38,023 nucleotides of DNA from Acidobacteriota bacterium. GTDB lineage: Bacteria > Acidobacteriota > Blastocatellia > RBC074. This document shows positions 1 to 38,023 of the stretch, piece by piece; within the stretch, counting starts at the first letter, position 1, and each line of letters starts with the position of its first letter. The position numbers were made by a program, and so were the translations under genes. The notes under the pieces were generated by a model that was not told where the DNA came from, made no database searches, and saw nothing but the letters and a program-made list of their open reading frames with translations. The stretch spans positions 1-38,023 of the forward strand of contig JANOWX010000554.1 in assembly GCA_031418175.1 (NCBI GenBank), read 5' to 3'.

Positions 1-57
1 AGCCCGACCGTGTGGGAGGGCTGGTCTCGCCAGCAAGCCCTCCCTCACGGTCGGGCT
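1..57. repeat. Palindromic REP-like hairpin, family A (left edge cut by window)
   Basis: agcccgaccgtgTgggagggc (1-21) is the inverted complement of gccctccctcacggtcgggct (37-57), with one mismatch. The same 21-mer recurs at 6588-6608. Confidence 0.6.
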
Positions 58-93
58 ACTGACACAACCCAAACCCCGAAGGATAACAACAAG

Positions 94-1020
94 ATGATTC
101 AAGTGATCGAACGCCGCGCTTTCATCAAACAGGCCGTGCAAACCAGCGCCGCCATCGGCATCACTGCGATGACCAACAAAACCCTATCCGCCGCGCCCAA
201 ACCGCTCTTTCAAATTTCGCTGGCGCAATGGTCGCTGCACAAAGCGCTCTTCGCCAAGCAACTCGACCACCTCGATTTCGCCAAGACGGCCAAGCAGGAT
301 TTCGGCATCAACGCGGTCGAATACGTCAACCAGTTTTTTAAGGACAAGGCGAAAGACAAAACCTATCTCGCCGAGATGCTCAAACGCACCAAAGACCTGG
401 GCGTCGAGAACCGCCTGATTATGTGCGATGGCGAAGGCAACCTCGGCGACCCCGACGCCGCCAAACGCCAGCAGGCGGTCGAGAATCACTACAAATGGGT
501 CGAGGCCGCCAAATTTCTCGGCTGCAAAATCATCCGCGTCAATGCCGCCAGCCGGGGCACGTTTGAAGAGCAGCAGAAACTGGCCGCCGACGGCTTGCGC
601 AAACTGACCGAGTTCGGCGCGCAACACAAAATCGCCGTCATCGTCGAAAACCACGGCGGGCTTTCTTCCAACGGCCAATGGCTGACGGGCGTGATGAAGC
701 TGGTCAATCACAAAAACTGCGGCACGCTGCCCGACTTCGGCAACTTCCGCGTCAGCGCGACCGAAGAATACGACCGTTACAAAGGCGTCGCCGAGATGAT
801 GCCCTACGCCAAAGCTGTCAGCGCCAAGTCGCATGACTTTGACGCCGAAGGCAACGAGACCCACACCGATTACCGGCGTATGGTCAAGCTCGTGCTCGAC
901 GCCAAATACAACAGCTTCTTCGGCATCGAATACGAAGGCAGCAAGCTGAGCGAGCCGGACGGCATCCGCGCGACCAAGCAGTTGTTGGAGAAGGTGCGCG
1001 CGGAGATGCAGAAGAAGTAA
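94..1020 (+). CDS. Sugar phosphate isomerase/epimerase family protein (xylose-isomerase-like TIM barrel) with Tat-type signal
   Basis: ATG at 94 gives [26 protein letters not shown], a twin-arginine RRxFxK motif. The body (QISLAQWSL..., IIRVNA..., [17 protein letters not shown]) has the pattern of the AP-endonuclease-2/xylose-isomerase-like TIM barrel fold. Confidence 0.8.
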
Positions 1021-1275
1021 GCCGGAAAACGAAAGGGCGCGCTTGTCTTTTGATGAGTTGAATGATTTGGTGATTGTGGTGCGTGGTGGCGCAGGCGCGC
1101 TGCCGCCACCCGGAACGGTCTTTTCCGGCGCGGTCGGCGCAACGTTGAATGAGCGGCACGTCAATGTGCGGGAGACGTCAGCACTTCGGTTTTTTCGGAA
1201 CCAGTGTCGAACCCCGTGCCCAAACCAGACCGGATTCAGTAGCTGGTTTTGAGTCTTTCCAAAAAGGAGCTTGCG

Positions 1276-1608
1276 ATGAGTTGGGTCAGTATTCGTTATC
1301 GTGATTTTTACGATCTTCCGCGCATTTTCATTGCCAGCTATGAAGGGCGGCAATACCTTTTTGATTGTCCTTTCGACGATGAGCTTGACGATTACCCAGC
1401 GAGCTATCGGGTCTACCAACTGCCTGGGCTGACGGAAGAAGAGTTACAAGGCTCGTGGAAACATTTGCCGGAACGGGCGCTTGCCTTTCTGGGCATGGTG
1501 CCCGTCAGCGCCGTGCAGTTCGACCCGGCGAAACGCGAGCGCGTCAATACGGCCATCTTCAGTGATTTGTTACGCCAGCCCGCGCGGCAGGCGGCTTTGG
1601 TGGCTTGA
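1276..1608 (+). CDS. Hypothetical small protein
   Basis: AAGGAG (1264-1269) precedes ATG 1276. The 110-aa ORF has non-repetitive composition. No family recognised. Confidence 0.5.
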   Translation: MSWVSIRYRDFYDLPRIFIASYEGRQYLFDCPFDDELDDYPASYRVYQLPGLTEEELQGSWKHLPERALAFLGMVPVSAVQFDPAKRERVNTAIFSDLLRQPARQAALVA

Positions 1609-1623
1609 AGCGGATTGTGTGTT

Positions 1624-4005
1624 ATGCAGTTGAAACTCAACTATCGGTTCATTGCGGCTGTGTTGCTCGCCGCGCTGCTCGGCCATTCCGTCGCAGCACA
1701 AAACGCCGCGCGCCCGTTCACGCTCGCTCCCGCGCCCAATTGGATTCGCAGCGAACCGCTGACCACCAGCACCGCCGAACAACGCACCGACGCGCGCGAC
1801 GGCGTGGTGTATCTGCTCTCTGATCAGCAAGTGCGCGTGGCCAACGCCACCACCGAACGCTATTACCACCATATTCACGAAGTCATCGCCCAGCCCGGCA
1901 TCGAACACGTCTCACAACTCGAACTGGAATTCGATCCCAGCTTTCAGCGGCTGGTCATCCATCGCATTCAAATCCGGCGCGGCAATCAGACGATCAACGC
2001 GCTCAAGCTGCATGAAATCCGCCTGCTGCAAAAAGAGGACGAGATGGAACAGCGGCTGTTTAACGGCACGCTGGCGGCGCTGGTGATCTTGAACGACGTG
2101 CGCGTGGGCGATGTGGTCGAGTACGACTATTCGGTGAACGGCGCGAACCCGATTCTGGCCGGGCGCTTTGCCGATGTGAACTATCTGGTCGAGAGTGAAC
2201 CGGTCGCGCGCTTGCGCTATCGCTTGCTCTGGCCGGTCGGGCGCGCGTTGCAACACCAGATGCGCAACCTGGAACTCAAACCCAAGGAGCAACGCAACGG
2301 CGAGGTCAGCGAATACGTTTGGGAGCGCACGAATCTGCCCGCGCCCGATTTCGCTGACGAGACGACCGCGGCGGCGGATGAGTATCCGACGCTCTATCTG
2401 ACCGAATTCAAAAGCTGGCATGAAGTCGCCGCCTGGGCAGTGCCGCTCTATCGGTTGCAAGGCCCGTTATCACTAGCAGTGCGTCAGCAAATCGAAAAGT
2501 GGCGGCAGGTTTCGCTGCGTCCCGAAGAACAAATGCTGGCCGCGCTGCGGTTCATCCAGGATGAGATTCGCTATCTGGGTATTGAACTCGGGCCGCATTC
2601 GCACCAGCCGCATCAGCCCGCGCTGGTGTTGGCGCGGCGTTACGGCGATTGCAAGGACAAGGCGTTTTTGTTCGTCACGGCTTTGCGCGAACTGGGCATT
2701 GAGGCGTATCCGGCACTGGTCAACACGGAGATGCAAGGCCGCGTGCAGGAGTTGTTGCCGTCACCGTTTGCCTTTGACCACGTCATCGCGCAGGTCAAAT
2801 TCAATGGCAGGACGTACTGGTTCGACCCGACCGTCAGCTTGCAACGCGGCGGTTTGGCGCAACATTACAACCCTGAATTCGGGCGCGGCCTGGCCGTGCA
2901 TGGCGGTGGCGCAGTGTTTGAAGAGATTCCCTTGCCCGCGCCCGCGCACCGGCTGAAAACGATCAAGGAGATTTACACGGTCAACGCTGACAATCATTCG
3001 GCGCGGTTGGAAATCAGCTACACCTATCGCGGCATCGAAGCCGACACGATGCGCGATTACCTGGCCAAAAACACGCTCAAGGATTTGGTCAAAGAGCGGC
3101 TGACCTTGCTGCACGCGCGCGACCGCAACATCAGCGCCGAGGGCAAACCCGAAGTCAAAGACGACGCGGCCAACAACATCATCGTCATCAGCGAACGCTA
3201 TCAGTGCGCCCGTTTCTGGCGTGATGACGCGCGCGCGTTTAACGCCGACCGTTTGACGCCGGAACTGCCTGTGCTCCCAGTTCTATTGGTTGATGCGAAA
3301 AAGCCCGTGCTGCTGACCTATCCCTTCGATGCCGAACAGCAGATCGAAATCCGCACGCCCTTGCCGCTCAATGTCGCGGCGGCTGACGATTCGGTGGTGA
3401 ACGATGCGCTGCAATTCGACGTGCGCCGCACACGCGAAGGCCGCACGATCAAGCTCACTTATCGGCTGCGCACGCTGCGCGGCTATGTCAGCGCCAGCGA
3501 AACCGCCCGCCTGGCCGCCGACATCGAACGCATCGAAGACCTGGGCAACTTCCGCCTGTCCAATCAGGCCGTCGCGTTTGGCGCGTTCACCAATCCGGTC
3601 GGTCTCGGCGGTTTGATCTTTCTGGGCGCGCTCTTGCTCGCGCTGCCGCTGCTCGCGTTCGTCGCGTATAAAACCTGGCAGGCACGGCGCGCGCCGCGCG
3701 AAGTCGAAACGCGCGTCAACATCGCCTTGCCCGGCAGCGAACCGGCCAGCCCATTTCGCGTGCCCGACGAAACAGCCTTGCGCGAACGCGTTGCGGTGTT
3801 GCGGTGCGATTGCGGCGGCGGCTATGCGCTGCCGCTTGCGGGCGCGTTGCGCGAAACGGTGATCTTTGACGGCAAGCGGCTGGTGCTGGTGCAATTGCAT
3901 TGCGCGGGCTGTGCGCAGGCGCGCGATGTGTACTTTGATCTCGCGGCTAGCGCTGCGGCGAATTATGCCGCGCAGGTGGTGGAAGCGCCGGAGCAATCAG
4001 GCTAA
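1624..4005 (+). CDS. DUF3857-like N-terminal domain + transglutaminase-like cysteine protease core, single C-terminal TM and Cys-containing tail
   Basis: ATG 1624 gives the signal-like MQLKLNYRFIAAVLLAALLGHSVAAQ. The transglutaminase core motif is RRYGDCKDKAFLFVTALRELGIEAYPALVN. TM is GLGGLIFLGALLLALPLLAFVAY. The tail carries CDCGG...HCAGC. Confidence 0.8.
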   Translation: MQLKLNYRFIAAVLLAALLGHSVAAQNAARPFTLAPAPNWIRSEPLTTSTAEQRTDARDGVVYLLSDQQVRVANATTERYYHHIHEVIAQPGIEHVSQLELEFDPSFQRLVIHRIQIRRGNQTINALKLHEIRLLQKEDEMEQRLFNGTLAALVILNDVRVGDVVEYDYSVNGANPILAGRFADVNYLVESEPVARLRYRLLWPVGRALQHQMRNLELKPKEQRNGEVSEYVWERTNLPAPDFADETTAAADEYPTLYLTEFKSWHEVAAWAVPLYRLQGPLSLAVRQQIEKWRQVSLRPEEQMLAALRFIQDEIRYLGIELGPHSHQPHQPALVLARRYGDCKDKAFLFVTALRELGIEAYPALVNTEMQGRVQELLPSPFAFDHVIAQVKFNGRTYWFDPTVSLQRGGLAQHYNPEFGRGLAVHGGGAVFEEIPLPAPAHRLKTIKEIYTVNADNHSARLEISYTYRGIEADTMRDYLAKNTLKDLVKERLTLLHARDRNISAEGKPEVKDDAANNIIVISERYQCARFWRDDARAFNADRLTPELPVLPVLLVDAKKPVLLTYPFDAEQQIEIRTPLPLNVAAADDSVVNDALQFDVRRTREGRTIKLTYRLRTLRGYVSASETARLAADIERIEDLGNFRLSNQAVAFGAFTNPVGLGGLIFLGALLLALPLLAFVAYKTWQARRAPREVETRVNIALPGSEPASPFRVPDETALRERVAVLRCDCGGGYALPLAGALRETVIFDGKRLVLVQLHCAGCAQARDVYFDLAASAAANYAAQVVEAPEQSG

Positions 4006-4025
4006 TCGAAACGCATTCAAACCTA

Positions 4026-4102
4026 GCCGCAAAAAAGCGCAGAAGACACAAAAGAGGCCCAATCGTTTTGCCCTTTTTGCGTCTTCTGCGCTTTTTTGCG
4101 GC
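4026..4102. terminator. Long hairpin between convergent genes (bidirectional terminator-like repeat, family C)
   Basis: gccgcaaaaaagcgcagaagacacaaaag (4026-4054) pairs with cctttttgcgtcttctgcgcttttttgcggc (4072-4102). Stem about 28 bp with one mismatch and A/T runs on both sides. A degenerate relative lies at 22849-22920. Confidence 0.7.
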
Positions 4103-4130
4103 CAGCTATTTTCGGGCCTGCCCCGCGCTG

Positions 4131-4886
4131 TTACGTCTTGACCCCCATCCCGATATACCCCGTCAACGTGCTGCGGCTGAATTGAAACGCGAACTCATCG
4201 CTCACTTCGCCCAGCCACAACATCCGCCAAAACGCCCGCTTCAACTGCGGCGCTGAACCGCGCAGCACCGTCACCTGCAAGCCGCTGGCCGCGCACATGC
4301 CGCGCAATTCCGCCGGTTTGATGAAATGGCTTAGTTGATGCAAACGCGGCGGCGTGTTCTTGACGAACCATTCGACGCCTTTGATCGCGACGAGCCAGGC
4401 GATGACATTACGGTTGAAGGTGGCGAAGAAAAACAGCCCGCCCGGTGCGAGCACGCGCGCGCATTCAGCCACCACGCGTGCGGGCGCATCTACGTGTTCG
4501 AGGAAATCCAGCGCGCAAACAGCCTGAAACGACGCGTCCGCATACGGCAACCGATAGGCATCACCGGTTTCGTAACGCACGCGGCCCGACGCATCGTAAC
4601 GCCGCGCCACCGCCAGGCTTTCCGCCGAAGCGTCCAAGCCCGTCACGGCAAGACCGCGCTCAGACAGGTAATTCGCCAGGAAGCCCGCGCCGCAACCGAC
4701 ATCCAAAACGTGCGCTGGCGAGGTTGGAAAGGCGCGTTGAATTTCGGCGGCAATCCACGGGTTGCGCATGCGCGACTCGGCCCGCAACAGCGCGACGGGG
4801 TCGTCTTGCGCGGTGTACCAGCGCTCGCCTAGGGCGTGGTAGATGTCGTTGTTGACTTGGCCCGCTTGCTCAGTCGTGACGGCCAT
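4131..4886 (-). CDS. Class I SAM-dependent methyltransferase (UbiG-like)
   Basis: SAM motif I is VLDVGCGAGFLANYL, followed by GLDASAESL. The N-terminus (NNDIYHALGERWY...RMRNPW) resembles UbiG-type O-methyltransferases. ATG at 4886 overlaps the upstream ORF by 58 nt. Confidence 0.8.
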   Translation of the reverse strand: MAVTTEQAGQVNNDIYHALGERWYTAQDDPVALLRAESRMRNPWIAAEIQRAFPTSPAHVLDVGCGAGFLANYLSERGLAVTGLDASAESLAVARRYDASGRVRYETGDAYRLPYADASFQAVCALDFLEHVDAPARVVAECARVLAPGGLFFFATFNRNVIAWLVAIKGVEWFVKNTPPRLHQLSHFIKPAELRGMCAASGLQVTVLRGSAPQLKRAFWRMLWLGEVSDEFAFQFSRSTLTGYIGMGVKT

Positions 4887-5362
4887 AGCAAATTCCAGTA
4901 GAGCAGTTGATAGAGTCCGAAGCCGAGCGTCAGCAGCGCATTGCCCAACAGGAACGCGCGCTCGCGGCCGCCATAGCCGATGAAGGAGAGCGTTTGCCCA
5001 TGCCACGCCGGCCAGAGCAACCCGGCGCTGACAAGCACCAACGGATGCAGCATAAACATCAACGCGTGCACCCAGTGTTCACCAGCGCCGCACAGCCGTA
5101 AATGCAACGGCTCGTCTTTAGTGACGAAGAGGCAGGAAAAAAGGCTCAGACCGGCATAAACACTGGCCGAAACAGCGGACGGCGGCACGGCGAAGAGCCA
5201 GCCAAAACAAAGCAGCACGGTCAAGGTATCCAGCGGATGCCCCAGCCGTTCCCAACGCGGCAATGAGCGCTGCCGATGAAAATAAAGCTCATCCACCGCC
5301 ATGCAAAGGGATTGCAAAACAAACGGGAGGAGCAGCCAGCGTGCGGGAATCATGAAAGGCAT
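4829..5362 (-). CDS. Polytopic membrane protein of unknown function, in the PKS operon
   Basis: 177-aa ORF with 4-5 hydrophobic helices and a DELYFHRQR motif. It sits 28 nt downstream of the PKS stop. No family recognised. Confidence 0.55.
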   Translation of the reverse strand: MPFMIPARWLLLPFVLQSLCMAVDELYFHRQRSLPRWERLGHPLDTLTVLLCFGWLFAVPPSAVSASVYAGLSLFSCLFVTKDEPLHLRLCGAGEHWVHALMFMLHPLVLVSAGLLWPAWHGQTLSFIGYGGRERAFLLGNALLTLGFGLYQLLYWNLLWPSRLSKRAKSTTTSTTP

Positions 5363-5390
5363 ACATTGATTTTAGCGGCGGCGAAACAGG

Positions 5391-6569
5391 CTACAACTTC
5401 CTGAACAACGCCCCGGCAATCGTCAGCCCCGGCCCAAAGGCCAGGCTGCCGACCAGCGTGCCCGCTTTGATTTCAGGCGTCTGCAACATCCGCGCCCAGA
5501 CGTGCGGCAGCGTCGCCGAAGACATATTGCCGTGTTCGAACAGCAGCGCCCGGCTGATAGCGACCTGGTCTTCGCGCAGGCCCAGCAGCGTTTGCACCGA
5601 ATCAATGATGCGCGGCCCGCCGGGATGCACGGCGAAACTGGCGCGGTCGCGCGCCGCTTCATAGCTTTCGCCCGCCTGCGTGAACAGCCGTTGCAAATAG
5701 CCGGGCAAGGCGGCGGCGATCTTTTCGGGCACCTCGCGCGCCAGCGTCATGCGGAAGCCCCATTCCGACGGCACCCAGGTCATGTCGGCCAGGGTGTTCG
5801 GCACGACTTCTTCGCGCACGGCCAGCACTTCAAAGCCTGACGGCGGCGGCGCTTCCTGCAAGGTCAGCGCGTAGCGGATGTGGCCGTCGGCGAACAGGCT
5901 TTGCACGACCAGTTGTTCAGGGCGGTGATCGCGCGGGTTGAAATGCAGCGTGCACAATTCGGTGTGCACGATCTCGGCGCGCCCCTTTTCGGGGAAAGAG
6001 GCCGCGTCGCTTTGCGGATTGAGCAGCAGCCCGCGGGCCACGCGCAAGGCGGGCACGGCGGCATAGCAGCCCATGTGATAAACCTGGGTCGCGCGCGTTT
6101 GCTGGTGCCATTCCTTGGCATCGAGCAGGCGTTGAATTGCGCTGGGCGAGGCGTAACCGGTGCAGGTGACGTGCAACAGATCGGCGGGCGCGGCGCTTTC
6201 ATCCACAAAGAAATCGTTCATTGCGCGGTTCGCCATCTCGGCAAAAAACTGGTTGCGCGCGTCCAGCCCGCGCCCGTCGGCGCTCTCGTGCAGGTTGAAA
6301 ATCTGCATGCGCGGCCAGTCCTGATGCAGAAAATCTTCGAGTTCCGAATAGCGCTTGCCGATGCTCGCGGGCGAACAGCCATAACGCCTGACCAGCCGCT
6401 CCATGCGCTTGAGCCATTCCTGTTCAACCTGGGAATGGCCGTTGGCCCCATTGGCGGTGGCTTCGGCGCGGGCGTGCGCGGCGGCCAGCCAGCTAAAGGC
6501 GTAATCCTGGGTGCGAATGTAGCGCGGGAGGATGACCTTGAAATCAGCGAGATAAGTGCGATGTTTCAT
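5391..6569 (-). CDS. Type III polyketide synthase (chalcone/stilbene synthase superfamily)
   Basis: Active-site Cys context HVTCTGYASP, plus VHPGGPRIID and the C-terminal GFGPGLT signature typical of CHS-like type III PKS. Confidence 0.9.
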   Translation of the reverse strand: MKHRTYLADFKVILPRYIRTQDYAFSWLAAAHARAEATANGANGHSQVEQEWLKRMERLVRRYGCSPASIGKRYSELEDFLHQDWPRMQIFNLHESADGRGLDARNQFFAEMANRAMNDFFVDESAAPADLLHVTCTGYASPSAIQRLLDAKEWHQQTRATQVYHMGCYAAVPALRVARGLLLNPQSDAASFPEKGRAEIVHTELCTLHFNPRDHRPEQLVVQSLFADGHIRYALTLQEAPPPSGFEVLAVREEVVPNTLADMTWVPSEWGFRMTLAREVPEKIAAALPGYLQRLFTQAGESYEAARDRASFAVHPGGPRIIDSVQTLLGLREDQVAISRALLFEHGNMSSATLPHVWARMLQTPEIKAGTLVGSLAFGPGLTIAGALFRKL

Positions 6570-6587
6570 TTGAGTGCCGGTGTCAGT

Positions 6588-6608
6588 GGCCCGACCGTGA
6601 GGGAGGGC
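6588..6608. repeat. Family A repeat, solitary half-site
   Basis: ggcccgaccgtgagggagggc matches the arms of the hairpin at 1-57. Confidence 0.5.
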
Positions 6609-6742
6609 AGACCGGGTGAGGCCAACTCTCGCTTGCGCTCAGGTTTTATTATTGGGGTGAAAGTGTGTCAGCGTTGGGAGTGCGGACAGAACGTCCTCAC
6701 TCCCAGCAAATAGGATTTAGGTCCTCTTGTGCAATAAGCGAT

Positions 6743-6998
6743 TCACGCTGCCTGTTTATACGTCCTCAATTGCCGCCCTAAAGTTTCTACGATCGCGGTC
6801 AACTCGCTGACCTTGAGAGGTAAGTCGCTCACGCCGCCGCGCGCTTCGATCACGTGTGCCAAAGCACGCGGAAACGTGTGCCAAAGCACGCGGAAACGTG
6901 CGCGGGTCTTCATCTGCCAGCGCTGCGCGCAAATAATTGGCCGCCTCTTCCGCCGAAGCCCGCAAATCTTCGTGCAATAATTCCGCCCAAGTCATCAT
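6743..6998 (-). pseudogene. HigA-like addiction-module antidote gene disrupted by a 22-bp tandem duplication
   Basis: ATG 6998 overlaps the toxin stop (ATGA). The N-terminus is MMTWAELLHEDLRASAEEAANYLRAALADEDPR. The duplication at 6854-6897 shifts the frame into an Arg-rich tail ending at 6756. Removing one unit gives a 77-codon ORF ending at TGA 6743-6745 (...ALAHVIEARGGVSDLPLKVSELTAIVETLGRQL...). Confidence 0.65.
6854..6897. repeat. Perfect 2 x 22-bp tandem duplication inside the antitoxin gene
   Basis: gtgtgccaaagcacgcggaaac occurs at 6854-6875 and is repeated exactly at 6876-6897. Confidence 0.95.
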
Positions 6999-7335
6999 GG
7001 CTTTTCCCTTTCCTGATGATCGCGCCAATACTTTTGCGCTTGTTCAATGTCACGCATTTGTGTGCGTTTGTCGCCACCACAAAGCAACAAGATCACCCGT
7101 TGTCCAAGCAACCCGAAATAGACGCGATAACCAGGACCGTAATCAATGCGCAACTCATAAACGCCACCGCCGACGGTCTGTAATCGCCCGGATTCCCTTC
7201 TTCCAAGCGCGTCATTCGGGCGCGGATACGCATTCTGGCTTGCGCGTCAGCCAATGTGCGCAACCATTTAGCAAATGGCCGCGCCCTGGCCGCCGTTTCG
7301 TATATGACAAGCTCTTTCGGCTGACCGTCAAACAT
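6995..7335 (-). pseudogene. HigB/RelE-like addiction-module killer gene with a 1-nt frameshift
   Basis: The N-terminal frame (ATG 7335) reads MFDGQPKELVIYETAARARPFAKWLRTL...RLEEGNPGDYRP. The family-typical continuation GGGVYELRIDYGPGYRVYFGLLGQRVILLLCGGDKRTQMRDIEQAQKYW lies in the neighbouring frame from about 7171 and ends at TGA 6995-6997. The frames differ by one missing base near 7171-7176. Confidence 0.7.
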
Positions 7336-7394
7336 CTGGGCGCCTTGGCTACTTGGTAAATGGTGCACGGACGCGAAGCCGTTACAGCCCTATC

Positions 7395-8624
7395 TCACGC
7401 CCGCTTACGCAATTCGCTGCGTAACGTGCCGCGCGCAACCTCGATCAAGATTTCGGCGTTGGTCACGCGTTGAAAATTCTCAAAGGCCGCCTGCTCCACC
7501 GCCGCCACCAGATTGGCGTGCAAGCCGCGCGCGCCGGTGCCGCGTTTGAGGCTGCGTTCGATGATGAAATCGAGCGCGCCGTCGGTGACATTTAACTGCA
7601 AGCCTTCAAGCTGGAATTCGCGCACGAATTGCGGCAGCACGTTGTCGTGCAAAATCTGTTTGAGCGTCGCCGCCGACAAGGCCTGAAAGCGCACGATGCG
7701 CGCAAACCGCCCCATCAGTTCGGGCAAAAAACCGTAGCGTTGAAAGCCTTCGATCTCTTCCAGCACCGGCGAAGCGGCGGCGCTGCTGTTGGCCTTGTCC
7801 TTAAAGCCGCCCTTGAAGCCAATGGATTTGTTATTCGCCTTGAGCACGTCGTCCATGCCGGAAAAGGTGCCGCAGGCGATAAACGGGATATCGAGCGTCG
7901 AGAGCGGCGCGCGCTGCCCATACGACGAAGCGCCGAAATCCATCGGCACCATCACGTCTTTGCCCTCCAGCATTTTCAGCAATTCGCGCTGCACGCCGTA
8001 ACCCGACACGTCTTTGGTGGTGCCTTCGCCGGCGAAGCGCGCGTTGCTGGTGGACGAGGCCAGTTTGTCGAATTCATCCAGGCAGATCACGCCGCATTGG
8101 GCCAGCAGCAAATCGCCTTCTGCCGCATAAATCAGCCGCGTCAAAATCGTGTGCACGTCATCGCCGACATAACCGCTCTCGGTGAAGCTGGTCACGTCCA
8201 CGATCAGCGTGGGCAAATGAAAAAGTTGTTGAAAGAGCGATTCGACCAAAAACGTCTTGCCGCTGCCCGTCGGCCCGGCCAGCAAGGTGTTTTGTTTGGG
8301 TGGCAACAGGCGGCGCGTTTCGCCGTCCACGTGCAAACGCTTCAAGCGGCGGATGTGCCGATAGGCCATCAGCGACAGCGCGCGGCGCGGTTCGTCCTGC
8401 CCTTTGTAGCCCAACTGTTCCAGCCGCGCGTAAATTTCGGGCGGTGGAATCAGCGGCAACGAACGCACAAATTCGCGCAACCCATCGCGTTCTTGCCGCG
8501 CTGGCGCGCGCTCCGGTTCCATAAACTCATCGTCATCGAAGGGAAAGTTCAACCATACCTCCTGGTCAACTCTGCAATCCGGGACTGTGCGAAAAGTAAT
8601 GTTAGCGTCGGGGGCGCATATCAT
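7395..8624 (-). CDS. ClpX-family AAA+ ATPase paralogue lacking the N-terminal zinc-binding domain
   Basis: Walker A LLAGPTGSGKT, pore loop ESGYVGDDV, Walker B VICLDEFDKL, SIGF at the IGF-loop position, and a ClpX-like C-terminus GTGARGL. There is no C4 zinc finger. ATG 8624 abuts the upstream stop. An alternative ATG is at 8522. Confidence 0.8.
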   Translation of the reverse strand: MICAPDANITFRTVPDCRVDQEVWLNFPFDDDEFMEPERAPARQERDGLREFVRSLPLIPPPEIYARLEQLGYKGQDEPRRALSLMAYRHIRRLKRLHVDGETRRLLPPKQNTLLAGPTGSGKTFLVESLFQQLFHLPTLIVDVTSFTESGYVGDDVHTILTRLIYAAEGDLLLAQCGVICLDEFDKLASSTSNARFAGEGTTKDVSGYGVQRELLKMLEGKDVMVPMDFGASSYGQRAPLSTLDIPFIACGTFSGMDDVLKANNKSIGFKGGFKDKANSSAAASPVLEEIEGFQRYGFLPELMGRFARIVRFQALSAATLKQILHDNVLPQFVREFQLEGLQLNVTDGALDFIIERSLKRGTGARGLHANLVAAVEQAAFENFQRVTNAEILIEVARGTLRSELRKRA

Positions 8625-9932
8625 CTACTTTCGCACGCTGGCGCGCAAATCCTTTTCGGCCCCGTGTTGCGCGTGGCAACTGACACAACGCGCCTGGCCT
8701 GTTTGCAAAGGCTGCGTTTCGGCCATCCTGGTTAGCGCTGCCGCAAAGGCCGGTTGCAAGTTGTGGCATTGCGCGCAGGCTTCGCGCACGTAGCGTTTCA
8801 ACGCCGCGCCCGCTGTGCCGCCCAAATGGCAATCCGCGCATTGCGCGCGGCCCTGTGCCTGGCCTTGTGTGTGCAGCATGTGGAATTGCTCGCGCAGGTT
8901 GTAATCAACGGTGCGCCCCGGCAAGCCATGTTGTTGCCAGGTTGTTTGCGACAACCCCTCCCACAGCCACAGCCCATTCCTGACCGGATAACTCACGGCG
9001 CGCCCGTGCAGCGTTCGACGGCCGCTCTGGTCACTATTCGCCTCGCGCTGCGCTTGATGGCAGTGGGTGCAAACCGCGTTGGCCACCAGGGCCGGTTTGA
9101 ATTCCGCCCCGCGATGTTCGGTGTGGCAAGCGCGGCAACTCAGCCCTACGTTGAAATGCCGCTGCGCAAGCGCGGCCTGAAAAGTTGGCGTCGAATGACA
9201 AGCCGAACACTGCTGCGACATCGTCCCGGTCAGCGTATGGCAGGCGCCGCACGCAGCGCTGGCCTTGCTGGCGACTGTGCTCGTGGCTGGCAAAGTCCCG
9301 GACGCGTGCGCTGCCGACAGCGGCCCCGGCGAGTACACGCGCGGGAAGGCCCACGCCAGCACGGCTGCGCCAAGCAGCGAGAGCGCCACACCCGCTGCCA
9401 ACAAACGCAATGGGCTGCGCCGGGATTGCCCAACAAGCTGTTCGGTCTGCGGTGACTCATTGGGCAGCTTGTTGCGCGCAAACTCGGCCCCGGCGCTTTG
9501 CAGCCGCCGTTCCCAATACCTTTCCAGGATGCGTTCATCGGCGGGCGTGCCAACATAACTCGGCGGTTCGGTTGGCTCAGGATCGGCCAGTGCCAGTGCC
9601 AGCGCGAGCGCAAAATCCACCGTGATTTGCAACGTCGCCTGCTGCACGGCCAGACGCAACAGATACGGGCCGATACGCAGGGTGTCGCCTTCATTCAACG
9701 GCGCTTGCTGGACGGCGGCGTCATTTACCAAGACCGGGCTGGCTGCCGCGTCCGCCAATGCCGAAAGCCAGAATGCGCCGTCGTGGTGCTTGATGCCCGC
9801 GTGCGCCGGCGCGACTGCCGGATGCGGCAATTGCAAATCACTCGTCAGCGCGCGCCCGATCAACAGGCTCTCGCCCGCCAACGCGCTGGCGTCGGCATTG
9901 CGATCGGTACGAATGATGCGAAACGTGTTCAT
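8625..9932 (-). CDS. FHA-like domain / single TM / heptaheme c-type cytochrome fusion
   Basis: The N-terminus LLIGRALTSDLQL...HAGIKHHDGAFWL...GDTLRIGPYLLRL is FHA-like. TM is LRLLAAGVALSLLGAAVLAWAF. Seven CxxCH motifs follow: CGACH, CSACH, CRACH, CTHCH, CADCH, CAQCH, CVSCH. Confidence 0.8.
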   Translation of the reverse strand: MNTFRIIRTDRNADASALAGESLLIGRALTSDLQLPHPAVAPAHAGIKHHDGAFWLSALADAAASPVLVNDAAVQQAPLNEGDTLRIGPYLLRLAVQQATLQITVDFALALALALADPEPTEPPSYVGTPADERILERYWERRLQSAGAEFARNKLPNESPQTEQLVGQSRRSPLRLLAAGVALSLLGAAVLAWAFPRVYSPGPLSAAHASGTLPATSTVASKASAACGACHTLTGTMSQQCSACHSTPTFQAALAQRHFNVGLSCRACHTEHRGAEFKPALVANAVCTHCHQAQREANSDQSGRRTLHGRAVSYPVRNGLWLWEGLSQTTWQQHGLPGRTVDYNLREQFHMLHTQGQAQGRAQCADCHLGGTAGAALKRYVREACAQCHNLQPAFAAALTRMAETQPLQTGQARCVSCHAQHGAEKDLRASVRK

Positions 9933-9938
9933 ACGGGC

Positions 9939-12188
9939 TCAACGCCAACTGAAATAGAGCACTTGCCAAACGTGCAAGCACAACAACGCCAGGAATAACG
10001 CCACGCCGGCCAAATGCGGCCAAATCCAATAGCGCAACAGCCGCTGCCCCGCGATCAAGCGGTTGAGTTGGCGCAACAACCCGGTGTCGCCTGATTCGGC
10101 GGCGCGCAACACCGCCCGGCGCGCCAGCAAATCTTCTAACAGCCAGGGCTGCGCTTCGTGTTTGGTCAACCAACGCGGCGCCAGCACGTTGATCAATTGC
10201 CCCAGCAAGCCGGTCAAACAAACCACCAGCAACGCCAGCGCCAGCAATCTGGTCAACGCTGTGGGCCGCGCCGTCTGGCCCGCCAGCAAACCGTGCCAGA
10301 CAAATAAGAGCAACGTCCACAGGCCAAGGTAATTGTGCGCCAGCAGCCAGTAATGCAAGCGCCCCAGCCGCGCCGTCCGCGCGCGTTTGCGCCACGCATA
10401 CAACCCCGCGCCCAGCAAACCCTCCGTGCCCAGCAAAGCGCTGCCCCAGGCCCAACCGCGCGTTCCGCCATACTCCAGGCCGAATAACGGCTGCGCGCAG
10501 GCCAACAAGAGCAGCAGCAGAATTCCGGCGTTGCCCGCCAGATGAATCAAGCTGACATTGCGGTGCGCGCGCCAGCCTTCGATCAATGGCAGTTTCTTGC
10601 CGCCGCGTTTTTGGTACACCCGCGCCAACCGCGCGGCCTTGATGGAATGCAGTTCGGCGAACTGTTCGTCGGGCACGACGCGCCGCAACGCGCCCGTCGG
10701 GCAATTCTCTTCGCAACCATGGACGTGCGGTTTGCGCGCATCGGCATTGCAAGCCGCGCCTACACACAGATCGCACTTCACCGCCACCGGCGAGCTGTCA
10801 CGCTGACTCTCTTCCCCTCCCTCGGTCTCCCCGTCTCCCGCACCCTCCGTCGCTTCGCGCGCCACCAAAGTAATCGCATCGTAAGGGCACAACGCAGCGC
10901 AATCGCCGCAACCGATGCAGGTTTGGGCGTCAATCTCTACGCGGCCCTCGGGCAAAACCTTGATCGCGTTGACCGGGCAGCCGGTCAGGCAATCCGGCTG
11001 GCGGCAGTGATGACAAGCCGAGGGCACCAGCAATGGTTGCAAGCTGGGCCGCAATGCTGGCGGCCACGCGGCGGGCGGCGCGAGCGCCGTTGTTCGCGTC
11101 AAGCTGAAACCTTTCAATGAGAGCCGCGACTGCCCGTGCAAATCCTGACAGGCCGCCGCACAGTTGCCGCAACGTATGCACGTGCGCGCATCAATCGCTA
11201 ATAGGCTGGCCGTCGCCGCCACGCCGCTGCGGATCAAGGCGGACTGCGCGGCAGCCAGCGGCAGCGGCTGGCGTTGATACGCCTGTTCAGCGGCCGGCGC
11301 CAGCTTTTTCAGGGCGGTGTTGATGTCTTCGCTCAACGCGCCTGTTGCGCGCAACAGCGTGACTGAGATTTCCAACACCTCGGCGCGCGTCAGCAACGTG
11401 CCGGTTTGCGGCCAGGCTAAGTCGCTGGCCGCGCCTTCCAGCCCCAGACAATGGCCCGCGCCCAAATACTCTTCGTGCGCCTGCGCGGCCCAATCCGCAA
11501 TATCGGCGTCGTGCTGGTGCTCTTCGCTGGCCTTGCGCAACTTCAGCCAGCCGGTTTTGAGAATGCACAGCCGCCGTATCGGTTCGCCTTCCTGAAACAG
11601 CACGTGCCCCGGCTCGTACACGCGAAATTGCGAAATCGTGGCGAGCTTGCCCAGGGCTTCGGCATCCAGCCGCGTCGCCACGCCGAGGTCTTGCAAAAAC
11701 AGCGCGCGGCTGTTGCGGCGATAGGCCTTGTCCAGCACCGCGGCGAATTGCGGCAGTTTGCGCAAGAACGGCAGGGCCTGGCGCTGCACCTCCAACACCA
11801 GCACCGGCACGTGCGATGGCGCGCACACCGTCGAAGAGCGCGGCAAATTGGCCAGCACCGACATTTCGCCGAACAGCGAACCGGGCGGCAATTCGCCGAC
11901 CTTTGCATAGCCGCGTTTGACGAATACATCCGCCACCCCTTCGATCACAAAAAAGAAGCGGTCGCCGCCCCACTCGCCTTCGCGCACGATCTCTTCGCCC
12001 GGCTCGTAAGTCAGCAGGCGCAAATGTGGCGCGAGCCGTTGGCCCCCGTATTCACGGCCCTCCAACAGCGCCTGCAATTCGGCGTCAGGCAGACCATGGC
12101 CCGGCGCCAGGCCCGACAATTCGGCCAGCGCGGCAGTCTTCGCTATGGCAGCCAGCACGTCAGCAGGCTCGCGGTGTTCTTGCGGCAT
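9939..12188 (-). CDS. Two cNMP-binding-like domains + four-cluster [4Fe-4S] ferredoxin domain + C-terminal about 5-TM domain
   Basis: cNMP motif GSLFGEMSVLANLPRSSTV, with a second similar module. Cys clusters are CIRCGNCAAAC, CHHCRQPDCLTGCP, CIGCGDCAALCP and CDLC...CEENCP. The C-terminal hydrophobic helices carry several His (LIHLAGN, LLAHNYLG, VWHG, WPHLAG, LHVWQ). Confidence 0.8.
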   Translation of the reverse strand: MPQEHREPADVLAAIAKTAALAELSGLAPGHGLPDAELQALLEGREYGGQRLAPHLRLLTYEPGEEIVREGEWGGDRFFFVIEGVADVFVKRGYAKVGELPPGSLFGEMSVLANLPRSSTVCAPSHVPVLVLEVQRQALPFLRKLPQFAAVLDKAYRRNSRALFLQDLGVATRLDAEALGKLATISQFRVYEPGHVLFQEGEPIRRLCILKTGWLKLRKASEEHQHDADIADWAAQAHEEYLGAGHCLGLEGAASDLAWPQTGTLLTRAEVLEISVTLLRATGALSEDINTALKKLAPAAEQAYQRQPLPLAAAQSALIRSGVAATASLLAIDARTCIRCGNCAAACQDLHGQSRLSLKGFSLTRTTALAPPAAWPPALRPSLQPLLVPSACHHCRQPDCLTGCPVNAIKVLPEGRVEIDAQTCIGCGDCAALCPYDAITLVAREATEGAGDGETEGGEESQRDSSPVAVKCDLCVGAACNADARKPHVHGCEENCPTGALRRVVPDEQFAELHSIKAARLARVYQKRGGKKLPLIEGWRAHRNVSLIHLAGNAGILLLLLLACAQPLFGLEYGGTRGWAWGSALLGTEGLLGAGLYAWRKRARTARLGRLHYWLLAHNYLGLWTLLLFVWHGLLAGQTARPTALTRLLALALLVVCLTGLLGQLINVLAPRWLTKHEAQPWLLEDLLARRAVLRAAESGDTGLLRQLNRLIAGQRLLRYWIWPHLAGVALFLALLCLHVWQVLYFSWR

Positions 12189-12282
12189 AGACTTCAGAAG
12201 TGTGGGGTGAAACTGCTTGCTAAAGGGAGAAGCACTTTACGGAGTGGTCTTTGTACTGTAAAGCGCGCGGCTTGCCAAGTGC

Positions 12283-12416
12283 CCTGGGTACGCACGGCTT
12301 CCAGCCTGCGGGCGTGGCGGCAGACCGATTGGCGCTGAAAGGAAACCCGCCGGCATATTTCCGTCTCACGCCAATCCGCACGCCAATCCGCACGCTGGAA
12401 GCGGTGCGTACCCAGG
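12283..12416. repeat. MITE/REP-like element bounded by about 27-bp inverted repeats (family B)
   Basis: cctgggtacgcacggcttccagcctgcg (12283-12310) pairs with gcacgctggaagcggtgcgtacccagg (12390-12416), 2 mismatches. It contains an internal 12-bp tandem cgccaatccgca x2 (12369-12392). The second copy is at 17777-17877. Confidence 0.7.
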
Positions 12417-12501
12417 TTTGCTTGCGGCGCGCGCGGGGCGTCACTACAATGCATTCGCAATTTCCCATTCACCAATGTTCGCTGCACACAGGTTCACGCT
12501 T

Positions 12502-14769
12502 ATGAAATCAAACGCCAAACGCTTTTTCGTCACGCTCTTCGCCCTCGGTTTCGTCACGCTGCTGGTCTGGCAACGTAACCCGGCCGCTGCGGCTGCCACT
12601 GCTAACTCGTCGAATGCCGCTAAACGCACGCAAGGCACACCGACTTTCAACAAAGAGGTCGTGCGCCTATTTCAAAAGAATTGCCAAAGCTGCCACCACC
12701 CCGGCGACATCGCGCCTTTCTCGTTGATGAGCTACAAAGAAGCGCGCCCCTGGGCCGTCTCGATTCGTGAAGCGGTCGTGACCAAAAGCATGCCGCCGTG
12801 GAAGCCGCAACCCGGCTGCGGCGATTTCAAAGACCAGCGCGCGCTGACGCAGGATGAGATCAATACCATCGCCGCCTGGGCGGACGCGGGCGCGCCCGAA
12901 GGCAACGCTGCCGACATGCCGAAGGCGCAGGAATTCCCCGATGGCTGGGCGCTGGGCGCGCCTGATTTCATCGCGACGCCGGCAGAGAGCTTCACGCCGC
13001 CGCAAGGCAAAGACACCTATCGCTGTTTCGTCGTGCCGACGGCGCAATTGCGCGGCGACCGTTGGATTCAGGGCTTGGATGTGCGGCCCGGCAACAGCAA
13101 GATCGTGCATCACGTGATCGCCTATGCCGACCCGCTGGGCAAATCAATCGCGTTGGATCAGCAGGAAGCCGGTCCCGGCTACACCTGTTTCGGCGGGCCG
13201 GGCTTCGACATTTCGCTGGGCATCAATGAAATTCTGGCGGGCAATTCGCCGATGCTGGGCGGTTGGGCGCCCGGTTCGCGCGGCTATTTCGCGCCCGAAG
13301 GCAATGGCATCAAGCTGCCCAGCAATGCGAACGCGCGCGTCGTCTTGCAAGTGCATTACCATCCGACCGGCCAACCCGAAACCGACCGCACCTCGGTGGG
13401 TTTCTATTTCGCGCAAAAACCTGTCGCGAAAGCGATGCTGCCGTTGCCGCTGGTCAATCAAACCTTCACCATTCCGGCGGGCGCAAAAGCGCATCCGGTG
13501 ACGGCACGGTTCACCGCGACCGGTTTCGCGGGCAAAATTCTGGGCATCACGCCGCACATGCATTTGCTGGGCAAACAAATCAAAGTCGAAATGACGCAAC
13601 CGGGCCAGCCGACGCAATGTCTGGTCAACATCCCAAAGTGGGATTTCAATTGGCAGGGTTCGTATCTTTACCAAAACGCGATCTCCTTCGCGGCCAACTC
13701 ACGCATTGATTTGAGCTGCGTCTTCGACAACTCGGCGGACAATCCGTATCAGCCGAACAACCCGCCAAAGCCTGTGAAATGGGGCGAAGAAACGACCGAC
13801 GAAATGGCGCTGGCCTTCATCGCCTTCACGCTGGATGCGTTGACGCTGCCAACTTCGTCGCCGCAACTGACCGAAGTAAGCGCCGATGACAAAGGCAATC
13901 TGTTCGTCAACGGCATCAACTTCCTGGCGGGCGCGGACATTGAGGTCAACGGCCAGCGCCTCGCTGACACACAAGCTGACGCGAGCGGCAAAATCTTTTC
14001 CGGCAATCAATGGAAGGTCTTCGCCGCGCCCGGTCAGAGCGTCAACGTGACCGTCATCAACCCCGACGGCGTGCGCACCGCCGCGCGCACCTTCACCCGC
14101 AACGTGACCGCACGCACAGTGGCTGCCGTTTCAGCAGCCAGTTACGCCGCGAACGCCATCGCGCCCGAAAGCATCGTCGCGGCCTTTGGCGAATATCTGG
14201 CCAGCGGCAATGCCAGCGCCAGCGCCACGCCGCTGCCCACCGAACTGGCGGGCACGACGGTGCGCGTCAACGGCATCCTGGCGCCGCTGTTTTTTGTCTC
14301 GCGGCAACAACTCAATTTCCAGATTCCCTTCGGTGTGACGTCCGGCAACGCCGTGATTGAAGTGATGACCAGCGACGGCCAGCTTTCGCGCAACACGCTG
14401 ACGCTCAGCGCGATTGCGCCGAGCCTGTTCACGGCCAACGCGTCAGGCACCGGCGTGCCCGTGGGCGTCGTCTCGCCCGACGGCATTGGTTTTTATCCGA
14501 TCAGCAATGCGGATGGCACGCCCATCGCGCTGAATGGCGGCGATTATCTGGTGCTCTTCGGCACCGGCTTCCGCCGCGCGGCGACTGAGACCGTCGAGAT
14601 CACCATCGGCGGCCGCAAAGTCCCGACGATTTACACCGGCGCGCAAGGGGGCCTGGTCGGCGTGGATCAACTCAACACCGAATTGCCGAAGGATGTTTCG
14701 GGCTTGGTGGATTTGGTGCTGACGGTGAACGGGCGACAGGCGAATGTGGTGAAGTTGCGGTTGAAATAA
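12502..14769 (+). CDS. Exported heme-c domain + PHM/DBH-like type II copper monooxygenase core + IPT-like segment + Soli_cterm-like domain (paralogue 1)
   Basis: Signal/anchor MKSNAKRFFVTLFALGFVTLLVW. Heme motif CQSCH with downstream MPPW. Copper-ligand pattern HHVIAY, QVHYH, PHMHLLG, TDEM. The C-terminal SAASYAANAIAPESIVAAFG...LAGTTVRVNGILAPLFFVSRQQLNFQIP... resembles TIGR03437 as I recall it. Confidence 0.75.
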   Translation: MKSNAKRFFVTLFALGFVTLLVWQRNPAAAAATANSSNAAKRTQGTPTFNKEVVRLFQKNCQSCHHPGDIAPFSLMSYKEARPWAVSIREAVVTKSMPPWKPQPGCGDFKDQRALTQDEINTIAAWADAGAPEGNAADMPKAQEFPDGWALGAPDFIATPAESFTPPQGKDTYRCFVVPTAQLRGDRWIQGLDVRPGNSKIVHHVIAYADPLGKSIALDQQEAGPGYTCFGGPGFDISLGINEILAGNSPMLGGWAPGSRGYFAPEGNGIKLPSNANARVVLQVHYHPTGQPETDRTSVGFYFAQKPVAKAMLPLPLVNQTFTIPAGAKAHPVTARFTATGFAGKILGITPHMHLLGKQIKVEMTQPGQPTQCLVNIPKWDFNWQGSYLYQNAISFAANSRIDLSCVFDNSADNPYQPNNPPKPVKWGEETTDEMALAFIAFTLDALTLPTSSPQLTEVSADDKGNLFVNGINFLAGADIEVNGQRLADTQADASGKIFSGNQWKVFAAPGQSVNVTVINPDGVRTAARTFTRNVTARTVAAVSAASYAANAIAPESIVAAFGEYLASGNASASATPLPTELAGTTVRVNGILAPLFFVSRQQLNFQIPFGVTSGNAVIEVMTSDGQLSRNTLTLSAIAPSLFTANASGTGVPVGVVSPDGIGFYPISNADGTPIALNGGDYLVLFGTGFRRAATETVEITIGGRKVPTIYTGAQGGLVGVDQLNTELPKDVSGLVDLVLTVNGRQANVVKLRLK

Positions 14770-14781
14770 GCGCATCAGCAT

Positions 14782-15102
14782 ATGACTCCGAAAGTGCAAA
14801 CCATTCTGGCGGAATTGAAGCAGCGGCTGACGGCCATTTACGGCGAGCGGCTGGTCAGACTGGTGCTGTTCGGTTCACAGGCGCGCGGCGACGCCACACC
14901 CGAATCGGATATTGACACGCTGGTGGTTTTACGCGGGCCGGTCAATGCGGGTGAAGAAATCCGGCGCACCAGTTCGTGCGGCGCGGCTTTATCGTTGAAG
15001 CACGACGTGTTGATCTCGTGTGTGTTTGTTTCCGCCGACAGCTTTCGACAGGAGCAAAGTCCGTTATTGCTGAATGTGCAGCGGGAAGGAGTCGCCGTAT
15101 GA
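14782..15102 (+). CDS. Nucleotidyltransferase-domain protein (MNT-type antitoxin)
   Basis: The motif LVLFGSQARGDATPESDIDTLVVL (GSxxRG...DxD) is present. The stop overlaps the HEPN start (ATGA at 15099-15102). Confidence 0.85.
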   Translation: MTPKVQTILAELKQRLTAIYGERLVRLVLFGSQARGDATPESDIDTLVVLRGPVNAGEEIRRTSSCGAALSLKHDVLISCVFVSADSFRQEQSPLLLNVQREGVAV

Positions 15103-15482
15103 CAGCGTCCCAAACCGCACTGGTAGAAAAAGCGCGCGACAGTTTGCGCGCCGCCCGGCTGCTGGCCCAAGGCGGATTGCACGATTTTGCGGTGGGGCGG
15201 GCGTATTACACGATGTTCTATCTGGCCTCGGCGCTGCTGTTGGAACAAGGGCTGACCTTCTCCAAACACGGCTCGACCATCAGCGCCTTTGGTCAGCATT
15301 GGGTAAAAACAGGTCGCCTGGATGCCAAATATCACCGCGCCTTGCGCGAGGCTTATGAAGCACGCATCGTGGGCGATTATCAGGCCACCGCACATTTGAG
15401 CGAAGCTGATGCAGCAACCCAAATCGCACAAGCTGAAGAATTCATGACGATGGCCGAAGCTGTCCTGGCAAGTTTGCCGTAA
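15099..15482 (+). CDS. HEPN-domain protein (toxin partner of MNT)
   Basis: MTASQTALVEKARDSLRAARLL...AVGRAYYTMFYLASALL...YEARIVGDY shows the helical HEPN pattern and is translationally coupled to MNT. Confidence 0.8.
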   Translation: MTASQTALVEKARDSLRAARLLAQGGLHDFAVGRAYYTMFYLASALLLEQGLTFSKHGSTISAFGQHWVKTGRLDAKYHRALREAYEARIVGDYQATAHLSEADAATQIAQAEEFMTMAEAVLASLP

Positions 15483-15513
15483 CTCGCCTTGTCTCTCGCT
15501 TGGAACAAATCGC

Positions 15514-15547
15514 AGGGATTGGGCGTCTGCTCAATCCCTTTTTGTTT
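15514..15547 (+). terminator. Rho-independent terminator after the HEPN gene
   Basis: agggattg (15514-15521) pairs with caatccct (15532-15539) and is followed by tttttgttt. Confidence 0.7.
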
Positions 15548-15620
15548 ACGGAAACGAGCTTGGCGACATCCGCGCAGTCAGAGATAATTGCGCCGCATTA
15601 TCAACAAAGGAGTTGAAATC

Positions 15621-15947
15621 ATGACAGCAATGACTGCAGCAGTTTCCTTGATTGAACTCGATGAACGCGGCAGACCGTGGATCAGCGGGGCCAACACCAA
15701 GGTAATCGAAGTCGCGCTGGACAAGATTGCGTATGGCTGGAGTCCAGATGAGATGCACGAACAGCATCCGCATTTGTCGCTCGCGCAAATCCATGCCGCG
15801 TTGTCCTATTACTATGCGCATCAAGCCGAACTGGACGCTGAGGCGGCGCGCCAAGTCGAAGAGTACGAAGCCTTGCGGGCCGCCGCCCAAAATGATCCGT
15901 TGCAACGCCGCCTGCGTGAACTGCGCTTACAGCAAGCAAAACCATGA
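15621..15947 (+). CDS. DUF433-like protein (antitoxin-like)
   Basis: AAAGGAG precedes ATG 15621. The motif ISGANTKVIEVALDKIAYGWSPDEMHEQHPHLSLAQIHAALSYYYAH is typical of DUF433. The stop overlaps the next start (ATGA at 15944-15947). Confidence 0.75.
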   Translation: MTAMTAAVSLIELDERGRPWISGANTKVIEVALDKIAYGWSPDEMHEQHPHLSLAQIHAALSYYYAHQAELDAEAARQVEEYEALRAAAQNDPLQRRLRELRLQQAKP

Positions 15948-16294
15948 GCCTGGCCCTTTACATGGATGTGCACGTACCTAGCGCCCTCACGGACGGCTTG
16001 CGGCTGCGCGGTGTGGACGTGCTGACGGCCCAGGAAGATGGCACGCGCCGCCTGCCTGATCCGCAATTGCTTGACCGTGCGACTGCGCTCGGACGCTTGC
16101 TGTTTACGGAAGATGATGACCTTTTGCGTGAGGCCAAGAAACGCCTGCAGTCCGGCCAGCCGTTCGCGGGCGTGCTCTATGTCCATCAACAGAAGCTGGT
16201 CATCGGCTCGTGCATCAACGACTTGGAGTTGATTGCGCTAGCCAGCGAACCAGCGGAATGGCTCAATCGCGTGGGCTATCTGCCGTTGAAATAA
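15944..16294 (+). CDS. DUF5615-like PIN-like protein (toxin-like partner of DUF433)
   Basis: MSLALYMDVHVPSALTDGLRLRGVDVLTAQEDG...LLFTEDDDL follows the DUF5615 pattern and has the usual pairing with DUF433. Confidence 0.7.
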   Translation: MSLALYMDVHVPSALTDGLRLRGVDVLTAQEDGTRRLPDPQLLDRATALGRLLFTEDDDLLREAKKRLQSGQPFAGVLYVHQQKLVIGSCINDLELIALASEPAEWLNRVGYLPLK

Positions 16295-16316
16295 ACTGCC
16301 TGGAAGGAATTGCTGC

Positions 16317-17003
16317 ATGCCTGAACAAACCGCCCTCGCCCCCAACCTCGCCGACGCCGTTGAATTCGCCGAGAACCCCGAACCGCGCTGTCCTTGCGTC
16401 TTGCTCGTTGACACCTCCGGCTCGATGCAGGGCGCGCCCATCGCCGCGTTGAATGAAGGCTTGCGCGCTTTCAAAAACGATTTGATGAAGGACGCGCTGG
16501 CCTCGCGCCGCGTCGAAGTCGCCATCGTCACCTTTAGCAGCAACGTGCAGATCGTGCAGGATTTCGTCACCGCCGATCAGTTCGAACCGCCCACGCTGCA
16601 CGCCGAGGGCGCGACGCTGATGGGCAGCGCCATTCATCAGGCGCTGGATTTGCTGGCCGCGCGCAAGGCGCAATACCGCACGAGCGGCGTGGCCTACTAC
16701 CGCCCGTGGGTCTTTCTGATCACCGATGGCGAACCGCAGGGCGAACCCGAAGACGTAATTTTACAAGCCTCCCAACGCATCCGCGATGAGGAGCAGAACA
16801 AGCGCGTGGCCTTTTTCGCCGTCGGCATCGAAGAGGCCAATCTCGACCGCTTGCGGCAAATCGTCGTGCGCACGCCGGTGCGGCTGATCGGATTGAATTT
16901 CGTCGAGATGTTCGTCTGGCTCTCGCGCAGCACCCAAGCCGTCTCGCATTCACGCGTGGATGAACAAGTCGCACTGCCACCGCCCGGCTGGGGAACAGTA
17001 TGA
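16317..17003 (+). CDS. vWA-domain protein (TerY-like) of a TerY-P-type triad
   Basis: RBS GGAAGGA. MIDAS motif LLVDTSGSM (DxSxS). Further matches are VAIVTFSS and FLITDGEPQG. It overlaps the next gene by 4 nt (ATGA). Confidence 0.85.
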   Translation: MPEQTALAPNLADAVEFAENPEPRCPCVLLVDTSGSMQGAPIAALNEGLRAFKNDLMKDALASRRVEVAIVTFSSNVQIVQDFVTADQFEPPTLHAEGATLMGSAIHQALDLLAARKAQYRTSGVAYYRPWVFLITDGEPQGEPEDVILQASQRIRDEEQNKRVAFFAVGIEEANLDRLRQIVVRTPVRLIGLNFVEMFVWLSRSTQAVSHSRVDEQVALPPPGWGTV

Positions 17004-17770
17004 AGACGGGGGACGGTATGAACGCAGCCTGGCGCGTCATCGGCGCTTCGGTGCAGGGTGTCAGCCACATCAAGAGCGGGCAGCCCTGTCAGGACGCGCA
17101 CGCCTGGGCCGTCTTGCCGGACGGCACGTTGATCGCCGTCGTCGCCGATGGCGCGGGTTCAGCGGCGTTGGCTGAAGTGGGCGCACAACTGGCCGCCAAG
17201 ACGGCAGTGAATTGCTTGCGGCGCGAGTTGATCGAAAACGCCTTGCCTGTGAATGAAGCAGCCTGGCGAGTGCTGTTGTTCGAGGGGTTGAAAGCGGCGC
17301 GGCAACGTTTGGAAGACGAAGCGCAAGAACGCGGCTGTGCCTTGCGCGATTTGGCGGCGACGCTGATCGTGGCCGTCGCCACCGCCGAACTGGCCGCCAC
17401 CGCGCACGTCGGCGATGGCGCGGCGGTGTTGAAAACCGCTGACGAGTTGTTGCTGCTGGCCGCGCCTCAGATGAGCGAATACGTCAACGAGACGACCTTT
17501 CTGGTTTCCGCCGATTATTTGCAGGCGGCGCAATTCGCTTGCTGGCACGGGCGCGTGCGGCAATTGGCGCTGTTCACCGACGGCTTGCAACGGCTGGCGT
17601 TGCAGATGCCGCTGCAACGACCGCACGCGCCGTTCTTTGCGCCGCTGTTTCAGTTCGCGGCGAATGCGGGCGCGGATGCCGAAGCGCAATTGGCCGCGTT
17701 CCTGCATTCCCCGCGCATTGCCGATCGGGCGGATGACGATTTGACCTTGTTGTTGGCGGCGCGCAATTGA
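17000..17770 (+). CDS. PP2C-family protein phosphatase-like protein of the triad
   Basis: The motifs GASVQGVSHIKSGQPCQDA...IAVVADGAGSA...HVGDGAA...LFTDGL form a PP2C-like acidic pattern. An alternative ATG is at 17018. Confidence 0.8.
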   Translation: MKTGDGMNAAWRVIGASVQGVSHIKSGQPCQDAHAWAVLPDGTLIAVVADGAGSAALAEVGAQLAAKTAVNCLRRELIENALPVNEAAWRVLLFEGLKAARQRLEDEAQERGCALRDLAATLIVAVATAELAATAHVGDGAAVLKTADELLLLAAPQMSEYVNETTFLVSADYLQAAQFACWHGRVRQLALFTDGLQRLALQMPLQRPHAPFFAPLFQFAANAGADAEAQLAAFLHSPRIADRADDDLTLLLAARN

Positions 17771-17776
17771 CGCACA

Positions 17777-17877
17777 CCTGGGTACGCACCGCTTCCAGCG
17801 TGCGCGCCGTCAAGTCGGAGCGTTGGCCGGAATGGATCGCTCGCCAGCACTGCACGCTGGAAGCGGTGCTACCCAGG
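17777..17877. repeat. Family B inverted-repeat element inserted between the PP2C and kinase genes
   Basis: cctgggtacgcaccgcttccagcgtgcg (17777-17804) pairs with tgcacgctggaagcggtgctacccagg (17852-17877). The arms match the 12283-12416 element. It fills most of the 116-nt gap in an otherwise overlapping operon. Confidence 0.75.
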
Positions 17878-17886
17878 TTTTCCACG

Positions 17887-20181
17887 ATGTTCCTGCGCCG
17901 CGAAAGCACCCAAGCAATCCTCAACCTGGCCGACAGCGCGCTGCTCGGCACGGGCGGCGAAGCGCGCATTTACAGCGTGCCCAACGAACTTGACCTGGTC
18001 GCCAAAATCTATCACCAACCCGACGAGAGCTACGCGCATAAGCTGGCCGCGATGCTCGCCAATCCGCCGAAAGACCCAGCCAAAGCGCAAAACCACACCT
18101 CCATCGTCTGGCCCACTGAATTGCTGCGTTCGCTCGACGCCAAAAATCAGGTCTGCGGTTTCCTGATGGAACGCGTGCATCGTATGCGCTGTGTGATTGA
18201 TGTCTATCATCCGGGCACGCGGCGGCGGCAAGCGCCGCTGTTCAATTATTCGTACTTGCATCGCACGGCGCGCAATCTGGCGGCGGCGGTGGGCGCACTG
18301 CACGCGGGCGGTTACGTCATCGGCGATGTCAACGAATCGAATGTGCTGGTGTCGGAAACAGCGCTGGTGACGCTGGTGGATACCGATTCGTTTCAGGTGC
18401 GCGACCCGCACAGCGGCGTCGCCTATCGCTGCCCTGTCGGCAAGGCCGAATTCACGCCGCCCGAATTGCAGGGCAAAGTTTTTGCCGAGCTTGACCGCCA
18501 GCCGGAACACGATCTGTTTGGGCTGGCCGTGCTGATCTTTCAGTTGTTGATGGAAGGCACGCATCCGTTCGCCGGTGTTTATACCGGCGCGGGCGAACCG
18601 CCGCCCATCGAGGCGCGCATTCTGGCCGGGCATTTTCCTTATGGCGCGGGCAAGGGCGCGCCGTATCGCCCGATGCCCGCCGCGCCGCCGTTGGGGATGC
18701 TGACGCCGCAACTGCGGCAGTTGTTCATTCGCTGTTTTATCGAAGGCTTACGCCAGCCGCAGGCGCGGCCCAGCGCGCACGCGTGGCAGGAGGCGTTGAA
18801 AGAATCCGAAGCCGCGTTGCGCCCTTGCGCGGCGAATAGCCAGCACCTTTACGGCCAGCATCTGGCTGCCCAGCCTTTATCGGAATGCCCGTGGTGCAAA
18901 CGCGCGCGCCAACTGGGCGGGCGCGACCCCTTCCCTTCGCTGGCGGCGATCAAGCAGGGGCAGCATTTGCAGCGGCTGCCGCGCAAGGCCAGACGTGTGA
19001 TCCATCCGACCTTTGCCACGCAACGCGCGTTGACGACGCACGCGAGTTGGGCCGCGCAACAGTTGAGCGTGCCGGCTTACACGCCGGTGCTGGGGCTGCT
19101 CAATCCGCCGCCTGCCGCGCCCGCACCGACATTGTTCAACAAGCTTTGGAACACGACGCGCTTTGTGCTGACGGGTTTTATGATGGTGCTGATGCTGCAA
19201 AGTTTTTGCGCGCCGGGCATGCAAGAGTTGAGCTATGTCGCGCAACAGGGCGCCGCGCCGCCCCCGCCGCGCTTGCCGTTCACGCGCCCGCAAAAAGTGT
19301 TGACGGGACACAGCGACCGCATCTATGCGTTGGCGGTTGCGCCCGACAACCGTGTGATCGCCACCGGCAGCGCCGACCGCACGGTCAAATTGTGGGACGC
19401 GGCGAGTGGCGACTTAAAACTGACGTTGACCGGCCCGCGCGACGATCTGGCGGCGCTGGCGTTTTCGCCGGATGGCAAATTGCTTGCGGGCGGCACGGGC
19501 GATGCGGCGATTTATCTGTGGGGCACAGAGAGCGGGCAGGTAAAACGCACGTTGAATCGTCACCAGGCGATCGTGACCGCGCTGGTTTTTTCGCCGGATG
19601 GGCAAACGCTGGTTTCGTGCGGCCGCGATCAAAAGATCGTGCAATGGGATGTGCGGACGGGGCGGCCCGTGCGCGAACTGACTTGGGCTTCGCGCTGGAT
19701 GTCCACGGTGCTGTTCACGCCGGATGGGCGGCAGGTGCTGGTGGGCGACGAATACGGCGCGGTGATTGCTTTCGACGCGCAGAGCGGCGCGGTCACGCGC
19801 AATTTTGTCTGGTACGAACAGGTTGGATCGCCGACCGACCGCATCCGCGCGCTGGCGCTGTCACCCGATGGCCAACGCGTCGCTTTTGCCTTCCTGGGCC
19901 GCAAAGTCGAAATCTGGGAGCTGACAACGAAAAAACTTTTGCAGACCTTGCGCGACAGTGCGGGCATCACCAACACCGTGGCCTTTGCGCCCGATGGCCA
20001 GCGCATGCTGAGCGGCAATCACAACGGGACATTCAATCTGTGGGACTTGCAAACAGGCGCGAGCCTGCGCGCGTGGCAATCGCATACGTCGGCGGTGACG
20101 CGGCTGGCGTTCGCGCCTAATGGCAAAATGATCCTTAGCACAGCCGACGGCTCACCCTATGCGGTGAACGTGTTTGAATAG
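17887..20181 (+). CDS. Ser/Thr protein kinase (YegI/TerY-P type) + hydrophobic segment + 7-blade WD40 propeller
   Basis: Kinase motifs are [23 protein letters not shown] and LVDTDSF. The hydrophobic segment is [19 protein letters not shown] (about 19160-19215). Seven WD-like repeats run from [16 protein letters not shown]...VKLWD to the C-terminus. I chose ATG 17887 because the upstream ORF extension only translates the repeat element. Confidence 0.8.
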
Positions 20182-20266
20182 GCTTCTTGTGACGGCCTTC
20201 GGCGCGATGCTAAGATCGCGCTTCCCTACCACAACACCAACCCCAACGAAGGAGTACCAAGCCGCA

Positions 20267-20821
20267 ATGGCTGAAGAGAATCAGAGCGGATTCAAAGTCA
20301 CCGACCGCCGGTTGTTTAACACCGACGGTTCCCTGCGCGACGACGCGGTCATCGAAGAGGAAACCCCGGCGCCCGCGCCCATACCGCCCCCAACACCAAC
20401 GCCGGCACCAGCGGCCAAATCGTTCAGCGCCGCCGAAATCACGGGCGCGTTTTCATCCGCGCCGCCGCCGCCCACTCCGCCGCCGGTGCAGCCGAGACCT
20501 GCCCCAGCGGCCCACGTGCAATACGAACAAGCCTTCGACCCCGCTTATGACGAAGCGGCAGGCATGGGCGAAATGCCGGAGCAAACCGAATTCACCGAGT
20601 TCCTGATGCGCATCGCTTCTGAAGCGTTCATCTATCTGGGCCTTGTCGAACATCCCATGAGCGGACAGCGGCAGGTGGATTTGCCGGCGGCCAAAGAGTC
20701 CATTGACATGCTGTTGATGCTGCGCGCAAAAACAGAGGGCAACCTGACGCCGGGCGAAGCGCGTTTTTACGACGATCTCCTGGCCGATCTGAAGATGCAG
20801 TTCGTTTCGTTCAGACGCTAG
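20267..20821 (+). CDS. DUF1844-like protein with Pro-rich linker
   Basis: GAAGGAG precedes ATG 20267. The N-terminus is FKVTDRR and the C-terminus is [44 protein letters not shown]..., as in DUF1844. Confidence 0.7.
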
Positions 20822-20822
20822 T

Positions 20823-21018
20823 CGTTGCGGTACGCGCGAGCGGCGACCAGGTTGTCCGACAAGGCTGCCAGCTTGTCGGGGCGTGGCCGTTAAACCAATG
20901 GGCCGCTAGCCGAGACTTCGACAAGCTGGCAGCTTGTCGAACATACAAGCGACTTGGTGACTCCGCACGCTGCGCACACAAAGTCACCAGGTCGTTACCG
21001 CTCGCGCGTACCGCAACG
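20823..21018. repeat. 196-bp structured element with perfect 21-bp terminal inverted repeats and nested hairpins (family D)
   Basis: cgttgcggtacgcgcgagcgg (20823-20843) pairs with ccgctcgcgcgtaccgcaacg (20998-21018). Inner hairpins lie at 20856-20879 and 20917-20941 and are inverted copies of each other. A further stem is ggtgact/agtcacc (20955-20988). Confidence 0.8.
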
Positions 21019-21033
21019 AGCTTACCTACATCA

Positions 21034-21801
21034 ATGAAACTCACCTTACTCGGAACCGGAACCTCGGTCGGCGTGCCGATGATCGGGTGTCACTGCGAAA
21101 CGTGCACGTCCACTGACCCGCGCGACCAGCGTTTGCGCACGGGGCTGCTGGTCGAACACGCCGCGCGCCGCGTGTTGGTGGACATCTCCGCCGATTTCAG
21201 GCAACAGGCCTTGCGCCATCACATTGATAAACTCGACGCGCTGCTCATCACGCATTGCCACGCCGATCACGTCTTCGGCCTGGACGACATTCGCCCCATC
21301 AATTTCAAACACGGCGTGGTGCCGCTTTATGCCAGCGCGCGCACCTGGCGCGATTTGCGGCGCGTGTTTTACTACATCTTCGAGCGTACTTATGCTGGGG
21401 GAGGACTGCCGCAACTTGCACAACACGAATTCGACGGGCCGTTTGAAACCTGCGGGCTGGCGGTCACACCCATCCCCGTCATTCACGGCCACGGCGAAGT
21501 CACGGCGTTTCGCTTCGACGCTGACGGTGTGGCGGCGGCCTTCGTCACCGATTGCAACGAGATTTCCGCCACCTCGCTCGACCAATTGCGCGGCCTCGAT
21601 TTATTGATCCTGGATGCGTTGGGCTTGAAACCGCACCCCACGCACCTGCACTTGGAACAAACGCTGGCCTACATCGCCGACGTCAAACCGCGCCGCGCCT
21701 TGCTCACGCACATCGGCCATCAGATCAAATACGCCGAATGGAGCAAACGCCTGCCTGACGGCGTTGAGCTGGCTTATGACGGATTGCAGGTAGAGCTTTG
21801 A
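21034..21801 (+). CDS. MBL-fold metallo-hydrolase (PhnP/COG1235-like)
   Basis: The start [15 protein letters not shown], the metal motif [14 protein letters not shown] and the overall length fit the family. Confidence 0.8.
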
Positions 21802-21805
21802 TGAA

Positions 21806-21878
21806 GTAGCCGGTAGTCGGTAGTCGGTAGTCAGTTCACAAGCCGGCTACCGATTACCGACTACCGGCTACCGACTAC
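21806..21878. repeat. Hairpin built from inverted arrays of the heptamer CGGTAGT
   Basis: gtagccggtagtcggtagtcggtagtc (21806-21832) pairs with ...gattaccgactaccggctac... (21842-21878). That gives 3 forward and about 4 reverse heptamers. The element ends 1 nt before the ribF ATG. Confidence 0.75.
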
Positions 21879-21879
21879 T

Positions 21880-22833
21880 ATGAATATCTTTCACGGCACA
21901 GGGCACACAGAGTTGCAACGCCCGGCAGTGACGACGTTGGGCGTCTTTGATGGTTTGCATCTGGGCCATCAGGCCATTGTGCGGACGGTCGTTGAACGCG
22001 CCTTGTTATTGGGCGCGACGCCGACGCTGATTACGTTTGACCCGCATCCGCGCCAGGTGCTGCGGCCAGACACCGCGCCGCCGCTCTTGCAGACGTTCGA
22101 TCAAAAGATGGAAGGGTTGCGGTTGCTCGGTTTGCAACAAGTCGTCGTGCTCGAGTTCACACCGGAGTTAGCCGCGCTCTCGGCTGAAGAGTTCGTGCAG
22201 CGGTTTATTTGCGACGCCCTGCAAGCGCGCGAGGTTTATCTGGGCAAGGGCTTCGCCTTTGGCCACCAGCGGCGCGGCAATATCGAATTGCTGCTGCGCC
22301 TCAGCCAGCAACTCGGCTTCCACGCCGCCGAAGTCCCCGAGGTGCAATTGCGCAACCAGCGCATCAGTTCGACCGAAGTGCGCCGCCTGTTGCAAGCGGG
22401 CCGCGTCAACGTCGCGCGCCGCATGCTGGGCCGCCCTTACGGCATCGAAGGCGTCGTCACGCGCGGCCACGGCATCGGCAAACAACTGCTTTATCCGACC
22501 GCCAACCTGGCGCTCGAAAATCGCGTGCTCCCGGCGGACGGCGTTTACGTCACGCTGACGCTGGTGGAGGGTGTGTGGCGGCGCAGCGTAACCAACATCG
22601 GCAAACGCCCGACTTTCGGCGGCGATTTGGAATCGAAGGTCGAGACGCACTTGCTTAATTTTGACGGCGATCTTTACGAGCAAACCATCCGCGTGCGCAT
22701 GCTGCATCGTTTGCGCGGCGAAAAGAAATTCAACGGCGTGGATGAATTGAAAGCGCAGATCGGGCGGGATAGGGCGCGCGCGTTGCGCTATTTTGAGGCG
22801 GCGCTGGTGCAACGAAATTTGAGCTTTTCGTAA
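21880..22833 (+). CDS. ribF: Bifunctional riboflavin kinase / FMN adenylyltransferase
   Basis: The N-terminus has [14 protein letters not shown]. The C-terminal riboflavin kinase part has [23 protein letters not shown]...GVY...RPTFGG...[12 protein letters not shown]. Confidence 0.9.
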
Positions 22834-22848
22834 CTGGCTGCCTGCCCC

Positions 22849-22920
22849 AAAAAGGCGCAAAAGCCGCAAAAGAAATCAAACCAGTCAAAACGTTTTGCGT
22901 CTTTTGTGTTTTATTGCGGC
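22849..22920. terminator. Degenerate family C hairpin between convergent genes
   Basis: The right arm cgttttgcgtcttttgtgttttattgcggc (22891-22920) is closely similar to the 4072-4102 arm. The left arm gccgcaaaagaaa... pairs only imperfectly. Confidence 0.45.
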
Positions 22921-22942
22921 GGTCTCTTCGTTCACAGGCAAT

Positions 22943-23992
22943 TCACGCAGTTGCGCTGATCATCTGGCAAAACTCGACTGCGCGATTCTCGGCCCAGGCG
23001 CGATCTTCGTCAGGCTGTGCGCTGCCGCAAAACGCAACGTGCCCGCCGTGCGTGGTGGCTGCCAGATGCACATTGGCATTGGCGGTGAGGCGTTCGTCGC
23101 TGAACGAGGCAAACGGAATGAAGGGGTCATCTTGTGCCGTGATAATCAGCGTGGGCACGCGAATGTTGGGCAAATGCGGCAAGGCGCTGGCGTAGCGGTA
23201 ATAGCCCAGCGCGCCGTCAAAGCCGTTGTGATGCTGGTACGCTTCGTCCCAATCCCACAGATGTTTGATTGTTTTCAGCGGCGCGAGGTCATACACGCCG
23301 GGAAAGTGCCGCGCCTTTTCGCGTAGCGTGCGGCGCAAACTGAGCAGAAAGCGCAACTCATAAATCAGATTCTCGCGCCGCATGATCGCCCGTGAACACT
23401 GCTCCAAATCAATCGGCGGACTGATGGCCACGATGCCGCGCAGTTGCGGCGGCGCGGCGGCGCCCAATTCCCCGGCGAATTTCAGCGACTGATTGCCGCC
23501 CATCGAAAAGCCCGCCAGAAACAATTGCGGCAAGCCGTCCTGCTCGATCAATTCGCGTGTCACGTGCCGCAAATCCGTCGTCAGCCCCGAATGATAGAGC
23601 GTCGGCGTCAAGTGAATCGTGCCGCCGCAATTGCGCACGTTGAAGCGCAGCACGTTGAAGCCGGCGGCAAAGGCCTTGTCCGCCACGCCCAGCACGTAAC
23701 TCGCGGCGGCGGAACCTTCCAAGCCGTGAATCACGAGCAAGGTCGGCGCGGCCAAACGGCGCGCTTGCCAATGGCAAAAGGCCACGACCGTCGTGTGCGC
23801 TTCGGTGCTAAATTCGCGGCGTTCGGCCAGGTGCGCGCTCAGCGCAAAACGGCGCGGGCGTTTGGAGCCGAGGATGGTCATCGCGTGGGCATTGCGCAGC
23901 GGCAGCGGCGCAACGAAAGGACGCGCGGCGACACGCGCGGCAAAGGTTTGAAACAGGCTTTGCTGATTGGTTGGGGATAAGGTTTCGAGCAT
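22943..23992 (-). CDS. Alpha/beta-fold hydrolase (YheT-like)
   Basis: Nucleophile elbow [16 protein letters not shown], and the C-terminal [10 protein letters not shown] prefer ATG 23992 over the longer ORF start at 24094. Confidence 0.75.
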
Positions 23993-24176
23993 TACGTTTA
24001 CAGGAAAGACGACAAGGCCTCGACGTGCAACAGCAAGCCAAAGTGGCGCTTGCTTTTCATTGATGCCCGCGTGAAGATGCGGCACGTCACGCACAAATTA
24101 GCACGAACAATGCCCCAGCGCCCGCGTACTTGCAGCAGCACTGGCAAGCGGCATTTTTTTCAGACGAGGTTAGATC

Positions 24177-25133
24177 ATGCAGCAGACTTGTTCCAAATGC
24201 GGCGCCGTCGCCACGGTGCCTTCCAAATTCTGCCGCAACTGCGGCGGGCCACTCACCGAAAGCCCGATGACCGAAGCGCCGACGCAACAGTACGGACGGC
24301 AAACGCCTGCCAGGGAGGTGCCGCCGACATCCTCACCATTTGGCGGGCCCATTACCGGGCCGGGGCAGCCGCCACCGCCGCCCAGCGTCGCCGATGCGTT
24401 TGCGCCCGACACCGCGCGCTTACACGGTCAACAAACCGCGCCGCCGGGTGGCCAACCGTCCGGGCAAGCTTACGGCCAACCCTATGGCCAACCGCCCATG
24501 CCAGCGGCTTATCAACCAGGCAATCTGGCAGGCAATCTGGCAGGCAACCTGGCAGGCAATCCAGTCCCGTATGCAGTGCAACCGCCGCCCAAATCGAATT
24601 GGTGGAAGTGGCTGTTGGGCTTTGCGTTGGCGTCGCTGTTGGTTTGCGGCGGGTTGCTGAGCTACGCCTTCATGCGCGCCCGCGATGCGGTGCCTGAAGT
24701 GCAACGGCAAGTCGCGGAAGCGATCCAGAAAGCGCAAGAAGAAGCCGAACGTGTGGCCCGTGAAAGCGGCAACGCGCCGAGTGGTGTGCCCGGCGGTGTG
24801 CCCGCGCCGCCGCCACCGCCAGGCGGAATGCCGCAGAGCCTGGAACAATTGCGCTACCCCAACGCCGAAGAGGTCAACAAGGTTGACGCCTTCGGTCAGC
24901 AAGTGCTCAGTTTGACGACCACTGACAGTGTGGACGTGGTCAAGGCTTATTACGAAAAGCGCTTGGGCCAGACGGCGATTCAGTCACAGGAAAAAGGCCG
25001 CAAAGCCGCGGTGTTTTTCAAAGCGCCCTACATGGTCACGGTGGGTACCGAAGGCGCGGAGGCCGGGGTGACTTCGATTACGCTGGTGCGCTCCAACCTG
25101 ATTCCGCAGGTAAACCCGAAACAGTACCAATGA
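24177..25133 (+). CDS. Zinc-ribbon / Pro-Gln-rich linker / single TM / C-terminal domain protein (paralogue 1 of 3)
   Basis: MQQTCSKCGAVATVPSKFCRNCGGPL gives CxxC...CxxC. TM is WWKWLLGFALASLLVCGGLLSYAF. An in-frame 12-bp x3 repeat (GNLA)3 lies at 24519-24554. Confidence 0.7.
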   Translation: MQQTCSKCGAVATVPSKFCRNCGGPLTESPMTEAPTQQYGRQTPAREVPPTSSPFGGPITGPGQPPPPPSVADAFAPDTARLHGQQTAPPGGQPSGQAYGQPYGQPPMPAAYQPGNLAGNLAGNLAGNPVPYAVQPPPKSNWWKWLLGFALASLLVCGGLLSYAFMRARDAVPEVQRQVAEAIQKAQEEAERVARESGNAPSGVPGGVPAPPPPPGGMPQSLEQLRYPNAEEVNKVDAFGQQVLSLTTTDSVDVVKAYYEKRLGQTAIQSQEKGRKAAVFFKAPYMVTVGTEGAEAGVTSITLVRSNLIPQVNPKQYQ

Positions 25134-25214
25134 CCGGCGGCGCATAAAGCCTGAACAAAATAACCGGGCGGGCGTATGGCGCATTGTCCTGCCGGACAAA
25201 TTCAGAGATGGAAA

Positions 25215-25318
25215 TGTACAGCAAGCTTTCCAGCTTGCTGCTGGTCGGCGAGAGAATCTCAACGCAACTCTGCTTGTTTCTCCCACACGCCCCAGCAACC
25301 TGGAAAGGTTGCTGTACA
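25215..25318 (+). promoter_or_regulatory. Pair of inverted 26-nt hairpins in the leader of the second zinc-ribbon gene
   Basis: The first is tgtaCAGCAAGCTttccAGCTTGCTG (25215-25240) and the second is CAGCAACCTggaaAGGTTGCTGtaca (25293-25318). The stems differ by a compensatory G:C to C:G swap. The loops UUCC and GGAA are complementary. The element ends 17 nt before ATG 25335. Confidence 0.6.
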
Positions 25319-25334
25319 CCAGAGGTAAACGCCG

Positions 25335-26423
25335 ATGCAACACTGTTCAATCTGTCATTACGAATCACCTGAAGGCGCCAAGTTTTGCCGCCAATGCGGC
25401 GCGCCGCTTTATGCCGAATCAGAACTGTCTGGCGCCGGCACGCGCAACTATGGGCGGCAAGAGGGCGCGCCTACTCCTTCGGCCTTCTTACCGAATCCCG
25501 CGCCCAGTGTACCTCCGAGCGTAGTTGACGCCTTCGGGCCGGAGACGGCGCGCTATCCCAAAGCGCCTTCCTCCGCCGGTGTCGGCACTTCGAGTCTGCC
25601 CAACATAGCGCCGATGTATGCGCAACCTGCGCCGGTTTATATGCCGCCCGTTCACAACACCGCGCCGATCAAACCGAAGCGCAAACTGTTGAAATGGGGC
25701 GGCAGTTTGCTGTTGTTGCTGATCGCCGGCGGCATCGGCGCGGGCATCAACGAGGAATCGAATAGTGGCCGCACTTATCTTTCCGGCGAAGACCGTGCGC
25801 GGCTGGAACGGTTGCGCATTGAAGACCGCTTAACCCGCACGCTGACCAGCGCCGTCACCGAACAAAACGACCGCATTCAAGATGAGTTACGACAACGGCT
25901 GGATGATGTCGAACGCGCCAAGGAAGACGCCCGGCGCGCGGCTGAACGCGGGCTAGTTGGATTGGATGAAAAGCCGCTCGACCTGAAAGAGTTTGAATAT
26001 CCCGGCGCGGCCAGCGGCCAATACAGCCGCATCCCCGGCAAAGAACTGACGACGCTGCGCACCAGAGACGATTTCGAAACGATCGTGCAGCACTATCAAG
26101 CCAAACTCGGCCAGCCTTACGTCACACTCAACGAACGCAACAACAAACGCGCGCTTTTCCAATCCGGCGGCACGCCTTCGGCAACCGTGTTGGTGCAGGA
26201 AACCAACGACCGCAATCGAGATAAGATCAGCATCATGCGTTCGCCGTTCCGCTTCCCCAAACCGCCCGGCGTGCCGGCCAGTCAGCCCGCCGTAGTCAGC
26301 AGCGAAACGATCATCGTGACTGACGGTAAGCGGGTGCTTACCGAAAACATCCGTCCGGCGAAACCCGCGCCGCCCGCGCCCGCCGCGCCCGTCAAACCCG
26401 CGCCAGTCCCGGAGGTGCGCTGA
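25335..26423 (+). CDS. Zinc-ribbon / TM / coiled-coil / C-terminal domain protein (paralogue 2)
   Basis: MQHCSICHYESPEGAKFCRQCGAPL is the zinc ribbon. TM is WGGSLLLLLIAGGIGAGI. The C-terminal domain LDLKEFEYPGAASGQYSRIPG...IVQHYQAKLGQPY is shared with paralogue 3. Confidence 0.75.
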   Translation: MQHCSICHYESPEGAKFCRQCGAPLYAESELSGAGTRNYGRQEGAPTPSAFLPNPAPSVPPSVVDAFGPETARYPKAPSSAGVGTSSLPNIAPMYAQPAPVYMPPVHNTAPIKPKRKLLKWGGSLLLLLIAGGIGAGINEESNSGRTYLSGEDRARLERLRIEDRLTRTLTSAVTEQNDRIQDELRQRLDDVERAKEDARRAAERGLVGLDEKPLDLKEFEYPGAASGQYSRIPGKELTTLRTRDDFETIVQHYQAKLGQPYVTLNERNNKRALFQSGGTPSATVLVQETNDRNRDKISIMRSPFRFPKPPGVPASQPAVVSSETIIVTDGKRVLTENIRPAKPAPPAPAAPVKPAPVPEVR

Positions 26424-27397
26424 TGCAACCGTGTCCGTCCTGCCAATTTGAATCGCCGCTGGGCGCGAAATTCTGCCGCCAATGCGGCGCGCCGATGTTC
26501 AGCGAGATGCCTGCCGAAAACGACCTGTCCGGCGCGGCCACACGCAATTATGGCCGCCAGCAAGCCGCCTTCGCCGCCGCCGGTTCCGCGCCCTTGCCGC
26601 CCAGCATCGGCGATGTAATTTCGTCCGACACCGCGCGCTATCATCAACATCAACCCCCGCTGGCGCCCGCCGCGCCCCAGGCCTTTCTGACGCCGAGCGT
26701 GAGCACCGCGCCGCTGCACCGCAAAATCCGGCACTGGCGCGTGTTCGCATTTTTCCTGGTGTTGCTGGTGGGCATCGGCCTGGGCGTGCTCTTCGCCAAT
26801 TTACGCATCAACGGCGAAGACTCCAGCACCGACCCAGTCGAACTGGCGCGCCTGGATGCTCAAGCCGCCGAATTGGCGCGGCAACAGGAAATGGCCGATC
26901 ACATCCGCGCGGCCCAGGATCAAGCCCGCGAGGCGCAAGACCGCATGCGCGAAGCCGCGCAACACGCCCGCGAAATCGCCGAACAAGCGGCAGCCTCCGG
27001 CGCAGCCATCTTTCCTGGCGCCCCCAGCGAGGCCAAGCCGCTCGACCTGAGTTCGTTTGAATACCCCGGCGCGGCGACCGCCAATTACAGCCGCATCCCC
27101 GGCAGCGAGATGGTGCAGATGCGCTCAAAAGATGCGTTTGACGCCATCGTTCAGCATTACCAAAAAAAGCTCGGCAAACCGCTGACGTTGAAGAACGAGG
27201 CAGACGATAAGAGCGCCTTTTTTCAATCCAATCCGGGGCAATCCAGCCCGGGGCAGTCCAGCCTGCCCGCCGTCTTCGTCTCCATCGAAAGCGATGACGA
27301 GAACGACGGCTTTTGGAAAATCATCATCACCCGCGCGCCCTTCCAATTCCCCCAGTTCGAAGCGCCCAAGCCGCCCGCTGCCGCGGCCAAACCCTAA
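26423..27397 (+). CDS. Zinc-ribbon / TM / coiled-coil / C-terminal domain protein (paralogue 3)
   Basis: The start overlaps the previous stop (TGATG), with GGAGGTG as RBS. MQPCPSCQFESPLGAKFCRQCGAPM is the zinc ribbon. The C-terminal domain is LDLSSFEYPGAATANYSRIPG...IVQHYQKKLGKPL. A 15-bp x2 in-frame repeat (PGQSS)2 lies at 27233-27262. Confidence 0.75.
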   Translation: MQPCPSCQFESPLGAKFCRQCGAPMFSEMPAENDLSGAATRNYGRQQAAFAAAGSAPLPPSIGDVISSDTARYHQHQPPLAPAAPQAFLTPSVSTAPLHRKIRHWRVFAFFLVLLVGIGLGVLFANLRINGEDSSTDPVELARLDAQAAELARQQEMADHIRAAQDQAREAQDRMREAAQHAREIAEQAAASGAAIFPGAPSEAKPLDLSSFEYPGAATANYSRIPGSEMVQMRSKDAFDAIVQHYQKKLGKPLTLKNEADDKSAFFQSNPGQSSPGQSSLPAVFVSIESDDENDGFWKIIITRAPFQFPQFEAPKPPAAAAKP

Positions 27398-27415
27398 GTG
27401 ACTGACAAACGAACG

Positions 27416-27479
27416 AAGGCTCCGCTGCTTTTTCTATTGCCCGCATTTCTGCCTGCCATAGAAAAAGCGGCGGAGCCTT
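27416..27479. terminator. 22-bp-stem hairpin between convergent genes
   Basis: aaggctccgctgctttttctat (27416-27437) pairs with atagaaaaagcggcggagcctt (27458-27479), one mismatch. Confidence 0.7.
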
Positions 27480-27545
27480 ACGCATTCTTCGTACTCGCCA
27501 ACCGAAAAATTCAGGGAAACAACGGCCGCGCGTCCGCAGGCATTG

Positions 27546-29231
27546 CTACCTGTTCTCGCTGCCCGCTGTCACTTTACTCACCCGTTTCGCCGCAATCTTT
27601 TGCTGCCCAAAGACAGCATTCAGGTCGGTCACTTCGCCCTGCTCATTCTTGCTGAAGGTAATCTCAGCGCCTTCGGCATCTTTGAAGTAGAACTTGGTTT
27701 CCGATTCCGGCGTCGCGGGCAGCGCGGGTTGGTTGGGCACGACGAAATAGAGCGTATTGCCTTCGCGTTCGACGCGGAACTTGACAAGCCCCGCCGAATA
27801 CTCGCCGACGTAGGCGTCCAATTGCTGCGACGTCAGCTTTGCCACGGCGCGTTCCGCCGGTTTCGGACGCGCCGTGTCCATGAAGCCAACCAGCATTTCG
27901 TCATACGTCGGTTCACCGAACCGCACGGTCTTGGCCGGGTCGGGATTGCGTTTGTTCTTGGCTGAATTATCGAAGTGCGCGGTCACTATGATCTTCGCGC
28001 CCTTGGGCACGGCCAGCGGCTGTTTAAGTTTATAAAGCGTTTGCCAGTTGAAGTCATAGGCAGGCACGTTGATCAGCGTCTCGCGTTTGCCGTCGGCGTA
28101 GGCGATTTCGTATTTCATATCCTTGCCGCGCACGTGCAGGTGCGGCATGTAGTTGATGAGTTCGACATCGCGCCGCAGCGTATGGCAAGCGTTGGCCTCG
28201 TGATTTTCGGCGCTTGGCGGGATGGCGAAGAGGTCATTGACGATCAAGAGCGTCTCGACCATTTTCTCGACCGGCTGTTTGGCGAAGCGCAGCGCGATGC
28301 TGGTGCGGTCGGTTTCCGACGTGCTGGTCGTCTTGGCGTAATGCATTTGGAAGATCAGGTTCGCGCCCGCCGGAATCAGTTTCGCCATGCCCGCCGGATA
28401 GATGTCGGCATTGCGGCCCGGCGCATAGGCCGACAGCAAAGGCGTGCCGCCCCCGCCGCTATTGCGTTTTGCGCCACAGAAGTCATTGACGACCGGCGCG
28501 TCGGGCTTGGTGCGATTGACCGAACCGTCGCGGTATTCGGTCGAAGACTTTTGCGCTTGAAAAACAGAGATCGGATTGCGCACATCGCCGCCGCCCTTTT
28601 TGGCTTCGTCCTGCGCCAGCCGGTACATCATCGGCGTTTCGATAAACACGACCGCATGATGCACGACCTTGCGATTGCCGGGGCGGAACTCGCCCGCTTG
28701 AATCCATTTGTCTTCGGTGAACCCGGTCGGCACGCGGAAGTAAATGTAATCATCCGCGTTTTTGCCGGTGAGCGTGAAGGGCTCCGGCATTTGTAACACG
28801 ACATCCGGTTGGCCGATTTCCCAAGCCGCGCTGCGCACAGGCACAGGCGGCAAATCTTTCGGACTGCCCTCGCGCGCGCCGCCATCCACCCAGGCAGCGA
28901 TGGTATCAATCTCGGCTTGGGTCAAACGCGTCTCGTTCTCGAATTGGCCAAAGTGCGGGTCGGCGTGCCAGGGCGGCATCTGCCGGTTGGCGACTTGTTC
29001 TTTGATGGATTTGGCCCAGGGGCGCACGTCCTTGTATGACAGCACCGAGAACGGCCCGATGTCGTCGGGGCGATGGCATTGCGCGCAGTTCTTGAAAAAG
29101 ATCGGCGCGACGTCTTTGGTGAAGGTGACTTGCTTGGCCGGCGCTTTACTTGAATTGGCTTGCGCGGCGGGCAAGCTGTAAAGCAATCCGGCGGCGAATA
29201 GCGTGGCGAATAGCAGCAAAAGTTTATGCAT
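27546..29231 (-). CDS. Exported heme-c + PHM/DBH-like copper monooxygenase core + DUF3471-like C-terminal domain (paralogue 2)
   Basis: AAGGAG precedes ATG 29231. Signal MHKLLLLFATLFAAGLLYSLPAAQA. Motifs are CAQCH...MPPWHAD, VVHHAVVF, FQMHYA, PHLHVRG and YDEM. The C-terminus LDAYVGEYSAG...REGNTLYFVVPNQPALPATPESETKFYFKDAEGAEITF resembles DUF3471. Confidence 0.75.
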   Translation of the reverse strand: MHKLLLLFATLFAAGLLYSLPAAQANSSKAPAKQVTFTKDVAPIFFKNCAQCHRPDDIGPFSVLSYKDVRPWAKSIKEQVANRQMPPWHADPHFGQFENETRLTQAEIDTIAAWVDGGAREGSPKDLPPVPVRSAAWEIGQPDVVLQMPEPFTLTGKNADDYIYFRVPTGFTEDKWIQAGEFRPGNRKVVHHAVVFIETPMMYRLAQDEAKKGGGDVRNPISVFQAQKSSTEYRDGSVNRTKPDAPVVNDFCGAKRNSGGGGTPLLSAYAPGRNADIYPAGMAKLIPAGANLIFQMHYAKTTSTSETDRTSIALRFAKQPVEKMVETLLIVNDLFAIPPSAENHEANACHTLRRDVELINYMPHLHVRGKDMKYEIAYADGKRETLINVPAYDFNWQTLYKLKQPLAVPKGAKIIVTAHFDNSAKNKRNPDPAKTVRFGEPTYDEMLVGFMDTARPKPAERAVAKLTSQQLDAYVGEYSAGLVKFRVEREGNTLYFVVPNQPALPATPESETKFYFKDAEGAEITFSKNEQGEVTDLNAVFGQQKIAAKRVSKVTAGSENR

Positions 29232-29337
29232 TGGTGGTGGCTCCTTCTGATCGTTGAATTGAAGCTTGTGGCAAGGGTGCCGTCTGCTCATACGCAAAGC
29301 GCGCGCGCAAAGGTGCGGCTTTTTTCATCCGGCAGTT

Positions 29338-29790
29338 TCAGCGCAGCGTTTTTTGCAAACAGACGCTGTTTGCCACGCCCGCGTATTGCCCGTAGTTGGG
29401 AATGATCGCGTAACCACAACGTTGATAAAGCCGCAGCGCTTCGGGCTGTTTTTGGCCCGTCTCCAGCACGGCCTGAGTTGCGCGGTGTTCGCGCGCCCAC
29501 GCTTCCAATTCAGCCAGGACTTGTTGGGCGATGCCCTGTCCGCGAAACGCGGGGCGGACGAACATGCGTTTTACTTCGACGGCGCGCTCGGAAAAGGGCT
29601 TGAATGCACCGCAGCCGGCCGCTTCTTCGTTCACGTAAGCGACCACCACGTGCTGAATCTGGTCAGTCTGGTTGTATTGCGCGTAAAAGGCGTGCTCTGC
29701 GCCATCGCGTATGCGCAGGTCTTGATCGAGCAACGCCACAAGAGCTTGAAAGTCGGCACTGCTTGAATCGGTGTGTACCAGTTGAATCAT
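29338..29790 (-). CDS. GNAT-family N-acetyltransferase
   Basis: The acetyl-CoA-binding motif is VKRMFVRPAFRGQGIAQQVLAELEAWARE. ATG 29790 is preferred. Confidence 0.8.
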   Translation of the reverse strand: MIQLVHTDSSSADFQALVALLDQDLRIRDGAEHAFYAQYNQTDQIQHVVVAYVNEEAAGCGAFKPFSERAVEVKRMFVRPAFRGQGIAQQVLAELEAWAREHRATQAVLETGQKQPEALRLYQRCGYAIIPNYGQYAGVANSVCLQKTLR

Positions 29791-29867
29791 ATTCCAAGAG
29801 CGGTTGCTGTAGCGCAACGGGAAAGGCCTCTTGCCGTTGCTGACGTCGCAGCTTCTCCCGCTGCCGA

Positions 29868-30317
29868 TCAAGTGGGTTTGTTATTTCCAGCGCTTCCTTT
29901 CTTCACAGTTTGCGTAGTGGCCGCAGGCAACTGTTGCGTTTCCGCGCGTTCGCGGTAGGCGCTCACCACGCCGTTCAAACTCGTTTTGAATTCGTCTATG
30001 CTGATGACGCCTAACTCAAACAATTCGCGTTCGCGTCTCAGGTGCTGTGACAGGGCTTGATCCTGGCTGAGCAACGCTTGCAAGGTGTCGGCGCGCTTGC
30101 GGACTTGCCGCTTTGCTCCCGCACTTTCCAGCGCTTGCTTAACGCCCAAGGCGCCCGCGCCGAACAAGGCGCCGGTCTGATACCAGTTCAAGGCCCCCAG
30201 CGGATTGAAGGTCACCTCTATCAACGCGCCGACAACTCCCGCAATCAGCACTGTTGCGGCATCGCCCCGGCTCATTCCAGCCAAGGCTTCACGGGCTTTT
30301 TTTACTTCATCCATCAT
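29868..30317 (-). CDS. Hypothetical membrane protein with SHOCT-like C-terminal motif
   Basis: The hydrophobic region is AATVLIAGVVGALIEV...YQTGALFGAGALGV. ELFELGVISIDEFK resembles the SHOCT motif. The gene starts 10 nt after the upstream stop. Confidence 0.45.
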   Translation of the reverse strand: MMDEVKKAREALAGMSRGDAATVLIAGVVGALIEVTFNPLGALNWYQTGALFGAGALGVKQALESAGAKRQVRKRADTLQALLSQDQALSQHLRRERELFELGVISIDEFKTSLNGVVSAYRERAETQQLPAATTQTVKKGSAGNNKPT

Positions 30318-30327
30318 TGTGCGGGCA

Positions 30328-30669
30328 TTACGGGTTGCGCGACGGCGCGAGTGGCTTGCTGACAAATATCTGAATGGTGACGCCGTTCTCGCTTTCGGTT
30401 TGCGTGATCGAAACACCGGCCGGGGCGCGCATCTGTAATTGCTGGACGGCTGCGGCTTGCCGCTGCCCGTAGCTTTCCACCACAGCCAGGAGCACGTAAA
30501 GCAGCAGCACGCTGAAAAATCCCAGCAGGAAGCCTGCCCAATCGCTGAGGCCGCCGGGAATCGCCCCAGTCAGCAGAAAACAAAAGAAGCCGACGGTGAA
30601 CGCGAGCGAAAAAACATTGCCGGAACCGCGCTCGGCACTCACCGCCAATGGTTCTGTTCGATCTTTCAT
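30328..30669 (-). CDS. Hypothetical small two-TM protein
   Basis: AGGAGGA precedes ATG 30669. The two TMs are VFSLAFTVGFFCFLLTGAIPG and WAGFLLGFFSVLLLYVLLAVV. Confidence 0.5.
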   Translation of the reverse strand: MKDRTEPLAVSAERGSGNVFSLAFTVGFFCFLLTGAIPGGLSDWAGFLLGFFSVLLLYVLLAVVESYGQRQAAAVQQLQMRAPAGVSITQTESENGVTIQIFVSKPLAPSRNP

Positions 30670-30765
30670 GCGTTCCTCCTGGTTTGACAGATTGCGCGTG
30701 GCATTATGTGCAAACGCCCTGCTCCTCACAACCAGAAGCAGGGCATTGATTGCCGGACGGCTCAA

Positions 30766-32214
30766 CTACCGCTCAGACGAACCACCGCCACTACTCGCCG
30801 TCACGCCTTTCAGGCTTTGCCGGTCAAGCGTGTAGTCAATCCAGCCAATCGTCATCTCTTCATACGTCGGATCGCCCCAGCGAATGTCTTTCTTCGGATC
30901 GGGATTGAATTTGTTCTTGGCTGAGTTATCCCACACGGTCGTCACGAGAATCTTGGTGCCCTTGGGAATCGCCACCGGACGCTTGGCGTAATAGACGACT
31001 TGCCAGTTGAAATCGTAGTTGGGCACGCGGTTCAGCACTTCGCTGCGGCCATCGGGATAGATGGCTTTGAACTCCATCGCCTTGCCGCGCATGTGCAGGT
31101 GCGGCATGAAGGTCACGATGTGCAGGTCTTCGGGCGCAGTCCAGCAGGCCGTCGCCTTGTGTTTCTCGGCCCCGGCGGGAATCTTAAAGTAGTGGTTGGC
31201 GATGCCGTGCGTCTTCAATTCGCGCTCGGTGTTTTTGGCCAGCACCAGGCCGACGCTCGAACGGTCGCGCTCTTCGCCGGTCACGCCGAGGAAGGTCGAA
31301 TAATGCAGTTGAAAAACGAGCTTCGATCCGGCGGGAATTTTCTTGACCGTGCCCGCCGGCCACTTGGCCTGGTTCATCCCCGGCGCGTAACCGGCCAACA
31401 GCGTGCCGCCGCCGTCATCGCCCGTGCCATCGCGGAAGATGCCCGCGCCGCCGCTGGGCGTGGCGCAACCGTCGTCATAGACCGGCACATCGGCTTTGAC
31501 CTTCGTCAGCAAGCCGTCCTGGAAGAAGATCAGCTTCTCTTCCATCTCTGCGCGCATCTGCTTGAGTTCTTCCGGTGAAAGTTTTTGCGCGGCATCGTTT
31601 TCCTTCGGCGCTTTCTGCGGCGGCTGCACAAAGGCGATGATGTGATGCACGATGCGGCGATTGCCGGGCCGCGCTTCGGCCATCTGCACATAGATGTCTT
31701 GCTTGAAGCCGGGATCAACCTCGAAGTATTGAATCTCATCCGGCCCGTTCGGCTGCAACACGTATTCTTTCGGCATCGGAATGACAATGTCGGGCTTGCC
31801 GATGCTCCAGCCATCGGTGAATTGCGGCGCGGGCGGCATGGCTTTGGGATCGCCTTCCAGCGCGCCGCCGTCAACCCAGGCGACGATGGTGTCAATCTCG
31901 GCCTGCGACATACGGCGGTCATTCGACCACTGGCCCACGTGCGCATCGGCGTGCCAGGGCGGCATCGCGCGCTTGGCGACTTTTTCTTTGATGGACTTGG
32001 CCCAGGGACGCACGTCCTTGTAGGTCAAGGTCGAGAACGGCGCGGCCTCGCCGGGGCGATGGCATTCGGCGCAGTTCTTGTTGAAGAGTGGCGCGATGTC
32101 TTTGCTAAACGTCACTTGTTTGGCTGGCGAATTGGCTTGGCTGGCGGGCAACACGAACAGGGCCGCCGCCAGCAGCAAGATCACCACATAATAACTCAAC
32201 GCTTTTCTTTGCAT
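30766..32214 (-). CDS. Exported heme-c + PHM/DBH-like copper monooxygenase core (paralogue 3, no extra C-terminal domain)
   Basis: Signal MQRKALSYYVVILLLAAALFVLPASQA. Motifs are CAECH...MPPWHAD, IVHHIIAF, FQLHYS, PHLHMRG and YEEM. Confidence 0.75.
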   Translation of the reverse strand: MQRKALSYYVVILLLAAALFVLPASQANSPAKQVTFSKDIAPLFNKNCAECHRPGEAAPFSTLTYKDVRPWAKSIKEKVAKRAMPPWHADAHVGQWSNDRRMSQAEIDTIVAWVDGGALEGDPKAMPPAPQFTDGWSIGKPDIVIPMPKEYVLQPNGPDEIQYFEVDPGFKQDIYVQMAEARPGNRRIVHHIIAFVQPPQKAPKENDAAQKLSPEELKQMRAEMEEKLIFFQDGLLTKVKADVPVYDDGCATPSGGAGIFRDGTGDDGGGTLLAGYAPGMNQAKWPAGTVKKIPAGSKLVFQLHYSTFLGVTGEERDRSSVGLVLAKNTERELKTHGIANHYFKIPAGAEKHKATACWTAPEDLHIVTFMPHLHMRGKAMEFKAIYPDGRSEVLNRVPNYDFNWQVVYYAKRPVAIPKGTKILVTTVWDNSAKNKFNPDPKKDIRWGDPTYEEMTIGWIDYTLDRQSLKGVTASSGGGSSER

Positions 32215-32235
32215 AGGGTCTCCGCTGGTTGAAAT

Positions 32236-32502
32236 TTACGCTGAATAACTGGCAAGCCGCTCTGCGAGCCATTGATTGACCAACGCTTCCGGCGGCAGTT
32301 GTTTTTGATGGTCAATGACGGACAGTTTCCGTGCGACTTCTTCGTCAACCGGGATCAGCCGGGTTGATTTTTGCAGGTTCACCTCAAAATGCGCATCAGG
32401 TAACTGCTCCAAATAATCGCTCAGGTCGTGCGTGTCGAAAAAATCAACGAGCGCGTCAAGCGAGGCAAATTCGGGTAAGGTTTGCGGCTTACTTTCTGGC
32501 AT
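32236..32502 (-). CDS. CopG-type antitoxin-like small protein, with no recognisable toxin partner
   Basis: EFASLDALVDFFDTHDLSDYLEQLP...IPVDEEVARKLSVI...LVNQWLAERL follows the pattern of the 'wdthd...dy' CopG-antitoxin family as I recall it. By hand count the gene is about 51% G+C, lower than its neighbours. Confidence 0.5.
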   Translation of the reverse strand: MPESKPQTLPEFASLDALVDFFDTHDLSDYLEQLPDAHFEVNLQKSTRLIPVDEEVARKLSVIDHQKQLPPEALVNQWLAERLASYSA

Positions 32503-32529
32503 ACCAAATCAAAGTTTCGCGCAGCGGCG

Positions 32530-32877
32530 CTACGCCGCCATTGCTTGCGGTACCGACGGTGCGTCGTGGTGACGCTCCGCTTTCATGCTGGCAAAGAAGC
32601 CGCTACGCCAGAGAAACTGTACGGCACGCTCGGCGGCCTCAACCGTCACTTCGGGCAAGACAACCAACCCGGGTTCAGCCAAACACGGTCGGCCTTGCGC
32701 GGTTGCTTCTTCAAAGTCCTGTTGCAACCGCGTGGGATCACAAAAGTAGACCGGATAACGCGCGCCGTTGTCAGCTTCCACTTCCGCGCTCACCCACCCC
32801 TTGAGCGTCATTTCAAACGCGGCTCGTTCATCAAAGCCAGCGGGAAACATCAAACGCGGATAACTAATCGCTTTCAT
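32530..32877 (-). CDS. Hypothetical protein
   Basis: A strong AAGGAG precedes ATG 32877. The 115-aa ORF matches no family I recognise. Confidence 0.5.
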   Translation of the reverse strand: MKAISYPRLMFPAGFDERAAFEMTLKGWVSAEVEADNGARYPVYFCDPTRLQQDFEEATAQGRPCLAEPGLVVLPEVTVEAAERAVQFLWRSGFFASMKAERHHDAPSVPQAMAA

Positions 32878-32892
32878 GGTGACTCCTTTTTC

Positions 32893-33213
32893 TCAACGTC
32901 CTTCTGTCACAACTCGTAAAACCACTTGGGCAAGCAATGCCACATATCGCTCAAAGCTCATCGGTTCATCCGGCGCCAGTTCATAATGACTGGCATTTCG
33001 GCCCCGCTTTATAACCTTGAGACCAGGCGGGATGAACTCCACTCGATAAGCCCCGCCGAATCTTTCAACCAAAGCCGGATCGCTGCACAAGGATATACCC
33101 CGATCTGTTCGCAGCAAACCATTTTCACGGTCAATCAGCACATCTACGCCCAAGCGCGGGGTGAGATCAGCGCCGCCTCGGTAAAACACTTTTGGAGGAA
33201 CCGAATCAGCCAT
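32893..33213 (-). CDS. Hypothetical protein
   Basis: ATG 33213 opens a 106-aa ORF (…DRGISLCSDPALVERFGGAYRVEFIPPGLKVIKRGRNASHYELAP…). No family assignment made. Confidence 0.45.
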   Translation of the reverse strand: MADSVPPKVFYRGGADLTPRLGVDVLIDRENGLLRTDRGISLCSDPALVERFGGAYRVEFIPPGLKVIKRGRNASHYELAPDEPMSFERYVALLAQVVLRVVTEGR

Positions 33214-33256
33214 TGGCCCACCTCGTCTGGCTGGTGAAACTGCAAAGCGCAAACAA

Positions 33257-33293
33257 GAATGCGGACTGAAAGCACCTCTTCCAATCCGCATTC
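33257..33293 (-). terminator. Hairpin terminator downstream of paralogue 4
   Basis: gaatgcgga (33257-33265) pairs with tccgcattc (33285-33293). On the minus strand the hairpin is followed by ttgttt. It is flanked by aatccgc-type short repeats (33281-33312). Confidence 0.55.
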
Positions 33294-33317
33294 CCCAATC
33301 CGCAATCCGCAATCAAG

Positions 33318-34979
33318 CTATTGGCCGCTGCTGCCAGCCGTTTCTTCTTTCAGCTTGCTGACTTTCGCCCCATTCATTTCGGCGCCGATGACTTCGCCTT
33401 TGTCATTCTTGACGATGGTGAATTCGGCGTCGCTGCCTTGCATGAAAAACTTCGTGTCCGACTGCGGCACAAATTCCATGGTCGCGCGGAAGGGGATGCT
33501 GACGATCAGCGCGTTGCCTTTGCGCGTGACGTTCACATTCATCTTCATCGCGTCGAGCATGTATTTGCCGGTGTAACCATCCAGCACCTTCGGGTCAACC
33601 TGCGCGACGGCGGGCATCTCGGTGACATAATCCATGAAGCCCAACATCATCTCGTCATACGTCGGTTCGCCGAAGCGCACGTCTTTGGCCGGGTCGGGAT
33701 TGAATTTGTTCTTCGCCGAATTGTCGTAATAGGCCGTCACCATCAGCTTCGTCCCGGCGGGCAACCGCTTCGGCTCTTTGAGCACGTAGTTGGTCTGCCA
33801 CGCGAAGTCATATTTCGACGAACTCATCAGCACTTCGCTTTTGCCGTCGGCATAGATCGCTTTGTATTCCATGCTCTTGCCGCGCAAGTGCATGTGCGGC
33901 AGGAAGGCGTATATCGTCGTGTCGCGTTTGAGCGTGCGGCACGCCGTCACGCGATGATTGTCGGCGCCGGCGGGAATCTTGAAGGTGTTATTGCCGATGG
34001 AACCCGTCGTCATCAGCTTGTCGCTGGGTGCTTTGGCATAGACCAACCCGATCATGGATTGATCTTTTTCCACCGTCGTGCCGCCCAGCGTCTGATTTGA
34101 ATAGTGAATCTGGAAACGGATCAGCGAACCTGCCTGCAATTTGCGCACGATGCCCGCCGGGAAGGAATCAGCGTTGTGGCCTGGCGCATATCCCGCGAGC
34201 ATGTCGCCGCCCGTGCCGCCACGTCCGCTATTGCCCGCCCCGCAACCGTCGTCTTGCACCGGCTGGTCGGGTTTCATTCGAATCAGAAAGCCGTCGCGGT
34301 ACATCGGCGAATCTTTCAACTGCGCTTCCATCGCCTTGTAGCGCGCCTCGGTCGTCAGCTTCGCCATATTCGCCTGACCGGGCGGCACGATGAAGGCCAA
34401 AATGTGATGCACGATCTTCGGATTGGTCGGACGCGCTTCGATGCGCGAAATGTATTTGTCTTCGGTCAGCTTCGGATCAACGTCGAAGTATTGATACTCA
34501 TCCGCGCCGGGCTTGTAGGTGTAAACCTCGGGAATTTGCACGACCAGATCAGGTGTGCCGATGTTCCAGCCTGCGGCGAATTTCGGCGTGGGCGGCATAT
34601 CTTTCGGATTGCCTTCGACCGCGCCGCCTTCGACCCAAGCCACGATGGTGTCAATCTCGGCTTGCGACAACTTGCGGTCATTGGCGAAGACGCCCACGTG
34701 CGCATCGGCGTGCCAGGGCGGCATCGTGCGGTTGGCGACTTTCTCTTTAATGGATTTGGCCCAGGGCCGCGCGTCCTTGTAACTCAATGTTGAAAACGGC
34801 GCGCCTTCGCCCGGACGATGGCACTCGGCGCATTGTTTGTTGAAAATCGGCGCGACGTCTTTGCTAAACGTGACGGCCTTGCCTTTTGAATTGGCACTCG
34901 TGCTGGCCAGCCAGGCCAAGCACAGCGTGACGCTAAACAGCAGCGCCAGCGCGAAAGAATAACGACGTTGATTCCGCAT
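33318..34979 (-). CDS. Exported heme-c + PHM/DBH-like copper monooxygenase core + DUF3471-like C-terminal domain (paralogue 4)
   Basis: ATG 34979 gives the signal MRNQRRYSFALALLFSVTLCLAWLASTSA. Motifs are CAECH...MPPWHAD, IVHHILAF, FQIHYS, PHMHLRG and YDEM. The C-terminus is LDGYTGKYMLD...RKGNALIVSIPFRATMEFVPQSDTKFFMQGSDAEFTI. Confidence 0.75.
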   Translation of the reverse strand: MRNQRRYSFALALLFSVTLCLAWLASTSANSKGKAVTFSKDVAPIFNKQCAECHRPGEGAPFSTLSYKDARPWAKSIKEKVANRTMPPWHADAHVGVFANDRKLSQAEIDTIVAWVEGGAVEGNPKDMPPTPKFAAGWNIGTPDLVVQIPEVYTYKPGADEYQYFDVDPKLTEDKYISRIEARPTNPKIVHHILAFIVPPGQANMAKLTTEARYKAMEAQLKDSPMYRDGFLIRMKPDQPVQDDGCGAGNSGRGGTGGDMLAGYAPGHNADSFPAGIVRKLQAGSLIRFQIHYSNQTLGGTTVEKDQSMIGLVYAKAPSDKLMTTGSIGNNTFKIPAGADNHRVTACRTLKRDTTIYAFLPHMHLRGKSMEYKAIYADGKSEVLMSSSKYDFAWQTNYVLKEPKRLPAGTKLMVTAYYDNSAKNKFNPDPAKDVRFGEPTYDEMMLGFMDYVTEMPAVAQVDPKVLDGYTGKYMLDAMKMNVNVTRKGNALIVSIPFRATMEFVPQSDTKFFMQGSDAEFTIVKNDKGEVIGAEMNGAKVSKLKEETAGSSGQ

Positions 34980-35182
34980 CGGAAAGTCCCCTTCTCTTGA
35001 AAATTTTGTTGCTTGCCCCAAACAGGTGCGGCACGCGTTGTGCCAGTAGGGCGATTTGCGGGCGTAAATGTATGCATGCACGCCCCCGCTGTCAAGCACG
35101 TTTTCCCAATGGATTCAGCAACTTCCGGTCATCGTGCAGCGGTGTTCCCGCTATTGGCTGACCGGTCAGACAGTTACCCTCC

Positions 35183-35218
35183 AAAAGGACTGAATGACCC
35201 TTCAGTCAGATTTTTTTT
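35183..35218. terminator. Hairpin flanked by A- and T-runs downstream of the pirin gene
   Basis: gactgaa (35188-35194) pairs with ttcagtc (35201-35207). aaaa lies on one side and tttttttt (35211-35218) on the other. Confidence 0.6.
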
Positions 35219-35224
35219 CCGCGC

Positions 35225-35920
35225 TCACGGCAAATCAAGCAAGATCAACTCGCTCGTTTGCGCCGCCGCCAACGCCAGCCCCCCCGCCTCGACGATGCGC
35301 GCCTGATCGCCTGTCTGCAATTGCTCGCCATTCAACGTCACTTCGCCCTCGATCAAATACAGAAACGCGCGCCGTCCCTCTTTCAACACATGCGTCACCT
35401 GCTCGCCCGTGTTCAGCCGCGCCACATAAAACGTCGCGTCCTGATGAATTTTCAAAACGCCCGGCGCAGTTTGTCCCGCCACAATCGGCAACAATTTGCC
35501 TGCGCGTTCCGCCTCAGTGAATTGCAGTTGTTCGTAACCCGGCGTCAGTCCCGGCTGTTCCGGCAGTAACCAGATTTGCAACAACCGCACCGGCGCGGTC
35601 TCTGAAGCATTCATCTCTGAATGCGCGATGCCCGTCCCGGCGGTCATGCGCTGCACCTCGCCCGCGCGAATCAGCCCGCGCCCGCCGGTGCTGTCCTTGT
35701 GCGCCAATGCGCCGCTCAGCACGTAGGTCACAATCTCCATCTCGCGGTGCGGATGCGTCGGGAAGCCACCGCCACCGGCAATCGTGTCGTGATTGAACAC
35801 GCGCAACGGCCCGAAATTCAGGTTGGCCGGATCGTAGTAGCGGTCGAAACTGAACAGCCAATAGGCCGACAGCCAATCGCTCTCCAAATGAAATCGTTCG
35901 TCTGCTCTGATGATTTGCAT
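35225..35920 (-). CDS. Pirin-family protein (cupin)
   Basis: GGAGGA precedes ATG 35920. The metal motif FPTHPHREMEIVTYVLSG...H and a bicupin-length body fit the family. Confidence 0.85.
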   Translation of the reverse strand: MQIIRADERFHLESDWLSAYWLFSFDRYYDPANLNFGPLRVFNHDTIAGGGGFPTHPHREMEIVTYVLSGALAHKDSTGGRGLIRAGEVQRMTAGTGIAHSEMNASETAPVRLLQIWLLPEQPGLTPGYEQLQFTEAERAGKLLPIVAGQTAPGVLKIHQDATFYVARLNTGEQVTHVLKEGRRAFLYLIEGEVTLNGEQLQTGDQARIVEAGGLALAAAQTSELILLDLP

Positions 35921-35955
35921 AGCTTTCCTCCTTATCACTTAAATCTTGTTTCTCA

Positions 35956-35980
35956 GTCAACTGCTTCCCAGTTGACAATC
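35956..35980. promoter_or_regulatory. Candidate MarR operator upstream of the pirin gene
   Basis: The palindrome is gtcaactg-cttcc-cagttgac (35956-35976). The 13-mer ccagttgacaatc (35968-35980) recurs on the opposite strand at 36464-36476. Confidence 0.45.
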
Positions 35981-35992
35981 CAGCCAAAAAAA

Positions 35993-36433
35993 TTACGCGT
36001 CCGACAGCTTGCCCAGCAAGCGAAAGAGCGTCTTCTGCTCCTCGCGCGTCAACGGCTTGAGCGCCTCGTTGGCAAAGCCGACGACCTCGCTCAGCGTCTC
36101 GGTCAGGAAGCGCGCGCCCGCCTCGGTCAGCGCCACCTGTTTAACGCGCCGGTCGCCGCAGGCCAGCCGTTCGACGAAGCCTGCCTGTTCCAAGGCATCC
36201 ACCAGCTTGGTCACATTCGCCCGCGTCGAAAGCATGCGCCGCCCGATCTCGGTCTGCGCCAGCGGCTCGCGCACGCCGTTCAGGATGCGCAGCACGTTGT
36301 AGTGGTTATCGGTCATGCCCCACTTGCCAAAACGCTCGTCCGAGGCCCGCCACAAACGGTCGCCCACCCGCATCAAGCGGATCAGCGCCTGCTCGGCCAC
36401 GCTCGGCGTTATTTTCACTTGTTGTTTCGTCAT
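35993..36433 (-). CDS. MarR-family transcriptional regulator
   Basis: A winged-helix pattern is present (GMTDNHYNVLRILNGVREPLAQTEIGRRMLSTRANVTKLVDALEQAGFVER...DRRV). The start is uncertain: ATG 36433, ATG 36445 or TTG 36487. Confidence 0.8.
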   Translation of the reverse strand: MTKQQVKITPSVAEQALIRLMRVGDRLWRASDERFGKWGMTDNHYNVLRILNGVREPLAQTEIGRRMLSTRANVTKLVDALEQAGFVERLACGDRRVKQVALTEAGARFLTETLSEVVGFANEALKPLTREEQKTLFRLLGKLSDA

Positions 36434-36460
36434 CACGCCGCGCATTATCCACAGCACCCG

Positions 36461-36493
36461 CCAGATTGTCAACTGGGCAACATTCAACTGCTT
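36461..36493. promoter_or_regulatory. Candidate MarR autoregulatory operator
   Basis: ccagattgtcaactgg (36461-36476) is the reverse complement of ccagttgacaatctgg. tcaactgctt (36484-36493) also matches 35957-35966. Confidence 0.4.
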
Positions 36494-36596
36494 AACTATA
36501 TCGCCGGCCTGCTGTACAGCCTGGCCGCCGCCGCTCTAAGATGCCGCCCGCCAACGCAGTTCAATCTCAAGACATTGTTTCGGAGTCCGACCCTCT

Positions 36597-37931
36597 ATGC
36601 TGCTGAAGTTCATCAAACTGGCGCTCTATCCGCTCTTCCGCATCTTCTTTGCGGTCGAATATCACGGCCTCGAAAACGTTCCAGCGCGCGGCGCGGTCAT
36701 CCTCGCAGGCAATCATCCGTCGTACCTCGACCCGCTGCTGGTGCTGCTGCCGGTCGCGCGTCCGATTCGGTTTATGGGTTGGGATCTGCTTTTCAAGCTT
36801 CCGCTGTTCGGCCAAATCATCCGCGCGCTGGGCGCCTTCCCGGTGGACATCCGCAAAGGCAAAGGCGAGGCCGCCTTTCAACAAGCCTTGCGTGTGCTCA
36901 ACGAAGGTGAGGCACTGGGCATCTTCCCCGAAGGCCAACGCAGCGAACAGGGGCCGATGGGCGAATTGCGCACCGGGGTCGCGCGGCTGGCCATCGAATC
37001 GGGCGCGCCCATCGTGCCGATCACAATTGGCGGCGCCTCGCGCGCCTGGCCGAAGTGGAAGCTGTTGCCCAAACCCGCCAAGCTGGTCGTGCGCTTTCAC
37101 GCGCCGCTGCAACTGGACACCGCCGAATGCGCCGCGCGCCGCGCCGACAAAGAGTTTCACCAGGAAGTAATGCAGCAGGTCGCCGCGCGTATCAACCGTT
37201 CGCTGCGCCCCGCGTTGCACGTCGCCAGCCAGCTCGAAAAACGCTACGCGCAACCGCCGTCGAACATTCGCACCTACGAATGGGCGCCGCTGCTGACCGC
37301 GCTGATCGCCGTGCTGGTCGCGTGGCGGCGTGGCACGTTGGCGGCGCACAGCTTCGACATCCTGTTGCCGGTCGCGTGTTATTACTTTTATCTGGCGGCT
37401 GATTTGGCGCTGATTCGACCGTCGCGGCTGGCGAAATGGCTGCGCAACTCAATGCCCATCTGGCTGATCCTGCTCTGGCATTATCCGTTGACGCGCGCGA
37501 CGGCGCTGCCCGCGGGCGAACTCAACACCTGGCTCGTACTGGCGGCGCTGGCGGCTTTCTTCCCCTTCTTTTACGCAGACTATTTTGCGCTGCAAAAGTT
37601 CGTGCGCGGCTTGGTGGTGAGTTACTACTTTTCGCTGGCGTTGTTGCTGGCGTGGCCGCATCCGCTGGGGACGCTCGCGGCGGTGCTGAGTTTCATCGTG
37701 CTGTTTTGCTGGCGCAATCGCGTGGTGTTTTACCGCTGGACGGTGCTGATTGGACTGGCAGTGCTGGCTGCCGCGACCGCGCTGACAACAGCCTCGCACT
37801 GGCCGCTGCTGGCGTTCGTGATGCTAGCCGTCGCCGTACTCGCCTATCTGCAAACCTTCACTTCGATTGCCTACGACATTCGCCGCGCGGGCAACGTGAC
37901 TTTAGCGGGTGATGGCCCACTTGAGCGGTGA
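36597..37931 (+). CDS. PlsC-type lysophospholipid acyltransferase fused to a C-terminal polytopic membrane domain
   Basis: Acyltransferase motifs are NHPSYLDP (HX4D), GAFPVDI, FPEGQRS and PIVPITI. After about residue 230 there are multiple hydrophobic helices. Confidence 0.8.
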   Translation: MLLKFIKLALYPLFRIFFAVEYHGLENVPARGAVILAGNHPSYLDPLLVLLPVARPIRFMGWDLLFKLPLFGQIIRALGAFPVDIRKGKGEAAFQQALRVLNEGEALGIFPEGQRSEQGPMGELRTGVARLAIESGAPIVPITIGGASRAWPKWKLLPKPAKLVVRFHAPLQLDTAECAARRADKEFHQEVMQQVAARINRSLRPALHVASQLEKRYAQPPSNIRTYEWAPLLTALIAVLVAWRRGTLAAHSFDILLPVACYYFYLAADLALIRPSRLAKWLRNSMPIWLILLWHYPLTRATALPAGELNTWLVLAALAAFFPFFYADYFALQKFVRGLVVSYYFSLALLLAWPHPLGTLAAVLSFIVLFCWRNRVVFYRWTVLIGLAVLAAATALTTASHWPLLAFVMLAVAVLAYLQTFTSIAYDIRRAGNVTLAGDGPLER

Positions 37932-37933
37932 AT

Positions 37934-38017
37934 GCAAAAAAGCATGGAGTTCAGGCTTCAGCCTGTCTTGGAGATCACGAACACAGGCTGAAGCCAGAAC
38001 ACCATGCTCTTTTGCGC
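37934..38017. repeat. Long imperfect hairpin after the acyltransferase gene (terminator/REP-like)
   Basis: gcaaaaaagcatggagttcaggcttcagcctgt (37934-37966) pairs with acaggctgaagccagaacaccatgctcttttgcgc (37983-38017). Each arm also contains the small palindrome aggcttcagcct. Confidence 0.6.
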
Positions 38018-38023
38018 ATGTGC

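Follow-up and report, generated by a model that had tools for sequence, protein, structure and literature searches.

The stretch of DNA analysed here (38,023 nt from an Acidobacteriota bacterium; hereafter the window) carries on its minus strand three consecutive open reading frames, here called genes A, B, and C, for which ORF calling returned the same coordinates as the original prediction. The window and the loci L001, L004, and L040 form one clade of four loci, referred to below as the window's clade. The features considered are the following.

9939-12188, minus: gene A, 749 aa; tandem cNMP-binding domains, four-cluster ferredoxin and five-TM putative di-haem-b domain in one polypeptide
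11787-12011, minus: CNB-A (residues 60-134 of A), Pfam PF00027; phosphate-binding cassette intact, FGEMSVLANLPRSSTV
11274-11666, minus: CNB-B (about residues 175-305 of A), second Pfam stretch; degenerate, cassette Arg replaced (W-x-Q-T)
10674-11201, minus: four-cluster ferredoxin domain (residues 330-505 of A), Fer4_11 and Fer4_7 hits; cytoplasmic
9942-10562, minus: membrane domain (residues 543-749 of A), five TM helices, N-in/C-out, from hydropathy and AF2 helices
8625-9932, minus: gene B, 435 aa; FHA domain, one TM helix and periplasmic heptahaem c domain
9669-9863, minus: FHA domain (residues 24-88 of B), Pfam PF00498, 32.2 bits against a cut-off of 20.7, E 1.4e-7
9345-9416, minus: TM anchor of B (residues about 173-196), read from the sequence; hydrophobic and conserved in the alignment, preceded by SRRSPLR on the cytoplasmic side
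8664-9308, minus: haem c domain of B, seven CxxCH (C228, C242, C266, C288, C365, C386, C416)
8558-8563, minus: Shine-Dalgarno sequence AGGAGG, read from the sequence, with a 5-nt spacer to the TTG (8552-8550) of C
7395-8552, minus: gene C, 385 aa from TTG 8552 (the longest ORF reaches ATG 8624); ClpX-like AAA+ unfoldase
5391-6569, minus: type III polyketide synthase (PKS), Pfam Chal_sti_synt_N/C; same position in L001, L004, and L040, syntenic in the window's clade only
4829-5362, minus: 177-aa His-rich membrane protein, always with the PKS and the methyltransferase; homologues in L001, L004, and L040
4131-5006, minus: UbiG-like O-methyltransferase, TIGR01983 (UbiG) 133 bits against a cut-off of 103; syntenic in the window's clade
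12418-14769, plus: divergently encoded secreted protein; monohaem cytochrome c, copper type II (PHM/DBH-like) monooxygenase, TIG and Solibacter C-terminal domains

The start of A is ATG 12188, as the family consensus begins with the same MPQE, and its spacer to B is 6 nt (9933-9938), as predicted. The junction of 0 nt proposed for B and C holds for the longest ORF only; most likely, C starts at TTG 8552, which leaves a gap of 72 nt that is still operon-like. This start is indicated by the homologues, which are about 380 aa long and whose beginning (MNFPFDD) aligns to residue 25 of the longest ORF, by the AGGAGG, and by gene callers on identical Logan contigs, which place the start of a 385-aa C 72 nt downstream of B.

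At E below 1e-150, A has more than 120 full-length homologues, all of which bear generic names only. Two stretches of the protein match Pfam cNMP_binding (E 1e-21) and the AF2 model of the N-terminal half matches the tandem-CNB regulatory subunits of PKA and PKG (E about 1e-13); both lines of evidence agree on the two cNMP-binding modules that had been proposed, of which only CNB-A has an intact cassette. There, G107, R117, and T120 are kept in 31 of 31 homologues and E108 in 30 (family consensus FGEMsVLag.pR.aTvrAP); the consensus of CNB-B, hCfG.ea.t.d..W.qt.tll, is without the phosphate-binding Arg.

The ferredoxin domain has its Cys residues in four groups (C337/340/343/347, C392/395/400/404, C424/427/430/434, and C472/475/492/496) with the pattern CxxCxxCxxxC, CxxCx4CxxxCP, CxxCxxCxxxCP, and CxxCx16CxxxCP. 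All 16, together with five His of the protein, are invariant in 37 and in 31 homologues (40-90% identity), which bears out the four clusters originally described. The best NCBIfam matches are the N-terminus of YgfT/AegA, DsrO, HybA, and DmsB, all far below the respective cut-offs, and AF2 models this part poorly (pLDDT 33-47). Because A has no signal peptide and the ferredoxin follows the cytoplasmic CNB domains, it is placed in the cytoplasm.

Of the five or so His-bearing TM helices expected in the membrane domain, five helices are indeed present, but invariant His residues lie on only three of them: H549 on TM1, H618 and H632 on TM3, and H725 and H739 on TM5. The latter two pairs are both spaced H-x13-H, and TM3 and TM5 both run from in to out; applying the positive-inside rule directly to the sequence puts the R/K-rich loops 600-612 and 672-716 on the inside. 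Among 86 homologues, some of them stand-alone proteins of 200-320 aa, gathered from 1.84 billion cluster representatives, four TM His columns are without substitution (78/78, 80/80, 52/52, and 52/52 aligned homologues), which suggests that A binds two b-haems and makes the haem b considered possible at first a much better supported proposal. It is the His pattern that speaks for haem b, since no Pfam family reaches its threshold for this domain and its AF2 model (pLDDT 75) finds no fold match in the PDB (best E 0.5). Below threshold, A and its remote TM-domain homologues match di-haem cytochrome b families only (Ni_hydr_CYTB 5e-4, DUF4405 3e-3 to 3e-2, Ferric_reduct 9e-3), and in one protein, P0310, the TM module of the A family is fused directly to a multihaem c domain.

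Gene B has the architecture expected of it: an FHA domain scoring above the Pfam cut-off, a single TM helix, and exactly seven CxxCH motifs in all 32 full-length orthologues. Seven further invariant His (H209, H259, H273, H309, H351, H354, and H423) are candidate distal ligands, and the haem domain matches the multihaem cytochromes MtrA (6r2q), 6i5b, and 6qvm at the level of motifs. The family profile of B matches the FHA domains of mycobacterial FhaA and GarA, and of OdhI and EmbR, at about 1e-8. In the window's protein G26-R27, H44, and N70 are retained, and the Ser-Arg pair that binds phospho-Thr reads A41-P42 (V40-A41-P42-A43-H44); the loss of the Ser had been noticed correctly, and the adjacent Arg is replaced as well, by Pro. 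While 24 orthologues have V-S-R-[TL]-H (the Blastocatellia keep V-S-R-x-H), the motif is VAPAH, VALAH, VAPVH, or VQPFH in the window's clade, to which loss of the Ser is specific.

Gene C matches ClpX chains in the PDB at E about 1e-50 and contains GSGKT, GYVG, DEFDK, and SIGF, as predicted; the NCBIfam ClpX model is matched with 234 bits (cut-off 359) over positions 58-395 only, so that the C4 zinc finger is indeed absent. Among 25 family members, the pore loop (GY[VI]G), Walker A and B, the IGF residues (I268, G273, F274), the Arg finger, and GARGL vary little or not at all; there is no RKH loop. In a tree of 96 family members all 24 copies linked to A-B fall into one clade of 25 tips, the 25th lying at a contig edge, and the wider family (about 380 aa) occurs in varied contexts, not linked to A-B. 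Some distant homologues sit near Ser/Thr kinases. The designation as a dedicated unfoldase thus holds for the linked clade, with the restriction that the gene is optional: in about half of the A-B loci, B is followed by C, which, missing from the rest, is not essential to the core function.

A and B themselves are neighbours at every locus with a visible flank (about 35 genome and metagenome loci), all in hosts that are evidently Acidobacteriota, and the motifs of A, B, and C, including Cys clusters, CxxCH, and TM His, are invariant down to 28-40% identity, which is not due to chance. In the Blastocatellia the flanking genes are housekeeping genes, and the cluster is inherited vertically among such genes (PNPase and M16 peptidases, for example). 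Neither a linked nucleotide cyclase nor a transcription factor or other output domain was found in the cluster. No match to the A-B-C trio was found in Pfam, NCBIfam, the PADLOC models, PDB entries, or the literature searched, in line with the original statement that no characterised system has this composition; the cluster is conserved in Acidobacteriota and uncharacterised.

The commonest fourth partner, following A-B in 34 loci, is a membrane-anchored 2x[4Fe-4S]-flavoprotein (FPR) with two TM helices, two [4Fe-4S] clusters (Fer4), and a TrxR/YpdA-like FAD and NAD(P)H domain; it is likely the entry point for NAD(P)H in most loci. FPR is found neither in the 38-kb window nor in L001, L004, or L040. 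These four loci have the PKS, the 177-aa membrane protein (without a family match in Pfam or NCBIfam), and the methyltransferase, whose true start is probably internal because its homologues are 252-259 aa long. Roughly 40 Blastocatellia loci lack this PKS set and have FPR instead. The divergently encoded secreted protein (Pfam Cu2_monooxygen, Cu2_monoox_C, Cytochrome_CBB3, and TIG; NCBIfam Soli_cterm; one CxxCH) likely starts at an ATG near 12502, has a counterpart in L040, and could serve the window's clade as periplasmic electron acceptor. The window also has a triad of VWA, PP2C, and atypical kinase genes close by, of which VWA and PP2C recur in L040.

Several known systems share parts of this arrangement. 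TmcABCD and HmcABCDEF of sulfate reducers and DsrMKJOP connect an FeS protein in the cytoplasm, via a cytochrome b in the membrane, to a multihaem cytochrome c in the periplasm. The overall logic is that of A-B, and the FeS domain of A weakly matches DsrO and HmcB; however, no subunit is orthologous and all matches are far below curated cut-offs. In A, a DmsB/NrfC-type 16-Cys ferredoxin, not an HdrD/CCG protein, is fused to a membrane domain that is not NarI-like, and the CNB and FHA fusions, the ClpX-like partner, and the acidobacterial hosts set the cluster further apart (Tmc/Hmc-type transmembrane redox complexes are treated in, e.g., PMC10861901). The 16-Cys pattern in four groups is common to A, the N-terminal domain of AegA/YgfT, HydN, HycB, and DmsB/NrfC/PsrB, but A is without a Tat signal, scores far below the cut-offs, and has its ferredoxin fused to a membrane partner unrelated to NrfD, DmsC, or PsrC. 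In Fre-MsrQ, the siderophore reductase FoxB, NOX/ferric reductases, and cytochrome b561, two stacked b-haems held by His pairs from two helices pass electrons from a cytoplasmic reductant or flavoprotein to an acceptor outside. The H-x13-H pairs of A and its sub-threshold Ferric_reduct, Ni_hydr_CYTB, and DUF4405 matches fit this superfamily, and the PHM/DBH-like monooxygenase next to the window's operon recalls the eukaryotic pairing of b561 with DBH/PHM; A differs in its five TM helices, its fusion to ferredoxin and CNB domains, the lack of a Pfam threshold or PDB fold match, and its output, a heptahaem cytochrome instead of a direct substrate.

The N-terminal cytoplasmic FHA domain followed by a TM anchor is shared by B and the FHA scaffolds of type III (YscD) and type VI secretion (TagH/Fha1) and of mycobacteria (FhaA/GarA), and B matches Yop-YscD_cpl, TagH, FhaA, and GarA; its extracytoplasmic part is a heptahaem cytochrome, in contrast to these, and the phospho-Thr-binding Ser-Arg is lost in the window's clade. 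In type VI secretion the FHA protein Fha1 occurs with a Clp-type AAA+ protein, ClpV, which the pairing of B with C recalls. C has Walker A/B, the GYVG pore-1 loop, the IGF loop, the Arg finger, and sensor-2 in common with ClpX but, lacking the N-terminal C4 zinc domain and the RKH loop and scoring below the equivalog cut-off, represents a separate paralogue family.

On balance, A and B probably form the core of a regulated, quinone-independent conduit that carries electrons across the inner membrane from cytoplasm to periplasm. The composition recorded in the original prediction is thus confirmed and its reading as a transmembrane electron conduit supported, in that domains, ligand conservation, topology, and linkage all fit it; the conduit function itself is what we infer from them. 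Electrons would enter through the cytoplasmic wire of four [4Fe-4S] clusters in A, cross the bilayer via two bis-His b-haems between TM3 and TM5 (inner haem ligated by H618/H725, outer haem by H632/H739), and pass to the seven bis-His c-haems of B, which would face the periplasm on a single TM anchor. In most lineages the donor would be the co-encoded FPR, giving a net path from NAD(P)H to a periplasmic acceptor. In AegA/YgfT the N-terminal ferredoxin is fused to an NAD(P)H flavoprotein, and the closeness of the A ferredoxin to just this domain is counted in favour of an NAD(P)H-fed conduit. At L003, which diverges most from the other loci, A-B-FPR is adjoined by three cytochromes that are secreted and have 4, 8, and 9 haem motifs; this, too, speaks for the conduit. 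Outward flow, a direction argued from thermodynamics only, would be assisted by the membrane potential and would be dissipative, like that in NOX, cytochrome b561, and Fre-MsrQ.

A leak would be costly, hence post-translational control might be exerted at three points. The tandem CNB of A, with a functional cassette in CNB-A only, may sense cAMP or cGMP; the cytoplasmic FHA domain of B may be a site of protein contact that probably depends on phospho-Thr in Blastocatellia but not on phosphorylation in the window's clade; and C, zinc-finger-less and with the ClpP-docking IGF loop kept, could unfold or degrade a subunit for shut-off or remodelling. The operon may thus show how bacteria turn a transmembrane electron wire on and off. 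In the window's clade, PKS, membrane protein, and methyltransferase might constitute a pathway for an alkyl-quinone lipid as alternative input, and the adjoining cytochrome-c-Cu-monooxygenase could be the specific acceptor.

The same three genes permit another, unlikely view, a quinol-linked respiratory module like CymA, ImcH, or CbcL, in which the membrane domain of A would react with quinone (in the window's clade, an alkyl-benzoquinone made by their products) and exchange electrons with B, the FeS domain being a side branch or redox sensor. ImcH, CbcL and other Cbc complexes, and CymA of Geobacter and Shewanella send electrons to the periplasm through membrane-anchored multihaem cytochromes c, some with b-type or FeS partners; their electrons come from the quinol pool and their FeS subunits are on the periplasmic side, whereas the FeS wire of A is cytoplasmic and an NAD(P)H flavoprotein is linked in most loci. 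The haem domain of B resembles MtrA and DmsE-type decahaem proteins at motif level, but no homology to these systems above family cut-offs was found. In each of the four loci of the window's clade the PKS set is in synteny with A-B-C, which speaks for the quinol-linked view; yet it is replaced by FPR in the Blastocatellia, is separated from C in the window by 825 bp with a decayed toxin-antitoxin pair, and has as its third gene no recognisable hydroxylase or oxidoreductase. A quinone-site motif was not found, and it is not obvious what a cytoplasmic 16-Cys wire would do in a path from quinol to periplasm.

The conduit favoured here would be reversible in principle, and an inward wire would have the same composition: reductants in the periplasm or outside the cell (Fe(II), reduced humics, a partner cytochrome) would feed B, and the electrons would pass through A to FPR to reduce NAD(P)+ or ferredoxin, their uptake adding to the membrane potential. 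Bis-His multihaem cytochromes and [4Fe-4S] clusters are typically of low potential, which counts for such a direction; we nevertheless consider it quite improbable, as electrons would move against the membrane potential, reduction of NAD(P)+ needs donors of very low potential, most cultivated relatives of these lineages are aerobic heterotrophs, and the neighbourhoods show no sign of lithotrophy. Very unlikely, too, is a signalling device instead of a bulk pathway, in which the haems of B would sense periplasmic redox state and A cytoplasmic redox state and cNMP, with FHA-mediated recruitment and ClpX-like-dependent proteolysis of a target as output. CNB, FHA, and ClpX-like modules in one operon, the VWA, PP2C, and atypical kinase genes of the window (in L040, VWA and PP2C), and the Ser/Thr kinases near distant C homologues speak for it; a chain of four FeS clusters, two b-haems, and seven c-haems with an NAD(P)H flavoprotein far exceeds the needs of a sensor, however, C is dispensable in half of the loci, and an output domain or transcription factor is absent. 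Anti-phage defence of the Pycsar/CBASS type, with A as cNMP-binding membrane effector and C as AAA+ partner, is effectively excluded, because the matches that suggested it (CNB-A to the cNMP-binding domain of PADLOC PycTIR/TIR effectors, E about 1e-8, and C, weakly, to IetA ATPases, 1e-5) are confined to the generic parts of CNB and P-loop, neither a cyclase nor another defence gene was found linked, inheritance is vertical, and the abundant redox cofactor sites are invariant across classes.

Three consecutive genes had been predicted on the minus strand between 7395 and 12188, and open reading frames with exactly the coordinates claimed for them are found in the window:

9939-12188, minus strand, ORF of 749 aa: A, two cyclic nucleotide-binding (CNB) modules, four-cluster ferredoxin and membrane domain
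8625-9932, minus strand, ORF of 435 aa: B, FHA domain, TM helix and heptahaem cytochrome c
7395-8624, minus strand, longest ORF of 409 aa: C, ClpX-like AAA+ protein without zinc finger

The 6-nt spacer between A and B is real. B and C do lie as near to each other as members of one operon, but the 0-nt junction claimed for them is probably an artefact of choosing the first ATG; members of the C family are ~380 aa long and start with MNFPFDD, which aligns at residue 25 of the window ORF, where the codon is TTG (8552-8550) and AGGAGG stands 5 nt ahead of it. In the gene calls on two short contigs encoding an identical B protein, C has 385 aa and begins 72 nt after B. Judged by this layout, the three genes, all on one strand, are close enough to form a single operon. 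No riboswitch was found in the window (Rfam), and a scan for promoters and terminators gave a result not above chance.

The two cNMP-binding-like modules proposed for A correspond to two stretches matched by Pfam cNMP_binding (PF00027; E 1e-21, 77.1 bits versus a gathering threshold of 27.5). The first (CNB-A) keeps the phosphate-binding cassette (G-E...R-[ST]-A/T), with G107, R117 and T120 present in 31/31 orthologues and E108 in 30/31; the second (CNB-B) lacks the cassette Arg. An AF2 model of A, made from a 37-sequence alignment, is confident over residues 1-310, and this part matches the tandem-CNB regulatory subunits of PKA and PKG (E ~1e-13), tandem-CNB proteins being the only structures matched by the full-length model (Foldseek); the FeS domain was poorly modelled (pLDDT 33-47). 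As for the four Cys clusters, also part of the original prediction, none of the 16 Cys varies, either in 37 database homologues or in an independent set of 31 full-length locus orthologues. Several Fer4 families match A (Fer4_11 with 33.7 bits versus a cut-off of 26.2), and the nearest NCBIfam models are YgfT and AegA (their N-terminal four-cluster domains), followed by DsrO, HybA, DmsB, TtrB and HmcB, the matches to HmcB and DsrO being confined to the generic ferredoxin region; as these models give 45-50 bits at best, with cut-offs of 200-1154, A belongs to no named equivalog (DmsB, NrfC, DsrO, HybA, TtrB, HmcB, YgfT, AegA). With ferredoxins of the DmsB/NrfC/PsrB type A shares the four Cys groups (16 Cys) for four predicted [4Fe-4S] clusters. 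Those proteins, however, have a separate NrfD/DmsC-type membrane partner, whereas the ferredoxin of A is fused to its own 5-TM domain, and while their periplasmic members are exported via Tat, A has no signal peptide and carries cytoplasmic CNB domains ahead of the ferredoxin. The missing signal peptide places both the CNB and the FeS parts in the cytoplasm.

The membrane domain (residues 543-749 of A) comprises five TM helices; R/K-rich loops at 600-612 and 672-716 indicate, by the positive-inside rule, an N-in/C-out topology, and TM3 and TM5 would therefore share the in-to-out direction. An H-x13-H pair is present on both (H618/H632 on TM3 and H725/H739 on TM5), and these four His, together with H549, are invariant in the family. 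When the membrane domain alone was used as phmmer query against 1.84 billion cluster representatives (E up to 0.001), 87 proteins were obtained, including stand-alone ones of 200-320 aa; upon alignment to the domain profile, His is present in every homologue covering the respective column (78/78, 80/80, 52/52 and 52/52). Two His pairs with a spacing of ~13 residues on two parallel TM helices are characteristic of the di-haem cytochrome b superfamily, and it is this ligand pattern, not a family assignment, which makes a pair of bis-His b-haems in A likely, each close to one face of the membrane. The only Pfam match of the isolated TM domain is DUF4405, below threshold (E 0.033, 15.2 bits versus 26.7). 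Its remote homologues give matches, likewise sub-threshold, to Ni_hydr_CYTB (5e-4), DUF4405 (3e-3 and 9e-3) and Ferric_reduct (9e-3), which we take to be cytochrome b families of one di-haem clan. A separate AF2 model of the TM domain (pLDDT 75) had no fold match in the PDB (best E 0.5, Foldseek). One homologue of the domain, P0310 (1277 aa), combines a multihaem cytochrome c region (Cytochrom_c3_2, MtrC-like) with a C-terminal copy of the membrane domain in which 5/5 conserved His are kept; this fusion is an independent hint that the membrane module of A may pair with c-haems.

In B, an FHA domain (PF00498, 32.2 bits versus a gathering threshold of 20.7) and a Cytochrom_c3_2 region (50.9 bits versus 25) are recognized by Pfam, and the family profile matches the FHA domains of mycobacterial FhaA, GarA, OdhI and EmbR at ~1e-8 and, at motif level, MtrA and other multihaem cytochromes. 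The FHA-like head followed by one TM segment, as foreseen, is thus recovered, the single helix spanning ~173-196; basic residues N-terminal to it indicate a cytoplasmic FHA domain and a haem domain on the outer side. All seven of the CxxCH motifs that had been counted are invariant in a 19-sequence alignment reaching 29% identity, and exactly seven occur in 32/32 full-length locus orthologues. The same 19-sequence alignment contains seven further invariant His (H209, H259, H273, H309, H351, H354, H423), the exact number for bis-His ligation of the seven predicted haems. B has, therefore, the hallmarks of multihaem cytochromes c, that is, several CxxCH in an exported domain and a further His per predicted haem, all located after the TM anchor. 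The FHA serine does read Ala in the window, where the canonical V-S-R-x-H is V-A-P-A-H (A41-P42 in place of Ser-Arg); of the phospho-Thr-binding set (GR ... S-R-x-H ... N), G26-R27, H44 and N70 are kept and Ser-Arg is missing. V-S-R-[TL]-H is conserved in 24 Blastocatellia orthologues, and the Ser-Arg pair is lost only in the window's clade.

C was described as ClpX-like with a dissimilar N-terminus, and its match to the ClpX model indeed begins at position 58; as only positions 58-395 are matched, the zinc finger is absent. The scores against the ClpX equivalogs are below the cut-offs (NF003745, 234.3 bits versus 359; TIGR00382, 202.2 versus 370.75), and C aligns with solved ClpX chains in the PDB at E ~1e-50. 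Its N-terminal 55 residues contain no Cys4 and have instead a conserved MNFPFDD...LPLxxPPEI. In 25 family members the motifs singled out beforehand, GPTG[SC]GKT, the GY[VI]G pore loop, DEFDK and I268/G273/F274 (IGF), show little or no variation, and the same holds for GARGL, Walker A and B, the Arg finger and sensor-2. The IGF loop being kept, docking to ClpP is plausible; the RKH loop, used by ClpX for recognition of ssrA-type substrates, is absent (aligned segment MDFGASSYGQRAP versus PPQGGRKHPQQE in ClpX), and substrate selection must therefore differ from that of ClpX. The window copy has a 4-residue insertion in the IGF loop (residues 268-277, ~7800-7830), reading KSIGFKGGFKDKAN versus KSIGFKDKAN in 24/24 aligned relatives, apparently a tandem duplication of 12 nt (GFKx).

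Over the same distance, conservation is far higher for C (68-73% identity) than for A (~40%) and B (~35%). Among the 80 loci of a metagenome scan for the C family, only homologues of at least about 66-70% identity adjoin B or FPR (a membrane-anchored flavoprotein gene), and those of 48-66% are found in unrelated contexts. A neighbour-joining tree of 96 C-family sequences puts 24/24 A-B-linked copies into one clade of 25, the remaining tip being a copy that begins right at a contig edge, with FPR after it; this monophyly rules out that C adjoins A-B merely by chance and, with the wider family residing elsewhere, defines the unfoldase of the operon as a specific orthologue group in a family of zinc-finger-less ClpX paralogues. 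What stands of the proposed dedicated unfoldase is, accordingly, a linked gene with a clade of its own, but not one indispensable to A-B. The wider family appears uncharacterised; some distant lineages (L105, L111, L112, L114, L115) have two zinc-finger-less ClpX-like paralogues in tandem (~372 and 436 aa), and other members are encoded near Ser/Thr kinase-RDD proteins (~9 loci).

A genome scan with a B-derived pattern gave 35 loci, all evidently from Acidobacteriota and mostly from Blastocatellia, and more were added by exact look-ups and a metagenome scan. The gene order expected for the trio is kept for its first pair, A being directly upstream of B wherever the flank is visible; 24 loci have C after B, and ~15 have no C. 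In 34 loci FPR follows as a fourth gene; its product has two TM helices at the N-terminus, a ferredoxin domain of the 2x[4Fe-4S] type and an FAD and NAD(P)H domain which is TrxR/YpdA-like and contains a zinc-ribbon insert. When the flanking genes of ~45 A-B loci were clustered, the only other gene recurring inside the cluster encodes a secreted deacetylase of the PIG-L/LmbE type (signal peptide, ~300-320 aa), which in 15 loci of Blastocatellia separates FPR from B (or C), as in L011 (9537-10505). Lineage-specific neighbours, which were treated as outside the system, are Kelch propeller, AhpC/TSA fragments, M16 peptidases, TonB-type barrels, PNPase, PD40 and ChaN; the other neighbours in Blastocatellia are housekeeping genes. 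Ten loci (L008, L017, L024, L025, L029-L031, L033, L036, L038) stem from metagenome-assembled genomes whose titles point to Firmicutes ("Heliomicrobium sp." or "Heliobacteriaceae"); A, B, C, FPR and flanks of these loci match Acidobacteria-labelled loci, L017 sharing gene clusters 17, 18, 19 and 24 with L011 and L014, and the binned assemblies appear to be mislabelled as to taxon.

From the parts present, the conserved ligands and the gene linkage, which are observed, we infer cofactor binding, donor, direction, acceptor and each regulatory role. The simplest model using every conserved part would lead electrons from NAD(P)H to FPR (FAD, two FeS), on through the four FeS centres and two b-haems of A to the seven c-haems of B, and finally to a periplasmic acceptor; the most divergent locus, with three secreted cytochromes (4, 8 and 9 haem motifs) beside A-B-FPR, fits such a periplasmic relay. 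Outward flow would be aided by the membrane potential and would dissipate it, a rationale for tight post-translational control, for which the CNB tandem, the FHA domain and the private unfoldase could be the points of attack. Taken in full, the tentative and rather doubtful proposal is a gated electron export machine, of a class not recognised before, that bypasses quinone (FAD, 6 FeS, 2 b-haems, 7 c-haems). Its switches would be a cyclic nucleotide on the FeS subunit and an assembly of the cytochrome that depends on phospho-Thr and FHA, and a private ClpX-like/ClpP protease would set its lifetime.

The window's clade (window, L004, L001/L009 and L040; A 58-89% identical) makes a different connection possible. 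No FPR is found nearby in any of its members, and C is followed by genes for a type III polyketide synthase (PKS), a His-rich membrane protein and a UbiG-like methyltransferase (TIGR01983, 133 bits versus a cut-off of 103), the last two being located on the other side of the operon in L001. In the window the longest ORFs of two of them overlap by 178 nt:

4131-5006: UbiG-like methyltransferase
4829-5362: His-rich membrane protein, 177 aa

As homologous methyltransferases have 252-259 aa, the real start of this gene is probably an internal Met near 4886. Operons in which a type III PKS gene is combined with those for a methyltransferase and an oxidoreductase are responsible for alkylresorcinol-derived polyketide quinones, which are alternative electron carriers (PMC9927152, PMC10896814). 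The first two are present here; the third gene is that of the 177-aa membrane protein, which is not classifiable and no recognisable oxidoreductase. For this clade a quinol-linked module working with the PKS product is possible, but it can account neither for the FPR-linked majority of loci nor for the cytoplasmic FeS wire. The same wire could also serve inward electron uptake, which is thermodynamically less attractive than export. A pure signalling role, suggested by the sensor-like domains, is difficult to reconcile with the 13 redox centres plus a dedicated flavoprotein. Defence of the Pycsar/CBASS type was rejected, because only the CNB domain matches PycTIR (1e-8, PADLOC) and the effector match is not full-length; a nucleotide cyclase is encoded in none of the loci.

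Transmembrane electron conduits of FeS, b-haem and c-haem centres are known as such, and the proposed export resembles the Tmc/Hmc complexes in composition and Fre-MsrQ, FoxB, NOX and cytochrome b561 in logic. The Tmc/Hmc subunits (type II c3 or HmcA cytochrome, NarI-like cytochrome b, HdrD-like CCG FeS protein) have, however, no orthologues here, and the three proteins have no Pfam or NCBIfam match to the Nitrate_red_gam and CCG families. No match to the combined features of A, B and C was found in the profile libraries, solved structures and literature searched; the database names are generic ("cyclic nucleotide-binding domain-containing protein," "cytochrome c3 family protein," "AAA family ATPase"). 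New relative to known transmembrane FeS/b/c redox complexes are the predicted haem module of the membrane, the fusions with CNB and FHA domains and a ClpX-like clade of its own. The known conduits we are aware of are regulated via transcription or substrate supply; here the conduit subunits themselves are fused to a putative cAMP/cGMP sensor and an FHA phospho-peptide reader and travel with their own ClpX-like clade. If true, this would be the first case of second-messenger and Ser/Thr-phosphorylation control on the electron-transfer complex itself rather than its transcription, and post-translational gating of respiratory or redox-balancing electron flow could be put to a direct test. The system would, in addition, define a new haem-b module of the membrane, one without a Pfam family, give a role to a widespread family of zinc-finger-less ClpX paralogues, and provide soil members of the Acidobacteriota, an abundant and poorly understood phylum, with an NAD(P)H-driven, quinone-independent export of reducing power, possibly used for periplasmic copper monooxygenases, metal or siderophore reduction, or extracellular electron transfer.

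Further neighbours in the window are:

12418-14769: secreted monohaem cytochrome c with PHM/DBH-like copper type II monooxygenase, TIG and "Solibacter C-terminal domain"
14782-15482: NTP_transf_2 and HEPN pair, an MNT/HEPN-type toxin-antitoxin module between the Cu-monooxygenase and VWA/PP2C/kinase genes
16317-17003: VWA protein
17000-17770: PP2C phosphatase
17767-20181: atypical kinase with C-terminal WD40 propeller, after the VWA/PP2C pair

The cytochrome-c/Cu-monooxygenase gene is divergent from A in the window and in L040. A bacterial copper monooxygenase with a built-in cytochrome domain for electron entry is, to our knowledge, unusual, and its position beside a di-haem wire echoes the eukaryotic b561-DBH/PHM pairing. 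Beyond it, the VWA/PP2C pair is found at the same relative position in both loci; the triad with the kinase, which resembles YegL/YegK/YegI of E. coli, might supply FHA proteins with phospho-signals, even though the window FHA domain lacks the phospho-Thr-binding Ser/Arg. Together with the PKS set, these neighbours suggest a clade-specific electron input, a specific acceptor and a nearby Ser/Thr signalling set, which are not general to the system.

Two of the intergenic regions around the trio contain elements of their own. Between C and the PKS gene (6756-7368, minus strand) there are two small ORFs which match, in part and below threshold, a RelE/ParE toxin (TIGR02683, positions 3-42 of 95) and the corresponding antidote (TIGR02684); they look like a decayed toxin-antitoxin insertion widening the gap to 825 bp, compared with 126-328 bp in L001, L004 and L040. 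Upstream of A, the divergent intergenic region contains a near-perfect hairpin of 170 nt (12263-12432) with 29-nt arms (12283-12311 and 12388-12416, 93% complementary) and an internal 12-nt tandem repeat (12367-12390); Rfam matches of this inverted repeat to plant-miRNA hairpins are spurious. Folded as DNA it reaches -63.5 kcal/mol (z = -6.85), and it looks like a repeat of the MITE or REP type, a third copy of the arm being present at 17777-17805, at the start of the kinase ORF.

Follow-up and report, generated by a model that had tools for sequence, protein, structure and literature searches.

Gene Organization of the Locus

The window analyzed is a stretch of 38,023 nucleotides from an Acidobacteriota bacterium (assembly GCA_031418175.1, contig JANOWX010000554.1), and the block under study (14782-20181) contains seven ORFs, all on the forward strand. 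The features of the block are the following:

14782-15102, +: MNT-type minimal nucleotidyltransferase, 106 aa (Pfam NTP_transf_2, 2e-11)
15099-15482, +: HEPN-domain protein, 127 aa (Pfam HEPN, 9e-16)
15514-15588, +: terminator-like hairpin and T-run, then a sigma-70-like promoter match (consensus scans only)
15621-15947, +: DUF433 protein, 108 aa, putative antitoxin-like partner (Pfam DUF433, 4e-11)
15944-16294, +: DUF5615/Mut7-C-like PIN-fold protein, 116 aa (Pfam DUF5615, 2e-9; Mut7-C, 1e-4)
16317-17003, +: YegL-like vWA protein, 228 aa (Pfam VWA, 1.6e-13)
17000-17770, +: PphC-like PP2C phosphatase, 256 aa (Pfam PP2C_2, 1.5e-50)
17773-17880, no strand: inverted-repeat (MITE/REP-like) element in the PP2C-kinase gap (arms shared with 12283-12416)
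17887-20181, +: kinase-WD40 protein, 764 residues and stop (start according to relatives; Pfam WD40)
17887-18816, +: YegI-type Ser/Thr kinase domain, residues 1-310 (identity to YegI, invariant catalytic residues)
18817-18921, +: zinc knuckle, residues 311-345 (invariant columns in the homologue alignment)
19132-19221, +: predicted helix over the hydrophobic segment, residues 416-445 (Kyte-Doolittle, AlphaFold model)
19282-20181, +: seven-bladed WD40 beta-propeller, residues 466-764 and stop (Pfam WD40, 1e-45; model)

Six of the proteins (MNT, HEPN, DUF433, DUF5615, vWA, and PP2C) passed the Pfam gathering score. ATGA overlaps, read directly in the sequence, join MNT to HEPN (15099-15102), DUF433 to DUF5615 (15944-15947), and vWA to PP2C (17000-17003), and both the seven same-strand genes and the three overlaps were found as the earlier note had described them. 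The MNT gene starts 12 nt past the stop codon of an upstream Cu-monooxygenase-like gene (CuMO), and its product carries the motif GSQARGDATPESDID. Between the HEPN and DUF433 genes, a consensus scan located a hairpin with an 11-bp stem (15514-15539) followed by TTTTTGTTT, and a promoter-like site ahead of DUF433 (15560-15588, TTGGCG-17-GATAAT) that is a sigma-70 consensus match only. The best start for DUF433 is ATG 15621, preceded by AAAGGAG, and the DUF5615 gene ends 22 nt before the vWA start.

The gap between the PP2C and kinase genes is occupied by a repeat (17773-17880) whose inverted arms also occur at 12283-12416, which has 111 matches in its own genome, and whose RNA would fold into a hairpin of -72.8 kcal/mol (z -7.4). 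It was not found in the corresponding gap of relatives: that of L001 is 18 nt long and that of L021 holds unrelated sequence. The element lies outside the kinase ORF and is a dispersed repeat that landed between the two genes. TTG 17767 was considered as the kinase start and rejected as unlikely, because the region behind it is this inverted repeat and relatives begin at the methionine of MFLRRES; ATG 17887 is the most likely start.

A vWA/PP2C/Kinase Triad of the YegL/PphC/YegI Type

The vWA protein carries the intact MIDAS motif (VDTSGSM; DTSGS) that had been noticed earlier. It is 48% identical to Escherichia coli YegL (E 3e-67), and its identity in homologous loci, across phyla, is 62-95%. 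The PP2C protein shares 36% identity with E. coli PphC (E 2e-43), and kinase residues 20-337 are 36% identical to E. coli YegI (E 4e-53), the homology stopping at the CPWC of the zinc knuckle. Profile searches placed the vWA and PP2C proteins above the Pfam gathering score, but the kinase domain scored 26 bits against Pkinase, under the cut-off of 31.7. The key kinase motifs are VAK40IY, GD147VNESN152, VD165TD167SF, and FTPPE, and the strings GDVNESN, DTDSF, and CPWCKR reported from the first reading are all present. In an alignment of 31 homologues, K40, D147, N152, D165, and D167 are invariant, as are the residues of the zinc knuckle (C314-x5-H320-x4-H325 … C334-P-W-C337) and an RDPFPS motif directly after it. 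AlphaFold modeled the kinase domain with pLDDT about 80-90 and the knuckle region as two short strands and a helix; structure comparison returned only distant matches to solved kinases. Since the identities to YegL, PphC, and YegI and the invariant catalytic and zinc-binding residues support it, the three genes are assigned by sequence to the vWA/PP2C/YegI-like kinase triads of the TerY-P family, as the earlier note had proposed. The TerY-P triad was reportedly described by Anantharaman, Iyer and Aravind in 2012. We know of no substrate or signal for any family member, E. coli YegI included.

E. coli K-12 encodes the homologous proteins in the same gene order (yegL-pphC-(yegJ)-yegI), with yegJ in the position taken here by the hairpin repeat; the vWA and PP2C genes overlap by 4 nt in the two loci alike, and the E. 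coli coordinates overlap as well. YegI shares the C-x5-H...CPWC knuckle and a hydrophobic segment after the kinase domain. However, it passes the membrane twice and has a cytoplasmic C-terminal region and no extracytoplasmic sensor, whereas in the kinase of the window a WD40 propeller follows a single hydrophobic segment. Biochemical work on the E. coli proteins has demonstrated kinase activity, phosphatase activity, and insertion into the membrane, YegI being an integral membrane kinase that PphC dephosphorylates (bioRxiv 10.1101/819920, 10.1101/303594). The composition of the triad is also that given for TerY-P, in which genes for a TerY-like vWA protein, a PP2C phosphatase, and a Ser/Thr kinase whose C-terminus bears a zinc ribbon lie together (PMC11090510). 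Many described triads adjoin McrBC/CoCoNuT, nuclease, or secretion modules (PMC11090510, PMC4978471), which are absent here.

Conservation of the Locus and a Possible Role in Defense

WD40 fusions were found in about a quarter of close homologues, in at least four phyla; in other homologues the equivalent hydrophobic segment is followed by TPR, LRR, or multi-pass membrane domains. By this comparison the fusion is a common sub-architecture within the YegI-like kinase family and not the special triad variant for which it had been taken. Genes for vWA and PP2C proteins lie upstream of the kinase on the same strand at 51 of 72 loci from several phyla, and the order CuMO-vWA-PP2C-kinase-DUF1844-MBL-RibF recurs in relatives whose kinases are 77-92% identical. 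All eight genomes of the genus encode the kinase (8/8). Conserved synteny, this distribution, and the finding of no PADLOC system in the flanks support vertical inheritance. Beyond the genus the kinase occurs unevenly (17/41 related genomes), in the manner of accessory systems, and this counts against the reading favored below.

The block had been described as defense-island-like, and this framing was rejected: the flanks are housekeeping genes in which PADLOC found no defense system, synteny in relatives is kept without the toxin-antitoxin (TA)-like pairs, and relatives of those pairs were found close to only 2 of the 80 homologous loci. Nor were defense clusters found in the annotated neighborhoods of five homologues. 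Within the block, PADLOC gave a weak TerY match for the vWA protein (2e-3), nothing for the PP2C or as a TerY-P kinase, and a candidate, PDC-S09, for the MNT protein (7e-40); E. coli YegL, PphC, and YegI gave the same outcome as the triad.

The triad could still be an antiphage TerY-P system in which a periplasmic propeller senses attack on the envelope, the kinase and vWA protein trigger a protective or abortive response, and the TA-like modules form part of the cluster. Two secondary sources agree with the earlier note that a TerY-P system was reported as antiphage by Gao et al. 2020 (PMC7699616, PMC11090510), the related triad being described as protective against T7-like phages (PMC7699616). 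This leaves a defense role for the clade possible, and the PDC-S09 match, the patchiness outside the genus, and the tight placement of DUF433/DUF5615 upstream of vWA in two species point the same way. So does the faster divergence of the sensor domain (60-64% identity in L001 and L002) than of the kinase (77-82%) and the vWA protein (90-95%). Against it, the tested TerY-P kinase carries an OB-fold fusion and not WD40 (PMC11090510), the TerY-P models match weakly, the locus is syntenic and kept across the genus, and flanks and homologue neighborhoods lack defense genes. We consider this explanation unlikely; a defense role for this triad is possible but unsupported.

Predicted Membrane Topology of the Kinase

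The AlphaFold model follows the order kinase domain, zinc knuckle, disordered linker, one helix, and seven-bladed propeller, the last with 28 beta-strands at pLDDT >90. The sole hydrophobic segment after the kinase comprises residues 426-445 (nt 19162-19221; Kyte-Doolittle mean 1.62), with K/R on its N-terminal and an acidic residue on its C-terminal side, and the helix over it was modeled at residues 416-440 with low confidence (pLDDT 50-63). Hydropathy and model agree with the earlier description of a Cys-containing stretch, one hydrophobic segment, and seven WD40 blades. Nearly all of 120 homologues have a hydrophobic segment at the equivalent position, and in close relatives it is more hydrophobic (means 1.8-2.1). 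Membrane anchoring is supported by the single segment, the positive charges on its N-terminal side, the segments in homologues, and the integral membrane nature of YegI. The segment (19160-19215 in the earlier note) is probably a transmembrane anchor with the N-terminus in and the C-terminus out, and the kinase probably spans the membrane with its propeller facing outward.

The borderline hydrophobicity and low helix pLDDT count against this topology. On a rival reading the segment fails to span the membrane, or folds back in a re-entrant hairpin as two-pass YegI does, and the propeller would then be a cytoplasmic docking scaffold for proteins, the role assumed for it in PkwA and other soluble fusions of a kinase with WD40. 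WD40 domains are intracellular in most known cases, both termini of E. coli YegI are cytoplasmic, and the best solved match to the propeller is the WD40 domain of PkwA from Thermomonospora curvata (5yzv; TM 0.92, 30% identity), likewise a Ser/Thr kinase followed by seven blades. Unlike PkwA, however, the kinase of the window has a divergent YegI-type domain under the Pkinase cut-off, a zinc knuckle and hydrophobic segment between kinase and propeller, and dedicated vWA and PP2C partners. A single segment of about 20-25 residues is too short for a re-entrant hairpin, the charge pattern fits a helix with its N-terminus in and C-terminus out, and the segment is more hydrophobic in close relatives. 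The propeller of another WD40 clade is preceded by a double segment like that of YegI, a positive loop, and a further hydrophobic segment, and again would lie outside. A cytoplasmic propeller is judged improbable.

The Upstream TA-Like Pairs

By their domain pairs, MNT/HEPN and DUF433/DUF5615 appear toxin-antitoxin-like. Like MntA/HepT (type VII) and DUF433/PIN-like pairs, each is a small cassette of two genes overlapping by 4 nt, with the expected domains, and of a kind that occurs in many copies per genome and varies in presence between relatives. Unlike MntA/HepT, the MNT protein scored 28.6 bits with NCBIfam MntA, under its cut-off, and the HEPN protein had no NCBIfam HepT match.

Both pairs are absent from L001 and L002 and only partial in G005, where a positional MNT orthologue (74.5% identity) occurs and DUF433/DUF5615 was not found. 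G003, a second species, keeps the order DUF433-DUF5615-vWA-PP2C, with a positional DUF433 orthologue upstream of vWA (64.5%) and a DUF5615 orthologue (57%). The gaps from pair to vWA are 11-22 nt in the two species, which differ in the arrangement of their kinase genes. In its own genome DUF433 has 33 family matches, the best only 35% identical, and no close paralogue of the cassette was found there; together with the order kept in G003, this suggests more persistence than random insertion would. That DUF433/DUF5615 is the output of the triad, a kinase-controlled RNase in a five-gene system, is very improbable: the conserved order and spacing, the lack of a close paralogue, and the sole promoter-like site upstream of DUF433 would fit, but the pair is missing from L001, L002, and G005, which are the nearest relatives in synteny, and from 78 of 80 other loci, and 33 DUF433 copies in one genome fit free-standing cassettes. 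Because of their absence or partial presence in these relatives and their rarity among the 80 loci, the comparison identifies both pairs as optional inserts in a variable slot, from the monooxygenase-like gene to vWA, and not as general parts of the triad system.

Proposed Model

We favor as the probable reading that the block encodes a receptor-type membrane Ser/Thr phospho-signaling operon of the YegL/PphC/YegI (TerY-P) type, with the TA-like cassettes optional. The kinase would begin with a cytoplasmic YegI-like domain and zinc knuckle; a disordered basic linker would lead to a single transmembrane helix, and beyond it, in the periplasm, a seven-bladed WD40 propeller would act as sensor. 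Binding of a ligand or partner at the propeller may alter the oligomeric state of the kinase, which would then autophosphorylate, as E. coli YegI was shown to do, and the co-translated PP2C would reset it, as PphC was shown to do with YegI. The vWA protein, highly conserved and with a MIDAS motif, may serve as cytoplasmic output or adaptor through metal-dependent binding under phosphorylation control. The triad of this genome is probably transcribed from a promoter supplied by the DUF433 cassette, as the consensus match suggests. By synteny and distribution, the operon is regarded as chromosomal and inherited within this Acidobacteriota genus, and it is set in a housekeeping neighborhood.

Identification of the triad

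The block at 14782-20181 contains seven co-oriented genes, as the earlier note had described, and the three ATGA overlaps that it reported (MNT/HEPN, DUF433/DUF5615, and vWA/PP2C) lie exactly where it had placed them. The features of the block, together with a repeat copy upstream of it, are:

12283-12416: second copy of an inverted repeat, upstream of a Cu-monooxygenase-like gene
14782-15102, + strand: MNT gene
15099-15482, + strand: HEPN gene
15514-15539: terminator-like hairpin with a T-run after HEPN (consensus match only)
15560-15588: promoter-like site before DUF433 (consensus match only)
15621-15947, + strand: DUF433 gene
15944-16294, + strand: DUF5615 (PIN-like) gene
16317-17003, + strand: vWA gene
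17000-17770, + strand: PP2C gene
17773-17880: inverted-repeat (MITE/REP-like) element of 108 nt between PP2C and kinase, with arms recurring at 12283-12416
17887-20181, + strand: kinase-WD40 gene

The last three genes were compared with the yegL-pphC-yegJ-yegI locus of Escherichia coli K-12. The vWA protein matches Pfam VWA (1.6e-13), retains the intact MIDAS motif noticed previously (DTSGS), and aligns with YegL at 48% identity (E 3e-67). The product of the overlapping PP2C gene matches Pfam PP2C_2 (1.5e-50) and has 36% identity to PphC (E 2e-43). For the kinase, identity to YegI is also 36%, across residues 20-337 (E 4e-53), the alignment stopping at a common CPWC motif. Profile searches assigned VWA and PP2C_2 above the gathering score, whereas the kinase domain remained under the Pkinase cut-off (26.1 bits vs 31.7) and is too divergent for that model. 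Across 31 aligned homologues there was no variation in the catalytic residues (K40, D147, N152, D165, and D167), in those of the zinc knuckle (C314, H320, H325, C334, and C337), or in an RDPFPS motif after the knuckle. The knuckle of the window's kinase also carries a five-residue insertion, AQPLS, just before CPWC (18850-18864, residues ~322-331), which was absent from all 30 aligned homologues. PMC11090510 describes the TerY-P triad as comprising a TerY-like vWA protein, a PP2C phosphatase, and a kinase that carries a C-terminal zinc ribbon; since the window encodes these three proteins, and each has its E. coli homologue, the earlier assignment to the TerY-P family, with a YegI-like kinase, holds. 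In E. coli, kinase activity and membrane insertion of YegI, and its dephosphorylation by PphC, have been demonstrated biochemically (bioRxiv 10.1101/819920, 10.1101/303594).

An alternative kinase start at TTG 17767 was discarded, because its first 40 codons cross a dispersed inverted repeat and match nothing in homologues, which begin at the MFLRRES methionine; the gene was accordingly set at 17887-20181, encoding 764 amino acids. The repeat has arms of ~28 nt (CCTGGGTACGCACCGCTTCCAGCGTGCG), forms an RNA hairpin with a folding energy of -72.8 kcal/mol (z -7.4), and has 111 matches in its own genome, many of them at contig ends. The PP2C-kinase gap measures 18 nt in one relative (L001) and holds unrelated sequence in another (L021), and the element is an insertion between the two genes.

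Architecture and predicted topology of the kinase

The kinase-WD40 protein was modelled with AlphaFold2 from the 31-sequence alignment (mean pLDDT 79). In the model, residues 1-310 form a kinase fold and residues 311-345 a small knuckle of strands and helix. A basic, disordered linker (366-415) leads to a helix spanning the sole hydrophobic segment (416-440), then to a second short helix, and finally to a propeller of 28 strands forming seven blades with pLDDT >90. The seven WD40 blades proposed in the earlier note are thus present, being supported by strong Pfam WD40 matches as well. The closest solved match to the propeller was the WD40 domain of the Thermomonospora curvata kinase PkwA (TM 0.92), and a search of solved structures returned no YegI-type kinase.

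The hydrophobic segment has a borderline Kyte-Doolittle mean of 1.62, compared with 1.8-2.1 at the same place in close relatives. Lys/Arg residues occupy its N-terminal flank and an acidic residue follows it, a charge distribution that fits a kinase in the cytoplasm and a propeller outside. Together with the modelled helix, this single segment favours, as a prediction, the membrane anchor and possibly extracytoplasmic propeller that had been suggested before. Among homologues, where membrane segments were taken from the listed coordinates and not from automated tallies, nearly all of 120 had hydrophobic segments at residues 390-470. In one WD40 clade a YegI-like double segment is present, and between it and the propeller come a loop with positive charges and one more hydrophobic segment; the propeller would again be placed outside.

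A cysteine lies at the outer end of the segment (LQSFC, 19189-19203, residues 435-439), and one recurs there in most of the WD40 clade to which the protein belongs (FCAPG, FSCSS, SSSCD, RSGCD). The site resembles a lipoprotein-type lipobox, but the -3 to -1 positions are off the usual consensus in the window and in most relatives, and the cysteine is noted as an observation only.

Distribution of the WD40 fusion

Among the candidates scored in a search with the kinase part alone, more than 3,600 were relatives. The best 120 of them included ~32 WD40 fusions, ~59 TPR fusions (mostly cyanobacterial), and one LRR fusion, the rest having short or multi-pass membrane tails. In a kinase-domain tree the window's protein fell within a 23-member clade of WD40 fusions (99% support); the remaining WD40 groups were placed elsewhere, in an unresolved backbone, and the fusion may have had a single origin. 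With each species represented by a single genome, the kinase relatives numbered at least 585, in Acidobacteriota, Armatimonadota, Cyanobacteria, Planctomycetota, Verrucomicrobia, and Legionellales. Where enough upstream sequence was available (72 loci), vWA and PP2C genes preceded the kinase on the same strand in 51 and the kinase was a WD40 fusion in 20. The same upstream position of vWA and PP2C was seen in the annotated homologous loci L001, L002, L007, and L008, and the three triad genes are conserved together across genomes. These counts and the tree indicate that the WD40 fusion is an established sub-architecture: the fusion described in the earlier note is no one-off and recurs across homologues. 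Nor is it a canonical Hanks-kinase fusion: PkwA-like fusions of that type have a canonical Pkinase domain, whereas the window's kinase scores below the Pkinase cut-off and has YegI-type proteins as nearest relatives.

Two further features were noted across the homologous loci. Throughout L026-L105, across phyla, the vWA protein was more conserved (62-78% identity) than the kinase domain (52-66%) and PP2C (41-55%), and many Microcoleus loci have 3-4 kb of other genes between PP2C and kinase.

Genomic context and the TA-like pairs

The block lies among a cNMP/Fe-S/cytochrome/ClpX-like cluster, a gene for an exported Cu-monooxygenase-like protein, and genes for DUF1844, an MBL-fold hydrolase, RibF, and an alpha/beta hydrolase. 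Within the genus the kinase was found in 8 of 8 genomes; among related genomes as a whole, 17 of 41 have it. In relatives whose kinase is 77-92% identical, the gene order is likewise Cu-monooxygenase, vWA, PP2C, kinase-WD40, which in locus L002 and genome G005 continues with DUF1844, MBL, and RibF; locus L001 (genome G002) differs downstream of the kinase. In L001 and L002 the propeller has diverged further (60-64% identity) than the kinase (77-82%) or the vWA protein (90-95%), as would be expected of a sensor domain, and this pattern would fit environmental and immune sensing alike.

A functional link with the upstream Cu-monooxygenase-like gene, adjacent in four relatives, was also considered; as it is missing in G003, a more distant species of the genus, and in other phyla, the adjacency was treated as plain synteny. 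G003 has the order DUF433-DUF5615-vWA-PP2C, with kinase-WD40 ~2 kb away on the other strand. This second arrangement (L022 of G003, 5922-12689, and L013 of G001) has a kinase-WD40 gene ~57-60% identical and detached from vWA-PP2C; in G003 it is transcribed divergently from them, with two unrelated genes in between.

The four genes upstream of the triad form two TA-like pairs. The MNT protein carries the motif GSQARGDATPESDID (GS...DxD type), and it and its HEPN partner match Pfam NTP_transf_2 and HEPN, respectively, above the gathering score, a pairing like that of the type VII system MntA/HepT. The HEPN protein has an R-x5-H string (RLDAKYH), a candidate only for the catalytic Rx4-6H motif. 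DUF433 (42.9 bits) and DUF5615 (37.8 bits) also exceeded their Pfam cut-offs, and the DUF5615 protein is Mut7-C-like as well; DUF433 most likely starts at ATG 15621, after an AAAGGAG site. The two modules of the earlier note stand as overlapping domain pairs. NCBIfam MntA scored 28.6 bits on MNT vs a cut-off of 60, and HepT gave no match to the HEPN protein. MNT begins 12 nt after the monooxygenase-like gene, and 22 nt separate DUF5615 from vWA.

Neither L001 nor L002 has a TA-like pair, and relatives of the four genes occurred near only 2 of 80 homologous loci. In G005, where the kinase is 92% identical, a 185-residue hydrophobic membrane ORF unrelated to HEPN comes after the MNT orthologue (L021, 7468-8539), and the toxin partner of MNT has apparently been lost or exchanged for another gene there. 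DUF433 has 33 matches in its own genome, the best paralogue of the window's copy being 35% identical vs 64.5% for the G003 copy; the cassette therefore appears to be old at this position, not freshly inserted. On this evidence the module is inherited within a housekeeping region, and TA-like cassettes and a hairpin repeat have entered the spaces between its genes.

Assessment of a defence function

The earlier note had framed the block as a defence island, and one distant branch of the triad family has been reported as antiphage (Gao et al. 2020, via PMC7699616 and PMC11090510). The present data do not bear this framing out: PADLOC finds no defence system in the flanks, relatives share the synteny, and the annotated neighbourhoods of homologues lack defence clusters. 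PADLOC recognised no TerY-P system, the vWA protein reaching TerY at just E 2e-3 (15.7 bits), PP2C giving no match, and the kinase matching only generic kinase models (PD-T4-6, MkoA; ~1e-5); E. coli YegL, PphC, and YegI showed the same weak behaviour. The sole strong match in the block was that of MNT to the candidate PDC-S09. Ten flanking proteins yielded generic-domain matches and no defence system, and five annotated homologous neighbourhoods (L001, L002, L007, and L008 among them) showed no defence clusters either. In addition, the antiphage TerY-P kinase of Gao 2020 is fused to an OB-fold, according to PMC11090510, whereas the window's kinase has a predicted TM helix and a WD40 propeller; and the genes flanking the window's triad are redox, RibF, MBL, DUF1844, and hydrolase genes, not other defence genes. 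The triad probably has no defence role. TA pairs next to a triad are no proof of a defence island where synteny shows otherwise.

The Fe-S/membrane fusion protein at 9939-12188 (- strand) matches PADLOC Pycsar/TIR effector models through its cNMP-binding domains (~1e-8), which is not evidence of defence because the match covers the shared cyclic-nucleotide-binding domain alone. The orthologue in L002 (12980-13759) of the MBL-fold gene (21034-21801) has a precomputed Pfam match to Anti-Pycsar_Apyc1 (PF23023), and this gene may encode a host cyclic-nucleotide phosphodiesterase-like enzyme.

Proposed role of the triad

The most likely reading is a Ser/Thr phospho-signalling module of the receptor type, in which the WD40 propeller would act outside as the sensor of a YegI-like kinase inside, the PphC-like phosphatase would reset the system, and the very conserved vWA protein would serve as output or adaptor. 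This WD40-kinase triad, uncharacterised to our knowledge, is a new architectural variant of a known triad of obscure function. Across the family surveyed, the kinase is predicted to be a membrane-anchored module behind which sensor domains (WD40, TPR, LRR, multi-pass membrane) have been exchanged. A broader reading, which we hold to be improbable, is that YegI-type kinases with interchangeable outward WD40/TPR/LRR repeats would form a large class of bacterial receptor kinases signalling via a dedicated vWA/PP2C pair, that the window's member would sense a signal at the envelope, for instance phage attack or the product of a neighbour, and that the tightly linked PIN-like cassette could be the output in some species; the apparent age of the DUF433 cassette at this position keeps the idea of a coupled PIN-like output tenable, at low probability. 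If true, YegI-type receptor kinases would resemble the pattern-recognition receptor kinases of plants or animals.

Even in E. coli, what the YegL/PphC/YegI triad does for the cell is obscure. YegI has no ectodomain, and variants in which one is evident are more tractable; the exchange of sensor domains offers a practical way into the signals that these triads perceive and the route by which they pass them on.
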